Shown: positions 1-35,042 of the stretch, piece after piece | How positions within the stretch are numbered: the stretch's first letter is position 1 | Layout: every line of letters starts with the position of its first letter | Assembly (NCBI GenBank): GCA_030917025.1 | Contig: JAUPVN010000072.1 | Span: 1 to 35,042, forward strand | From: Patescibacteria group bacterium | Lineage (GTDB): Bacteria; Patescibacteriota; Saccharimonadia; Saccharimonadales; CAIOMD01 | Direction: 5' to 3' | DNA: 35,042 bases | Position numbers and translations under genes: made by a program | The notes under the pieces: generated by a model | What the model was told of the DNA's origin: nothing | Seen by the model: the letters and a program-made list of their open reading frames with translations, nothing else | Databases searched by the model: none

Positions 1-167
1 GCGTTTAGTATTAGGCCGTATTCTGACCAATTGCGGCTACTGTATGCGCTTGGATCGCTAATATTAAATGTATCTAGGTCTACACATTCTGCATTTGGGA
101 ATAATTTTTGTAAGGCAAGCCCAAGTTGGCCATTTGCGCCGGTAATTAGCACTTTTTTATTGTTCAT
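1..167 (-). CDS. rmlD: dTDP-4-dehydrorhamnose reductase, N-terminal part (gene runs off the window's left edge)
   Basis: Hand translation of the minus strand from ATG at 167 gives MNNKKVLITGANGQLGLALQKLFPNAECVDLDTFNISDP..., with a Rossmann TGxxGxxG motif typical of RmlD. It starts 2 nt after the rmlC stop codon, in the order rmlB-rmlC-rmlD. Confidence 0.72.
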   Translation of the reverse strand, partial: MNNKKVLITGANGQLGLALQKLFPNAECVDLDTFNISDPSAYSSRNWSEYGLILN

Positions 168-169
168 AA

Positions 170-742
170 TTATATCTCCATTGGTTTTACATCTTTTAGC
201 ATTGGGTGATTTTGGTCTCTGCTGTTTATTATGGATTTTTCTAACGGAATAGGCCAATTAATGCCAATTTTAGGATCTGACAAATTTACAAAACAATATT
301 TACTATAGTTGTCTGCGCTCCAGTGAGCGCTTACACTGTAAAGATAGTATGTGTCTGGCTCTTGGGTTTGAAAAGAGTTGGCTACGCCCCTTGGTAAAAA
401 AACTGCCGTATTGGGGGTGATTGTAAACGTTTCTACGTTACCAAAGCTACTGCCTTTTCGTAAGTCTACCCAAGCACCAAATACTTTGCCCTTTACTACG
501 GTTATGTACTTTTCCCATGGCTCGGCATGAAAGCCACGCGTAACGCCCGCCTCTTTGTTGTAAGATAAACTATTTTGCACAACATTAAATGAATTTGGCA
601 TGCCGGCCTCTACAAGTTTGGCTTTTTGATATTTTTCTTGAAAAAAGCCTCGTTCATCGTTAACTTGCGATACATCAAAAAATAATAATCCTGGTATAGA
701 TGTTTTGTGGCCTACGTATTGGGTTGTTGCTAAATTTGCCAT
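170..742 (-). CDS. rmlC: dTDP-4-dehydrorhamnose 3,5-epimerase (cupin fold)
   Basis: The 190-aa ORF contains DERGFF, RGFHAEPW and GVANSFQ segments typical of the RmlC family. It lies between rmlB and rmlD on the same strand. Confidence 0.85.
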   Translation of the reverse strand: MANLATTQYVGHKTSIPGLLFFDVSQVNDERGFFQEKYQKAKLVEAGMPNSFNVVQNSLSYNKEAGVTRGFHAEPWEKYITVVKGKVFGAWVDLRKGSSFGNVETFTITPNTAVFLPRGVANSFQTQEPDTYYLYSVSAHWSADNYSKYCFVNLSDPKIGINWPIPLEKSIINSRDQNHPMLKDVKPMEI

Positions 743-746
743 ATAC

Positions 747-1757
<1,011 letters not shown>

Positions 1758-1790
1758 CTATGATTTTGCTATGAGTGGTATTATAGATAA

Positions 1791-2828
1791 ATGATAACTG
1801 TAATTATTGCGGGCGGATCTGGCACTAGGCTGTGGCCCTTATCTACCCAAGATTACCCTAAACACTTGCTTAAACTTACAAATAGTAATAGTTTATTACA
1901 AAATACCGTAAGCCGTGTAGAGCGTTTAACCAAGAAAGATCATATTTTGGTTATAACAGAAGAAAGCCATGTTGAGCATGTTTATAAACAACTAGATAAT
2001 ATTGATAGAAAAAATATTTTGGTTGAACCGGGTAGAAGGGGCACGGCTAGTTGTGTATTAATGGGTTTAAGCCATATAAAAAAATCTGGGCTTCCCCAAG
2101 ACGAGCCAATAATATTTTTGTGGGCTGACCATTTAATAAGAGATAATGAAGGATTCACGGCCAGTGCTTTAAGAGCGGGTGAATTAAGTAAGGGCGAGAA
2201 TAAATTAGTTTTTATAGGCGTAAAACCAACCTATCCTGCAACAGGTTTTAATTATATCAAACAAGATGGCCCCGTTGATGGCTGGTTTCAGACTTTTCAT
2301 TTAGAAAAATTTACTGAAAAGCCCGATAAAAAAACCGCAGAGAAGTATGTTACTAGTGGCAGATATTTATGGAATTCTGGTTATTTAGTGGGGTCTTTAA
2401 GTGTATTTGAAAACGAGATGAAAAGATCTTCTCCCGATTTGTACCAAGATTATCTAAAAGTTTGTGATGATAAAGATTTTATTAATACATATCTTGGTCT
2501 AAAAAGCTTAACTATAGATGAAGCTCTTTCTGAGAAAGTGAAAGATGGTCTTGTTATGCCTGTGACTTTTGATTGGATGGATGTTGGCAGTTTTAGTGAT
2601 TTACACGCCGTGAGTACTACGGATGATTCTGGCAACCATGTTTGGGGTAATAATGTAGAATTAGACAGCACTACTAATAGCTATGTTAGAAATGAAGACA
2701 CAGAACCTGTGGCTGTTATTGGTTTAGATAATATTGTAGTGGTTAATACATCTAATGGTGTTTTGGTTGTTAATAAGAATTATGCTCAAAATGTGGGTGA
2801 GGTAGCAAAAAAAGTTCAATTAAAGTAA
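1791..2828 (+). CDS. NDP-sugar pyrophosphorylase, mannose-1-phosphate guanylyltransferase-like (no C-terminal isomerase/cupin domain)
   Basis: The N-terminus IIAGGSGTRLWPLS...YPKHLL is the ManC-type nucleotidyltransferase signature. The ORF is 345 aa and is followed 13 nt later by a phosphomannomutase-type gene. Confidence 0.8.
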   Translation: MITVIIAGGSGTRLWPLSTQDYPKHLLKLTNSNSLLQNTVSRVERLTKKDHILVITEESHVEHVYKQLDNIDRKNILVEPGRRGTASCVLMGLSHIKKSGLPQDEPIIFLWADHLIRDNEGFTASALRAGELSKGENKLVFIGVKPTYPATGFNYIKQDGPVDGWFQTFHLEKFTEKPDKKTAEKYVTSGRYLWNSGYLVGSLSVFENEMKRSSPDLYQDYLKVCDDKDFINTYLGLKSLTIDEALSEKVKDGLVMPVTFDWMDVGSFSDLHAVSTTDDSGNHVWGNNVELDSTTNSYVRNEDTEPVAVIGLDNIVVVNTSNGVLVVNKNYAQNVGEVAKKVQLK

Positions 2829-2841
2829 AAGGAGGCTATTT

Positions 2842-4194
2842 ATGGCTGATTTTCCGGCTCAAGTTTTTAAATCTTACGATATAAGAGGAAAAGTTGGTAG
2901 TGAACTTAATGAACAGTTGGTGCATGATATTGGCCGAGCTTTTGCTGATTTTTTGCCCACAGAAGGCCCAGTAGCCGTAGGCTACGATATGCGCCCCGAC
3001 AGTAAGGCTTACGCCACAGCTATAATTGCCGGCTTAACAGAGCAAGGACGAGATGTTTGGGATCTTGGTATGATTGCAACCGATATGATTTACTTTGCGG
3101 TAGGTAGCAATAAATTAGCTGGTGGGGCTGTAGTCACAGCTAGCCACAACCCAGGTGAATTTAACGGAATTAAATTATGCAGAGAAGATGCAATACCAGT
3201 AGGCGAATTTAGTGGTTTGTTTGGTATTAGAGATGCCGTAAAAGCACAATCTTTTAAAAACGTATCAAATACCGGTACGGTAGCAAATAAAGATATAGTT
3301 GAGGGCTGGATTGGCCATGTTCTAAGTTTTATAGATACAGCTAAATTAAAGCCCCTAAATATTGCAGTAGATGCCGGCAATGGTATGGCAGGAGAAATTT
3401 TTGCCGAGCTAGAGCCTTATGTACCCTGGCGTGTTAAAGAAATGTATTTTGAGCCAGACGGGACTTTTCCTAACCACGAGGCTAACCCAATGAAATCTGA
3501 AACTTTAGTAGATATAATTAAAGAAATTAAACAGAATAATCTAGATGGCGGAATTGCATTTGATGGCGATGGTGATAGGGCCTTTTTACTAGACGAGACT
3601 GGCAAAGTTATACCCGGTAGTGCTATGTCTGCGCTACTAGCTGATTATTTTGCTGGCTTAAATCCTGGTGCAACCATTATTTACGATGTTAGAAGCAGCA
3701 AATATGTGGCTGAGGTTATTACAGCTGCTGGTGGCAAGCCTTTTAGGACAAAGGTTGGGCATAGCAATATAAAACAAGCTATGCGCGAGCATAATGCACC
3801 ATACGGCGGAGAATCATCTGGACATTTTTATTTTAAAGAAAATTGGTTTGCAGATTCGGGTTTAATTGCGGCTGTTATTGGTTTGTATGTAGCAACCATT
3901 AATAATGTTAAATTATCTGATTTACGTAAAAAATATACCAAATATTTTGCTATAGAAGAAACTAATTTTGTGGTAGAAGATAAAGATGCAAAAATGGAAG
4001 AAATTGTTAATGCGTATCCGTTGGCTGTGTCTGTTGATAGGCTAGATGGAGTGACTTTAACTTTTAAAAACGGTTCATGGATGAATATAAGACCAAGTAA
4101 TACAGAATCTTTGCTAAGGCTTAATGTAGAGGCCGAATCTGAACAAGAACTTGATGCACTTGTGAGTGGTGTATCTGAATATTTTACCAAGTAA
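2842..4194 (+). CDS. Phosphomannomutase/phosphoglucomutase (alpha-D-phosphohexomutase)
   Basis: It has the active-site loop TASHNPGEFNG and the Mg-binding loop FDGDGDR, plus GESSGH. An AAGGAGG Shine-Dalgarno sequence lies just upstream (about 2829-2835). Confidence 0.9.
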   Translation: MADFPAQVFKSYDIRGKVGSELNEQLVHDIGRAFADFLPTEGPVAVGYDMRPDSKAYATAIIAGLTEQGRDVWDLGMIATDMIYFAVGSNKLAGGAVVTASHNPGEFNGIKLCREDAIPVGEFSGLFGIRDAVKAQSFKNVSNTGTVANKDIVEGWIGHVLSFIDTAKLKPLNIAVDAGNGMAGEIFAELEPYVPWRVKEMYFEPDGTFPNHEANPMKSETLVDIIKEIKQNNLDGGIAFDGDGDRAFLLDETGKVIPGSAMSALLADYFAGLNPGATIIYDVRSSKYVAEVITAAGGKPFRTKVGHSNIKQAMREHNAPYGGESSGHFYFKENWFADSGLIAAVIGLYVATINNVKLSDLRKKYTKYFAIEETNFVVEDKDAKMEEIVNAYPLAVSVDRLDGVTLTFKNGSWMNIRPSNTESLLRLNVEAESEQELDALVSGVSEYFTK

Positions 4195-4247
4195 ATTCTT
4201 TAGTTTTTAAAAAACAACTTTAATTGAGCTAATAAAGCGATATTTAG

Positions 4248-7070
4248 TTATTGCTTTGGGGGTGTTTTTAAGGGCAAAAATACGTTAAAGGTGCTGCCTT
4301 TATTTTGCTCTGAAACAAACCAAATGTTACCGCCGCTATAATTTACAATACTTTGTAGTATATATAGCCCCAAGCCGGTACCGTCTGTGTCTATAGTTTT
4401 GGCGTTTTCTGCCCTAAACATTTTAGAGAATATGTGCTTTTGTTGGTTAACCGGTATACCGTAGCCGTTATCTTTAACAGATATTAACACTCCATCTTGC
4501 GGTATTTTATAGCCATCTACAACGTTTTTGCCTGAAACACTACTAACATCTAACCTAATTGTGCCCTTGCTTGGAGTGTATTTTACAGCGTTTGAAAGCA
4601 GGTTTTGATATATCATTTCTAGGTATTTTTGGTCGAACTCTATGCTTGGTAAGTCTTTTGTAAAAGTTACTACAAGGTTTTGCTGTTTTTCTTTTATTTT
4701 TGGTGTTAGTTCATTAATGATTTGTTTAGAAATTTGTTCTAGGTTAAGTACCTGCGTTTTTAAGACAAAAGTGCCAAGTTCTAGGCGTGATACATTTAAT
4801 AGATCATCTACCAGTATAGACATTCTTTTGTTGGCTAGGTAGATTTCGTTTAAATATTGGGTTTGAGATTTGTTTAGTTTGCTTTTTTTATCGCTTAATA
4901 ATATTTCTGTATACCAATTTATAGATGAAAGAGGTGTGCGCAGCTGGTGAGAAGCCAAAGATACAAATTCTGATTTGGCTTGATCTATTTCTTGTTCTTT
5001 AGATATATCTCTAAAAGAACCATACATAATTTCTGGCTGGCCATTTGGCAACCAAGACATTATTTTGCCGTGGTCTTGAACCCATATCCATGTACCATTT
5101 TTATGTTTAAGCCGGTATTTTGCTTTATAAAAGCTAGAGGTATCTTTTATATGATTATTTAATGCATCTTGGTATACGGGCAAGTCATCTGGGTGTATTA
5201 GTTGCTGAATTTTACTAGAATTTACGGGCCCTAGTTCTGCAAGTGTGTAGCCAATAATATTCGCCCAACGTTCATTTATGGTAACTTTATTTGTAATTAT
5301 GTTTAATTCCCACGCCCCAAGATCTGTTCCTTGTATAATGTTTTCTATTTTTTGCTTAGATTTTTCTAATGACATTTCTGCCTCTACGATATCTGTAATG
5401 TTTTCTTCGCTTGCTAAGAAACCTATTATCTTTTTTTGTGAATTTTTAATTGGAGATATTCTGGCCTTAACATAATACACTTCACCCATTTTGTTTCTGT
5501 TGGCAAGTTGGGTATTAATTACATGGCCCTTTTGAGCGTTATCCCATAGGTTTTTGTAAAAATCGTAATCCATTAAACCACCCCAAAGGCGTGGAGATTG
5601 GCCAAGCATTTGGTTAATAGGATAGCCAGTGTTTTGAGCCGCAGCATTATTTGCAAATAAAACGGTGCCGTTAATATCTGTTATTACAATGTGGTTTGGG
5701 CTATCGCTAAAAGATTTAAGTAAAACGTCAAAAGCGCTAATGTTAGATTCTATTGTTTTTTTAGATGTTTGTGTTAATTTAGACATTGCAAAAAATATTA
5801 ACAAAACAACTATAGAATATAGGCTAAATATAATTGGCGAAACAATAGTTTGGCCAAAAATAGTATTAGAATCATTATTTGCAAAAAGTAAAAAGCTAAA
5901 GGCAATTAATATGTATATTAAGCTATTAATTGTGGCTAGTTTTCTGCTAAAGAATAAATACATTAAAGCAACTGGTATTAATAACCAAGGCTCTGCAACC
6001 GTGTTGTTTACATCGTAATATTGGTAGGCTAGCATGGTAACCGCTAGAGCGTTAATAGAAATAAAAACAAGCGCATAGTATTTTTTAGATACTAAATGAG
6101 TAAACAGTATTATTAGCTGAAGTAATAAGTAAAAAATAAGTACCAAGTTGTAATTTGTAGTTAAACTTATGTTTAATACAAAATTTTCTATAAATAATAC
6201 TAAAGAAACACCAAAAATACTAAGTATTAAAAAGTATTTAAAATATTGCATTTTAACTTTATCAAAAAAGTTAGCGCTAAATTGATCTATAGATATTTGC
6301 TTACTTTGCTTATTAAATTTTGATAAGTAGTTTGTTAAGTTAAGTATCTGTTTTTTGTCTGTATTGTTAGGATAAAATTGTTCAAAAACAAAGTTTTTGG
6401 AGCTGTAGCCAGTATCTAACAGAATATTATTTGCGTTTTGTACATAATTTTTTGGTCCGCTAATAAGAATTTTACTGTTTATATTTTTTGGTATGTGGCT
6501 ACTTTTTAATTGTTCGTGGTATACACTTACGGTAATATTTTTATTGTTTTGCTCTAGTTGCTTTAGCTCTTTAACGTAAAGAGTTTCTTTGTACCTTAGG
6601 TTGTAAATTATATAATAATGTTTGTTGGGGTCTGAGTTTTCTTTTAAGATACTTAAAAAGGGCGCTATACCAACCCCCCCCCCCGCTAACATTATTATAT
6701 TGTTATCTGTAAAATTAGATGTTACAAAAGTTGTGCCAAGAGGGCCATAAATTTTTACTTTGTCTCCGGCTTTAAGGCCCAGAAGTATATGTTTATAATG
6801 ACTTTTAGATTTTCTGAGTAGTATAGATATGCTTGTATTGTTTTTGGGGTTACTAATAATAGAAAAAGCTCTCCTATCTATTTCTGGAGAGCTTTTTAAC
6901 TGATTTAATGCTAACCATATGTATTGACCTGCCTTAAACTGCATAGGAGCATTAAGGCCAAATTCTATTTCGTAAGCATCATCACCTAAAGAAGTGATAT
7001 TTTTAAGAGTTGCAGTAAACTCTGTGTTTTTGGATTTATCAGCACAGCTGTTATATTTTTTTGGTTCCAA
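4248..7070 (-). CDS. Multidomain sensor histidine kinase: FNR-like flavin/NAD(P)-binding domain, about 6 TM helices, 2 PAS domains, HisKA, HATPase_c
   Basis: The N-terminal roughly 230 aa carry RAFSI (the RxYS-type FAD motif), GPLG, and LAGGGVGIAPF (the GGxGxxP NAD(P) motif). Six hydrophobic helices follow at about residues 285-460. Two PAS-like segments precede the H-box SHQLRTPL, and N/G-boxes (NAVKYT, DNGYGIP, GTGLGL) complete the kinase. The start is apparently TTG at 7070. Confidence 0.85.
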   Translation of the reverse strand: MEPKKYNSCADKSKNTEFTATLKNITSLGDDAYEIEFGLNAPMQFKAGQYIWLALNQLKSSPEIDRRAFSIISNPKNNTSISILLRKSKSHYKHILLGLKAGDKVKIYGPLGTTFVTSNFTDNNIIMLAGGGVGIAPFLSILKENSDPNKHYYIIYNLRYKETLYVKELKQLEQNNKNITVSVYHEQLKSSHIPKNINSKILISGPKNYVQNANNILLDTGYSSKNFVFEQFYPNNTDKKQILNLTNYLSKFNKQSKQISIDQFSANFFDKVKMQYFKYFLILSIFGVSLVLFIENFVLNISLTTNYNLVLIFYLLLQLIILFTHLVSKKYYALVFISINALAVTMLAYQYYDVNNTVAEPWLLIPVALMYLFFSRKLATINSLIYILIAFSFLLFANNDSNTIFGQTIVSPIIFSLYSIVVLLIFFAMSKLTQTSKKTIESNISAFDVLLKSFSDSPNHIVITDINGTVLFANNAAAQNTGYPINQMLGQSPRLWGGLMDYDFYKNLWDNAQKGHVINTQLANRNKMGEVYYVKARISPIKNSQKKIIGFLASEENITDIVEAEMSLEKSKQKIENIIQGTDLGAWELNIITNKVTINERWANIIGYTLAELGPVNSSKIQQLIHPDDLPVYQDALNNHIKDTSSFYKAKYRLKHKNGTWIWVQDHGKIMSWLPNGQPEIMYGSFRDISKEQEIDQAKSEFVSLASHQLRTPLSSINWYTEILLSDKKSKLNKSQTQYLNEIYLANKRMSILVDDLLNVSRLELGTFVLKTQVLNLEQISKQIINELTPKIKEKQQNLVVTFTKDLPSIEFDQKYLEMIYQNLLSNAVKYTPSKGTIRLDVSSVSGKNVVDGYKIPQDGVLISVKDNGYGIPVNQQKHIFSKMFRAENAKTIDTDGTGLGLYILQSIVNYSGGNIWFVSEQNKGSTFNVFLPLKTPPKQ
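6674..6684. repeat. 11-nt C homopolymer on the plus strand (G11 on the coding strand) inside the kinase ORF
   Basis: Counted directly: caaCCCCCCCCCCCgct. On the minus strand it reads GCG GGG GGG GGG GTT GGT, encoding A-G-G-G-V-G. Confidence 0.95.
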
Positions 7071-7129
7071 ACGATGCTCTTTTGCTTTTTGATTAGTATT
7101 TTATTATGGTAAGTATATTTTTTAAATTA

Positions 7130-7594
7130 TTATCTAGTTACGGTAATTGTTTCGCCGTTTTCTGCATCTGGGGCTGCTACGGTTATTCTATTATTGGCAC
7201 TTCTAGAAATTGTATAACCTGCGCCATTAGCAGATGAACCTGTTGGATCTACTGGTATGGATGTTAAGTAGGTTTCATTTGTTGTAAGAACGCTAAGATC
7301 TACTAAGCCTGTGCATGTGGCACCAGTTTTACATATTTCTCCTGGGGTGCCTGCTGTAAGTGCAGAAACGCTAGCAGGTAATGTTCCGTTATTATCTATA
7401 GAATATTGATAAACCGCATTTAGAATTGTTGTAACATCGCTTGAGCGTTGTGCATTTTTACTTTCTGATAGCTGCTTACTTGGGTTAATGGCAAAAATAA
7501 CTATTCCTGCCAAAATTGCAATTATAGCAATTACTAGTAGTATTTCTATTAGCGTAAAGCCAGAATTCTTTTTAGTTAATTTTTTTATAATCAT
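7130..7594 (-). CDS. pilA: Type IV major pilin (prepilin with class III signal peptide)
   Basis: The sequence MIIKKLTKKNSG|FTLIEILLVIAIIAILAGIV has the canonical G|FTLIE cleavage/methylation motif with Glu+5. The ORF is 154 aa and has a C-terminal Cys pair (CKTGATC) typical of the pilin D-region. An AGGAGA Shine-Dalgarno lies upstream. It is the last pilin gene in the operon and is preceded by a 65-nt gap. Confidence 0.8.
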   Translation of the reverse strand: MIIKKLTKKNSGFTLIEILLVIAIIAILAGIVIFAINPSKQLSESKNAQRSSDVTTILNAVYQYSIDNNGTLPASVSALTAGTPGEICKTGATCTGLVDLSVLTTNETYLTSIPVDPTGSSANGAGYTISRSANNRITVAAPDAENGETITVTR

Positions 7595-7659
7595 TTTGTC
7601 TCCTATTTTATATAATGGTTATGCTTATAGATTACTCTAAAATATACATAATATGCAAA

Positions 7660-8049
7660 TTAAAAACTATTTACTTGCTGCCAATTGGTTATAAGTATTT
7701 GGGGGCTAAGCTGACCAATGTTTATTTGGAGTCTTTTTGTGGTATTGTTTACGGTTGCCCAAACTTGGACTGTTCTTGTTTGCCCAGAGTTATCTACTAT
7801 AGTATATGAGCAGTTTTGGCCATTGATAGTTGTATTAAAATTTCCGGTTAGGGCATTGTTAGCTTTAATTTCTGCTAAAGACGTTTCTGCACAGCTATCT
7901 ACCAGGGCCTTAGCCTTAGCAGAATCACTAAAATTGCCACTAATTTGCAGGCTTTCTGTACCTTTTAAAATAAGTGAGCTAGCTACCGATGCACTAACTG
8001 CTGCAATTATTAAGACCGTTATTAAAAGTACTGCTCCTTGTTGTTTCAT
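7660..8049 (-). CDS. PilX/ComGG-like pilus-associated protein (hydrophobic N-terminus, no G|FTLIE motif)
   Basis: The N-terminus MKQQGAVLLITVLIIAAVSASVASS is a single hydrophobic segment. The ORF is 129 aa and overlaps the upstream minor pilin gene by 4 nt. Its position and size match PilX_N/ComGG-type components. Confidence 0.5.
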   Translation of the reverse strand: MKQQGAVLLITVLIIAAVSASVASSLILKGTESLQISGNFSDSAKAKALVDSCAETSLAEIKANNALTGNFNTTINGQNCSYTIVDNSGQTRTVQVWATVNNTTKRLQINIGQLSPQILITNWQQVNSF

Positions 8050-8546
8050 AATCTTAAGCTACTCCCACCGTAAAATGTTTTAGAATAATTATAAGATTGC
8101 TTGTTTGAACTATTAATGTAATTTAAGGTAAAAGAATAAGAAATATTGCCAGTTGTGTTTGGCCGGCTTAGGTTTGCAAATTCTAAGTTATTTATTTGTA
8201 TTTTATTATTGTGCATTGGTTGTGGTGAATTTGCCCCCCGAGTTAAATATAGGGTATTTGAGCTTACATTATAAATTGTGGGGTTTAGCGTAGGGTTTAT
8301 ATTTTGTAAGCTTAGGCTGGGCCCAACGTTACCCTGTGTTGGTGAATTGATTGCAGAAGATGATTGGATGCTTTTGTTGATGTTGTCTATAATTATTTCG
8401 CCCTGCTGGTTAACTTCGTTAATAACTTGGTTTTTTATTTGAGATTGAGTTACAAAATAAAATAAACCTATGGCAGAAGCCAAAATAAAGGGTACTATGG
8501 CAATGTATAGTAAAGTTTCTATGAGTGTAAAGCCTTTGTTGTTCAT
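8046..8546 (-). CDS. Minor (pseudo)pilin with prepilin-type N-terminal cleavage/methylation domain
   Basis: The N-terminus is MNNKG|FTLIETLLYIAIVPF. The ORF is 166 aa and lies within the pilus operon. Confidence 0.75.
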   Translation of the reverse strand: MNNKGFTLIETLLYIAIVPFILASAIGLFYFVTQSQIKNQVINEVNQQGEIIIDNINKSIQSSSAINSPTQGNVGPSLSLQNINPTLNPTIYNVSSNTLYLTRGANSPQPMHNNKIQINNLEFANLSRPNTTGNISYSFTLNYINSSNKQSYNYSKTFYGGSSLRL

Positions 8547-8549
8547 AAT

Positions 8550-9986
8550 TTATTGTGGTTTTAATATTAACATTTCTTGCGTGGTGGGATCTCCAACTAT
8601 AACGGCTCTGTTTAAGCTACTAGAGTAGGCCACTCCAGCGTAGGTATTTGCGGTAGGAGTGTTGTATGTGCCAAAAATAACCGGTGCAGAAGTGTTGGAT
8701 ATGTTAATTGTTTGAAATTCTGCCACATTACCGCTATTTGCTAAAAATAATACATCGGGGCTTTGAGCAATGTTTAAAGCTATATCATTTATGATTCCAC
8801 CATTGCCAATAGACACATTACCTAGTGCAGATGGAGATAGGGGGTTAGTTATGTCATATATGTAAAGTAAGTTAGATTGCCCAATAAATAAATTATTGTT
8901 GTTATGAGATATTGTTAGGGCGTTATTGGTGCCCGGTAAATTAATGCTACTTGCAAGCGTTGGTGCCGCTGGGTTGCTAACATTAACTATTTTAACCTCT
9001 TGAGTGTCTGAGGAAGAAGATACATAGGCATAATTGGGTATAACGGTTACCTCATAGGCTAAGCCGGTTAAATTGGTTGGCCCAAGATTTACTATACCAG
9101 AAAGCGTTGGTGCCGCTGGATTGGTAATGTTTATAACCGCTAATTGGCTGGTAGAAGCACTTATGGCAAGATAGACATAATTGCCTAATTTATATACGCC
9201 TCTGGCATCGTTATTACCACTGTTATTAAAGCTCCCCGTAAGCGTTGATGCCGCTGGGTTAGTTATGTTAATAATTTGTAATTCTTGCGTGTTAGAGCTA
9301 GAAGCTACGTATGCATATGAGCCGTCTATAAAAATGTTAGTTGGGTTGCCATTTAAAGATAAAGTCTGGACTAAGGTTGGGCTAGCAGGATTAGTAATAT
9401 TATAAACTAAGAAGTTTTGGGAGCCCCTGTTAATTACTACAAATGCGTAGTTACCGCTTATTTGGACCTTTAACCCGGCTTTTATATTTGGAAAATCAAC
9501 GGCTGAGTCTAGCCCTGGGTTACTCCAAGATAAATTAACTACTATATTAATATCGCGCCAGTTTGTTAGCCGCCCAACTAAATTAAACACACCCGTGCGT
9601 TGAAGATTTTGTTGCCAGTTAACGCTTATATTAACTTCTTTTGTTGTAGGGTTTACGGTACTTAATGTTACCGTTCTGGTAAAATTATTTTGCACGTCTG
9701 GAGTGTTGGGCACTAGCTGCCATTGGCCACTATTTTGCTGTAGGCCATATGCGCCATCTGCTAAGCTGCTAAAAGCCTGATAATTACTATCTTTAATATT
9801 TTTTACTGCTTCTAGACCTTGTTCTGCAATTTGGGTAGCCTGAGTTCTTTTGGCGCTAATGATTGAACTTTCTGTACCGTAAAAAATAGCCCCTACAATG
9901 CCAGATATCACAATTATTAGTAAGCTAGAAGCCAACAAAACTTCTATTAAAGTAAAGCCGCTACTGTTTGAAGATTTAGTTTTCAT
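8550..9986 (-). CDS. Minor pilin fused to an LVIVD-repeat beta-propeller (putative pilus-tip adhesin)
   Basis: The prepilin N-terminus is MKTKSSNSSG|FTLIEVLL, followed by a pilin-like domain of about 150 aa. Six to seven repeats of 45-50 aa follow, of the form gnYAYVasss..qeL.IiNItNPaaPTL.g. This pattern matches the LVIVD repeat family. Confidence 0.75.
   Translation of the reverse strand: MKTKSSNSSGFTLIEVLLASSLLIIVISGIVGAIFYGTESSIISAKRTQATQIAEQGLEAVKNIKDSNYQAFSSLADGAYGLQQNSGQWQLVPNTPDVQNNFTRTVTLSTVNPTTKEVNISVNWQQNLQRTGVFNLVGRLTNWRDINIVVNLSWSNPGLDSAVDFPNIKAGLKVQISGNYAFVVINRGSQNFLVYNITNPASPTLVQTLSLNGNPTNIFIDGSYAYVASSSNTQELQIINITNPAASTLTGSFNNSGNNDARGVYKLGNYVYLAISASTSQLAVINITNPAAPTLSGIVNLGPTNLTGLAYEVTVIPNYAYVSSSSDTQEVKIVNVSNPAAPTLASSINLPGTNNALTISHNNNNLFIGQSNLLYIYDITNPLSPSALGNVSIGNGGIINDIALNIAQSPDVLFLANSGNVAEFQTINISNTSAPVIFGTYNTPTANTYAGVAYSSSLNRAVIVGDPTTQEMLILKPQ
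8956..9257. repeat. DNA-level periodic repeat underlying the LVIVD blades
   Basis: AGCGTTGGTGCCGCTGG occurs at 8956-8972 and again at 9103-9119. A one-mismatch copy, AGCGTTGATGCCGCTGG, occurs at 9241-9257. All encode PAAPTL or PAASTL on the minus strand, with spacing of 147 and 138 nt. Confidence 0.85.
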
Positions 9987-10432
9987 TAGTAGTTTATTAC
10001 TCCGTTGCTACTTATATTTATAGTAAGATTTTGGCCAGATACATTAGATAATGTTACAGAACCAGGCACAACGGGCAAGCCAGTAACTTTTGCAAAAGAA
10101 AAATCGCTTAAGCCACTATAGGTTATATTTGGGGATATTTTAGATATTTGATCGTAAGATTGATCTCTGCTATTAAAATTATTACCTTTAAACAAAATTA
10201 TTTGTGATTGTTCTATTTTTACGCTCCAGGCGTCATCCTGGCTAGATAAGCGTGCTTTAATTTGTGCGTTTCTGGCATCGTTTACAAATGTAGAAACAGC
10301 AATATTTAGATCGTTTTTTGTTTGTGTGCTGCTATAAACAGATATAGATAAACCACTAAGCAAGGCAATTAAACTAATAACAAGCATTAACTCTATTAAA
10401 GTAAAGCCTTTATTGTTTTTTACGCATACCAT
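9986..10432 (-). CDS. Minor pilin, GspH/FimT-like prepilin
   Basis: The N-terminus is MVCVKNNKG|FTLIELMLVISLIALLSG. The ORF is 148 aa. Its stop overlaps the start of the next gene (TAATG at 9984-9988). Confidence 0.7.
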   Translation of the reverse strand: MVCVKNNKGFTLIELMLVISLIALLSGLSISVYSSTQTKNDLNIAVSTFVNDARNAQIKARLSSQDDAWSVKIEQSQIILFKGNNFNSRDQSYDQISKISPNITYSGLSDFSFAKVTGLPVVPGSVTLSNVSGQNLTINISSNGVINY

Positions 10433-11521
10433 TTATATATCGTTAAGATTACTTATAAGAGAATATATAGGTAAAATTATTGCTAACGCCAATACAACAA
10501 CAATTAGCCAAACGCTAATTAGTAGTATGGGCTCTAAAATTACCGAAAGATTTTTAGAGGTTGTGTCTACCTTTTCTTCGTATACTTTAGAGATTTGCAA
10601 AAATGATTTAGATAAATAGCCAGACTTTTCGCCCGTTGTGATTAAAGATCTTACTGTATTGGGCAATAATTTAGTTTTTTTATTTTTGGTGGATAGTAGA
10701 GTTTTAAAGCTTTCGCCCTGGGTTATTCCGTTTTCTAGGTATGAATACAGCTTTTTAAAAGCTCTATCGTTGGTTGATTCTTGCAAAGAGATAAAAACCA
10801 TTTCTATTGGTAGGCCGGCTTCTAGTAGAGTTCCGGCAATGTAACCCATTCGGGAAATTTCTATTTCTTTAACTAGTTTGTTAATGCCCGGGGCTTTTCT
10901 TATTATTTTAAAAACAAAATCACGAAATATTTTAACCCAAACTATTAAAATAAAAAATAGTAATGACATAACTAGGGTGAATATAAGTATTGTATATTTG
11001 TTATCTTGAATAAAATCTCCTAAGCTAATTAGGATTCTTGTTGGTAGGGGCAATTCTACGTTCATACCGCTAAATATAGTAGTTAGTCTTGGTAATATAA
11101 ACCAAGCAATAGTTAAGCCAACAACAATAGCAAGACCAAGTACCAAACTTGGGTAAAGCATGGCAGACTGTATGTGCGATTTAAACAGGCGATTTTTTTG
11201 GAGTTGTTTAGCCGCTAGATCTAGGTTTTCGCTTAATCTGCCGCTGTCTTCTCCACTTTTAATTAGTATTACCGTTGATACACTGTAAATACCACTTTTA
11301 TCTATTGCTTTCCAAAACGGTATGCCCTCTGATATTTGATTAATAATTTTTAAAATTGCTTTTTTAAGTTTTGGTGATTTTATATCATCTACAAAAGAAG
11401 ATAGGGCAGAATTTAAAGACGCCCCTGAGTCTACAAGCATGGCTAAATTTTCTAGTAATGTTTCGGCCTCTTTACCAAACCCAAATTTTTTTTTGCCAAT
11501 GATTTTGTCTTTGTTATTCAT
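10433..11521 (-). CDS. pilC: Type IV pilus platform protein (GspF/PilC family)
   Basis: The 362-aa ORF has two T2SS-F-like repeats separated by TM helices. Its coordinates directly abut pilB (11522) and the next pilin gene (10432). Confidence 0.88.
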   Translation of the reverse strand: MNNKDKIIGKKKFGFGKEAETLLENLAMLVDSGASLNSALSSFVDDIKSPKLKKAILKIINQISEGIPFWKAIDKSGIYSVSTVILIKSGEDSGRLSENLDLAAKQLQKNRLFKSHIQSAMLYPSLVLGLAIVVGLTIAWFILPRLTTIFSGMNVELPLPTRILISLGDFIQDNKYTILIFTLVMSLLFFILIVWVKIFRDFVFKIIRKAPGINKLVKEIEISRMGYIAGTLLEAGLPIEMVFISLQESTNDRAFKKLYSYLENGITQGESFKTLLSTKNKKTKLLPNTVRSLITTGEKSGYLSKSFLQISKVYEEKVDTTSKNLSVILEPILLISVWLIVVVLALAIILPIYSLISNLNDI

Positions 11522-13207
11522 TTAGGTTTTACTATTAAATATAGTTGGTACGGGTGATACTCTTAGTAGTTCTTCTATTGTAGTATAGCCTTGGCTAACT
11601 TTTTGGATACCGTCTTCAAAGAGGGTTTTACTGTTGGTTTTGTAGGCTACTTCCCATATTTCGTTTTTGGATGGTTTTTTAAGAATAAGTTCTTTTAGTT
11701 CGTCATTTAATACAATAAATTCGTAAATTCCTATTCTGCCCTTATAGCCGGTATTATTGCATATTTTGCAACCCTTACCTTTGTAGATATTAGTTTTTGA
11801 TTTGCTTAATAAGTTTTTAAGCAGGGTGGCAGATTGTTTGTCTAGATTATGATCTGCAGAAAGTGATTCTATGTTTAAGTCTGTGCTTATTCTGCAAGAT
11901 TGGCATAATTTTCTAAGTAAGCGCTGCGCAACAACAAGTTCTAGTGTAGATGCTAATAAAAATGGCTCTGTACCAAGTTCTAACAAGCGTGGGATTGCGG
12001 TTGCGGCATCGTTTGAGTGAAAAGTTGTTAGCATTAAATGGCCCGTTAAAGCTGCATTAACAGAAATTTCTGCTGTTGCTAGATCTCTTATTTCTCCTAC
12101 TAAAATTACGTCTGGGTCTTGTCTTACAATAGACCTTAAGCCCTCACTAAAAGTAAAATTTGTTTGTGGGTCTACCTGCATTTGGGCAATACCCGGAATA
12201 ACGTATTCTACTGGGTCTTCTATGGTGGTAATATTTATACCTCTGTTTTTAATAAATTTTATTAAAGAATACAGAGTTGTAGTTTTACCAGAGCCCGTAG
12301 GCCCTGTTACTACTATCATTCCAAAAGGTTTTTTACCTGCAGTTTCTATAATTTGTTTGTGTTCTTGGCTTAGGCCTAAATCGTTTAGGGTAAATTCTGC
12401 ATTATGTGATGTTAGTAACCGTATTACGATTTTTTCGCCGCTTACTGTTGGTGCAATTGAAATACGCATATCTATTGAGCCAGTGGATTCGTGATCAAAA
12501 TGTACAGAACCGTCTTGCACGGTGTTGTGTTCGTCTATTCTAAGACTAGCCATAACTTTTATTCTGTTGATTACATTTTGGTAAAGATTAGTATCTATGT
12601 TTCCGGCATCTTGTAGTACACCATCTACGCGGATTCTAATTGTTACACTATTTGGCTCTGGTTCAAAGTGAACATCAGATGCACGCATTGCAGCAGCATC
12701 AATTATTATGGCTTCTATAATATCTGGGGCTACTTTAGAGCCAGATTTAATAATTTCGTTAAATCGTGTATCTAATGATTCTCTATAATCTATAAGGGCT
12801 TCGTCTATTTCGGCCGGCAACGCGTAACGGAGCTCTATTTTACGATTGTTAAATATGGTTTTTAAACTGTCTTTTAAGTCTGGGTTATTTGGTTTATCTG
12901 TAGCAATTATAACCTTGCCCTTTTCTATTTGGTAAACAACTACTCTGTATTTTTGGGCAAATTCTTTTGGGACTAAGCTAATTTCTTGGGGGGTTGGTTG
13001 ATGAGCATTAAAATCAGCAATAGCAAGATTGTATTTTTCTGCTACAGCCATAGCAATAATATCTTCGCTAATTAGGTTATTTTCTTTTAAATAGTCTGTT
13101 ATATTAGTACGAGCTTTGCTACTTTCTTGCCACGCCTTAACTGCCTCATCTTTGCTAAGGTAGTTTTCGTTTACGAGTAGTTCTAGTAGTTCTTTTTCTT
13201 CTTGCAT
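11522..13207 (-). CDS. pilB: Type IV pilus assembly ATPase (GspE/PilB family) with N-terminal T2SSE_N domain
   Basis: It has Walker A GPTGSGKTT, Walker B/Asp box DVILVGEIRD and His box TGHLMLTTFH. A tetracysteine motif CQSC...CKIC is present. The ORF is 561 aa. Confidence 0.92.
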   Translation of the reverse strand: MQEEKELLELLVNENYLSKDEAVKAWQESSKARTNITDYLKENNLISEDIIAMAVAEKYNLAIADFNAHQPTPQEISLVPKEFAQKYRVVVYQIEKGKVIIATDKPNNPDLKDSLKTIFNNRKIELRYALPAEIDEALIDYRESLDTRFNEIIKSGSKVAPDIIEAIIIDAAAMRASDVHFEPEPNSVTIRIRVDGVLQDAGNIDTNLYQNVINRIKVMASLRIDEHNTVQDGSVHFDHESTGSIDMRISIAPTVSGEKIVIRLLTSHNAEFTLNDLGLSQEHKQIIETAGKKPFGMIVVTGPTGSGKTTTLYSLIKFIKNRGINITTIEDPVEYVIPGIAQMQVDPQTNFTFSEGLRSIVRQDPDVILVGEIRDLATAEISVNAALTGHLMLTTFHSNDAATAIPRLLELGTEPFLLASTLELVVAQRLLRKLCQSCRISTDLNIESLSADHNLDKQSATLLKNLLSKSKTNIYKGKGCKICNNTGYKGRIGIYEFIVLNDELKELILKKPSKNEIWEVAYKTNSKTLFEDGIQKVSQGYTTIEELLRVSPVPTIFNSKT

Positions 13208-13280
13208 TTACCCACCGTTCTTTTTGTATAATTTTATTGTATATAAGGATATAGTTTAGAGCAACAGTATAATAGCTAAA

Positions 13281-13646
13281 TTAAATATACGTTTGAATTT
13301 TTAAGATTAGTTCTGCTAAAGATGTGTCTGATTTAATAAAAAAGTCTTTAACCCCAAAGTTGGTTGTTTTTATTTTATCTTCTTCTTGTGAAAGGTTGCT
13401 CATAACAATAACAGGTGTTTTATTTTTAGATATTTTCATATTTTGTAAAACGTTAAAACCATCTGATACGGGCATAATTAAGTCTAATAATAAAAGATCA
13501 TATTTATTATTTTTTAAGTATTGTATGGCCTGATCGCCATCGTTTGCAACCGTAACTACGTATCCAGCATTAGAGAGCTTAAGCTCCATGGCATGTGCTA
13601 GGGGTTTTTCGTCTTCTGCTATTAATATTTTTTTGCTAGGTTTCAC
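13281..13646 (-). CDS. Single-domain response regulator (CheY-like receiver only)
   Basis: The 121-aa ORF has the acidic pocket AEDE, the phospho-acceptor context LLLLDLIMP, and conserved S and K positions (VMSNL, FFIKS). There is no output domain. The start is apparently GTG at 13646. Confidence 0.9.
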   Translation of the reverse strand: MKPSKKILIAEDEKPLAHAMELKLSNAGYVVTVANDGDQAIQYLKNNKYDLLLLDLIMPVSDGFNVLQNMKISKNKTPVIVMSNLSQEEDKIKTTNFGVKDFFIKSDTSLAELILKIQTYI

Positions 13647-13793
13647 ATTAGCTACAATTATAAACCTATTTATCCAATATTAATAGCAAGGTATCTTACA
13701 GCATGAATGAAATAAATAAAAAGCATATTTTGATGGGTTGTTATTTGTTTGACGCTTACAGTTAAACAAGGTTACTATTACAATAGGTAAATA

Positions 13794-16040
13794 ATGAATA
13801 CATCTAAACATCTTGGTTGCAGCTACTGGTTTGAACTGTACTTGATGCAGGACATTTATAGCCAAGCAGACTGGCAAAAGACTATACTTTCTGTATCGCA
13901 ATATATTGGTTTTATGCGTAATTGGCAGTTGATTATGCGTGTAGAAAACAGCACTGTTAGGTATTTTGTTGGCGCAAATAGTGATTTAGGTATGCTGTCT
14001 AACAATTTACAAGGAGTGGTTTTAAGACCAATTGCCGCCAATATAGTATCGCCCCCTAAAAATCCTAAACATGAAGGTTTAATAAGGTTGGTTACCGGTG
14101 GTAGTGCGCTAGATTTAAGAGAAAAATACATTGTAAAACGTGGTAAAGAGCTTGATTGGATAGTATTTTCTATTAGAACTATTAATGTAGAAAAAGCTTA
14201 CTGCAAAGCATCTTTTTATTTTAAGCTTGCCAACAACAGCTATAGCATGGCAAAAAAATTATTAATCGTTCCGCCAAGTATGTTATTAAAGGTTGATTTT
14301 GTACAAAATACTAAGTACTTACGTAAAAAACAACCAAAATACTTAGATATTCAAAAATCTCTACATATTATGCGTAGCGATGAGGTTGGCGCACTATTTG
14401 AGGTTGACACATTCCCGTATTTACCAAAAAATTATTATTTGCCCCTAGAAAGTTATGATTTTGATAAACACTCATTTATTATTGGCGCTAGTGGTAGCGG
14501 AAAGTCTAAATTAATTGACTTATTTATTAACCAGTTATTGTCTGATAGTATGAACCGGCAATCTTACAGGGTAATTGTAATTGATCCACACGCTTCTTTA
14601 GAAGATGATTTAGATAGTATACAGGGCAGTAACGTTATTAGATTTAAGGGCAGCGATGATGGCGCAGAACTGTTTGCTGGGGCTGGTACGGATATCTCTG
14701 CCGCAACCGAACTTACGGGCACGTTATTTAAATCTTTAATGGCAGATCAGTTTAACCCCAAGTTAGAGCGCGTCATGCGCTTTAGCCTGTTTGTTTTAAT
14801 GACGGCTCAAGTAATGTCTTTAGATAATTTAAAACGTTTTGTAACAGATATAGAATATCGTAATGCTTTATTAGACCATGTTAAGGGCTTTGTACCTGAT
14901 AATATTGTTAATTTTTTTGGATCAGATTTTAACGAGCTTAGAACAAAACATTATACAGAGGCAATATCGCCAATAGTTGCATTGGTAGAAGAAATGCAAA
15001 TGCAGCCATCTTTGGGTGAACAAAACGATAACGCTGCTTCTTTGCAGCGCCTTATTAGTGATTCGCCACTAACCGTTTTTTCTTTAAATAAAGTTAGTAT
15101 GGGCGAAAAGGTAGTAAAAACTGTTGCTGGTTTGCTAATTCAGCAAATATTTTTGCTGGCACAGGCGCATAGCTTTAACCAAAAAGTTATTTTAATAGTA
15201 GATGAAGTATCTGTTGTGCAAAATCCTGCTTTAGCGCAAATATTAGCAGAGGCACGTAAATATAATTTATATGTATTCTTAACTCAGCAGTATTTTGGCC
15301 AGATAGAAAAGGGCTTGCAAGACGCAATTTTTACTAATGTTTCTAATTATTATGCCTTTAGGGTATCAGAAGAAGACGCAAGGGCACTTGAGGGTAATTT
15401 AACTATAGAGTTACCCAAAGAAACTTTGTTAGAGGGTAAAGAAATTGGTAATAAAGAACAAGAAATTAGAGTGAGGATATTAACATCGCTTAATAGCCGA
15501 GAGTGTTTATTACGTTTAAGTAAAGATGGCCAAATTTTGCCATGCGTTAAGGCCCGCACCATGGATTTTACGGCCCCCAAAAGAATGCAAAATGACGATT
15601 TGCGTAAGGCTGCAATGGAAGATTTGCCCCAAAAATTTAAAGAAAAAGTGCAAACTCAACATTCTTTAAATATGGTAGAAGATGTAAATAGTAAGCTTGA
15701 AAAGTTTGCGGGGGAATCTGGGCAAAAAACCGCTAATAATGTAGAACGGCCTGCGTTAAAGCCTAAAGCTCAAGAAATATCTCCAGAAAAGTTTACCCAG
15801 CTTGGGCATGTTGCTGCTCCTGCGTACTTAACTAAACCTGTTACGTCTTTTGATTCTGCAAAAATGGATTTAGTATCATTAAATTCAATTGGTCCTAGTA
15901 GTTTTAATAATGGCACAAATGTAATAGCAACACAAAACACTTCTGTTTTAAACAGTAATGGTAGCCAAAAAGCCCCAACCCTAGAAGAATTTTTATCGCA
16001 GCAATCAACAAATTTTAATATTAATGAAAGGGAAATCTAA
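13794..16040 (+). CDS. HerA/FtsK/VirD4-superfamily P-loop NTPase with an uncharacterised N-domain and a roughly 170-aa low-complexity C-terminal tail
   Basis: It has Walker [11 protein letters not shown] followed by [10 protein letters not shown] (HerA/VirB4-like DPHGEY context). Walker B is ILIVDEVS, followed by [13 protein letters not shown]. No N-terminal TM helices are visible. The exact subfamily cannot be assigned by eye. Confidence 0.6.
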
Positions 16041-16041
16041 C

Positions 16042-16740
16042 ATGGATGATAAACAAGCAAAAAATATATTAGATAAAGTTGTGGGCGCAGTATTTGGGTT
16101 TCAGAATCCGTTTAGTTTAGACCAAGCTATGCAAAAGTTTGCCTTTGATTATAAATTGCCTCAGCAAGTCTTTGATTCTGTTACCAGTGAGCCAACTTGG
16201 GCAACATCTACTAACCCAACAAGTTTTATGAAATTAGAGAATTTACGCAAACGCAGTGAACAGACGGACTGGATGGAGCCCCAGGAGCCCCTAAACAGTA
16301 TAGAAGATATTATTACAGCTTGGTCTAAAACTCGTTACATGACAACGGAAAGGCAAATTGACTCTATAAACGTGGGGCAAAGTGATACTGTTTATGGATG
16401 TGAAAATGTTTATAGAAGTTGTGATGTTACTAATTGTAAAAATATTATTTTTTGCGCTACCGTAAAAGACAGCGAATATATTGTGGCGGGTACCAGGTCT
16501 CAAACTTCTAGTTTTTGCATAAGGTTAGAAGATAGTCAGTTATGTTCTAATAGTTTTAATGTAAATTGGTCTGCTAAGGTTACTAATTGTTATTTCATTC
16601 AGGATTGTTATGACATTAGTGATTGTATGTTTTGCTCGCATATTTCTGGTAAGCGCTTTTGCATTGCCAATATGCAGTTTTCTGAAGAAGAGTATAAGCG
16701 TCTTAAAGAACTTGTTATTCGTTGGGTTTTAACTTCTTAG
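16042..16740 (+). CDS. Uncharacterised Cys-rich repeat protein (11 Cys in the last roughly 90 aa, roughly hexad spacing)
   Basis: The ORF-track start at 16024 lies inside the upstream gene. ATG at 16042 follows that gene's TAA (16038-16040) and an AAGGGA Shine-Dalgarno-like sequence. The C-terminal half reads GCENVYRSCDVTNCKNIIFC...NCYFIQDCYDISDCMFCSHISGKRFCIANMQF. I do not recognise a named family. Confidence 0.55.
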   Translation: MDDKQAKNILDKVVGAVFGFQNPFSLDQAMQKFAFDYKLPQQVFDSVTSEPTWATSTNPTSFMKLENLRKRSEQTDWMEPQEPLNSIEDIITAWSKTRYMTTERQIDSINVGQSDTVYGCENVYRSCDVTNCKNIIFCATVKDSEYIVAGTRSQTSSFCIRLEDSQLCSNSFNVNWSAKVTNCYFIQDCYDISDCMFCSHISGKRFCIANMQFSEEEYKRLKELVIRWVLTS

Positions 16741-17851
16741 AGTTTTTGACTGTTTTTTTAATTTTGGTTTTAAATTCTTTAACCGCAAATTTTTGAGAGC
16801 TTTTACTAATTGCGGTATGATCCCACTTTTTTGCTAGGCATTTTTGGATAGCTTGTTCTAGCTCTAGTGTGCTTTGATTTTGGTAAAATACTCCGTTTCT
16901 GTTGGTAATATAATCTTTGGCGCCGCCTTTTTGTAATGCCACAACTGGCGTGCCAGCCGCTAGCGCTTCTACTGGGGCAACTCCAAAATCTTCAAAGCTG
17001 GCAAAAACAAATGCTTTGGCGCCTGAAACGCGTTTAGCAACTTCTTCATCTGAGGCGTTTGTAATAAACTGTACCGTAAGCCCAGCTTTAATTTGTAATT
17101 TTGCAAGTTCTGGGCCCTTGCCAATTATTGTTAATGGGTAATGGTTATTATTACAAACTTCTACTATAGAGTCTACGTGTTTCATGGGGACTAATCTGCC
17201 CACGGTAATTACCCCTTTTCTGTTTTTATTGGCTGTATTTTTTTGTGTAAAAAGTGTGGTATTAACAGGCGGAAAAATAACTTGCGCATCTTTATTATAA
17301 TACTGTTTTATATCTGCCTGGATGTGAGTTGAATTAGCTATAAAAATATCTACTTTTTGCGCGGCTTTATAATCTAGCCTTCTTAGGGGGCCGGCAAAAA
17401 TTAATAAACCCAAGCGTGCAATTGGGTTAAATATACCAAAACCGGGCCTTTTCATATATTTTTTGTAATGGCGCCATAAAAAATGCACAGGTGTGTGGCA
17501 ATAGCATATTAAAGTTGCGTTTCCTTTTTTTACCGCCTTGGCTTGGCCATTTCCTGCACTGGCAATTATTACATCGTATTTTTTTAACCTTAATGACCTA
17601 AACCACCAGTACTGTAAAAGTGGTAAATATTTACGAAACTTACCAAGGTGCTGTAAATAGCCCGTAACAACCTTATTATCTAATTTATTGCGCCATTCTT
17701 TTGTACAATAGCTGGTATATATTGGGGCATCTGGGTATAGCTGGTGTAATGCTTGCACCACTCTTTCGGCCCCGCCCCCAACAAGCCAGTCGTGTACTAT
17801 GGCTACCTTTTGGCTAGATACTTGGTTATTTAGTGGCTTGGGTTTACTCAT
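16715..17851 (-). CDS. Glycosyltransferase family 4 (GT-B, Glycos_transf_1)
   Basis: It has the ExxxxxxxE-type C-terminal motif (EDFGVAPVEALAAGTPVVA). The ORF is 378 aa. Its 3' end overlaps the convergent gene by 26 nt. Confidence 0.87.
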   Translation of the reverse strand: MSKPKPLNNQVSSQKVAIVHDWLVGGGAERVVQALHQLYPDAPIYTSYCTKEWRNKLDNKVVTGYLQHLGKFRKYLPLLQYWWFRSLRLKKYDVIIASAGNGQAKAVKKGNATLICYCHTPVHFLWRHYKKYMKRPGFGIFNPIARLGLLIFAGPLRRLDYKAAQKVDIFIANSTHIQADIKQYYNKDAQVIFPPVNTTLFTQKNTANKNRKGVITVGRLVPMKHVDSIVEVCNNNHYPLTIIGKGPELAKLQIKAGLTVQFITNASDEEVAKRVSGAKAFVFASFEDFGVAPVEALAAGTPVVALQKGGAKDYITNRNGVFYQNQSTLELEQAIQKCLAKKWDHTAISKSSQKFAVKEFKTKIKKTVKNSKKLKPNE

Positions 17852-17867
17852 TATTTATTCTTAATAT

Positions 17868-19301
17868 TTATTTAGCACCACGCCCGCTAAGTACTTCTAT
17901 AATGGTATAAAAAAGTATTTTAATATCTAGCCAAAAACTCCAATTTTGCACGTAGTATAAATCTAGCGCACGTCGTTCGTTATAGCCAATATCTTTACGA
18001 CCAGATGTTTGTGCAAGCCCAGTAATACCAGATTTAACGCTTAAAATAAGATTTTTGTAGGCATAGTTATTTAGTTCTTTAGGGACAAGAGCGCGTGGCC
18101 CAACAAGGCTAATGTCTCCCTTTAAAACATTAAATAGTTGTGGAAGTTCGTCTAGGCTGGTGCGGCGTAAAAATAGACCTACTTTGGTAATACGAGGATC
18201 GTTTGCTAAATAGTCGCCATTGTCTCTGTATTTATTTATTAGATTAGGTTTGCCCATTTTAGTAAAGGCTTGTTCTGGGTCTAGGCCATTGTATGTTAAA
18301 TTATGGGTTCTAAATTTATATATTTTTATTGTGGTATCAAATCTGCTTAAACGGCTTTGTTTAAAAAATATTGGCCCACCATCTGATAGTTTTACTGTTA
18401 GAGCAATAATAATATATATAGGAGACAAAATAATTATGCTAAAAATACTTGTTATGGCGTCGAATATGCGTTTTATAACTCGCCCCCAACCAATTAGGGC
18501 AGTTTGGTGCACCGTAACAACGGGTAGCCCCTGGAACAGTTCTACATCTATTTTGTTGTTAAGCATGCCTGCCTGAGAGGGTATAAACTTGTATGCTATA
18601 TGATGAGATTGTGCAAAGGCTAAAATTTCGTTTGCTTCTTTGCTGGTGTCTCCTATACCAGTTACAACAATTGTATATATATTTTGGTTTAGGGCTTCAT
18701 CCATGGCTTGCCTGTAGTCTGAAAATACTTTAAACGGTTTTTTATCTAAAATAGTATCTTTTGTTGCTACTAAGGTTACTTTATAGCCTGTTTTAGAGGG
18801 ATATCTCATAGAAGATATTAAATTATGTAAAGAGTCACCACTCCCTATAATCATAATATTATTTATGCCAAAACCTGTACGCCACATCCACATACGTGTT
18901 GCTCGTAGTATTGTTCTTTCTAGTACAAGTAGCAAAAACCCTATTACTAGCCCGTATATTACAATAAGTCTGGCCGGAAAAACCGGAGTATCAACTATAA
19001 AATCATATGTTATTACTGTCATTATTCCTAAAATACTGCCAACAACCAGCATACTAAGCTCTCTCCACCTATATTCGTAAACGGTGCGCCTATACAGGCC
19101 CAAGAATGCAAATATTAGTATCCAAACAGGTATAATCATTATCCAGGTTTTTAGATATTGGTCAGAATCTATGGGGTTAATTAGGCTACGTTCATCTAGG
19201 GTAACGCGCAAAACATAGGCAACCACAAAAGCTGCAAGTAGTGCACAAAAATCGCCAATAATTAAGCCGATTGCGTATATAAAAGAGGTATTATTTTTCA
19301 T
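17868..19301 (-). CDS. Polyprenyl-phosphate hexose-1-phosphate transferase (large WbaP/WcaJ-type initiating phosphoglycosyltransferase)
   Basis: It has 4-5 N-terminal TM helices and a central nucleotide-binding-like domain. The C-terminal Bac_transf domain carries [20 protein letters not shown] and GITGLAQ. Confidence 0.9.
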
Positions 19302-19320
19302 GATAGTTTAAATTACCTTC

Positions 19321-20730
19321 TTATACAGTATGTTTTAATTCTGTCTTAGATACAAGGGGTGTTATACCTAAAGATATCCCCAGCCAAAGCCAAATGTACA
19401 TAACGTTAATGTAACTCCCAAAAAATATATATTGTATAAAGAATGCTAACAGTAGCCCAAAGAGAGAAATTGAGAGTGCTTTTTTGTCATTAAGCAGTTT
19501 CTTGAAACAAATTATAAATAATGTCACAAAAAGTAGTAAACCAATTATCCCAAGTTCTGAAAGTAATAATATATAGTATATATAAACCGTTAATGTGCTT
19601 GGGGCCGAGGCATCTATATTCTTTACTACAAAGGGTCCTAAGTTACCAACGCCTACTCCAAAAATTGTTGTTAATGGTGAATATCTCCAAGCCTTAATGG
19701 CTAGCGACGCAGCTGATGTACGTTCTGTGTTAGATGCTTCTATAAGCCCGGGGCTAACAAATACTGTTTCTTGGTTTTGGGTTATTGGCTGAATTGGCGT
19801 TAATTTATTTGGTAAATCTACTACGCCTAAAGAAACATGCTCTGCAATACTATCTATAGTTTTGTAAGTAATATCTGGGGTAGATGAATTTTTTATGCTT
19901 GCACCCGCAATTAGTATAAAAATTGCCACAGCAAATCCAACCACAATGGCTAAGATAATTTTAGTAATTAAACTAATGTTAACCAGTTTATTTTTAATAA
20001 GTAATAAAAATGTAACTATTAAACTAATTGCAATTGCATAATAAGCACCCCTAGAAAATGTTAGCCCAAGGGTTAAACTTAAGCTAGTTAAGCTAATCCA
20101 TGCTAAAATTGATGTTTTTTTGACTAAGCTATAAATTGCAATAAATATAAAAGGTATTAAAGAGTTTGCAAAAAATTGTGGTTCTGCCGCAAGACCACTA
20201 ATGCGGGCAAACCCAAAAACATTAGCATTACAACCAGTACATAGTAAGGCTAAGTTTGTGTTAAAAAAAGTACCAATAATAAATTGTGCTATACCAATAA
20301 TTGCATATAAAATACCAAAAAATAGAACGGCTTTTACGATAGTATTTATATTATTTTTTGTTATATTTTGTGCCACATACCACCACGCACAAAATACTAG
20401 CACTATTAAAAGCCATACAGAAAATGCTAATAATGCACTGCGGGCAGGGTAGTTAGACCAAGCTATGCTAGCGCCCACCAAAATTGCAAATAGTAATAAA
20501 AGTGTAGTTACCCACTTGTTTTTATTATTAAATAGCAAAGATTTTTGTTTAATTAAAGCCGGCAAACAAAGCAAGACAAATAGTAATACCAGTATTTGGT
20601 ATAAGCCTATTCTAAATGAAGGAAAATTTGCTATGGGTAAAGCAAAAGATGGATATTTTGAAAGAGGTGCGCCAACAATTAAAGCAATAAATAGTATAAA
20701 ACGACTATTTGCTATTATGTTATTGTTCAT
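19321..20730 (-). CDS. Wzy_C / O-antigen-ligase-like polytopic membrane protein (polymerase, ligase or O-oligosaccharyltransferase)
   Basis: The 469-aa ORF has at least 10 TM helices, an FSRGAY motif region and a periplasmic-type loop at about residues 285-345. These are hallmarks of the Wzy_C family. Confidence 0.72.
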   Translation of the reverse strand: MNNNIIANSRFILFIALIVGAPLSKYPSFALPIANFPSFRIGLYQILVLLFVLLCLPALIKQKSLLFNNKNKWVTTLLLLFAILVGASIAWSNYPARSALLAFSVWLLIVLVFCAWWYVAQNITKNNINTIVKAVLFFGILYAIIGIAQFIIGTFFNTNLALLCTGCNANVFGFARISGLAAEPQFFANSLIPFIFIAIYSLVKKTSILAWISLTSLSLTLGLTFSRGAYYAIAISLIVTFLLLIKNKLVNISLITKIILAIVVGFAVAIFILIAGASIKNSSTPDITYKTIDSIAEHVSLGVVDLPNKLTPIQPITQNQETVFVSPGLIEASNTERTSAASLAIKAWRYSPLTTIFGVGVGNLGPFVVKNIDASAPSTLTVYIYYILLLSELGIIGLLLFVTLFIICFKKLLNDKKALSISLFGLLLAFFIQYIFFGSYINVMYIWLWLGISLGITPLVSKTELKHTV

Positions 20731-20793
20731 TGTTTGTATTATAACGTGATTGGGTATGATAAACTACTAATAAGAACATTTTACAAACACAAT

Positions 20794-21219
20794 ATGAAAA
20801 AGCAAACAAAATTTAAAAAACTTTTGGTGCAAATTGCAAAGTACGCCGTTAGTGGCGGTGCTTGGTTTTGGAGTGGTTATATTTTGATAGTTATTTTAGA
20901 TAATTATGTTGGTTTGTTTTGGGCAAATGCTATTGGTAATGCTGTTGGCATTACAATAAACTACATTTTAAACAGATTTTGGGTATTTAATGGCCATAAA
21001 AATGACAAAAAAGGCCGCAAAACTACATGGCGTTACATTATTTATACAATTATAAATTCTTTTTTATTAAACTATTTAATTTTATATGCTTTAAAAAATA
21101 TTGGCATACAACCAGAGATAGGCCAATTTATAGCAGCGGCATTTTTTACTGTTTGGAACTTTATTTGGTACAAAATATGGGTATTCAAAGATGTAGATTA
21201 TTCTAAAGGAGGCAAATAA
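20794..21219 (+). CDS. GtrA-like membrane protein (polyprenyl-linked sugar handling)
   Basis: I take the start as MKKQTKFKKLLVQIAKYAVSGG at 20794; the ORF-track start at 20734 is less likely. It has four TM helices and NRFWVF and WYKIWVF motifs typical of the GtrA family. Confidence 0.8.
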   Translation: MKKQTKFKKLLVQIAKYAVSGGAWFWSGYILIVILDNYVGLFWANAIGNAVGITINYILNRFWVFNGHKNDKKGRKTTWRYIIYTIINSFLLNYLILYALKNIGIQPEIGQFIAAAFFTVWNFIWYKIWVFKDVDYSKGGK

Positions 21220-21220
21220 T

Positions 21221-21676
21221 ATGGCAAACGTTGTACGACCAACAAAAAAGCAAAGAGAGCTATTGGTATTTATTGCAGATTTTATTGCCGAACATGGCTA
21301 TAGCCCTAGTTACCGAGAGGTTATGAACGGCTGTAATTATAATTCTGTTGCTACTGTAGCTTTGCATATTCGCAGTTTAATTGCTCGCGGGCATTTAGCA
21401 AAAAGAGGCCGATCTGCTAGGTCATTAGAAGTGATTGATTTGCCGCCAGACCCAGGAATAGACATTGATGTTTCCGATGTAACAGAAAGCCAAGAAAAGT
21501 GGCTAGTTCAGCTAGTTGGTAAGCGTTTTATAGAAGCAGAGGCGCAAGACACTCTAACCCAAAGGGGCTTAGATGAACTATATGTTTTAGTTGGGGCGCT
21601 ACGCGTTTTAGAGCTAAACGAGGCAGCTAATGCATATATACCACGCCTAGGAGATTTAAAAAGCAAAGTAAGATAG
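21221..21676 (+). CDS. LexA-type winged-helix DNA-binding domain protein lacking the S24 peptidase domain
   Basis: Residues 8-73, TKKQRELLVFIADFIAEHGYSPSYREVMNGCNYNSVATVALHIRSLIARGHLAKRGRSARSLEV, align by eye to the LexA N-terminal domain. The remaining roughly 75 aa look helical. There is no Ser/Lys dyad context and no AG cleavage site context. Confidence 0.7.
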   Translation: MANVVRPTKKQRELLVFIADFIAEHGYSPSYREVMNGCNYNSVATVALHIRSLIARGHLAKRGRSARSLEVIDLPPDPGIDIDVSDVTESQEKWLVQLVGKRFIEAEAQDTLTQRGLDELYVLVGALRVLELNEAANAYIPRLGDLKSKVR

Positions 21677-21677
21677 C

Positions 21678-22184
21678 TTAATTTATTAGGCTATGAGTTG
21701 CGGCAGTGCTACCACGAGCCTCTATATTTGCCTGTAATGAATTAAGTTGTTGGTCTGGGCGATCTATATCTTTTAAAACAAGTTCTTTGTCTAGCTTTGG
21801 TATTACAATATGAACATCCCCAAAACCGTAACGCTTGCCAAGATAGTCTTGTGTCATGCGCACAGATATAATAGATTCGTATCGGTAAACTGTTTTTGAT
21901 CCACCTAGTTTTCCGGCTTTTTCATAAATAATAATTGATTCTGGGGTAATTTCGTAACGTACGCGGTCCCAGCGTATTTTTGAACGTATGGCTGTGTAGC
22001 CCCATCCAAAAAATAAAATAAGCCATGTTCCGGCAATTAAAAACCAGCCCTGATTTTTTGTCCAGCTAAACATTATTGAAATAACAATTGTAGCTGCTAG
22101 GCCAAGTATTAATGCAATAACCCCGGTACTGATTATTTTTGATTCTAAACCCGATCTGCTACGGTGGAGTAATTTTGCTTCCAT
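21678..22184 (-). CDS. Membrane protein with bacterial PH domain (bPH_2/YdbS-YdbT-like)
   Basis: It has two N-terminal TM helices followed by RVRYEITPESIIIYEKAGKLGG...ISVRMTQDYLGKRYGFGDVHI, which is typical of the DUF304/bPH_2 family. It overlaps the upstream gene by 40 nt. Confidence 0.55.
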   Translation of the reverse strand: MEAKLLHRSRSGLESKIISTGVIALILGLAATIVISIMFSWTKNQGWFLIAGTWLILFFGWGYTAIRSKIRWDRVRYEITPESIIIYEKAGKLGGSKTVYRYESIISVRMTQDYLGKRYGFGDVHIVIPKLDKELVLKDIDRPDQQLNSLQANIEARGSTAATHSLIN

Positions 22185-22849
22185 TTAAGAGTCTTTTTTA
22201 TAACTATTTTAGATTGCTTGGGGGCACCGTAGGCCGTTGTCCAAGAATCGAGTGTGGTCTTTTTGGTGGTCTTGATCTGAACAATTAGACCAATTATAAA
22301 TAAAATAACAAGTGCAATTAACCAAAAAGTGTTATTTTCTATAGTTTGAACATTTGTAATGTAGTCTAGACTAGTTCGTTCTATCTTGCCAAAGGCTAGT
22401 AGCAAACCCTTAATTATAGCTAGGCCGCCAGCAAAAGATGTTAGTGCAATTAATAAGTATTTTGCAGCGTTAAAACCTATTGTAGCTATTGCAAATACTA
22501 TACCAAGAGTAATGCCTACTAAAGCAGATATAAATCCTTTATCTATGCCAATTAGGCTTAGTAAACCAGTACCAACCCAGTAGCCTAGGCTTGCGCCCAA
22601 TAATACAACCGCCAAACTGTAAAAAAAGTATGCGCATAAAGCAAATACAAGGCCTACAATTAAACCAACTACAATACCCATAGTTGTGCCTATAAAAGCT
22701 GTATTAAAGGCATCTGCTGCTCCAGCTGCACCAATGGTAAACCCTGCAAAAAAGCCCCAAAGTGGTAATAAAATTCTTGCAAGTATATAGCCGCTAAATA
22801 GCATTAGCGCACCAATCCCTATTGATATTATTCCAAGCACTATATCCAT
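22145..22849 (-). CDS. Gly/Ala-rich polytopic membrane protein (DUF4203-like, uncertain)
   Basis: The 234-aa ORF has about 6-7 TM helices rich in small-xxx-small motifs. A GGGAGA Shine-Dalgarno sequence lies upstream of the ATG. Confidence 0.45.
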   Translation of the reverse strand: MDIVLGIISIGIGALMLFSGYILARILLPLWGFFAGFTIGAAGAADAFNTAFIGTTMGIVVGLIVGLVFALCAYFFYSLAVVLLGASLGYWVGTGLLSLIGIDKGFISALVGITLGIVFAIATIGFNAAKYLLIALTSFAGGLAIIKGLLLAFGKIERTSLDYITNVQTIENNTFWLIALVILFIIGLIVQIKTTKKTTLDSWTTAYGAPKQSKIVIKKTLKWKQNYSTVADRV

Positions 22850-22919
22850 TTTAATCTCCCTATTATAGGTATTATTGTACCTTAAATAATGTATTTTTTA
22901 ACATAATTAATATTTAGGT

Positions 22920-22949
22920 TTGACCTAACAGAGTAAACTATTTTATACT
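22920..22949 (+). promoter_or_regulatory. Candidate sigma70-type promoter for tRNA-Asn
   Basis: TTGACC (22920-22925), an 18-nt spacer, then TATACT (22944-22949). It lies about 65 nt upstream of the tRNA 5' end. Confidence 0.3.
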
Positions 22950-23014
22950 AACACAGTTATAGCATGCGCTATATGTACCTTTTATTTAAATTCTCCTGGG
23001 TAATACCAGGATAT

Positions 23015-23089
23015 TCGGGAGTAGCTCAATGGTGGAGCAAGAAGCTGTTAACTTCGAGGTTGCCGGTTCGAGTCCGGCCTCCCGAGCCA
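23015..23089 (+). tRNA. tRNA-Asn (anticodon GTT), CCA encoded
   Basis: The cloverleaf was folded by hand. Acceptor stem: TCGGGAG/CTCCCGA. D-stem: GCTC/GAGC. Anticodon loop: CTGTTAA, with GTT at 23047-23049. T-arm: GCCGG-TTCGAGT-CCGGC. Discriminator G is followed by CCA at 23087-23089. Confidence 0.93.
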
Positions 23090-23110
23090 GACCCAGCAGA
23101 GAAATAGGTA

Positions 23111-23134
23111 GACCAGGTTCCTAGACCTGTCCCT
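23111..23134. repeat. Direct repeat copy 1 (GACCaGgTTC-CTAGACCTGTCCCT)
   Basis: The 14-nt perfect core CTAGACCTGTCCCT (23121-23134) recurs at 23297-23310. The flanks are also similar. Confidence 0.85.
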
Positions 23135-23194
23135 AACTTCTCTCCTTGGTCAGACAGAATGCTAATTTACAGTTCGTAAGTTACAAATGTTGGA

Positions 23195-23217
23195 ACCGTC
23201 AGAAATGGCGGTTTTTT
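23195..23217 (+). terminator. Rho-independent terminator-like hairpin downstream of the tRNA
   Basis: Stem ACCGTC / GGCGGT (one G-U pair), 6-nt loop agaaat, then a T6 run (23212-23217). Confidence 0.5.
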
Positions 23218-23233
23218 CATTTCACCCCTGTAA

Positions 23234-23258
23234 CTTGGTTCGAACCCAGCCCCTCCCG
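23234..23258 (+). other. tRNA 3'-end-like fragment (T-arm plus acceptor 3' strand), possible integration scar
   Basis: The fragment is cttGGTTCGAACccagccCCTCCCG. Compare the tRNA-Asn 3' end gccGGTTCGAGTccggcCTCCCGA. No matching 5' half is present upstream. Confidence 0.35.
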
Positions 23259-23286
23259 TCTTGAAGGAGCAAGCACCCCAAAAGCT

Positions 23287-23310
23287 GACCCGTTCCCTAG
23301 ACCTGTCCCT
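23287..23310. repeat. Direct repeat copy 2 (GACCcGtTCCCTAGACCTGTCCCT)
   Basis: See copy 1. The two copies flank a roughly 150-nt segment holding the terminator and the tRNA-like fragment. Confidence 0.85.
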
Positions 23311-23337
23311 TTACAAAGTACCCCCTAGGGGTATACA
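23310..23337 (+). promoter_or_regulatory. Promoter with embedded CsoR-type operator; probably a leaderless transcript
   Basis: TTTACA (23310-23315), a 16-nt spacer, then TATACA (23332-23337). The near-palindrome GTACCCCCTAGGGGTATAC (23318-23336) overlaps the spacer and -10 element. It consists of G/C tracts flanked by AT-rich inverted arms, as in CsoR-family operators. The ATG is at 23346 with no visible Shine-Dalgarno. Confidence 0.6.
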
Positions 23338-23345
23338 CTTTAGAT

Positions 23346-23630
23346 ATGAGAGAAGATATTAAAAAGCGCGCCAGTCACCGTACCAAAATTATTGAAGGCC
23401 AGATAAAAGGCTTACAAAAGATGATAGACAATGAGCAATATTGCATGGACATTCTCACTCAGAGTTTAGCAATCCAAAAGTCTCTAGCCTCACTGAATAA
23501 ACTGATAGTAGAAAACCATATAACTACACATATTACTGACATGCTTAGCTCTAGTGATGAAAAAGAACAGACCAAAGCCCTTGAAGAACTACTGAACTTA
23601 TACGAGCTCAACAACGTCAGGAGTAAGTAA
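23346..23630 (+). CDS. csoR: CsoR/RcnR-family metal-sensing repressor (ligand fingerprint x-C-H-H)
   Basis: The 94-aa ORF is a helical-bundle family member. Cys33 lies in QYCMDIL, and His58 and His62 lie in ENHITTHI. Its stop overlaps the ATPase start (TAATG). Confidence 0.85.
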   Translation: MREDIKKRASHRTKIIEGQIKGLQKMIDNEQYCMDILTQSLAIQKSLASLNKLIVENHITTHITDMLSSSDEKEQTKALEELLNLYELNNVRSK

Positions 23631-25642
23631 TGGATCATTCCATGCACGAAGGTCATCATGAATCTCATGACCACGATAAGCACGCGGGTCATAATCCAGA
23701 TATGTTTAAGAAAAAATTTTGGCTAAGCTTTGCCTTAACAATCCCTGTACTTATTTTCTCTGAAACAATTCAGGAACTTTTTAATTACACAGCACCTACG
23801 TTTCCAGTAAGCGAATGGATTCCAGCTATTTTGGGCACAATCATCTTTTTCTACGGCGGACTCGTATTCCTAAAGAGCGCAAAAGCTGAGCTATCTACTA
23901 GACAGCCCGGCATGATGACCCTTATCTCGTTAGCCATTACTGTCGCATTCGGCTATAGCATTGCGGTGTCGTTTGGGCTACAAGGCATGGATTTCTGGTG
24001 GGAACTAGCAACGTTAGTAACCATCATGCTCTTGGGGCACTGGTTAGAGATGGCTTCAGTGCAAAATGCACAAGGTGCATTAAAAGAACTGGCAAAACTA
24101 TTGCCTGATGAAGCTGAACTAATGACAAAAAATGGTACTAAAATAGTCACAGTCGCAAGTTTGAAAGTCGGCGATCTTGTATTGGTTCGCCCTGGCTCGA
24201 CTATTCCTACAGACGGCATCGTTATTAAAGGTGAGTCCAAGGTCAATGAATCAATGCTTACGGGTGAATCGAAACCTGTTAGCAAGCTTATGAAATCACT
24301 CGTTATTGGTGGTGCAATAAATGGAAGTGGTGCCCTCACTATTAAAGTCACAAAAGTTGGAGAAGATACTGCGCTCGCTGGAATTATGAAATTGGTTGCT
24401 GATGCACAGAACAGTAAGTCAAAAACACAGATTGTGGCTGACCGTGCAGCATTCTACTTAACATTTATTGCACTAGGCGCAGCGATACTTACTGCAATCG
24501 GCTGGACATTCTTCAGCGACCAGTCTGCTTCATTTATTCTTGAAAGAGTAGTAACCGTTCTTGTTATAGCTTGTCCACACGCACTCGGCCTTGCAGTGCC
24601 TCTTGTTACAGCTATCTCAACTACTCTCGCCGCAAAGAATGGTCTGCTCGTTCGTGAGCGTATGGCGCTCGAATCAGCAAGAAACATTGACGTCGTATTA
24701 TTCGATAAGACAGGAACACTGACCAAGGGTGAACAAGGAGTCGTCGATATCATTACTGATGGCGCAAAAGTTAACGATGTACTCGCTTTGGCCGCTTCAG
24801 TTGAACTTGAATCGGAGCATCCTATCGCAAAAGCAATTGTAACTTTTGCGAAAGGTAAAAAGCTGCAACTTAGCACCGCAAAAAAGTTTTCGGCAATGTC
24901 TGGTCGTGGTGCCAGAGCTACAGTCGGAGCCGATTTAGTGCACGTAGGTGGCCCAAGACTAATCGAGGAACTATCGCTGAAGTTAACTTCTAGCCTATTG
25001 AATGCTGCAACCAGTGCGAGTAATGATGGCAAGACAGTGGTTTATATCATCAAATCAAAAAAGGTTATCGGAGCAATTATGCTAGCCGATGTAATTCGAC
25101 CAGAATCGAAAGAAGCTGTCAAAACATTGCAAAAAGCTGGAAAGCGAGTAGCTATGCTAACTGGTGACGCCAAGGGTGTTGCCGCATGGGTATCGAAAGA
25201 ACTTGGAATTACAGAGTTCTTTGCTGAAGTTTTGCCTGAGCATAAAGCAGATGTTGTTAAAAAGCTTCAAGCCGATGGTAGCAAAGTTGCTATGGTCGGT
25301 GATGGGGTAAACGACGCCCCCGCACTCACACAAGCAGACGTAGGCATAGCTATTGGGGCTGGTACAGACGTCGCCATTGAATCTGCTGGAATTGTACTGG
25401 CTAGCAGTGATCCACGTGGTGTTGCAAAAATTGTCATCCTCTCAAAAGCTACTTACAGAAAAATGATTCAGAATTTGGCTTGGGCAACGGGCTACAACGC
25501 CATTGCTATACCACTAGCTGCAGGTGTGACGGCTGGATTAGGTTTTGTACTTTCTCCAGCTATAGGTGCAGTGCTCATGTCGCTTTCTACTATCATAGTA
25601 GCAGTTAACGCTCAATTCTTAAGGAAGTTGGATTTAGGGTAA
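23630..25642 (+). CDS. copB: P1B-3 (CopB-type) heavy-metal-transporting P-type ATPase with a His-rich N-terminus
   Basis: The N-terminus is MDHSMHEGHHESHDHDKHAGH, and no CxxC HMA domain is present. The TM motif is CPHALGLA (CPH). It has DKTGTLT, GDGVNDAP, GYNAIAIP and MSLSTIIVAVNA motifs. Confidence 0.9.
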   Translation: MDHSMHEGHHESHDHDKHAGHNPDMFKKKFWLSFALTIPVLIFSETIQELFNYTAPTFPVSEWIPAILGTIIFFYGGLVFLKSAKAELSTRQPGMMTLISLAITVAFGYSIAVSFGLQGMDFWWELATLVTIMLLGHWLEMASVQNAQGALKELAKLLPDEAELMTKNGTKIVTVASLKVGDLVLVRPGSTIPTDGIVIKGESKVNESMLTGESKPVSKLMKSLVIGGAINGSGALTIKVTKVGEDTALAGIMKLVADAQNSKSKTQIVADRAAFYLTFIALGAAILTAIGWTFFSDQSASFILERVVTVLVIACPHALGLAVPLVTAISTTLAAKNGLLVRERMALESARNIDVVLFDKTGTLTKGEQGVVDIITDGAKVNDVLALAASVELESEHPIAKAIVTFAKGKKLQLSTAKKFSAMSGRGARATVGADLVHVGGPRLIEELSLKLTSSLLNAATSASNDGKTVVYIIKSKKVIGAIMLADVIRPESKEAVKTLQKAGKRVAMLTGDAKGVAAWVSKELGITEFFAEVLPEHKADVVKKLQADGSKVAMVGDGVNDAPALTQADVGIAIGAGTDVAIESAGIVLASSDPRGVAKIVILSKATYRKMIQNLAWATGYNAIAIPLAAGVTAGLGFVLSPAIGAVLMSLSTIIVAVNAQFLRKLDLG

Positions 25643-25651
25643 AATATAGGT

Positions 25652-26011
25652 ATGAAGAAGCTAATAACTGGCATCATTACAGTCTTTACAGTCCTACTGT
25701 TCAACACGTTTGGCTCGGCTCTACATGCATCAGCAATGCCAATGGCATCTCACGAAATGGGTAGCATGAACCATGAAACTAGCAGTTCGACGTCCTGTGC
25801 AACACTATGTCGTACGGCTGTTATAAATAAAGAAGATATTCTCAATTTAGAAAATGATGAAGAGAACGATGAGCCAACAATACCGTTTTACGCTCAGGGT
25901 GAAGTTTTTAAGTTCAGCGAGATTCATGTAAATCAAAGGATCTATGCTGATTCTGTTAAGCCACCCCCAAAGATACCGATATATATTCTGTACAGTGTAT
26001 TTAGAGTCTAG
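25652..26011 (+). CDS. Small exported Met/His-rich protein, function unknown
   Basis: A signal-peptide-like N-terminus (MKKLITGIITVFTVLLFNTFGSALHASA) is followed by MPMASHEMGSMNHE and a CATLC motif. It starts 10 nt after copB. Confidence 0.5.
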   Translation: MKKLITGIITVFTVLLFNTFGSALHASAMPMASHEMGSMNHETSSSTSCATLCRTAVINKEDILNLENDEENDEPTIPFYAQGEVFKFSEIHVNQRIYADSVKPPPKIPIYILYSVFRV

Positions 26012-26060
26012 GATTTGTTTGTTAGTTCAAGCAATATCTTTAATTTAACGTGGAGAATAT

Positions 26061-26747
26061 ATGAAGAAGAAAACCAATAAGAACAACATCGTTATAGTGG
26101 CAACTGTCGCAATCGTGGCTATTGCAGGAGTCAGTGTCTACGCAATTAGTAACAATGACGATGGGATGATGGGCAACAACAATATGATGGGTGAAAACTC
26201 GTCACAGCAAGTAAGTTCAAGCAGTCTAGTAGACAAAAACTCGGCTGATTACAAAATGTACAGCGAACTTACTGGTGACGACTATGACCGTATGTTTATC
26301 GCCAATATGATTGAGCACCACAAGGGTGCGGTTGATATGGCAAAGTTAGCAAAGACTAACGCAAAGCACCAAGAACTAAAAGACATGGCTGATGATATAA
26401 TTTCAGCTCAAACCAAAGAAATTACCGATATGGAAAGCTGGCAAACAGCTTGGAGTTACCCATCAAGTAGCGGAGAAATGATGATGGATCATTCAGCTAT
26501 GGGAATGATGGCAGATATGGGACAAATGACTGAAGAGCTAAAAGGACTTACCGGCGATGCGTTTGATAAAGCTTTCCTAGCTTCAATGATAGAACACCAC
26601 CAATCAGCAATAAATATGTCATATCCTGGTCAGACAAACGCAAAGCATGACGAAGTAAAAACATTAACAAAAGCTATTGTAGCTGCTCAGAGTAGTGAAA
26701 TTGCACAGATGAAACAATGGCAAAAAGACTGGGGCTACGCAAACTAG
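26061..26747 (+). CDS. DUF305 family protein (two tandem four-helix repeats), membrane-anchored or exported
   Basis: The motif appears twice: FIANMIEHHKGAVDMAK and FLASMIEHHQSAINM. Each is followed by ...II(V)SAQ..EI..M..W. An N-terminal TM or signal segment is present. Confidence 0.8.
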   Translation: MKKKTNKNNIVIVATVAIVAIAGVSVYAISNNDDGMMGNNNMMGENSSQQVSSSSLVDKNSADYKMYSELTGDDYDRMFIANMIEHHKGAVDMAKLAKTNAKHQELKDMADDIISAQTKEITDMESWQTAWSYPSSSGEMMMDHSAMGMMADMGQMTEELKGLTGDAFDKAFLASMIEHHQSAINMSYPGQTNAKHDEVKTLTKAIVAAQSSEIAQMKQWQKDWGYAN

Positions 26748-26812
26748 AACACAGATTCTATAAGTGTATATATCATAGAAATATTAAATATTAATAAACA
26801 CTCGGAGAATAT

Positions 26813-27433
26813 ATGAAAACCCCAGAACTTAGAAGGCCAAATAAAGCCGTAATAGGCATTACGGGCATATTGATTGGTATGTTGGTAATATTGGGCATAA
26901 GATTTGTGTCTTATGAACCACCAAAAGATGTACACTATCATGCCAACTTTGCTGTCTATGTTGATGGCAAGCAAGAGCAGTTTAGTAACCCATTACTTTA
27001 CGAAGAAATTTCTGAATGTAGCATAAGTACTGAAGAGAAACCAGGTGAACGTGCACATTTACATGAAAATATTAAAGATGTAGTTCATGTGGAAGATAGC
27101 GCAGTAACTTGGGGAAATTTTTTCCAGAACATAAATTGGAATGTCAGTGACAAGTATTTAGATACTTCTGACGTACTGTTAGTTAACAACGACACAAAAA
27201 AAGTGACCTATATATTAAACGGTGAAGAAGTCAGCAATATAACTAACAAAGTTATTGGAGATAAAGATAGGTTGTTAGTAAGTTACGGTTCGTCGACAAA
27301 AGACGAGTTGAGTAAACAGTTTGATACAGTTGCTACGACTGCAGAAAAGTACAATATTACAAAAGACCCAGCATCATGCAGCGGTGGTCATAGCGAAGAC
27401 AGCATAAAAGACAGGTTGAAGCATTTGTTTTAA
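26813..27433 (+). CDS. Membrane-anchored extracytoplasmic protein with HxH motifs, function unknown
   Basis: An N-terminal TM segment (VIGITGILIGMLVILGI) is followed by HYHANFAVYVDG and AHLHEN..VVHVED. I recognise the pattern from uncharacterised proteins near metal or Dsb genes but cannot name a family. Confidence 0.45.
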   Translation: MKTPELRRPNKAVIGITGILIGMLVILGIRFVSYEPPKDVHYHANFAVYVDGKQEQFSNPLLYEEISECSISTEEKPGERAHLHENIKDVVHVEDSAVTWGNFFQNINWNVSDKYLDTSDVLLVNNDTKKVTYILNGEEVSNITNKVIGDKDRLLVSYGSSTKDELSKQFDTVATTAEKYNITKDPASCSGGHSEDSIKDRLKHLF

Positions 27434-27467
27434 TAATAACTATAGTTAAAAGAAGTAATCCAAGAGT

Positions 27468-28751
27468 CTATCTATAGAACTCTAGTTCGCCATCCTTTAT
27501 TTGCAACATAGGACCCATGTTTGATGCTAAGAATGTTCTCTCACTATCCGTGCCGTCAGCAAGTACATATCGAGCATACTCAATGAATGGATTATCTAGT
27601 TTTTGATCGATTTTGTAGTGAGTAAGTATAGTTTTAGTTGTATAGAAGTGTTTGTCGACCCTTGCTCTAAGTTTTTCGGTTATTTTTATGTCCTCGTGAT
27701 GTTTCTCAATAAAACCCTGCATCAATTCACAAAGTCTTTCTTCATTCACATATTTCTCGGCACAGTTTGGGTCTTTACGTCTTGTGCAGTTGTAGTATAC
27801 GAATCTTTTTACGTCACCATTTTTTAGCGTCTTGAATTTGTCTTGTGCTGTGATATCTGCAGTACACCGTCCACACTTCAATAGTCCTCGGAAGGCGAAT
27901 GTCTTTGACCCCCACACACCCTTGTTTACACCTCTCGTTTCTTGCACTAGATCGAATAGCTCTTTAGATATAAGTGGTTTATGAGCACCTGTATACCATG
28001 GTGCATCAGGTGCTTCGGGATATTGAAATTTACCGTAGTAAAAGGACGTGCCGAGAATCACTAGTATTTGGCTCACACTAATTGGTTTGCCCGAACGGTT
28101 GGTGAAGCCTTGCTCATCAAGCCATGCTTTTATCCTGCGACCGCTCCAACGCTCATACCCAGCTTTTTGAAAAGCTTCGATAATTAGTTCCGATCTATCA
28201 GGGTCGAGGATTATGTCGTTAACACCTGCGAATGCTCGATTCATGTATCCAAGTGGTGCAACGCCTGGTCGCCAACCCATCTCGCATTTGTTTCTAATGC
28301 CTCGTTTGACGTTAATACTTTTGTTATCATTCTCAAGTTTGGCTTGCGAACAAAGAATCATTAGCAAGAACTTCTCATTCGGGTTATTTGTGAACGTCTG
28401 CGAGTAAGTACGGATATGTAGTAGCTTGCCTTGATCCATGAGGTCAACAACCGATCCAAGGTCGCCAGCATTCCTACTCAGTCGATCGGGTGCCCATGTG
28501 AGGACGGCATTATATTCTTCGCTTGCTAAGCCCTTAAGTAATTTGTTGTATACGGGTCTTTTGCCAGAATCTTTAGCAGAGTGACTCTCCTGAAGCTCGC
28601 AGACTATCTGCAACCCTTCACTTTCGGCTAGTGCTCTCATTTCGTTAAGTTGTGAGTCAATCGACATTGCCTGACGCTCGTCGCTCTCAGAGCTTTTACG
28701 AGCATACAGGCAATATCTTAATGTCGGTTGACTGTCCAGCATGGCAAGCAC
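27468..28751 (-). CDS. Large serine recombinase (resolvase catalytic domain, recombinase domain, zinc ribbon)
   Basis: The N-terminus YCLYARKSSESDERQAMSIDSQ carries the catalytic-Ser context. DRLSRN is present. The C-terminal CGRC...YYNCTRRKDPNC forms a Zn ribbon, and a coiled-coil-like tail follows. The start is GTG at 28751 or ATG at 28742. Confidence 0.88.
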   Translation of the reverse strand: MLAMLDSQPTLRYCLYARKSSESDERQAMSIDSQLNEMRALAESEGLQIVCELQESHSAKDSGKRPVYNKLLKGLASEEYNAVLTWAPDRLSRNAGDLGSVVDLMDQGKLLHIRTYSQTFTNNPNEKFLLMILCSQAKLENDNKSINVKRGIRNKCEMGWRPGVAPLGYMNRAFAGVNDIILDPDRSELIIEAFQKAGYERWSGRRIKAWLDEQGFTNRSGKPISVSQILVILGTSFYYGKFQYPEAPDAPWYTGAHKPLISKELFDLVQETRGVNKGVWGSKTFAFRGLLKCGRCTADITAQDKFKTLKNGDVKRFVYYNCTRRKDPNCAEKYVNEERLCELMQGFIEKHHEDIKITEKLRARVDKHFYTTKTILTHYKIDQKLDNPFIEYARYVLADGTDSERTFLASNMGPMLQIKDGELEFYR

Positions 28752-28790
28752 AACAGTACCGCTGCACCCCAGTTAAGTCTAGTCTATTAT

Positions 28791-29120
28791 CTAAAGATAT
28801 TTAGGGAAAACACGCGTAAAACTATCGGCTGTTTCGACCAACCATTTGATTAGGTCTTTAGAATCGCTTTCGTCTAGAAAATCACCATCATGCGTAACGA
28901 TAATACGACTTGCTTTGCGTTCTGGTAATTCTTGCCAGTCCAAAGTAAACCCGAGTTTGGTTTCAATATCCTCTTTTTTAGAGAATAACTTATGAAATAG
29001 GTCTTTGTTATCGGGAATATAAAGTTCCATTGCTACTTGTTGTTCTTTTGAATTCAAAGTAGCACTGAGGTGAGCCTGTGATGATCCTACTCTAATGTTC
29101 TGCCAATGTTGGGGAGCCAA
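28791..29120 (-). pseudogene. DUF4268-domain gene, probably 5'-truncated
   Basis: The C-terminal pattern ELYIPDNKDLFHKLFSKKEDIETKLGFTLDWQELPERKASRIIV matches DUF4268. The ORF opens with a non-ATG codon (TTG) directly after a hairpin. The usual N-terminal roughly 35 aa are missing. Confidence 0.4.
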
Positions 29121-29135
29121 GCTGGAATAGACGAA

Positions 29136-29167
29136 GTCAGAACTGTGAAAATGGTTCTGACTTTTTG
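29136..29167. terminator. 9-bp stem hairpin with a T-run on the plus strand (orientation and function uncertain)
   Basis: AGTCAGAAC, 10-nt loop, GTTCTGACT, then TTTT on the plus strand. It lies between the permease stop (29222) and the DUF4268 fragment. No plus-strand gene ends nearby. Confidence 0.35.
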
Positions 29168-29221
29168 TATACCCAGAATAGAAATGAAACCGTCTATTTA
29201 ATATGTGAACAGTGTTGATTG

Positions 29222-30202
29222 CTAGAACAGGAAGTTAATAATCCAGCCGATGATAATTATTCCTGTTGTAACCACTCCAAAATACATTGCAAGTAGCTTT
29301 AAGCTCATAACTTTTTTAAGTATCAACGCTTCGGGCAAAGACAAGCCAACGGTCGCCATCATAAAGACTAGTGCGGTGCCAATAGGTACGCCCTTGATAA
29401 CCAGTGCTTGCATGATAGGAATCACACCTACGGCGTTGGAATAGAGCGGTACAGCCACGATGGTGGCAATGGGTACTGTCCACCATGCACCGTTACTAAG
29501 TGTGTTTTCAAAAAAGTCTTGTGGTACATAACCGTGTATTGCTGCACCAATGGCTATACCGATAAGTACATAAGGAATCAATTTTTTGGTTAGCTGCAAT
29601 CCTTCTGACCACCACAACTTCATAAGCTCTCTTTTAGGTTGCTTAACAACAGCACCACCCATGCCTGTTCTAACGTGCTTGCTTATTTCTAAGATGTCGG
29701 GGCTAATGTGTTTTTTAACGTTTATTCTGCTTAATACAAGTCCACCAATAACTCCAACTGTCATGGCAGCAAGAACATAGTAAATCGTTAGCTTAAAACC
29801 AAAGAGCCCAATAAATAATGCTATCGCAGCTTCATTGATGAGCGGAGACGTTATTAGGAAAGTGAATGTAACGCCAATAGGTATGCCAGCACCTAAAAAG
29901 CCTACGAATAATGGGATTGATGAGCACGAGCAGAACGGTGTAATTGCCCCAAACATAGCGGCTAGAATGTAATCTAGCCCATACCATTTTCGTTTCTGCA
30001 AAAAGTCACGTATTTTTTCTAGCGGCAAATAGTAGCGGATCATAGCCATCAAGTAGTTGATGACAAGTAGTAGCAAGAGAATCTTTAGGCTGTCATAGAT
30101 AAAGAAATTCAAAGCATCGGCTATTTTAGAGCCGTGTTCGAGTGAAAGCAGATTGTATATAACCCAGTCAGCAAAAGCTTGCAAGGGCTGAAAGATACTC
30201 AT
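29222..30202 (-). CDS. UPF0718/ArsP-type permease (predicted permease with CxC motif)
   Basis: The 326-aa ORF has about 8-10 TM helices and the motif FCSCSSIPLF characteristic of the PF03773-type permeases. It has the usual gene neighbourhood of ArsR plus a small redox-active thioredoxin-like protein. Confidence 0.78.
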   Translation of the reverse strand: MSIFQPLQAFADWVIYNLLSLEHGSKIADALNFFIYDSLKILLLLLVINYLMAMIRYYLPLEKIRDFLQKRKWYGLDYILAAMFGAITPFCSCSSIPLFVGFLGAGIPIGVTFTFLITSPLINEAAIALFIGLFGFKLTIYYVLAAMTVGVIGGLVLSRINVKKHISPDILEISKHVRTGMGGAVVKQPKRELMKLWWSEGLQLTKKLIPYVLIGIAIGAAIHGYVPQDFFENTLSNGAWWTVPIATIVAVPLYSNAVGVIPIMQALVIKGVPIGTALVFMMATVGLSLPEALILKKVMSLKLLAMYFGVVTTGIIIIGWIINFLF

Positions 30203-30225
30203 AGTGTTAATTTTCGGTTAGCTTA

Positions 30226-30480
30226 TTATTTATTTGCTGTCTCAAGAATCAGGTTCTTAATCTTCTGTGTACTAGGGCTGTAGCCAACCATAGCAATCTT
30301 GCCATCAACAACTAATGCTGGTGACTGCATTAAGCCTAGCTCTAATAAACGCTTCATACCGTCTTGATTGGTGATGTAGATTACTTCGGCACTTTCGCCA
30401 ATTTCAGCAGCAGCTACTCGCGTTATCTTGTGTAGCTGTTGGCATGTTGCACATCCCGTTCCTACAACTTCGATTTTCAT
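30226..30480 (-). CDS. Small thioredoxin-fold protein (redox-active disulfide protein 2 type)
   Basis: The 84-aa ORF starts MKIEVVGTGCATCQ, which carries a CxxC motif. An AAGGAG Shine-Dalgarno lies upstream. Confidence 0.8.
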   Translation of the reverse strand: MKIEVVGTGCATCQQLHKITRVAAAEIGESAEVIYITNQDGMKRLLELGLMQSPALVVDGKIAMVGYSPSTQKIKNLILETANK

Positions 30481-30814
30481 CTTGGTTCTCCTTTTTATTA
30501 GTTAACGAAAAAATAATATCCGTGACATATTTACCTTGTTCACTCAAAGCATAGTGCGTCTTAAGCCCTCGCTTTTCTGCAACTACTAAGTCGGCTTGCT
30601 TTAGGTCGGCAAGGTGATGGGAAATAAGGCTTTGGGATAGGTCGGTGGCGTGTTCTTCGAATTCACATACACAATGCTCGCCACCATCACGAAGTATGCA
30701 AAGTAAGCGTAATCGATTCTGTTCAGCCACTATTTTAAGCAAGCCCGAAAGATCTTGGATGTCTTTGGAGGCAGTAGAGGTATTATCGCAACAACTATAT
30801 GAACGCATATTCAT
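30404..30814 (-). CDS. arsR: ArsR/SmtB-family metalloregulator with an unusual 3' extension overlapping the next gene by 77 nt
   Basis: The winged HTH has LLCILRDGGEHCVCEF (CVC in helix alpha3) and SQSLISHHLADL. A Cys pair is present at the N-terminus (SYSCCD). The ORF continues past the usual end into the thioredoxin-like gene. Confidence 0.82.
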   Translation of the reverse strand: MNMRSYSCCDNTSTASKDIQDLSGLLKIVAEQNRLRLLCILRDGGEHCVCEFEEHATDLSQSLISHHLADLKQADLVVAEKRGLKTHYALSEQGKYVTDIIFSLTNKKENQDENRSCRNGMCNMPTATQDNASSCC

Positions 30815-30900
30815 ATATTACGCTTTGCTGATGTATTGTCAACTAATTGACTGCTAAATCTTGCTTTATTGCGGTTATGACATCCTCTATCGTTGTGAGC

Positions 30901-30939
30901 CAAGCATAAGCACTTTGTGAAAGCAAAGTGTTTTTGTTT
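30901..30939. repeat. Roughly 38-nt repeated element, copy A (contains CACTTTG-N6-CAAAGTG followed by T5)
   Basis: CAAGCATAAGCACTTTGTGAAAGCAAAGTGTTTTTGTTT, to be compared with copy B at 31362-31399. It lies in the arsR/30956 divergent intergenic region, 17 nt before an ATG. Confidence 0.7.
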
Positions 30940-30955
30940 GTGAGACAATGAGGCT

Positions 30956-31327
30956 ATGCAAGTTTTAGGTATCGCGCTATCTTTGTTTCTTCTGTTTTTT
31001 GCCATATTTCAATTACTTTTGGTTATGGGAGCGCCTTACGGCGAAGCTGCTTGGGGGGGACGGCAAGGAAAAATATTGCCTAGAAACTATCGCATCGCAA
31101 GTGCATTTTCTTGTTTATTCTTTATCATTTCGATTTTAGTAGTTTTATCAGCGACGGGGATAATTAATTTGTTTAGGTCGTCATTTGTAGGTGGCTACAT
31201 GTGGTTTTTAACTGTTTATCTAGGCTTAGGAATTATTATGAATGCAATCTCTAGAAGCAAAATAGAAAGATATTGGGCACCAGTTATAGCTGTAATGTTT
31301 ATTCTTTGCCTTATGATATTGCTTTAA
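30956..31327 (+). CDS. Small polytopic membrane protein, function unknown
   Basis: The 123-aa ORF has four hydrophobic helices. No family was recognised. Confidence 0.5.
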   Translation: MQVLGIALSLFLLFFAIFQLLLVMGAPYGEAAWGGRQGKILPRNYRIASAFSCLFFIISILVVLSATGIINLFRSSFVGGYMWFLTVYLGLGIIMNAISRSKIERYWAPVIAVMFILCLMILL

Positions 31328-31361
31328 TTATTTAATTTGCATCATGCCCACAATTGCTAGT

Positions 31362-31399
31362 CAAGCATAATCACTTTGTAGCAGAGTGTTTTTTGTTTT
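31362..31399. repeat. Roughly 38-nt repeated element, copy B
   Basis: CAAGCATAATCACTTTGTAGCAGAGTGTTTTTTGTTTT. It is followed by TATAAT (31405-31410) and the NUDIX ATG at 31417. Confidence 0.7.
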
Positions 31400-31416
31400 C
31401 GGGGTATAATTATATT

Positions 31417-31869
31417 ATGAGAACTATACATCGCGATATTGCTGGTGGTTTTATATTTTCTAAAGATGGAAAGTTACTGTTAGGTAAGAACCGAAAAGGT
31501 GGGGTGTACGAGGGCTCATTTGTAGTGCCAGGTGGCGGAGTAGATGATGGTGAAACTAAAGAGGCCGCGCTTAGACGCGAAATGCTTGAGGAAACGGGTA
31601 TAGATACAAACACTGCTACTGTAACGCCACTTTATCAATCATCGGGCGAACACGAAAAAACACTTAGAGATACTGGCGAGCGAGTGTCTGTAAAAATGAA
31701 ATTTTACAACTATCGTATTGATCTTAGCCTAAATGCCGATGAAGTTGTTATAAAAACTGAGGACGATTGGTATCAGTCACGCTGGTTTTTGATTGAGGAG
31801 CTAAAAAATGCAAATTTAAGTGAGCCAACTCGTAATACTCTGGTTGAAACGGGGATTATAAAAGAGTAG
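31417..31869 (+). CDS. NUDIX hydrolase
   Basis: The Nudix box is GGGVDDGETKEAALRREMLEETGI (GX5EX7REUXEEXGU). I take the start as MRTIHRD at 31417. The ORF-track start at 31354 would include the repeat and promoter-like sequence. Confidence 0.85.
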   Translation: MRTIHRDIAGGFIFSKDGKLLLGKNRKGGVYEGSFVVPGGGVDDGETKEAALRREMLEETGIDTNTATVTPLYQSSGEHEKTLRDTGERVSVKMKFYNYRIDLSLNADEVVIKTEDDWYQSRWFLIEELKNANLSEPTRNTLVETGIIKE

Positions 31870-32124
31870 TTGTTGGCTACATATCGCCAAACGTACAATC
31901 CTCAAACTGCTCTTTAGTAGTTTGTAATGTTTCATCTAGGAGGATATATGATTACATATGTGACCCATATGTCTGTTATGTATTAACGCTACTGTACTTT
32001 TGCTATAATTGTATTGTTAGTAAGCCCAGACGCATAAAATAACTTCTTAGTCTCAAGAAACAATTATTATCTGGTTAACAATCAATTAGAGACTAACTTT
32101 ATTACTAAATAAGGAGTCAAAACT

Positions 32125-32283
32125 ATGTCACAAATGCCAAAAGAAGAGCAGACACAGTGGTACGAAAGAACGCATAAGCATTGGCGTTCTTGGGGATCTT
32201 GGTTTAGCTGGGGTTCACCAGTTGGGCTAGGACTATTTTTGCTTGCTATTGCAGGCGCAGTCTGGATTATTGCTCAGATATAA
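32125..32283 (+). CDS. Unlisted 52-aa Trp-rich single-pass membrane protein
   Basis: Hand translation gives MSQMPKEEQTQWYERTHKHWRSWGSWFSWGSPVGLGLFLLAIAGAVWIIAQI*. A strong AAGGAG Shine-Dalgarno (32111-32116) lies 8 nt upstream of the ATG. A convincing terminator follows immediately. Confidence 0.55.
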   Translation: MSQMPKEEQTQWYERTHKHWRSWGSWFSWGSPVGLGLFLLAIAGAVWIIAQI

Positions 32284-32290
32284 AGCAATA

Positions 32291-32334
32291 AGTAGTGCAT
32301 AATATAAATTAAAATCTGTTATGCACTACTTTTA
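32291..32334 (+). terminator. Rho-independent terminator
   Basis: A perfect 12-bp stem, AGTAGTGCATAA (32291-32302) / TTATGCACTACT (32319-32330), with a 16-nt loop, followed by TTTT. Confidence 0.6.
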
Positions 32335-32354
32335 AGAGTTTTTGTTAAATATTG

Positions 32355-32384
32355 TTGACATGATATTAGTAGGTTTGATAAATT
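32355..32384 (+). promoter_or_regulatory. Candidate sigma70 promoter
   Basis: TTGACA (32355-32360), a 17-18 nt spacer, then ATAAAT or TAAATT (32378-32384). Confidence 0.35.
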
Positions 32385-32391
32385 ATAAATT

Positions 32392-32540
32392 AGGAAGATC
32401 AAGTGAAACAGCACATTAATATGTAGCCAAGCAAGTTTGATAGTTCGAGTAAGGTTATTTAGTTAGTAGGCTACATCTGTGGGTGCAAATCTTCCTTAGG
32501 TTCTAAAATAGAGGCACATTTAGTGCCTCTATTTGCTATT
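32392..32540 (+). ncRNA. Candidate structured RNA (sRNA or cis-regulatory 5' leader): long three-tier hairpin plus terminator-like hairpin
   Basis: Three stacked pairings are visible. The outer is AGGAAGAT (32392-32399) with ATCTTCCT (32489-32496). The middle is GCAC (32411-32414) with GTGC (32483-32486). The inner is ATGTAGCC (32421-32428) with GGCTACAT (32469-32476). An 11-bp hairpin follows: AATAGAGGCAC (32507-32517) with GTGCCTCTATT (32523-32533), then a T-rich stretch. I recognise no known riboswitch consensus. Confidence 0.3.
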
Positions 32541-32564
32541 ATAGGTTTATAAGGAGATAAAATT

Positions 32565-33059
32565 ATGGCTATGAAAAGGTTTTTGGTAAAAAGTAAGCTA
32601 GGGTTGGGGCGGGACTTTTCTGTTTTTGATGATGAAGAAGCAACAAATAAAGTATACTTTATTGATGCAAAAATAGGTTTTGGCACAAAAGCAGATATAA
32701 AAGACACCAACGATAATATTTTGTATACTGCAAAAGGCAAAATAATTAATATTCCAAGGCGAATGGAATTTTTTACACCAGATGGTAATGTGGCCGCAAA
32801 GCTAACTGCACGGTTTTCTCCAATAAAATCTCGCTTAACAATGGAGCTATCAAATGGCCAAGTTTGGGAGCTTTCCGGTAATTTTATGGGCAAGAACTAT
32901 ACCGTAATGCAAGGTGATACTAAAATTATAGAAATTAATCAAAAATGGCTAACTTTGCGTGATAAATATTTTGTAGAAATTGATGACAGCGTAGATACGG
33001 CACTTGCGCTTGGGCTAGTTTGGGCAGTAGATATTTGGCGCGAAGGCAAAAACAACTAA
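32565..33059 (+). CDS. LURP-one-related (LOR/DUF567) tubby-C-terminal-like protein
   Basis: The 164-aa ORF shows an alternating beta-strand pattern, with FSVFDDEE...VYFIDAK, YTAKGKII and a C-terminal helix ALALGLVWAVD typical of the family. An AAGGAG Shine-Dalgarno lies upstream. Confidence 0.68.
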   Translation: MAMKRFLVKSKLGLGRDFSVFDDEEATNKVYFIDAKIGFGTKADIKDTNDNILYTAKGKIINIPRRMEFFTPDGNVAAKLTARFSPIKSRLTMELSNGQVWELSGNFMGKNYTVMQGDTKIIEINQKWLTLRDKYFVEIDDSVDTALALGLVWAVDIWREGKNN

Positions 33060-33085
33060 ACACAACCACCACAAAATAGTAGATT

Positions 33086-34099
33086 ATGACAAATGTAATA
33101 AACAATAATTACTTAATATCAAAAAAAGCTCGCGATGCTGTAGCTGATGTTTTAGGTTATGAAATTGAAAAGCTGCAGATTAAACCCGTTAGTGGTGGGT
33201 ATTCTCGTAATAGGCGTTCAGTAGTAGGCCGAGATGATACTTGGGTTTTTGTAAAAGAAGTTGACACAACTTTATTGCCAAACGGCGGAAAAGAAGAAAA
33301 ATGGTGGTTAAAAAAAGATAATTTATGCGTAGGGGCTTTAAACAAAATAGCCCCCGAATTTGTGCCAGAATGGTCGCGTCTTGAGTTGGGCGGGCACGTA
33401 TTAATTATGCCAGCTTATATAAAAGAAGATGGTTGGCTATGGCAATTGCCCAAATATATAAAATTACAAAATAAATATATTGAGGCAGTATTGAACGTAA
33501 CAAAAAAGCTTGAGACCGTTAACTTTAAAGATTCAGAAATCAAAAAAATGCAATTGCAAACATATTTTAGAGATAAGATAGGTTACGATGAAGGATTTGA
33601 CCAAATTATTAAATCTAAAACTGTTAGGAATAAGCTTTTAGAAAAATTTGTTTCACTTAAAAACGAATATCCAGAATCTGACCAATTAAAGTATGACCAA
33701 GTTATCATTTTACTTAATAATAAAAATGAGCAAAAAGAGTTAAAAAATATTGCTACAAATCTTACGAAACAACCAAATGATTGTTTTGGCCTTTGTGATG
33801 TTAGAAGTGATAATATTGCTTATAATACTAATACCGGCCAAATTAAATTAGTTGACTGGAACTGGGCATCTTTTACTCCAAATAATTTTGGATCAACCGA
33901 GTTTCTTATAGATATGGCTAGGCAAGGTGTTGATATTAAAGCTTGGTTTAATAGTATAAATATTGAATTACTTGTTACATTAATTGGTTATTGGCTAAAG
34001 TCTTGCATTAATAAGCCACTTGCCCCCGGTAACAATTTGCGCGATATGCAAGCCATTTCTGCCGCTAACGCATTAAGCATATACAATTTAATAAAATAG
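33086..34099 (+). CDS. Protein-kinase-like/aminoglycoside-phosphotransferase-fold protein, substrate unknown
   Basis: It has an N-lobe-like SGGYSRNRRSVV...WVFVKEV, a catalytic-loop-like CDVRSDNI (Asp and Asn conserved, the usual His absent), and a DxD-like KLVDWNWA. Confidence 0.5.
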   Translation: MTNVINNNYLISKKARDAVADVLGYEIEKLQIKPVSGGYSRNRRSVVGRDDTWVFVKEVDTTLLPNGGKEEKWWLKKDNLCVGALNKIAPEFVPEWSRLELGGHVLIMPAYIKEDGWLWQLPKYIKLQNKYIEAVLNVTKKLETVNFKDSEIKKMQLQTYFRDKIGYDEGFDQIIKSKTVRNKLLEKFVSLKNEYPESDQLKYDQVIILLNNKNEQKELKNIATNLTKQPNDCFGLCDVRSDNIAYNTNTGQIKLVDWNWASFTPNNFGSTEFLIDMARQGVDIKAWFNSINIELLVTLIGYWLKSCINKPLAPGNNLRDMQAISAANALSIYNLIK

Positions 34100-34348
34100 A
34101 TACTTAATTTTTGTGAATTTGTTGGGCTTCTTGTAGGAGTTTTAGTACCAATGTATCTATTGGGTAGATTGATAATTATAATATCTTTTGGTCTAATACA
34201 AACGCATATAGCCGTGTATTTTGCTAGTTGTAGTTAGCTCGGTTTGAGCAGTGTTTCAAATTGAATCGTGAGTTTTAGTATGTTCTCACTGTTCTTTATT
34301 ATATATTCGCGCGGGTCTTGAGCGTGAGCAGATAGTTTATAGCAGCTA

Positions 34349-35002
34349 TTATTTATTAGATTCGATGCTTTTTTTGGTTTTAACGTTAAAGAATCTTATA
34401 GATGCAAACAAAACAATGTATGATGCATATGTGCAGAGTGTGGCGATTATCATAATTCCACTAACTTGATTTGGGCTTTGGTTAACAGTACCTGCTCCGT
34501 TTGTAAGTAAAGAAAAGTCCCATAAGGCGTGTAAGACCATAGTAACCCATAAAAAGCCCGTTTTTCTAAAAATTGCGTAATATACACCACCAGCCAAAAA
34601 GGTAAATACAACTTGCATAACGGTGGTTTTAATATCTTGGCCATTTAATATGTTTAGACTATGCATTAGCCCAAAAGCTAATGAGGTAATTAAAAAGACC
34701 TTAATTTCTGTAAAGCCAGAGCCGCGGGCGCCTCTTAATAGTAAACCTCTTGTCATTAGTTCTTCTGAATAGCCTACTAGGGCAGTAGCAATGGCTGCAT
34801 AAATTATAAATGTTGTACCAAGGCTACCAATGTCTCCAGATACAAAGTTAATAATTGTGCCAATAATGGCAAAAACTACAAGTAGATTTATCCAGTTGTG
34901 CCCTTGAATTTTAAATTTATCTTTAAAGACATCTTTATACCAGCCGCTCCACAGAGCAAATAAAGTTAAAAATATTGATGATAAAGCTACGGGCATTAGC
35001 AC
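34349..35002 (-). CDS. CPBP (CAAX) family intramembrane glutamic endopeptidase
   Basis: Motif 1 is EELMTRG, motif 2 is FGLMHS and motif 3 is HALWDF, in a polytopic membrane protein. The reading frame stays open upstream to the window edge, so the true start may lie beyond 35042. Confidence 0.8.
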   Translation of the reverse strand: MLMPVALSSIFLTLFALWSGWYKDVFKDKFKIQGHNWINLLVVFAIIGTIINFVSGDIGSLGTTFIIYAAIATALVGYSEELMTRGLLLRGARGSGFTEIKVFLITSLAFGLMHSLNILNGQDIKTTVMQVVFTFLAGGVYYAIFRKTGFLWVTMVLHALWDFSLLTNGAGTVNQSPNQVSGIMIIATLCTYASYIVLFASIRFFNVKTKKSIESNK

Positions 35003-35042
35003 ACCTTTTAAAAGGTTATTGCTATTTTTAGTAATCTCGGTA

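Follow-up and report, generated by a model that had tools for sequence, protein, structure and literature searches.

A patescibacterial sensor histidine kinase with an N-terminal FNR-like module and a putative flavin-type PAS domain

Aer, NifL and MmoS are textbook flavin-PAS redox sensors, and their physiological reductant is still unresolved. NifL (Azotobacter vinelandii) and MmoS (Methylococcus capsulatus) are FAD-PAS redox sensors that combine a flavin-type PAS domain with a second PAS domain and an H-domain/GHKL transmitter of kinase or kinase-like type. Neither has a fused reductase; both draw electrons from a separate partner that is still under debate. Aer of E. coli is membrane-anchored, reads cellular redox state with a cytoplasmic FAD-PAS domain and uses a kinase and a single-domain receiver to steer the motility apparatus. 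Aer too is without a reductase module, and it has no HisKA kinase of its own, signalling instead by way of HAMP and CheA. The potentials of PAS-FAD are about −290 mV and quinones cannot reduce PAS-FAD (PMC9668731); the Aer structure paper holds quinones to be too oxidising, expects an NAD(P)H-coupled reductant and proposes FNR-family Fre as a possible partner (PMC9668731).

Here we describe a sensor histidine kinase encoded on a 35,042-nt stretch of DNA (JAUPVN010000072.1, GCA_030917025.1; hereafter the window) from an uncultured Saccharibacteria-like Patescibacteria group bacterium. It has an apparently flavin-type PAS domain, a second PAS domain and a transmitter, as NifL and MmoS do, and like Aer it is predicted to be anchored in the membrane with its PAS domains in the cytoplasm. 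It differs from all three in carrying an FNR-like (ferredoxin-NADP-reductase-like) module at its N-terminus. To our knowledge, Patescibacteria have tiny genomes and generally no respiratory chain. Type IV pili have been implicated in their association with hosts.

An FNR-like module joined to a PAS domain

The domain order of the kinase is FNR-like module, MASE6-like six-helix membrane block, PAS1, PAS2, HisKA and HATPase_c (Table 1). In a Pfam search of the protein all reported domains scored above their gathering cut-offs, with PAS_9 at residues 458–560, PAS_3 at 596–684, HisKA at 698–765 and HATPase_c at 813–935. All boxes of the kinase core could be located (H-box SHQLRTP at 707, N at 823, G1 at 867, F at 880 and G2 at 897), in agreement with the two PAS regions, H-box and ATPase boxes claimed in a sequence-only reading of this DNA.

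Table 1. Positions of the kinase gene, its domains and the neighbouring receiver and pilus genes in the window
Feature	Positions	Strand	Basis
Sensor histidine kinase gene, 940 aa, TTG start, one uninterrupted ORF	4248..7070	-	ORF list
HATPase_c catalytic domain, N/G1/F/G2 boxes	4266..4634	-	Pfam 87.1 bits
HisKA dimerisation/phospho-acceptor domain, H-box SHQLRTPL (His708)	4776..4979	-	Pfam 58.3 bits
PAS2 (PAS_3), residues ~596–684	5019..5285	-	Pfam 92.9 bits
PAS1, putative FAD-binding NifL/MmoS/Aer type, residues ~449–561	5388..5726	-	PAS_9, PDB relatives, mapped determinants
Six-helix membrane block, residues ~275–432	5775..6248	-	Hydropathy, positive-inside, homologous blocks
NAD(P)H-binding Rossmann subdomain of FNR-like module, residues ~124–234	6369..6701	-	Pfam, conserved columns, fold match
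G11 homopolymer (coding strand; C11 on + strand), GGG in NAD-binding loop	6674..6684	-	Sequence
FAD-binding β-barrel of FNR-like module, residues ~17–114	6729..7022	-	Pfam, conserved columns, pLDDT, Foldseek
Five small genes between PilC and kinase	7130..10432	-	Pfam N_methyl, LVIVD
PilC/T2SSF platform protein	10433..11521	-	Pfam T2SSF
PilB-type ATPase with MshEN N-domain	11522..13207	-	Pfam T2SSE + MshEN
Stand-alone receiver, 121 aa, head of pilus cluster	13281..13646	-	Pfam Response_reg as sole domain

The N-terminus of the kinase is a genuine FNR-family module with all cofactor motifs, and the match is far beyond chance. FAD_binding_6 covers residues 20–114 (26.5 bits against a cut-off of 21.1) and NAD_binding_1 residues 130–186 (25.6 bits against 22). 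The best phmmer match in the PDB is the dehydrogenase domain of SpNOX (E 1.9e-11), with dozens of FNR-family enzymes ranking behind it. AlphaFold models residues 20–230 with pLDDT of about 85–97, and above 90 in the β-barrel; Foldseek superposes this model on the SpNOX dehydrogenase domain (E 5e-16, TM 0.83 on target, rmsd 3.1 Å). The three signatures that had been read from the sequence are confirmed in their order: RAFSI at residues 67–71, GPLG at 109–112 and LAGGGVGIAPF at 128–138.

R67-A-F-S70 is invariant in 22 aligned sequences and G109-P-L-G112 is conserved. In the FAD barrel the GQYxW and RRAFS motifs are invariant, GPxG stands at the barrel end, and the invariant columns of the family alignment are G48, Y50, W52, R66–S70, S90 and G112. 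The Rossmann subdomain has the glycine-rich LAGGGVGIAPF, an ISGP motif and the C-terminal aromatic motif FEQFYP; its conserved residues are G131, G132, G134, A136, P137, F138, G205, F229, E230, Y233 and P234. The module has the two-subdomain fold, a six-stranded β-barrel and then a Rossmann-like subdomain, common to the dehydrogenase domain of SpNOX and other NOX enzymes and to the FNR superfamily (Fre, cytochrome b5 reductase, flavohemoglobin reductase, NqrF), together with their RxFS, GPxG, xGP and C-terminal aromatic motifs; the GGxGxxP motif is present too, but with one Gly more than the canonical spacing. Where those enzymes work with a heme, an Fe-S or a membrane redox partner, this module is fused N-terminally to a signalling protein.

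PAS1 appears to be the second flavin module of the protein. The closest PDB relatives of the PAS1 profile are MmoS (5.9e-29) and NifL (7.8e-20), ahead of LOV domains. Its mean column identity is 60%, against 32% for the FNR module, and 19 of its columns are invariant in the family alignment, with the motifs NH.vITD, (T/S)PRLWGG, W509, N524 (NRxK) and E555; AlphaFold pLDDT is 84–93. We compared these residues with the FAD-binding PAS clade NifL/MmoS/Aer, which comprises clusters 4, 9 and 14 of Xing et al. 2023. The primary FAD-PAS determinant is a Trp on the F-alpha helix that stacks on the FAD adenine (PMC10468136, PMC9668731). W509, invariant in 22 sequences, aligns with Aer W70, with the Trp of the MmoS 'DMW' motif and with NifL W87. 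An Asn contacting the isoalloxazine (Aer N85) is required in the NifL and Aer clusters (PMC10468136, PMC9668731), and its equivalent, N524, is also invariant. The surrounding sequence is NRNK in the window and NRRKNG in the family consensus, the latter agreeing with the NRRK(D/N)G of MmoS, NifL and Aer.

Two other flavin-facing positions differ. Where Aer (H53) and MmoS have His and LOV domains have Cys, PAS1 has an invariant Pro (P493); at the second site it has an invariant Glu in place of the Arg of Aer (R115) and MmoS and the His of NifL. The His/Arg pair of MmoS and the Glu70/His133 pair of NifL are replaced by Pro and Glu in the FNR–PAS1 family. A conserved His at the H53 position marks only the Aer and AerC clusters; its absence is compatible with membership of the NifL-type cluster, which lacks it as well. 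With two flavin-facing positions unlike those of known FAD-PAS sensors, the cofactor of PAS1 could be a different one or absent. A LOV photosensor was considered and rejected: the reactive Cys of GxNCRFLQ is absent, and the family sequence G(N/Q)(T/S)PRLWGG has Pro at the Cys site and Gly at the Gln site. Since PAS1 appears, by its PDB relatives and determinants, to be of the FAD-binding NifL/MmoS/Aer type, the kinase probably carries two flavin modules, and the contrast that had been drawn between this protein and PAS-flavin sensors does not hold.

The fusion is widespread. What the members of this family have in common is the FNR→PAS1 unit, its conserved core, which occurs in 162 of the 179 sequences collected. 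At least 160 proteins from many Patescibacteria/CPR lineages share it, and clustering them at 50% identity leaves at least 140 groups. The outputs are kinases or coiled coils. Most of these proteins are soluble, and a transmembrane block is present in about 10%. The architecture had been regarded as unusual and possibly undescribed. Its rarity is contradicted by these counts; its novelty stands, in that no description of an FNR-PAS kinase was found in the literature searched, and the FNR–PAS1 fusion appears uncharacterised so far. PAS2 is an accessory domain, missing in many family members; one of them (P0007) runs from PAS1 straight into the kinase.

Two possible readings: a built-in reductase or a ligand sensor

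The most plausible reading of the fusion is that it couples NAD(P)H/flavin redox state to phosphorylation. We give an even chance to a specific form of it, in which the PAS flavin would have its own reductase, the fused FNR module, fed by NAD(P)H. The kinase would then signal how far reduction outweighs oxidation, or the reverse, to a receiver acting on the pilus. The intact motifs and fold suggest that the FNR module would bind FAD and oxidise NAD(P)H. It would then hand electrons to the PAS1 flavin, which O2 or another oxidant would re-oxidise, so that, by analogy with NifL, MmoS and Aer, the redox state of this flavin would read reducing power against oxidant. The conformation of PAS1 would in turn set autophosphorylation at His708, in kinase domains that are plainly present. 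The MASE6-like block between FNR and PAS1 would serve as a membrane anchor and may add a second input.

The proposed design has parallels in flavohemoglobin and self-sufficient P450s, where a cofactor domain that needs electrons shares a polypeptide with the FNR module that supplies them from NAD(P)H; the likeness is one of analogy, not homology. In the FNR–PAS1 family the electrons would end on the flavin of a sensory PAS domain, giving a signal and not chemistry. A soluble FNR–PAS1 construct models as one unit (pTM 0.84, mean pLDDT 87.8, five concordant models), with pTM serving as an indirect proxy for the interface. In the window protein direct contact between the two modules is not assured, because some 200 residues of membrane domain intervene, though both modules are cytoplasmic. 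Also counting against the built-in reductase are the two divergent flavin-facing positions of PAS1 and the extra Gly in the NAD-binding loop of the window protein, which could weaken nucleotide binding.

The strongest competitor, which we consider unlikely yet worth serious attention, is that the FNR module is purely a ligand sensor. It would bind NAD(P)H or NAD(P)+, whether or not FAD is also bound, and a conformational shift in its C-terminal aromatic FExxYP motif would be relayed through PAS1 or the transmembrane block to the kinase; no electrons would pass to PAS1, which would only transmit or would sense something else. FExxYP is nearly invariant and abuts the linker, PAS1 is without the His/Arg pair of Aer and MmoS, and Rex provides a precedent for sensing a nucleotide ratio without electron transfer (reviewed in PMC8063818). 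However, the FAD-specific Trp and Asn are invariant in a PAS1 that clusters with FAD-PAS sensors, its 19 invariant columns suggest a bound cofactor and not a passive relay, and the FNR module keeps all of its catalytic motifs, beyond those that bind nucleotide.

If the built-in reductase is the right reading, the FNR–PAS1 fusion may show how flavin PAS sensors get their electrons. A widespread reductase–PAS fusion makes the idea of an NAD(P)H/Fre-type donor directly testable, with both partners in one soluble polypeptide of about 370 residues. Moreover, a single chain that holds sensor, reductase and kinase would offer synthetic biology a compact part responsive to NAD(P)H and O2.

The poly-G tract, the membrane block and the reading frame

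The NAD-binding loop of the window protein differs from that of its relatives by one Gly. The G11 tract adds this residue in frame, giving AGGGVGIAPF in place of the AGGVGIAPF found in 21 of 21 relatives and in an ortholog from an independent MAG assembly (L010). The insertion, unique among 22 aligned sequences, sits in the GxGxxP loop. The tract is G8 in the L010 ortholog and G6 in L011; in the other family genes examined it is 2–5 bases long, mostly 2–3. It is the sole G/C homopolymer of at least 8 bases within the 35 kb.

The position of the insertion, the growth of the tract from G6 through G8 to G11 in the window lineage only, and the lack of any comparable run nearby would all fit a copy in which the FNR module is impaired, with NAD(P)H binding weakened or lost, or in which the poly-G acts as a slipped-strand on/off switch, making this a phase-variable copy. 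We regard both variants as improbable. The frame is kept at both tract lengths observed (G8 and G11), outside the extra Gly the window protein shares 95.6% identity with the G8 ortholog and keeps all its motifs, and AlphaFold is confident over the NAD-binding loop (pLDDT 88–91).

The membrane block consists of six hydrophobic helices at about residues 279–429, as judged by hydropathy. K/R-rich segments lie before TM1, in the TM2/3 and TM4/5 loops and after TM6, and their placement therefore predicts an N-in/C-in topology by the positive-inside rule. The FNR module and the kinase core are thus both predicted to be cytoplasmic, as had been proposed from the even number of helices. Homologous blocks are present in 16 family members, with a W-x3-P motif conserved in TM4, and Pfam MASE6 (PF20966), a multi-helix integral membrane block of signalling proteins, matches 11 of these 16 (best E 5.2e-6). 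The block of the window protein is too diverged for a direct match (none at E≤1), and it is the alignment that identifies it as a homolog of the matching blocks. It is also placed differently: MASE6 stands at the N-terminus, whereas this block has a cytoplasmic sensory module on either side.

Electron transfer into the membrane domain, also suggested in the sequence-only reading, is unlikely. The FNR module would act as in NADPH oxidases (NOX) and ferric reductases, sending NAD(P)H electrons into the six-helix block and across the membrane. This conduit is close to refuted and in our judgement very improbable, even though a six-helix block exists and, among solved structures, the FNR module is closest to a domain of a bacterial NADPH oxidase (SpNOX). 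In NOX the six-helix domain, with two heme-ligating His pairs, is N-terminal to the FNR module; here the order is reversed, and the protein is without a ferric-reductase heme domain. Neither the window protein nor the membrane blocks matched Ferric_reduct in Pfam, and the relatives match MASE6 instead. No His or Cys is conserved across the 16 homologs as a possible heme ligand, and the window block has a single His (H325); because no His is conserved, the block is very unlikely to carry electrons by way of heme. About 90% of the family, moreover, keeps FNR–PAS1 without any membrane block. Membership of the NOX/ferric-reductase group was rejected on the same grounds of domain order, His pairs and Ferric_reduct.

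An assembly or annotation artefact, with a frameshift or a chimeric contig fusing what are really two or more genes, is already refuted for practical purposes: it could appeal to the long homopolymer inside the gene and to an 88%-identical protein on a 3.5-kb contig (P0001) that stops early, within TM1, but the fusion occurs throughout the family, another member (P0151, 953 aa) has the identical full architecture, and the fusion is not an artefact because the independent L010 assembly, at 93% nucleotide identity, encodes an intact ortholog of 939 aa, also with a TTG start and with synteny kept. The single intact frame of 940 aa is borne out by the same ortholog, and the G11 tract, where a frameshift or stop in read data had been named as a possible refutation, does not break the frame of the assembled sequence.

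Receiver and pilus genes

The kinase gene follows a set of pilus genes on the same strand. Four of the five small genes upstream of it encode prepilin N-methylation motifs, one of them together with LVIVD repeats; the small gene at 7660–8049 had no Pfam match. No terminator-like site was found before the kinase gene. The order receiver–PilB–PilC–pilins–kinase is common to the window and a second locus (L002).

The stand-alone receiver retains the acidic pocket, the phospho-Asp, the Ser and the Lys. Its identity is 47% with the receiver immediately 3' of another FNR-kinase (L006) and 43–48% with PilB-adjacent receivers (L002, L007); by similarity it is an ortholog of the receivers that adjoin the kinase gene in relatives. 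A stand-alone receiver follows the kinase in all seven relatives' contexts inspected; that of the window instead heads the pilus cluster. Among 44 species-representative loci, 17 have a receiver directly adjoining, and all 17 belong to the 30 with a kinase core. PilB/PilC genes lie within 6 kb in 10 of the 44, compared with about 1–2% expected for a random gene.

From these relationships the receiver is likely to be the cognate response regulator of the kinase. In the built-in reductase model the phosphoryl group would pass to this receiver, as the conserved adjacency suggests. Gene linkage points to the PilB/MshEN pilus motor as its most likely target, and it would act by protein contact, because it is without a DNA-binding domain. 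The likely outputs of the FNR–PAS1 family, stand-alone receivers with pilus linkage, differ from NifA for NifL and MmoR for MmoS. Counting against the model, pilus linkage is seen at only about a quarter of loci, and the window, unlike most relatives, has no receiver directly 3' of the kinase.

More tentative, and somewhat less probable than the built-in reductase itself, is the wider idea that the family is a natural 'Rosetta stone' identifying FNR/Fre-type reductases as the electron donors of NifL/Aer-type PAS-FAD sensors. The chain would run from NAD(P)H to the FAD of FNR, to the FAD of PAS and on to O2 within one self-sufficient redox or oxygen sensor, in bacteria without a respiratory chain. 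In episymbiotic Patescibacteria this sensor would steer type IV pili and, with them, attachment to hosts or the uptake of DNA. If true, this would be the first concrete sensory input for Patescibacteria two-component signalling, tied to type IV pili.

One locus (L008), which is followed by the oxidative-repair genes AhpC, DsbD, Trx and MsrAB, counts in favour of the built-in reductase model.

A reductase-like module in a sensor kinase

The FNR-kinase is encoded by a single unbroken ORF of 940 amino acids with a TTG start codon, and all six of its Pfam domains exceed the curated cut-offs (see table). The scores of the two FNR domains are modest, and their assignment is backed by independent evidence. 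Searched against the PDB, the N-terminal 260 residues match the dehydrogenase domain of SpNOX (E 1.9e-11) and dozens of FNR-family enzymes. The AlphaFold model is confident across residues 20-230, and the top Foldseek match of the FNR module is again the SpNOX dehydrogenase, in its FAD-bound form (E 5e-16, TM 0.83 normalised to the target, rmsd 3.1 Å), followed by cytochrome b5 reductase, flavohemoglobin, NqrF and flavodoxin reductase. At the other end of the protein we located the H, N, G1, F and G2 boxes. The protein thus belongs to both the FNR superfamily and the HisKA kinases, and it contains a reductase module like those of SpNOX and Fre.

Between these ends lie six hydrophobic helices (about residues 279-429, from hydropathy). 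The K/R-rich segments of this block all fall on alternate loops, so that the regions flanking it are both cytoplasmic. A sequence-only reading had proposed an uninterrupted 940-residue frame with an FNR-like N-terminus, kinase boxes and six transmembrane (TM) helices that leave FNR module and kinase in the cytoplasm; each of these proposals holds, and the domain search that it recommended finds every family.

Features of the window and domains of the FNR-kinase
Feature	Position	Strand	Detail
FNR-kinase	4248-7070	-	940 aa
FAD_binding_6	residues 20-114		Pfam, 26.5 bits
NAD_binding_1	residues 130-186		Pfam, 25.6 bits
PAS_9	residues 458-560		Pfam
PAS_3	residues 596-684		Pfam
HisKA	residues 698-765		Pfam
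HATPase_c	residues 813-935		Pfam
G11 tract	6674-6684	-	NAD-binding loop Gly codons
Type IV pilus cluster	7130-13646	-
Five small genes	7130-10432	-	four with prepilin motifs, one of the four with LVIVD repeats
PilC	10433-11521	-
PilB-type ATPase	11522-13207	-	with MshEN
Stand-alone receiver	13281-13646	-
VirD4/TrwB-like coupling ATPase	13794-16040	+
GC-rich segment	23000-30900		G+C 0.41-0.45
tRNA-Asn	23015-23089
24-nt direct repeat	23111-23134, 23287-23310		two copies, 88% identical, 176 nt apart
Large serine recombinase	27468-28751

The same reading had warned that the G11 tract might split the frame. An independent assembly argues otherwise. The species-representative MAG L010, labelled Candidatus Saccharibacteria and derived from the SRP286056 co-assembly, shares synteny with the window along some 8 kb, with a nucleotide identity of 93%, and its FNR-kinase ortholog is intact (939 aa, 95.6% identical, likewise with a TTG start). 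Aligned to each other, the two proteins show a single gap, of one Gly, where G11 in the window faces G8 in L010. The tract therefore leaves the frame unsplit, and a frameshift or fusion artefact at this site is ruled out.

What the tract does add is a residue in the NAD-binding loop. The loop reads AGGGVGIAPF in the window and xGGxGxxP, with no inserted Gly, in 21 of 21 aligned relatives; the extra Gly, found in the window copy only, could impair nucleotide binding. The poly-G run is lineage-specific, with G6 in a more distant Saccharibacteria relative (L011). All other inspected family genes use mixed Gly codons at the loop, with G-runs of 2-5 and mostly 2-3. No other G/C homopolymer in the 35-kb window reaches 8 bases, and the tract is a possible slipped-strand site. 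One further relative, P0001 (306 aa, on a 3.5-kb contig), is 88% identical, ends prematurely within the first TM helix and carries an unrelated tail, which may reflect a frameshift or mis-assembly.

The FNR-PAS1 family

The sequence-only reading had regarded this architecture as unusual. A word-indexed search with residues 1-450 brought up no more than about 22 fusion proteins. The picture changed when the FNR+PAS1 alignment was run exhaustively, as a profile, against 1.84 billion cluster representatives: among the 150 matches listed, at least about 140 span all 374 profile positions in one stretch (E <= 1e-97). HMM-based classification identifies 162 of 179 sequences as FNR-PAS1 fusions. Most are soluble: 101 of the 162 carry a kinase, 21 have a short coiled coil (GRELKMIELK) in its place and 24 are short or truncated. 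The TM block is found with a kinase in 11, the window protein among them, and with the coiled coil in five. The GTDB species representatives that carry the full fusion belong to Saccharibacteria, Uhr-, Woese-, Ames-, Nomura-, Magasanik-, Yanofsky-, Ryan-, Falkow-, Peri- and Gracilibacteria, Levyibacteriota and Parcubacteria. Judged by these sequences, the architecture is no singleton; it appears to define a sizeable Patescibacteria-specific family whose conserved unit is FNR plus PAS1, with TM block, second PAS and output variable.

After PAS1, or sometimes after a further PAS, proteins of the kinase-less branch (26 of 162 fusions, including P0002, P0003, P0004, P0008, P0012, P0018 and P0160) end in a conserved helix, 'LNKLMVGRELKMIELK', about 25 residues long. 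This helix is a putative output element.

Conservation within the family is highest in PAS1, with 60% mean column identity versus 32% for the whole FNR+PAS1 alignment, and 19 PAS1 columns are invariant. The best PDB matches of its profile are MmoS PAS-A (5.9e-29) and NifL PAS1 (7.8e-20); LOV domains (about 1e-15) and Aer (1.6e-14) rank lower. MmoS and NifL are FAD-based redox sensors, in whose clusters a Trp of the F-alpha helix is the primary FAD-binding determinant and Asn and/or His are secondary; the NifL cluster combines Trp and Asn (Xing et al. 2023, PMC10468136). In the Aer PAS structure, W70 stacks on the adenine and N85, H53 and R115 contact the flavin (PMC9668731). HMMER alignments place W509 and N524, both invariant in the family, at Aer W70 and N85. 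The remaining two positions differ: an invariant Pro (P493) stands at Aer H53, the position of the LOV Cys, and an invariant Glu (E555) at Aer R115, which corresponds to NifL H133 and the LOV Gln. PAS1 thus fits the published NifL-type FAD signature with flavin-facing residues of its own, and the FNR-kinase is predicted to be a flavin redox sensor of the NifL, MmoS and Aer type. A LOV photosensor is ruled out: the Cys is absent, MmoS and NifL outscore the LOV domains, and the FNR-kinase is not a protein of that class.

Small stand-alone proteins of 176-177 aa are encoded immediately upstream of the FNR-kinase in two related loci (L006:9416-9949 and L007:9403-9933). Each joins a CxxC...CxxC zinc-ribbon-like N-terminus to a PAS of the PAS1 subfamily that scores 107-115 bits with the PAS1 HMM and retains the Trp and Asn determinants.

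Electron flow and the membrane block

What would the FNR module do? We propose that it oxidises NAD(P)H and would pass electrons to the PAS1 flavin as its dedicated reductase, that an oxidant such as O2 would re-oxidise this flavin, and that the redox state of PAS1 would set kinase activity. FNR and PAS1 always occur together, with a linker of 12-40 residues in nearly all soluble members, and a soluble FNR-PAS1 construct is modelled as a single unit (pTM 0.84, five concordant models). The sole very-low-confidence stretch of that model is the invariant RLWG loop, as would be expected for a loop that depends on a cofactor or partner. PAS-FAD potentials of about -290 mV rule out quinone reductants and indicate an NAD(P)H-coupled donor, for which Fre has been proposed (PMC9668731). 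The constant pairing, the unit-like model and these potentials together support the proposed reductase step. To our knowledge neither respiratory chains nor quinones are present in most Patescibacteria, a lack that would favour a self-contained donor. NADH-linked flavoproteins can reportedly reduce NifL in vitro. The main rival to a reductase role is that the FNR module senses NAD(P)H by binding alone and that PAS1 is a relay. What reduces PAS-FAD sensors is an old question, and the FNR-PAS1 family makes it directly testable.

Electron transfer into the membrane domain, suggested by the sequence-only reading, is unsupported. The domain order is reversed relative to NOX, Pfam finds no Ferric_reduct match in the TM block, and about 90% of the family has no such block, which argues against a NOX-like electron path. 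A homologous six-helix block is present in the 16 TM-bearing members; a W-x3-P motif in TM4 is conserved, and no conserved His or Cys was found across the 16. Eleven of these blocks match Pfam MASE6 (best E 5e-6), that of the window being too diverged for a direct match. A NOX-like heme conduit is thereby ruled out, and the FNR-kinase is not of the NOX/FRD type. MASE3 (NCBIfam NF047874) was rejected as the block's identity, since the match lies far under the cut-off and takes its score from the PAS/kinase part. A homolog search with the TM-block alignment gave zero matches, leaving the block untraced beyond the family by that route.

FNR modules of the same type do occur beside other membrane proteins. 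The TM-bearing relative P0011 adjoins two such proteins, a free-standing FNR of the same subfamily (135 bits) and a membrane protein resembling RnfD/NqrB (L001:3049-5197). In P0023, P0028 and P0033 this type of FNR forms a C-terminal fusion with an RnfD/NqrB-like membrane domain (about 500 aa). These associations hint at a lineage-specific membrane redox system.

Receivers, pilus genes and neighbouring features

In the window the FNR-kinase stands at the tail of a type IV pilus cluster and a stand-alone receiver at its head. A terminator scan found no terminator-like site between the last pilin gene and the kinase gene, and promoter-like matches were no more frequent than chance. Falkowbacteria locus L002 repeats this gene order and adds a second receiver past the kinase; L007 runs from the kinase through four receivers to PilB, PilC and pilins; L006 combines kinase and receiver with an MshEN protein; other inspected loci have the kinase and one or more receivers only. 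Of 44 species-representative loci that contain the fusion, surveyed with 6-kb flanks, 30 include the kinase core. A receiver is directly adjacent in 17 and inside the flanks in 27. PilB and PilC lie within 6 kb in 10 of the 44; for a gene placed at random in a genome of about 1 Mb, we put the chance of such proximity to a pilus locus at about 1-2%.

Every phospho-acceptor residue is present in the window receiver, which groups with 'SNLSQEEDK' receivers (47% identity to that beside the kinase in L006, 43-48% to those beside PilB in L002 and L007). The Pil-Chp and cyanobacterial Tax systems offer precedents for single-domain receivers that act on pilus ATPases. Once phosphorylated, the receiver may act on the pilus motor. 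In one relative (L008:12233-15789), kinase and receiver are directly followed by AhpC/Redoxin, DsbD, thioredoxin-like, MsrB and MsrA genes; these oxidative-damage repair genes are consistent with an oxidant-related signal.

The family's sequences are publicly available with automatic domain annotation. In literature of incomplete coverage we found no description of an FNR-fused sensor kinase, in line with the earlier suggestion that it is possibly undescribed, and no report of pilus regulation in Patescibacteria/CPR.

The coupling ATPase gene of the window is divergent from the receiver-PilB cluster, and TraG-like and T4SS-pilin genes lie near the pilus cluster of L002. Farther along, a GC-rich segment (G+C 0.41-0.45, against about 0.35 elsewhere in the window) begins beside tRNA-Asn and encodes a P-type ATPase, a DUF305 protein, the serine recombinase, an ArsP-type permease and an ArsR regulator. 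The segment resembles an integrated metal-resistance element. A search for tRNA-derived direct repeats flanking it found none; the 24-nt direct repeat lies just downstream of the tRNA.

Follow-up and report, generated by a model that had tools for sequence, protein, structure and literature searches.

A gene in an uncultured Saccharibacteria genome raises the question of whether a type IV pilus subunit can carry a beta-propeller within the same polypeptide and, if so, what such a subunit would do on the pilus. An earlier note, made on a stretch of 35,042 nt that we refer to as the window, had described this gene, without naming its strand, as a prepilin fused to an LVIVD propeller. The gene consists of a single ORF of 478 amino acids with an ATG start (8550..9986 of the window, minus strand), and it encodes a type IV pilus subunit, a minor pilin, fused to a seven-bladed LVIVD propeller.

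Architecture and predicted fold of the fusion protein

From its N-terminus, the ORF encodes a class III signal (G|FTLIE), then a pilin module of about 135 amino acids, and finally seven LVIVD repeats. The N-terminus reads MKTKSSNSSG|FTLIEVLL, with a short leader that ends in Gly(-1) and a Glu at position +5. The leader peptide (residues 1-10, MKTKSSNSSG; 9957..9986, minus strand) is defined by the sequence, by conservation of its last residue, Gly(-1), and by the N_methyl match. The class III signal that had been claimed from the letters SNSSG|FTLIEVLL is present as described; the Pfam N_methyl profile (PF07963) passed marginally with the full protein (21.4 bits vs a cutoff of 21.2) and scored 22.8 bits with the isolated pilin module, and the NCBIfam model TIGR02532 fell below threshold (13.6 vs 16.3). 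In an alignment of 84 homologues, G-1 was found in 79 sequences, F+1 in 76, and E+5 (E15) in all 84.

The AlphaFold2 (AF2) model, with a pLDDT of 92, shows a lollipop-shaped pilin joined through a short linker to a closed propeller of 7 blades and 28 strands. The pilin module, which we also refer to as the carrier (residues 11-145; 9552..9956, minus strand), includes F+1 and E+5 and ends in a conserved T-N-W motif; it was delimited by the AF2 model, by conservation and by a vote of NCBIfam models. It is composed of helix alpha1 (residues 13-67) and a five-stranded antiparallel sheet (residues 78-141), both modelled with a pLDDT of about 90, and thus has the lollipop fold of a pilin. The inter-module linker (residues 146-157; 9516..9551, minus strand) is flexible and is the one part of the model with low confidence, the pLDDT being below 50 for residues 146-148, and the homology between carriers with differing modules stops just before it. 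The propeller (residues 158-478; 8553..9515, minus strand) is defined by Pfam, AF2, Foldseek and the repeat register. Where six or seven blades had been expected, the model has exactly seven behind the pilin lollipop, each of four strands and with a pLDDT mostly above 90. The ring is plausibly closed in this model by the first strand (residues 158-163) together with the last three strands (residues 449-476).

Foldseek matched the structure to seven-bladed propellers with a probability of 1.0, E-values down to 1e-11 and target-normalised TM-scores up to 0.83. The top match was the seven-bladed phosphotriesterase Sb-PTE (5hrm; E 1.3e-11, identity 11%, rmsd 6.3 A), to which there was also a weak profile match at the sequence level (E 0.56). 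All of the best 50 matches were propellers of a generic kind, and none was an adhesin or a lectin.

The LVIVD profile (PF08309) matched the protein in 4 stretches (E 1.3e-23; 82.4 bits vs a cutoff of 20.2), and Beta_propel (PF09826) scored 26.6 bits vs 22.4; the two Pfam families that the earlier note had named, LVIVD and N_methyl, thus both exceed their cutoffs. The six full repeats and the partial C-terminal one that had been read from the sequence were found again, with starts at residues 171, 215, 260, 310, 356, 399 and 449, and seven tandem units, the copies in this repeat family being about 42-46 amino acids long, were counted both by eye and in the AF2 model. At the DNA level, near-identical 17-mers had been reported at intervals of 138-147 nt. 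We located three copies of AGCGTTGGTGCCGCTGG, the minus strand of which codes for PAAPTL, at 8956, 9103 and 9241 with 0, 0 and 1 mismatches (8956-8972, 9103-9119 and 9241-9257; span 8956..9257, minus strand). The copies code for PAAPTL or PAASTL in blades 2-4 and are spaced 147 and 138 nt apart, the three matches comparing with 0.01 expected by chance. Tandem Repeats Finder reported no repeats in the gene, because the repeat units are too diverged in their DNA outside of short conserved cores. The propeller fold of LVIVD proteins has reportedly been predicted since the work of Adindla et al. in 2004, and we know of no LVIVD protein for which the ligand is known.

Operon position, subunit class and conservation

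The gene sits among minor pilins beside PilB and PilC, in agreement with the pilus placement proposed before. On the minus strand, a single-domain response regulator (13281..13646; Response_reg 82 bits) lies upstream of the PilB ATPase (11522-13207; T2SSE 399 bits plus MshEN). PilB abuts the PilC platform gene (10433-11521; T2SSF 145 bits), which in turn abuts the first minor pilin gene, encoding a GspH/ComGD/FimU-like protein of 148 amino acids (9986..10432; N_methyl 31 bits; sub-cutoff NCBIfam matches to GspH at E 1.1e-11 and to ComGD at E 5.2e-10), and the stop codon of this gene shares 1 nt with the start codon of the target. Downstream on the same strand, the gene for a ComGF/GspJ-like minor pilin of 166 amino acids (8046..8546; NCBIfam ComGF E 3.5e-5, below cutoff) begins 3 nt past the target stop codon and overlaps by 4 nt with the gene for a GspK/PilX-like minor pilin-like protein of 129 amino acids that lacks Glu+5 (7660..8049; weak matches to NCBIfam T2SS_GspK at E 4.9e-4 and to Pfam PilX_N at E 0.016). 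The gene for the probable major pilin, which is GspG/ComGC-like (154 amino acids; 7130..7594, minus strand; N_methyl 34 bits), follows after a spacer of 65 nt that contains an AGGAG ribosome-binding site. The target protein is the largest pilin of this core operon. No prepilin peptidase, PilT or PilM/N/O was found in the window, and scans for promoters and terminators gave results at chance level.

Within a translationally packed set of H-I-J-K minor pilins immediately downstream of PilB-PilC, the target appears to hold the slot of GspI/PilV/ComGE. This assignment is based on gene order, on HMM scores below threshold and on a Foldseek match that is not significant. In the NCBIfam vote for the pilin module, ComGE received 20/23, XpsI 13/23, GspI 6/23 and PilV 4/23, all with scores below cutoffs; the equivalog cutoffs were missed by ComGE (22.5-25.1 vs 49), by GspI (14.8 vs 44.35) and by PilV (15 vs 52.2). 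The neighbouring genes fall into the GspH/ComGD, ComGF/GspJ and GspK/PilX classes. No significant match was obtained when the isolated pilin module was analyzed by Foldseek, the only pseudopilin among the top matches being EpsI (2ret_C; non-significant at E 0.14, probability 0.91, target-normalised TM-score 0.54). A PDB profile search with the same module gave only weak and probably spurious matches (the LT-IIB B chain and geopilin N-termini). The target has in common with GspI/PilV/ComGE the gene position between H-like and J-like pilins, and these families also gave the best HMM votes, although below threshold. Known I subunits carry no extra domain and are the smallest of the minor pilins, whereas the target has a propeller.

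Full-length homologues number in the hundreds across Patescibacteria. A search for related loci, seeded with 8 closer sequences, yielded a full-length match in 53 loci of species representatives, every one of them with a Patescibacteria-type context. The H-like (GspH) pilin upstream and the J-like (GspJ) pilin downstream were both present in 48 of the 53 loci, and both flanks plus PilC upstream in 46; the J-like pilin was syntenic in 50/53 and the response regulator in 32/53. Relatives from outside the CPR matched the propeller part only and had no pilus neighbours. In none of the full-length Patescibacteria homologues is the signal encoded by an ORF of its own. These homologues show that the fusion did not arise from faulty annotation, and the expectation that it would be conserved in relatives is borne out across Patescibacteria by full-length sequences with invariant E+5 (84/84) and no split ORF.

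Mean pairwise identity over the whole family is 42.7% for the propeller vs 48.0% for the carrier, a small excess of divergence in the propeller. Among close relatives, variable columns made up 42% of the propeller vs 29% of the carrier (Fisher p=0.005). Blades 5-7 are the most variable. The nearly invariant residues of the propeller (G, Y, A, P, E and L) are structural residues of the repeat, and there is therefore no binding site to which they point.

Module exchange and proposed function

A profile of the carrier module retrieved 625 cluster representatives at E<=1e-30. Elsewhere, the carrier (E<=1e-47) is fused to a ConA-like lectin with DUF2341, to fn3 with Kelch, to TNF/BclA-like modules, or to modules without annotation, and two variants with other modules that were checked are both found in the PilB-PilC-H-[X]-J slot. 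Carriers that are 67% identical bear different modules, and their homology stops exactly at the T-N-W junction. A parsimony test for the interleaving of modules on a neighbour-joining tree of carriers gave 51 changes vs 55 with shuffled labels. This test was not relied on, because the clusters of the library were formed at 50% identity over the full length, so that similarity within a type is deflated; pairwise breakpoints were used instead. The sequence comparisons show an exchange of predicted modules within the slot. A bolder proposal, which we make only tentatively, is that the I-slot minor pilin of the conserved Patescibacteria pilus operon serves universally as a carrier, on which modules for host recognition (LVIVD propeller, lectin, Kelch, TNF-like and unannotated folds) are swapped by recombination at the fixed T-N-W junction in the manner of phage receptor-binding proteins; the type of module would then determine to which host an episymbiont can attach, and LVIVD would be the commonest cassette.

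We consider it fairly probable that the target is a modular I-slot minor pilin, located at the tip, that presents an exchangeable propeller as a binding module. For the processing, tip location and adhesion that we infer, the prepilin peptidase would cleave behind Gly10, and the carrier would join the H-, J- and K-like subunits in a complex that primes pilus polymerisation, by virtue of which it would end at the pilus tip. The acidic propeller would then be exposed at the tip to bind a ligand on a host cell or a surface, and this ligand would more probably be a glycan or a protein than DNA. In diderm type IVa pili, the non-pilin PilY1 acts in trans, and the propeller would fulfil the same function in cis. 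The greater variability of the propeller among close relatives speaks for this reading, as do the published precedents of modular pilins in Streptococcus sanguinis and of PilX2 in TM7x. The level of propeller conservation across the whole family, near that of the carrier, counts against strict host-specific receptor binding, because a binder of this kind would be expected to diverge more.

This conservation also favours a purely priming or structural role, according to which the propeller has no external ligand and stabilises or caps the H-I-J-K initiation complex, or opposes retraction as proposed for PilY1. Such a role would be consistent with a gene that belongs to the core operon and is kept throughout the CPR (about 40% identity), and with conserved residues that are structural. 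However, unrelated folds (lectin, Kelch, TNF-like) replace the module in the same slot, which is hard to square with a specific fit to J and K, and loss of the propeller-bearing minor pilin PilX2 does not abolish the filaments of TM7x. We regard a solely structural propeller as unlikely.

We are similarly disinclined to see the protein as a surface-display anchor, not a pilus subunit, in which the prepilin-like N-terminus would be a membrane or pseudopilus anchor that holds the propeller at the cell envelope. LVIVD and choice-of-anchor modules do occur with many anchors, the relatives from outside the CPR share only the propeller and are without pilus neighbours, and the window contains no PilT. 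Against this, E+5 is invariant, the full fold of the pilin head is kept, and the gene has a fixed place inside the H-I-J-K set beside PilB/PilC and the major pilin.

A DNA receptor of a competence-type pilus, like ComZ or ComP, with the propeller capturing extracellular DNA, would suit CPR bacteria, which are thought to depend on scavenged nucleotides, and the best sub-threshold HMM votes for the pilins of the operon are the competence pilins ComGD/GE/GF. The propeller is, however, acidic in 99% of the family (median pI about 4, median net charge -15; pI 4.5 and charge -6 in the target), and no DNA-binding motif was found; on these grounds the DNA-receptor reading was rejected as very improbable. 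Just as little probability attaches to a catalytic module at the pilus tip, such as a hydrolase acting on the host envelope, this reading having been rejected despite the top Foldseek match and weak profile match to Sb-PTE, since 5hrm is only 11% identical with an rmsd of 6.3 A, the other Foldseek matches are non-enzymatic WD40 propellers, and the protein lacks Cys, has a single His and shows no invariant clustering of polar residues of a catalytic type.

A tip-located minor pilin that presents its propeller for binding would be of interest for what it may say about host contact. Type IV pili are among the few conserved surface machines of the ultrasmall Patescibacteria and have been linked to host binding in cultivated Saccharibacteria. 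The phylum-wide conservation and probable tip location of this gene family, together with the size of its product as the largest pilin of the operon, make it a concrete candidate for the host contact point, and the exchangeable module at the C-terminus makes host range accessible to testing.

Comparison with known systems

Pilin-LVIVD proteins (IPR012902-IPR013211 xN, IPR013211 being the LVIVD repeat in InterPro) were catalogued by Raynaud et al. (2021, PNAS, Dataset S1) as seven architectures in 30 proteins, with a Falkowbacteria pilin that has 12 LVIVD copies and with the motif given as 'of unknown function'. These architectures have the same two signatures in the same order as the target; they are lists only, from which fold, operon position, subunit class and taxonomic pattern are absent. 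The earlier note, which knew of no characterised pilin-LVIVD fusion, overestimated the novelty, as the architecture had been catalogued, though left uncharacterised, and a propeller minor pilin, PilX2, had been studied genetically in TM7x. The design of the target, which probably serves binding at the pilus tip, had thus been listed earlier.

PilX2, a minor pilin of the Saccharibacteria member TM7x (Nanosynbacter lyticus), also has a seven-bladed propeller at its C-terminus and is the candidate tip adhesin (Grossman et al., ISME J 2025; PMC11623550/PMC12206443); its deletion halved host binding (PMC11623550/PMC12206443). As reported, PilX2 has an RCC1-type propeller and no predicted PilD signal, and it is encoded in a pilin-only locus of a second pilus system. 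That description sets it apart from the target, with its LVIVD-type propeller, canonical G|FTLIE signal and core PilB-PilC operon. An RCC1 propeller of the PilX2 type was rejected for the target, which has no RCC1 Pfam match and has the canonical signal. Modular pilins and a propeller at the pilus tip are already established; with the general principle known and the architecture catalogued, the gain is therefore limited to a well-defined candidate and a comparative pattern, and is not a new type of system.

In diderm type IVa pili, PilY1/PilC provides a tip beta-propeller together with the FimU-PilV-PilW-PilX (H-I-J-K) pilins, encoded in the same operon. PilY1 is a non-pilin with a propeller family of its own (IPR008707), whereas the propeller of the target is covalently joined to a pilin. 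A PilY1 homologue was rejected, because there was no PilY1/Neisseria_PilC Pfam match (E<=1) and none among the best 50 Foldseek matches, and the target is itself a pilin. The LVIVD/choice-of-anchor B surface proteins have the same repeat family (PF08309) and are surface-displayed with variable anchors, but they use Sec signals and other anchors where the target has a prepilin signal; the choice-of-anchor B model TIGR04312 scored 35.6 bits, below its cutoff of 100. In Streptococcus sanguinis, the modular minor pilins PilB (vWA) and PilC (ConA-like lectin) form a tip complex and are adhesins shown to bind proteins and glycans (PMC8179133, PMC9934059). Like the target, these consist of a pilin carrier and a grafted module, although the module folds differ. 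The I-like subunit of S. sanguinis, PilA, is non-modular and presents modular partners, whereas the I-slot subunit of the target operon itself appears to be modular.

Architecture and predicted fold of the pilin-LVIVD protein

The gene at 8550..9986 on the minus strand is a single ORF with an ATG start, encoding a 478-aa protein that begins MKTKSSNSSG|FTLIEVLL. The class III signal claimed in the earlier note, SNSSG|FTLIEVLL, was confirmed by reading, and the Pfam N_methyl profile (PF07963) scored barely over its threshold (21.4 versus 21.2 bits). HMM searches also bore out the LVIVD repeats, with PF08309 matching four stretches at an E-value of 1.3e-23 (82.4 bits versus a gathering score of 20.2) and Beta_propel (PF09826) scoring 26.6 versus 22.4 bits. 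The repeats begin at residues 171, 215, 260, 310, 356, and 399, followed by a shorter unit from 449, which agrees with the six full repeats and one partial repeat counted previously. At the DNA level, near-identical 17-mers 138–147 nt apart had been described; we find the 17-mer AGCGTTGGTGCCGCTGG, which encodes PAAPTL on the coding strand, at window positions 8956, 9103, and 9241, these three copies being spaced 147 and 138 nt apart against a chance expectation of 0.01 matches. Tandem Repeats Finder reported no repeat in the gene because the remainder of each repeat unit has diverged. We regard the pilin-LVIVD architecture as nearly certain.

An AlphaFold2 model built on an alignment of 84 full-length homologues was confident (mean pLDDT 92, pTM 0.74). 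In the model, an N-terminal helix (residues 13–67) and an antiparallel five-strand sheet (78–141) form the pilin lollipop, followed by a short linker in which residues 146–148 are the sole stretch with a pLDDT below 50. The C-terminal part contains 28 beta-strands across residues 158–476, arranged as seven sets of four, so that the six to seven blades estimated in the earlier note become seven. The partial seventh repeat supplies three strands, for which the isolated strand 158–163 is the obvious fourth; as deduced from the strand list, the ring is thus probably closed by a 1+3 'velcro'. Foldseek comparison with the PDB confirmed the fold, returning hundreds of seven-bladed propellers at a probability of 1.0, led by the phosphotriesterase Sb-PTE (5hrm, E 1.3e-11) and then by WD40 proteins with target-normalised TM-scores of up to 0.83. 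The top 50 PDB matches included no adhesin, lectin, or PilY1. They are generic propellers, and the fold by itself gives nothing specific on the ligand.

The pilin head (residues 47–99, window 9690–9848) displays a weak recurrent similarity to the heat-labile enterotoxin IIB B chain (PDB profile E 0.016; Pfam LT-IIB at E<0.01 in 3 of 23 family members), which lies under every threshold and is probably spurious.

The pilus operon and its surroundings

The pilin-LVIVD gene belongs to a compact operon on the minus strand, in which neighbouring genes abut, overlap by 1 or 4 nt, or are 3 nt apart. A single-domain response regulator (13281–13646) directly upstream of PilB (11522–13207) is followed by PilC (10433–11521) and by a 148-aa pilin with NCBIfam matches to GspH (1.1e-11) and ComGD (5.2e-10). 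Next after the pilin-LVIVD gene come a 166-aa pilin (ComGF, 3.5e-5) and a 129-aa pilin-like protein that lacks Glu+5 (GspK, 4.9e-4; PilX_N), the matches of all three pilins being below cutoffs. The probable major pilin (154 aa, 7130–7594) then follows across a 65-nt spacer that includes AGGAG as a ribosome-binding site.

The H-I-J-K order of minor pilins is canonical, being found as gspH-I-J-K in type II secretion, as fimU-pilV-pilW-pilX in type IVa pili, and as comGD-GE-GF-GG in Com pili. The best NCBIfam matches of the pilin module of our protein were ComGE, XpsI, GspI, and PilV, and among the pilin modules of 23 family members the class votes were ComGE 20, XpsI 13, GspI 6, and PilV 4. When the pilin module was modeled in isolation (pLDDT 87), Foldseek found nothing significant in the PDB; the sole pseudopilin in its top 50 was the Vibrio GspI protein EpsI (probability 0.91, target-normalised TM-score 0.54, non-significant E of 0.14). 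Among 53 related loci with full-length matches, an H-like gene lies upstream in 49, a J-like gene downstream in 50, both in 48, and PilC upstream as well in 46. On this evidence we assign the protein to the I slot of a set of H-I-J-K minor pilins whose conservation extends across Patescibacteria. We did not file it as a member of the GspI/PilV/ComGE family because every curated threshold was missed.

Several other features of the window were recorded. The single-domain response regulator lies directly 5' of PilB in 32 of the 53 related Patescibacteria loci (L008–L056), a position that suggests conserved pilus regulation. The major pilin gene is followed directly downstream by one for a 940-aa histidine kinase (4248–7070, minus strand), which has a FAD_binding_6-like domain at its N-terminus as well as membrane segments and PAS domains; in another assembly, GCA_030917505, this gene (12917–15738 in locus L001) was split into two calls of 134 and 667 aa. 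Divergent from the operon, on the plus strand (13794–16740), are a HerA/TrwB-like P-loop ATPase (748 aa) and, overlapping it, a 238-aa protein that matched no family. A few kb from the operon (16715–20730, minus strand) are genes for a GT4 glycosyltransferase, a Bac_transf initiating sugar transferase, and an O-antigen-ligase-like protein with Wzy_C, a domain also of pilin O-oligosaccharyltransferases; these might glycosylate the pilins. Pfam annotations of identical contigs place a dTDP-sugar isomerase, an epimerase/dehydratase, an NTP-transferase, and a phosphomannomutase/phosphoglucomutase at 170–4194, indicating that synthesis of rhamnose-type envelope sugars is encoded close to the pilus locus. 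The GC content rises from about 0.35 elsewhere to 0.43–0.45 across 23015–31000, beginning directly after tRNA-Asn (23015–23089), and this stretch encodes a P-type ATPase (23630–25642), DUF305 (26061–26747), a large serine recombinase (27468–28751), an ArsP permease (29222–30202), and an ArsR regulator (30404–30814). The stretch resembles a metal-resistance island that has integrated at a tRNA gene; its flanks showed no clean direct repeat.

Conservation of the fusion and variation of its C-terminal module

An identical protein is annotated 'hypothetical protein' in a Candidatus Saccharibacteria MAG; several assemblies together contain it on 17 contigs, and its context is the same on every one. 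Our homologue search found 561 proteins at E<=1e-3 among 8000 candidates scored; the best 120 are mostly 445–485 aa with 33–48% identity over 97–100% of the query, and JGI has named a few of them 'Tfp pilus assembly protein PilV'. In the 84-sequence alignment, the class III signal hardly varies, with Gly-1 in 79, Phe+1 in 76, Ser/Thr+2 in 81, and Glu+5 in all 84.

Scanning one genome per GTDB species yielded 105 confirmed relatives, and 79 retained loci from other species were compared. The fusion is conserved, 53 of the 79 matching from the N-terminus onward. Their MAGs are labeled Saccharibacteria, Uhr-, Staskawicz-, Taylor-, Morani-, Parcu-, Gracili-, Dojka-, Woese-, Portnoy-, and Peribacteria, Paceibacterota, and in a few cases Gammaproteobacteria or Bdellovibrionales. 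The remaining 26 include L056, where a pilus operon still surrounds the match, and L086, where J-like and major-pilin neighbours are kept; the other 24, labeled as assorted non-CPR phyla (one archaeal), match residues ~145–478 only and have no pilus genes nearby. In none of these relatives is the G|F(S/T)xxE segment encoded by an ORF of its own, so the condition under which the earlier note would have given up the fusion did not arise. The Gammaproteobacteria/Bdellovibrionales-labeled MAGs contain a full Patescibacteria-type operon with the pilin-LVIVD gene (L010, L015, L022, L027, L045, L049, L052, L053); we suspect that these labels are wrong because the operon context is the same as in Patescibacteria loci.

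A profile of the carrier, the N-terminal pilin module, was searched against 1.84 billion cluster representatives and matched 15,742 at E<=1e-3, 3,576 at E<=1e-10, and 625 at E<=1e-30. Among the best 150 matches (all E<=3e-47), 49 have one full LVIVD propeller, 3 have LVIVD repeats exceeding one propeller's worth, 12 have partial arrangements or fragments, and 19 are shorter than 230 aa and end within the linker, these last probably being contig-end fragments. The other 67, of at least 230 aa, have no LVIVD. When their C-terminal parts were clustered, 46 formed a group with one or more copies of an unannotated ~130-aa domain, after which some have fn3 and Kelch repeats. Another 9 share an unannotated ~440-aa region, and singletons include a ConA-like lectin (Laminin_G_3) with DUF2341 and a TNF/BclA_C-like domain. 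Two variants were checked for context, the lectin form and a 277-aa form, and both lie in the same slot as our gene (PilB, PilC, a ~150-aa pilin, the variant, two small downstream ORFs).

In the most similar mixed pair, representatives P0151 and P0199, the carriers are 67% identical over 138 residues, and homology ends exactly at the conserved T/V-N-W that closes the pilin module; past this junction one continues into a repeat domain of unknown type and the other into LVIVD repeats. A tree-based interleaving test was confounded by the library's 50% clustering and was not relied on. These comparisons provide evidence that the C-terminal module is exchanged in situ at a fixed junction.

The ~130-aa domain, the commonest non-LVIVD partner (P0151, P0162, P0123, and 43 other representatives; loci L089 and L090), is single in 270–290-aa proteins and otherwise repeated. 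It had no Pfam match; the 'beta-jelly-roll-like' module that TM7x PilX1 is reported to have might be the same domain.

Putative role of the propeller and comparison with known systems

The earlier interpretation of a pilus-displayed propeller is supported as far as sequence analysis reaches, the gene appearing to encode a type IV minor pilin of modular build that displays a binding module at the tip. The alternatives to the propeller in this slot (lectin, Kelch, fn3, TNF-like) have folds of the binding type and are not enzymes. Among six close relatives (78–100% identity), 42% of propeller columns are variable versus 29% of carrier columns (Fisher p=0.005), and family-wide mean identity is lowest in blades 5–7 (36–37% versus 47–54% in blades 1–2), suggesting that part of the propeller may be somewhat diversified. 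Overall, family-wide identity of the propeller (42.7%) is close below that of the carrier (48.0%), which counts against a narrowly host-specific receptor binder. Catalysis is argued against by the absence of Cys, the single His, and near-invariant propeller residues that belong to the repeat-structural set G/Y/A/P/E/L. DNA capture is argued against by the acidity of the propeller in 99% of members (median pI about 4, net charge about -15). We consider a location at the pilus tip likely and lean slightly towards adhesion as the propeller's function; the whole chain, which we prefer among the readings, is of a tip-displayed module binding a fairly conserved class of envelope ligand and seems reasonably probable.

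The modular-pilin principle is already established, the pilin-LVIVD architecture is already listed, and the organisms that encode it are uncultured. Our analysis adds the seven-blade count, the Patescibacteria-wide fusion, the I-slot assignment, and the evidence for module exchange in situ, and the gene is a well-defined candidate for host contact in episymbiotic bacteria.

A counterpart in Saccharibacteria is described by Grossman et al. (PMC11623550; ISME J 2025, PMC12206443), who report that TM7x PilX2, a minor pilin, has a seven-bladed propeller at its C-terminus and that its deletion roughly halves host binding; they propose it as the tip adhesin, likening it to PilY1. By its published description, PilX2 has an RCC1-type propeller, no predicted PilD signal, and a pilin-only locus, whereas our protein has an LVIVD-type propeller, a G|FTLIE signal, and a PilB-PilC operon. 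PilY1 is a functional analogue only, there being no PilY1 signature in Pfam and no such fold match in the top 50 from Foldseek. In S. sanguinis, the modular adhesins PilB and PilC are presented by an I-like subunit, PilA, that has no module of its own (PMC9934059), whereas in our protein the module seems to sit on the I-slot subunit. The earlier note was aware of no characterised pilin::LVIVD fusion. The InterPro survey of modular pilins by Raynaud et al. 2021 (PMC8179133) lists, in Dataset S1, seven IPR012902-IPR013211 architectures in 30 proteins, and since IPR013211 is the LVIVD repeat, the fusion was already catalogued, though uncharacterised; a full-text literature search for LVIVD with pilin found no paper discussing it. 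The family follows the carrier-plus-effector design put forward for modular pilins by Raynaud et al., fixed here to a single operon slot.

What the first reader, a model, noticed from the sequence alone, without database searches (positions are those of the whole stretch)
23090..32340. Roughly 9-kb higher-GC mosaic island inserted immediately 3' of tRNA-Asn
Seen: base composition steps up from the first base after the tRNA CCA. My hand counts of sampled 60-nt lines give about 48-57% GC inside and about 27-35% outside. It drops back near 32340-32470. Contents are a csoR-family gene with copB, three exported accessory proteins, a large serine recombinase, a truncated DUF4268 gene, an arsR/trx-like/permease operon, a membrane protein, a NUDIX gene and a small ORF. 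Known: tRNA 3' ends are hot spots for genomic islands, and copper and ArsR-type modules are common cargo. Inference: this is a recent horizontal acquisition of metal-homeostasis functions by a low-GC, reduced-genome host. That would be notable if the host is an obligate symbiont. The recombinase sits mid-island rather than at an edge, which suggests at least two fused modules.
Basis: partly seen in the sequence, partly recalled or inferred. Interest (0 to 1): 0.62.

Follow-up and report, generated by a model that had tools for sequence, protein, structure and literature searches.

The report
Serine-integrase copper island at tRNA-Asn
A 7.8-kb mobile island carrying copper-export and ArsR-type genes sits at the last bases of the tRNA-Asn gene of a tiny Saccharibacteria genome; it was most likely inserted by a serine integrase whose relatives across this bacterial group lie next to tRNA genes, a habit usually credited to tyrosine integrases.

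Summary
GC is 41.6% in 23090-30902 against 35.3% in the flank (not 48-57% against 27-35%), and the tetranucleotide distance doubles.

The same-genus genome G001 has both flanks at 96-100% identity and none of 23090-30896. It does share the membrane, NUDIX and 52-aa genes, so the recent insert ends at 30902, not 32340.

The insert is composite.
- E1 (23090-29115) holds a conserved 221-nt arm (Y), csoR-copB, three exported proteins, an intact large serine recombinase (LSR) and a cut DUF4268 gene.
- E2 (29116-30902) holds a fossil junction with a terminator, an ArsP/thioredoxin/ArsR operon and a conserved 50-nt end arm.

All junctions carry GAGCCA, the last six bases of the tRNA.

E1 is 89-90% identical to copies in two Saccharibacteria genomes whose backbones are 71% identical or less. 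A viral-database contig is 100% identical up to 29115 and runs on into the part deleted here (terminase-like and ParB-methylase genes). Donors are therefore other Saccharibacteria.

Of 66 related recombinase loci, 43 have a convergent tRNA downstream, and the tRNA kind follows the recombinase tree.

No excision was seen.

The parts
23015..23089 (+). tRNA-Asn (GTT), intact. Its last six bases GAGCCA (23084-23089) form the shared core of every junction in the array (attL side).
   Evidence: ARAGORN and Rfam tRNA at 64.5 bits. It is 100% identical to the G001 tRNA. Homology to the E1 copies in G041 and G042 starts inside the tRNA at 23065.
23090..23310 (+). Y, a conserved non-coding arm of the element. 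It holds hairpin motif 1 (23111-23134), an intrinsic terminator (23194-23218, stem AACCGTCA/TGGCGGTT plus T6), a fossil tRNA-Asn 3' half (23237-23258) and hairpin motif 2 (23287-23310).
   Evidence: It is found directly after tRNA-Asn, or after a decayed pseudo-tRNA, in 21 of 80 related loci, with 24 copies aligned. The terminator stem shows a compensatory A-T to C-G change. There is no Rfam hit. Indels are not multiples of three, so it is non-coding.
23346..23630 (+). csoR-family copper-sensing repressor (94 aa).
   Evidence: Pfam PF02583, E = 8e-22. It is 95-97% identical to the copies in L024 and L048.
23630..25642 (+). CopB-type P1B ATPase (670 aa) with a His-rich N-terminus and a CPH motif.
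   Evidence: Pfam E1-E2_ATPase and Hydrolase domains. The translation shows MDHSMHEGHHESHDHDKHAGH and VIACPHALG. It is 93-94% identical to L024 and L048.
25652..27433 (+). Three exported or anchored accessory proteins: 119 aa (Met/His-rich), 228 aa (DUF305) and 206 aa.
   Evidence: Pfam DUF305, E = 9e-41; the other two have no family. They lie in the same order in L024, L048, L099 and L111 at 84-100% aa identity.
27468..28751 (-). Large serine recombinase (427 aa), intact and convergent with the tRNA. It is the presumed integrase.
   Evidence: Pfam Resolvase, Recombinase and Zn_ribbon_recom domains. The best solved relatives are the SPbeta SprA and TP901-1 integrases. There are 469 relatives in genome contigs, most of the 80 kept labelled Saccharibacteria or other Patescibacteria.
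28752..28783 (-). Conserved stretch upstream of the recombinase (GTACCGC ... AAGTCTAG). It is the last sequence shared by all relatives on this side, probably a promoter or operator.
   Evidence: The 5' regions of nine loci were compared. Beyond it each genome carries different genes.
28791..29115 (-). DUF4268', the C-terminal third of a 307-313-aa gene. Its 5' part and the rest of the element are deleted. The breakpoint is 29115|29116.
   Evidence: Pfam DUF4268 profile positions 27-140. Full-length copies exist in L028, L034, L036, L099 and L112. L112 is 100% identical up to 29115 and then continues.
29114..29175 (+). Internal fossil junction: GAGCCA (29114-29119) plus terminator termB (stem 29136-29143 with 29154-29161, then T5).
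   Evidence: It is homologous to the 'pseudo-tRNA 3' half + GGAGCCA + termB' junction in G042 (84.5% identity) and to the one in G041. A related copy lies in G001 at L021:12087-12141. Metagenome unitigs break at 29146-29175.
29222..30814 (-). E2 cargo: arsR-family regulator (30404-30814), Thioredoxin_3 protein (30226-30480) and ArsP_1 permease (29222-30202).
   Evidence: Pfam. The same slot between termB and the X arm holds a histidine phosphatase in G042 and an amidohydrolase plus a DHODH-like gene in G041.
30853..30902 (+). X arm, the conserved distal end of the composite element. It ends in GTTGTGAGCCA (GAGCCA = 30897-30902) and marks the outer attR.
   Evidence: It is 85-90% identical to sequences at the distal end of the tRNA-Asn islands of G041 and G042. 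There it is followed by different, host-specific terminators.
30903..30940 (+). termA, the native tRNA-Asn terminator of this lineage, displaced 7.8 kb from the tRNA.
   Evidence: In G001 a termA copy follows the tRNA CCA directly. A second copy, 98% identical to this one, precedes the same membrane-protein gene.
30956..32283 (+). Older part of the array, shared with G001: a 123-aa membrane protein (30956-31327), a degenerate junction TAGTCA plus termA'' (31358-31393), NUDIX (31417-31869) and a 52-aa ORF (32125-32283).
   Evidence: It is 96-99% identical to G001 and has 37.2% GC. The repeat family occurs only at this locus in the genome. G001 has an extra Peptidase_S51 cassette between the membrane-protein and NUDIX genes.

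Best explanation
**What it is.** The host is a Saccharibacteria (Patescibacteria/CPR) genome with about 35% GC. Window 23090-30902 is a composite, partly decayed integrative element. It was inserted at the 3' end of tRNA-Asn by site-specific recombination catalysed by its own large serine recombinase (LSR).

**Inferred mechanism.** The LSR recombines an element site (X arm-GAGCCA|Y) with the chromosomal site (tRNA-Asn 3' end GAGCCA|native terminator termA).
- The crossover lies in or next to GAGCCA.
- The tRNA stays intact and receives a new terminator from Y.
- The native terminator is pushed 7.8 kb away, behind the X arm.

**Cargo.** A csoR-copB copper-efflux module with three exported helper proteins lies between Y and the integrase gene. 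An ArsR/thioredoxin-like/ArsP-family permease operon lies between an internal fossil junction (29114-29175) and the X arm.

**Decay.** The original element was longer: ParB-methylase, terminase small- and large-subunit-like genes, a 115-aa gene, an EEP nuclease and a full DUF4268 gene. That part was lost in a recent deletion whose left end is 29115. The right end falls four bases before the end of the fossil GAGCCA core.

**The locus.** The tRNA-Asn 3' end is an accretion hot spot. Successive elements and small cassettes pile up in tandem, each bounded by a GAGCCA-type remnant plus a terminator. The two sister genomes differ in which cassettes they hold.

**Shown:** composition, gene content, boundaries, absence from the sister genome, near-identical copies in distant Saccharibacteria, the family-wide link between recombinase and tRNA, and the deletion.

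**Inferred:** that the LSR made the insertion, the crossover position, and the copper and metalloid functions.
For: 1. **Boundaries.** G001 (same genus) matches the left flank to the last base of the tRNA (96-98%) and resumes at 30897 (96-99%). It matches nothing in between and has no recombinase.
2. **Mobility.**
   - 23065-28765 is 89-90% identical to G041 and G042. The rest of the query, where it aligns to these genomes at all, is 71% identical or less.
   - The LSR is 98% identical in protein.
   - IMG/VR contigs L112 (100% nt) and L111 (98% nt) carry the same module.
3. **Integrase role.**
   - The LSR has all three Pfam domains, and its best solved relatives are the SprA and TP901-1 integrases.
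   - 43 of 66 relatives with downstream flank have a convergent tRNA within 10 kb of the stop codon. Only 2 of 70 have any tRNA upstream.
   - The tRNA kind (Asn, Met, Gln, Ser, Pro, Arg, Leu, Tyr) needs 8 changes on the LSR tree. Label shuffles need 23 on average and at least 17.
4. **Junction logic.**
   - GAGCCA is invariant in 24 of 24 tRNA|Y and pseudo-tRNA|Y junctions, even where the pseudo-tRNA has decayed.
   - The distal ends in G041, G042 and the window share the X arm-GAGCCA, followed by different terminators. The one in the window is the native terminator that G001 has directly after its tRNA.
5. **Accretion.** Tandem P-arm|Y junctions occur in G041, G042, L025, L031, L035 and L044. 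GAGCCA-plus-terminator repeats separate cassettes in both the window and G001, and they occur nowhere else in the genome.
6. **Deletion.** L099 and L112 are identical to the window up to 29115, then continue into full DUF4268 and the terminase module. A wastewater metagenome shows the undeleted continuation as a loose end at 29115.
7. **Donor composition.** The E1 copies have 41.9-42.1% GC in hosts with 41-48% GC.
Against: - No excised circle, empty site or recombination joint was seen in four metagenomes. Only assembler contigs were available, so this is a weak test.
- The far-end repeat in the window is only 6 nt. No dyad symmetry typical of serine-integrase attP sites could be shown by eye between the X arm and Y.
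- A 6-bp shared core is more typical of tyrosine recombinases, yet none is encoded here.
- Serine integrases normally do not use attL as a target, so tandem accretion needs relaxed specificity or homologous recombination.
- The P arm next to E1 is deleted, so E1 alone probably can no longer excise.
- Saccharibacteria are naturally competent (my own recollection, Wang et al. 2023, not checked here). Exchange by homologous recombination between the conserved tRNA and the repeated terminators could explain the cassette differences without the recombinase.
- The conserved linkage of LSR and tRNA could partly reflect vertical synteny.
- Metal functions are inferred from families only.
Confidence: 0.72

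Rival explanations
1. Allele swapping by natural transformation. The island and the cassettes entered as linear DNA and replaced resident DNA by double homologous crossover. The anchors were the conserved tRNA-Asn and the repeated GAGCCA/terminator or arm sequences. On this view the recombinase is a passenger in this genome.
For: - Repeated 40-50-nt junction and terminator sequences flank each cassette.
- The termB and X arms are 84-90% conserved between distant genomes, with different cargo between them.
- The sister genomes differ by whole cassettes between conserved anchors.
- No excision products were seen.
Against: - Anchors of 40-75 nt at 85-92% identity are poor substrates for homologous recombination.
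- It does not explain why GAGCCA is invariant in decayed pseudo-tRNA junctions.
- It does not explain why the tRNA kind follows the recombinase tree across Patescibacteria.
- Homology with the donor-type copies starts inside the tRNA, as expected for an element that rebuilds its target.
Confidence: 0.15
2. Ancestral island lost in the sister lineage. 23090-30902 was already present in the common ancestor of G000 and G001, and in G001 it was replaced by the 2-hydroxyacid dehydrogenase cassette.
For: - G001 does not have an empty site. It has a different cassette at the same junction.
- Only one sister genome is available.
Against: - GC of 41.6% and doubled tetranucleotide distance show no amelioration towards the 35% host.
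- A contig 100% identical to the window still has the undeleted distal part.
- 98% protein identity to copies in genomes with backbones 71% identical or less indicates recent movement.
- Either way the DNA is foreign. This rival changes only the timing.
Confidence: 0.08
3. Remnant of a temperate phage or phage satellite. The whole structure is a decayed prophage-like element. The copper genes are lysogenic-conversion cargo, and movement between cells is by packaging (terminase genes) rather than as a plain genomic island.
For: - Undeleted relatives carry ParB-methylase, a small-terminase-like gene and a large-terminase-like gene (Terminase_6C, E = 6e-7) next to the LSR, in the same order in at least 10 loci.
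- IMG/VR lists several of them as viral contigs.
Against: - No portal, capsid or tail genes were seen within 10 kb in any locus examined. The neighbours are restriction-modification and metabolic genes.
- The window copy has lost the terminase module.
- This is compatible with the best explanation. It concerns the vehicle, not the integration.
Confidence: 0.3

Closest known systems
Large serine recombinase (serine integrase) elements: phiC31, Bxb1, TP901-1, A118, SPbeta SprA, SCCmec Ccr
   Same: - Same three-domain enzyme. SprA and TP901-1 are the best solved relatives.
- The integrase gene lies near one end of the element.
- The junctions share only a short core.
- The element carries accessory cargo.
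   Different: - Known serine integrases nearly always target protein-coding genes or intergenic sites and often disrupt the target (PMC5357655, PMC4701971).
- This family sits at the 3' end of tRNA genes and keeps the tRNA intact.
- The enzyme is short (427 aa).
- Elements accumulate in tandem.
tRNA-gene genomic islands made by tyrosine integrases (Islander-type islands, P4-like integrases)
   Same: - Integration at the tRNA 3' end.
- The element restores the gene.
- Displaced tRNA fragments mark the far end (seen as pseudo-tRNA 3' halves in G042, L024, L048 and L025).
- Metal-resistance cargo and a shift in composition.
   Different: - No tyrosine recombinase is encoded. The only recombinase is of the serine type.
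- In the window the far-end repeat is only GAGCCA.
Tandem accretion of integrative elements (ICESt1/ICESt3-type CIMEs; IME/ICE tandems at rpsI, rpmG and rplL in streptococci)
   Same: - Several elements or their remnants lie head to tail at one attachment site, separated by att-like repeats.
- Deletions then fuse modules (PMC5357655 describes the concept).
   Different: - The streptococcal cases use tyrosine integrases and conjugative or mobilisable modules.
- Here the enzyme is a serine recombinase, there are no transfer genes, and many units are one- to three-gene cassettes, each bounded by a junction and a terminator.
Integron cassette arrays
   Same: An array of small cassettes, often promoter-poor, lies next to one recombinase gene and one primary site. 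Cargo varies between conserved ends.
   Different: - There is no IntI tyrosine recombinase and no attC hairpin sites.
- The primary site is a tRNA end.
- Trans-mobilisation of the cassettes is not shown.
- This is a resemblance in layout only.
CsoR-CopB (P1B-3 ATPase) copper efflux operons and ArsR/ArsP-family permease/thioredoxin-fold operons
   Same: The domain content and gene order of the cargo fit these common modules.
   Different: - Function was not tested.
- The PF03773 permease family is broader than methylarsenite efflux.
- The three exported partners of CopB (a Met/His-rich protein, DUF305 and a 206-aa protein) form a set seen here only within this element family.

Membership tests
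Large serine recombinase / serine integrase | N-terminal resolvase-type catalytic domain with a serine nucleophile | tested here: met
   PF00239, E = 1e-20, residues 15-159. YARKSS aligns with YLRRSR of the SPbeta SprA catalytic region.
Large serine recombinase / serine integrase | Recombinase domain followed by a zinc-ribbon domain | tested here: met
   PF07508, E = 4.5e-11, and PF13408, E = 3.4e-6. The translation shows CxxC...C...C cysteines.
Large serine recombinase / serine integrase | Coiled-coil motif in the zinc-ribbon domain that controls directionality | not tested
   No structure prediction was run. The protein is short (427 aa), so the motif may be reduced.
Large serine recombinase / serine integrase | Catalyses attP x attB recombination with a 2-bp crossover and no long identity | not testable with these tools
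   Only junction comparison was possible. The shared core is GAGCCA.
tRNA-integrated genomic island | Insert begins within or at the 3' end of an intact tRNA gene | tested here: met
   Divergence from G001 starts at 23090. Homology to the other element copies starts at 23065, inside the tRNA.
tRNA-integrated genomic island | Displaced tRNA 3' fragment or direct repeat at the far end | tested here: inconclusive
   The window has only GAGCCA, at 29114-29119 and 30897-30902. Longer decayed 3' halves are present at the equivalent junctions of G042, L024, L048 and L025.
tRNA-integrated genomic island | Absent from close relatives, with deviant composition | tested here: met
   Absent from G001. GC is 41.6% against 35.3%, and tetranucleotide distance is 0.40 against 0.14-0.18.
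Integrative conjugative or mobilisable element (ICE/IME) | Relaxase, coupling protein or type IV secretion genes | tested here: not met
   No such Pfam family was found in any ORF of 23090-32340, or in the relatives examined.
Integron | IntI-type tyrosine recombinase with attI and attC sites | tested here: not met
   The only recombinase is of the serine type. The boundary repeats are a tRNA-end remnant plus terminators, not attC.
Prophage or phage satellite | Packaging and virion genes | tested here: inconclusive
   The window has none. Undeleted relatives have small- and large-terminase-like genes but no portal or capsid genes within 10 kb. IMG/VR lists some as viral.
CsoR-CopB copper efflux module | CsoR-family repressor next to a P1B-3 ATPase (CPH motif, His-rich N-terminus) | tested here: met
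   PF02583 and the P-type ATPase domains. The translation shows the CPH motif and MDHSMHEGHHESHDHDKHAGH. Copper transport itself was not tested.

The most novel reading that the evidence does not exclude
A clade of short large serine recombinases, spread across contigs labelled Patescibacteria, has specialised on the 3' ends of tRNA genes. Target choice (Asn, Met, Gln, Ser, Pro, Arg, Leu, Tyr) evolves along the enzyme tree. At tRNA-Asn of Saccharibacteria the enzyme also builds and reshuffles, in trans, arrays of small non-autonomous cassettes. These cassettes carry only the two short arms (an X-type P arm ending in GAGCCA, and a P' arm that doubles as the tRNA terminator). That would be a serine-recombinase counterpart of an integron. 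It would serve as the main gene-acquisition platform of these minimal genomes.
Probability: 0.3. Interest if true: 0.8.

Novelty: new variant of a known kind. Interest (0 to 1): 0.55.

Why it matters
**Gene gain in minimal genomes.** Saccharibacteria and other CPR bacteria have minimal genomes and live on other bacteria. How they gain genes is poorly known.
- This locus shows a concrete route: a serine-integrase element family, circulating within the phylum, that lands at the end of tRNA-Asn.
- It carries metal-efflux, restriction-modification and metabolic genes and piles up in tandem.
- Sister genomes therefore differ by whole cassettes.

**Rule of thumb.** It contradicts the view that tRNA-end integration belongs to tyrosine integrases.

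**Practical use.** A compact 427-aa serine integrase, with a natural landing site in a conserved tRNA gene, is a candidate tool for stable gene insertion in Saccharibacteria. Few genetic tools exist for them.

**Ecology.** The copper cargo is present in wastewater, sludge and freshwater metagenomes from several studies. This suggests selection by metals in those habitats.

**Literature.** I found no paper describing this family in the library searched. That is not proof that none exists.

Tried and rejected
- **Direct repeat of the tRNA 3' end inside the window.** Nothing longer than GAGCCA was found.
- **Y as a structured RNA.** There is no Rfam hit. Its covarying hairpin is followed by a T run and reads as an intrinsic terminator. 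The tRNA-like stretch is a fossil tRNA-Asn 3' half. I dropped the 'new ncRNA' idea.
- **A minimal element ending at the conserved AAGTCTAG upstream of the recombinase.** No displaced tRNA fragment follows it in any locus, so it is more likely a promoter or operator.
- **Plasmid origin.** Megablast of the island against 72,556 plasmids found nothing.
- **Excision or empty-site evidence in four metagenomes.** No valid joints were seen; only contigs were available.
- **Genes on the far side of the pseudo-tRNA|Y junctions of L024 and L048, taken as the other end of a circular form.** They are defence or metabolic genes, and the true tRNA lies 8-16 kb further on. These are tandem arrays, not attP.
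- **Conjugation genes.** None were found.
- **Dyad symmetry between the X arm and the start of Y.** Checked by eye only; not convincing.
- **Literature searches for a description of this family.** Nothing specific was found.


Full report
**1. The observation**

tRNA-Asn(GTT) lies at 23015-23089 on the + strand (Rfam tRNA).

| Segment | GC |
|---|---|
| 1-23014 | 35.3% |
| 23090-32340 | 40.9% |
| beyond 32340 | 33.9% |

The median 60-nt line is 40% inside and 35% outside. No 7.8-kb window of the left flank exceeds 35.8%, whereas 23090-30900 has 41.6%. Tetranucleotide distance to the flank is about 0.40 inside and 0.14-0.18 outside.

**2. The host and the true boundaries**

The window's genome is 0.70 Mb at 75% completeness, and its relatives are 0.6-1.2 Mb. 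The genes left of the tRNA are syntenic with records labelled Candidatus Saccharibacteria (gene clusters c16, c17 and c25 in L030 and L031).

One genome of the same genus, G001, carries both flanks on one contig.
- It is 96-98% identical up to the last base of the tRNA.
- Identity resumes at window 30897 (96-99%) and runs through the 123-aa membrane protein, NUDIX, the 52-aa ORF and the LOR-family gene.
- It has nothing like 23090-30896 and no related recombinase anywhere.
- At that position it has a 2-hydroxyacid dehydrogenase gene. It also has an extra Peptidase_S51 gene between the membrane-protein and NUDIX genes.

The recently acquired DNA is therefore 23090-30902, not 23090-32340.

**3. 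Junction anatomy**

In G001 the tRNA CCA is followed directly by a terminator, termA (AGCATAAGCACTTTG..AAAGCA.AGTGTTTTT). A second termA copy, preceded by GGGGGAGCCA, stands before the membrane-protein gene.

In the window the junctions read as follows.
- The tRNA is followed by a 221-nt non-coding arm, which I call Y.
- The ArsR operon is followed by a 50-nt arm ending GTTGTGAGCCA (X arm, 30853-30902).
- Then comes the termA copy orthologous to G001's second copy.
- A third junction, GGGGAGCCA plus a different terminator (termB), lies at 29114-29175. This is exactly where the DUF4268 gene is cut.
- A degenerate fourth junction (TAGTCA plus termA'') lies at 31358-31393.

This repeat family occurs only at this locus in the genome. 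Every junction carries GAGCCA, the last six bases of the tRNA.

**4. Relatives of the recombinase**

The 427-aa protein has Resolvase, Recombinase and Zn_ribbon_recom domains. Its best solved relatives are the SPbeta SprA and TP901-1 integrases.

A scan of one genome per prokaryotic species found 469 relatives. Most of the 80 kept lie in contigs labelled Saccharibacteria or other Patescibacteria. A few carry other labels, probably from mis-binning.
- Of 66 loci with at least 1.5 kb downstream of the gene, 43 have a tRNA gene convergent with it within 10 kb.
- Of 70 loci with upstream flank, 2 have any tRNA there.
- The tRNA kind follows the recombinase tree. There is an Asn clade (which includes the window), a Met clade, several Gln clades, and Ser, Pro, Arg, Leu and Tyr cases. 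The tree needs 8 changes for 8 kinds among 45 labelled rows. Label shuffles need 23 on average and never fewer than 17.

This is the pattern expected of site-specific integrases whose target choice evolves with the enzyme. In the literature I could search, serine integrases are described as targeting protein-coding genes, and tRNA-gene targeting is attributed to tyrosine integrases (PMC5357655, PMC4383910). I found no description of this family.

**5. The element moves between Saccharibacteria**

Window 23065-28765 covers the last 25 nt of the tRNA, Y, csoR, copB, the three exported proteins and the recombinase. It is colinear at 89-90% nucleotide identity with G041 (locus L024) and G042 (locus L048). 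Everything else in the 19.9-kb query aligns to those two genomes at 71% or less, or not at all. Protein identities are 98% for the recombinase, 93-94% for CopB and 94-97% for CsoR, DUF305 and the 206-aa protein.

GC of the element copies is 41.9-42.1%, in hosts with about 41% (G041) and 44-48% (G042). The element therefore stands out only in this 35% host.

Within the host's own family the distribution is patchy. Only G012 has a close homologue (72%), again next to tRNA-Asn, and G005 has a 97%-identical fragment. The donor pool is thus other Saccharibacteria.

In other members of the Asn clade (L025, L030, L031) the same slot holds a different P-type ATPase, only 34% identical, with its own CsoR-family gene. 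Metal efflux is recurrent cargo.

**6. Y**

Y follows the tRNA, or a decayed pseudo-tRNA, in 21 of the 80 loci. Twenty-four copies were aligned. It is non-coding and has no Rfam match. It consists of four parts.
- A hairpin with a conserved TTCCTAGA loop (23111-23134).
- An intrinsic terminator (23194-23218), whose stem shows a compensatory change among copies.
- A fossil 3' half of tRNA-Asn (23237-23258).
- A second copy of the hairpin motif (23287-23310).

I read it as the element-side arm of the attachment site. It also provides a new terminator for the tRNA, and it carries the scar of an older accretion event. GAGCCA is invariant in all 24 junctions, including those whose pseudo-tRNA has otherwise decayed. 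This points to a role in recombination rather than in tRNA function.

**7. Tandem accretion**

- In G042 the real tRNA-Asn is followed by a first Y and 7.8 kb of genes (NUDIX, GreA-like, ribonucleotide reductase). Next come a pseudo-tRNA|Y junction, the copper module, the recombinase and 10 kb of metabolic genes. Then follows a decayed tRNA 3' half ending GGAGCCA plus termB. Last come one gene (a histidine phosphatase) and the X arm ending GTGAGCCA, followed by a different terminator.
- G041 has the same order over 48 kb, with two recombinases.
- L025, L031, L035 and L044 also have two or three Y copies.

The termB junction and the X arm are 84-90% identical in the three genomes. The cargo between them differs: the ArsR operon here, a histidine phosphatase in G042, and an amidohydrolase plus a dihydroorotate-dehydrogenase-like gene in G041. 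What follows the X arm is host-specific, and here it is the lineage's own termA.

The simplest reading has three parts.
- X arm-GAGCCA is the distal (P) arm of the composite element.
- 29114-29175 is an internal fossil junction from an earlier accretion.
- The whole of 23090-30902 is bounded by attL (tRNA|Y) and attR (X arm|termA).

The first 25 nt of termB resemble the start of Y (AGCCAA.G.AGA.AAA..CAGA.C; one search compared). The small termB-cargo-X units could therefore be substrates of the same enzyme. This is inference.

**8. The recombinase is 'mid-island' because of a deletion**

Full-length DUF4268 genes (307-313 aa) stand next to the recombinase in L028, L034, L036, L099 and L112.

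The IMG/VR contig L112 is 100% identical to window 27702-29115. It then continues into the rest of DUF4268, an EEP-family nuclease, a 115-aa gene, a large-terminase-like gene, a small-terminase-like gene and a ParB-DNA methylase. The same module lies in the same order in at least ten loci.

In the window all of this is missing. The sequence switches at 29115|29116 to GCCA plus termB, with three bases (GGA) shared between the two parents. A wastewater metagenome contains the undeleted continuation as a loose end at 29115.

The window's copy is thus a recent deletion derivative. It keeps an intact integrase but has lost the terminase module and the P arm next to E1.

**9. Independent support for the assembly, and population data**

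The region is held nearly complete by runs from at least nine studies (freshwater, wastewater and activated sludge).

Contigs of three other runs link the following stretches:
- 23276-29175
- 29146-32195
- 29086-30914
- 27851-29163

A 124-nt contig links the host-type tRNA 3' half to the start of Y. The contigs break at Y, at termB and at 32195, as expected for sequences shared among strains.

In run X7 the ArsR cassette has about half the depth of the flanks and of E1. This hints that it is variably present. Summed contig depths are a poor measure, though. No joint indicating excision or an empty site was found. With contigs only, this is weak negative evidence.

**10. What the cargo probably does (inferred from families)**

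CsoR would repress csoR-copB until Cu(I) binds. CopB is a P1B ATPase with a CPH motif and a His-rich N-terminus, and it would export copper. The three exported proteins (Met/His-rich 119 aa, DUF305, 206 aa) always travel with it and may handle copper outside the membrane. The ArsR-family regulator, the thioredoxin-fold protein and the PF03773 permease form a common metal or metalloid-responsive efflux operon whose substrate is unknown.

**11. Verdict**

The boundary, the size of the GC step and the donor need correction.

The object is a decayed member of a serine-integrase element family that targets tRNA gene ends and accretes in tandem. I rate it a new variant of a known kind.

Earlier notes of this scan on other genomes reached similar readings (e1-2122379, e1-2700485, e1-2967555, e1-2033795). 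They are not independent evidence, and the tests cited above were all run here.

Noticed in passing
window 32393-32545: A conserved non-coding element of about 110 nt plus a terminator lies upstream of the LOR-family gene. It is 83% identical in another genus (G003, 180 nt after a tRNA-Gln) and 74% identical in G024 and G040. Stems show compensatory changes (GTAGCC/GGCTAC to GTGACC/GGTCAC; GGAAGATC/..ATCTTCC to GGAAGACC/..GTCTTCC). There is no Rfam match. It is a candidate small RNA and may mark the ancestral right edge of the variable array.
   Followed up: partly
window 33086-34300: A 337-aa kinase-like gene (weak Choline_kinase match) in a low-GC stretch lies between the LOR-family gene and the CAAX-protease gene. 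It is absent from the sister genome G001, where these two genes are adjacent. This is a second indel between the two genomes.
   Followed up: partly
L112:19-5436; also L111, L116, L028, L034, L036, L024, L031, L039: A conserved module (246-aa unknown, ParB-DNA methylase, small-terminase-like, large-terminase-like, 104-116-aa unknown) lies next to the recombinase in many Saccharibacteria. No portal or capsid genes are nearby. IMG/VR lists some of these contigs as viral. It may be a phage-satellite-like packaging module.
   Followed up: partly
L025:12184-14676, L030:11334-13826, L031:11333-13826: A different P-type ATPase (635 aa, 34% identical to the CopB here), with its own CsoR-family gene and a 95-aa gene, occupies the same slot between Y and the recombinase. 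Metal-efflux cargo has been recruited at least twice by this element family.
   Followed up: no
L051-L057 (tRNA-Met); L065-L103 (mostly tRNA-Gln, also Ser, Pro, Arg, Leu, Tyr): More distant clades of the same recombinase family (47-64% identity), in contigs labelled Saccharibacteria, Paceibacterota, Peribacteria, Kaiserbacteria and others, lie convergent with other tRNA genes. Some are as close as 113-270 nt.
   Followed up: partly
L029 (labelled Anaerolineae), L099 (labelled Chryseobacterium), L069-L071, L091, L096, L098 (labelled Gammaproteobacteria): Short contigs carrying this recombinase family are filed under unrelated phyla. Given their content (tRNA-Asn plus Y, or a 96% match to the window), these are probably binning or labelling errors and not cross-phylum transfer.
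   Followed up: no
window 30404-30480: The ArsR-family ORF overlaps the following thioredoxin-fold gene by 77 nt and ends in a Cys-rich tail (…CRNGMCNMPTATQDNASSCC).
   Followed up: no
L033:5764-9892, L028:350-3087, L030:1-7685, L111:1-4719: Type I restriction-modification genes (HsdM, HsdS, HsdR) often lie just beyond the recombinase or terminase module in these tRNA-Asn islands. The islands therefore also act as defence islands.
   Followed up: no
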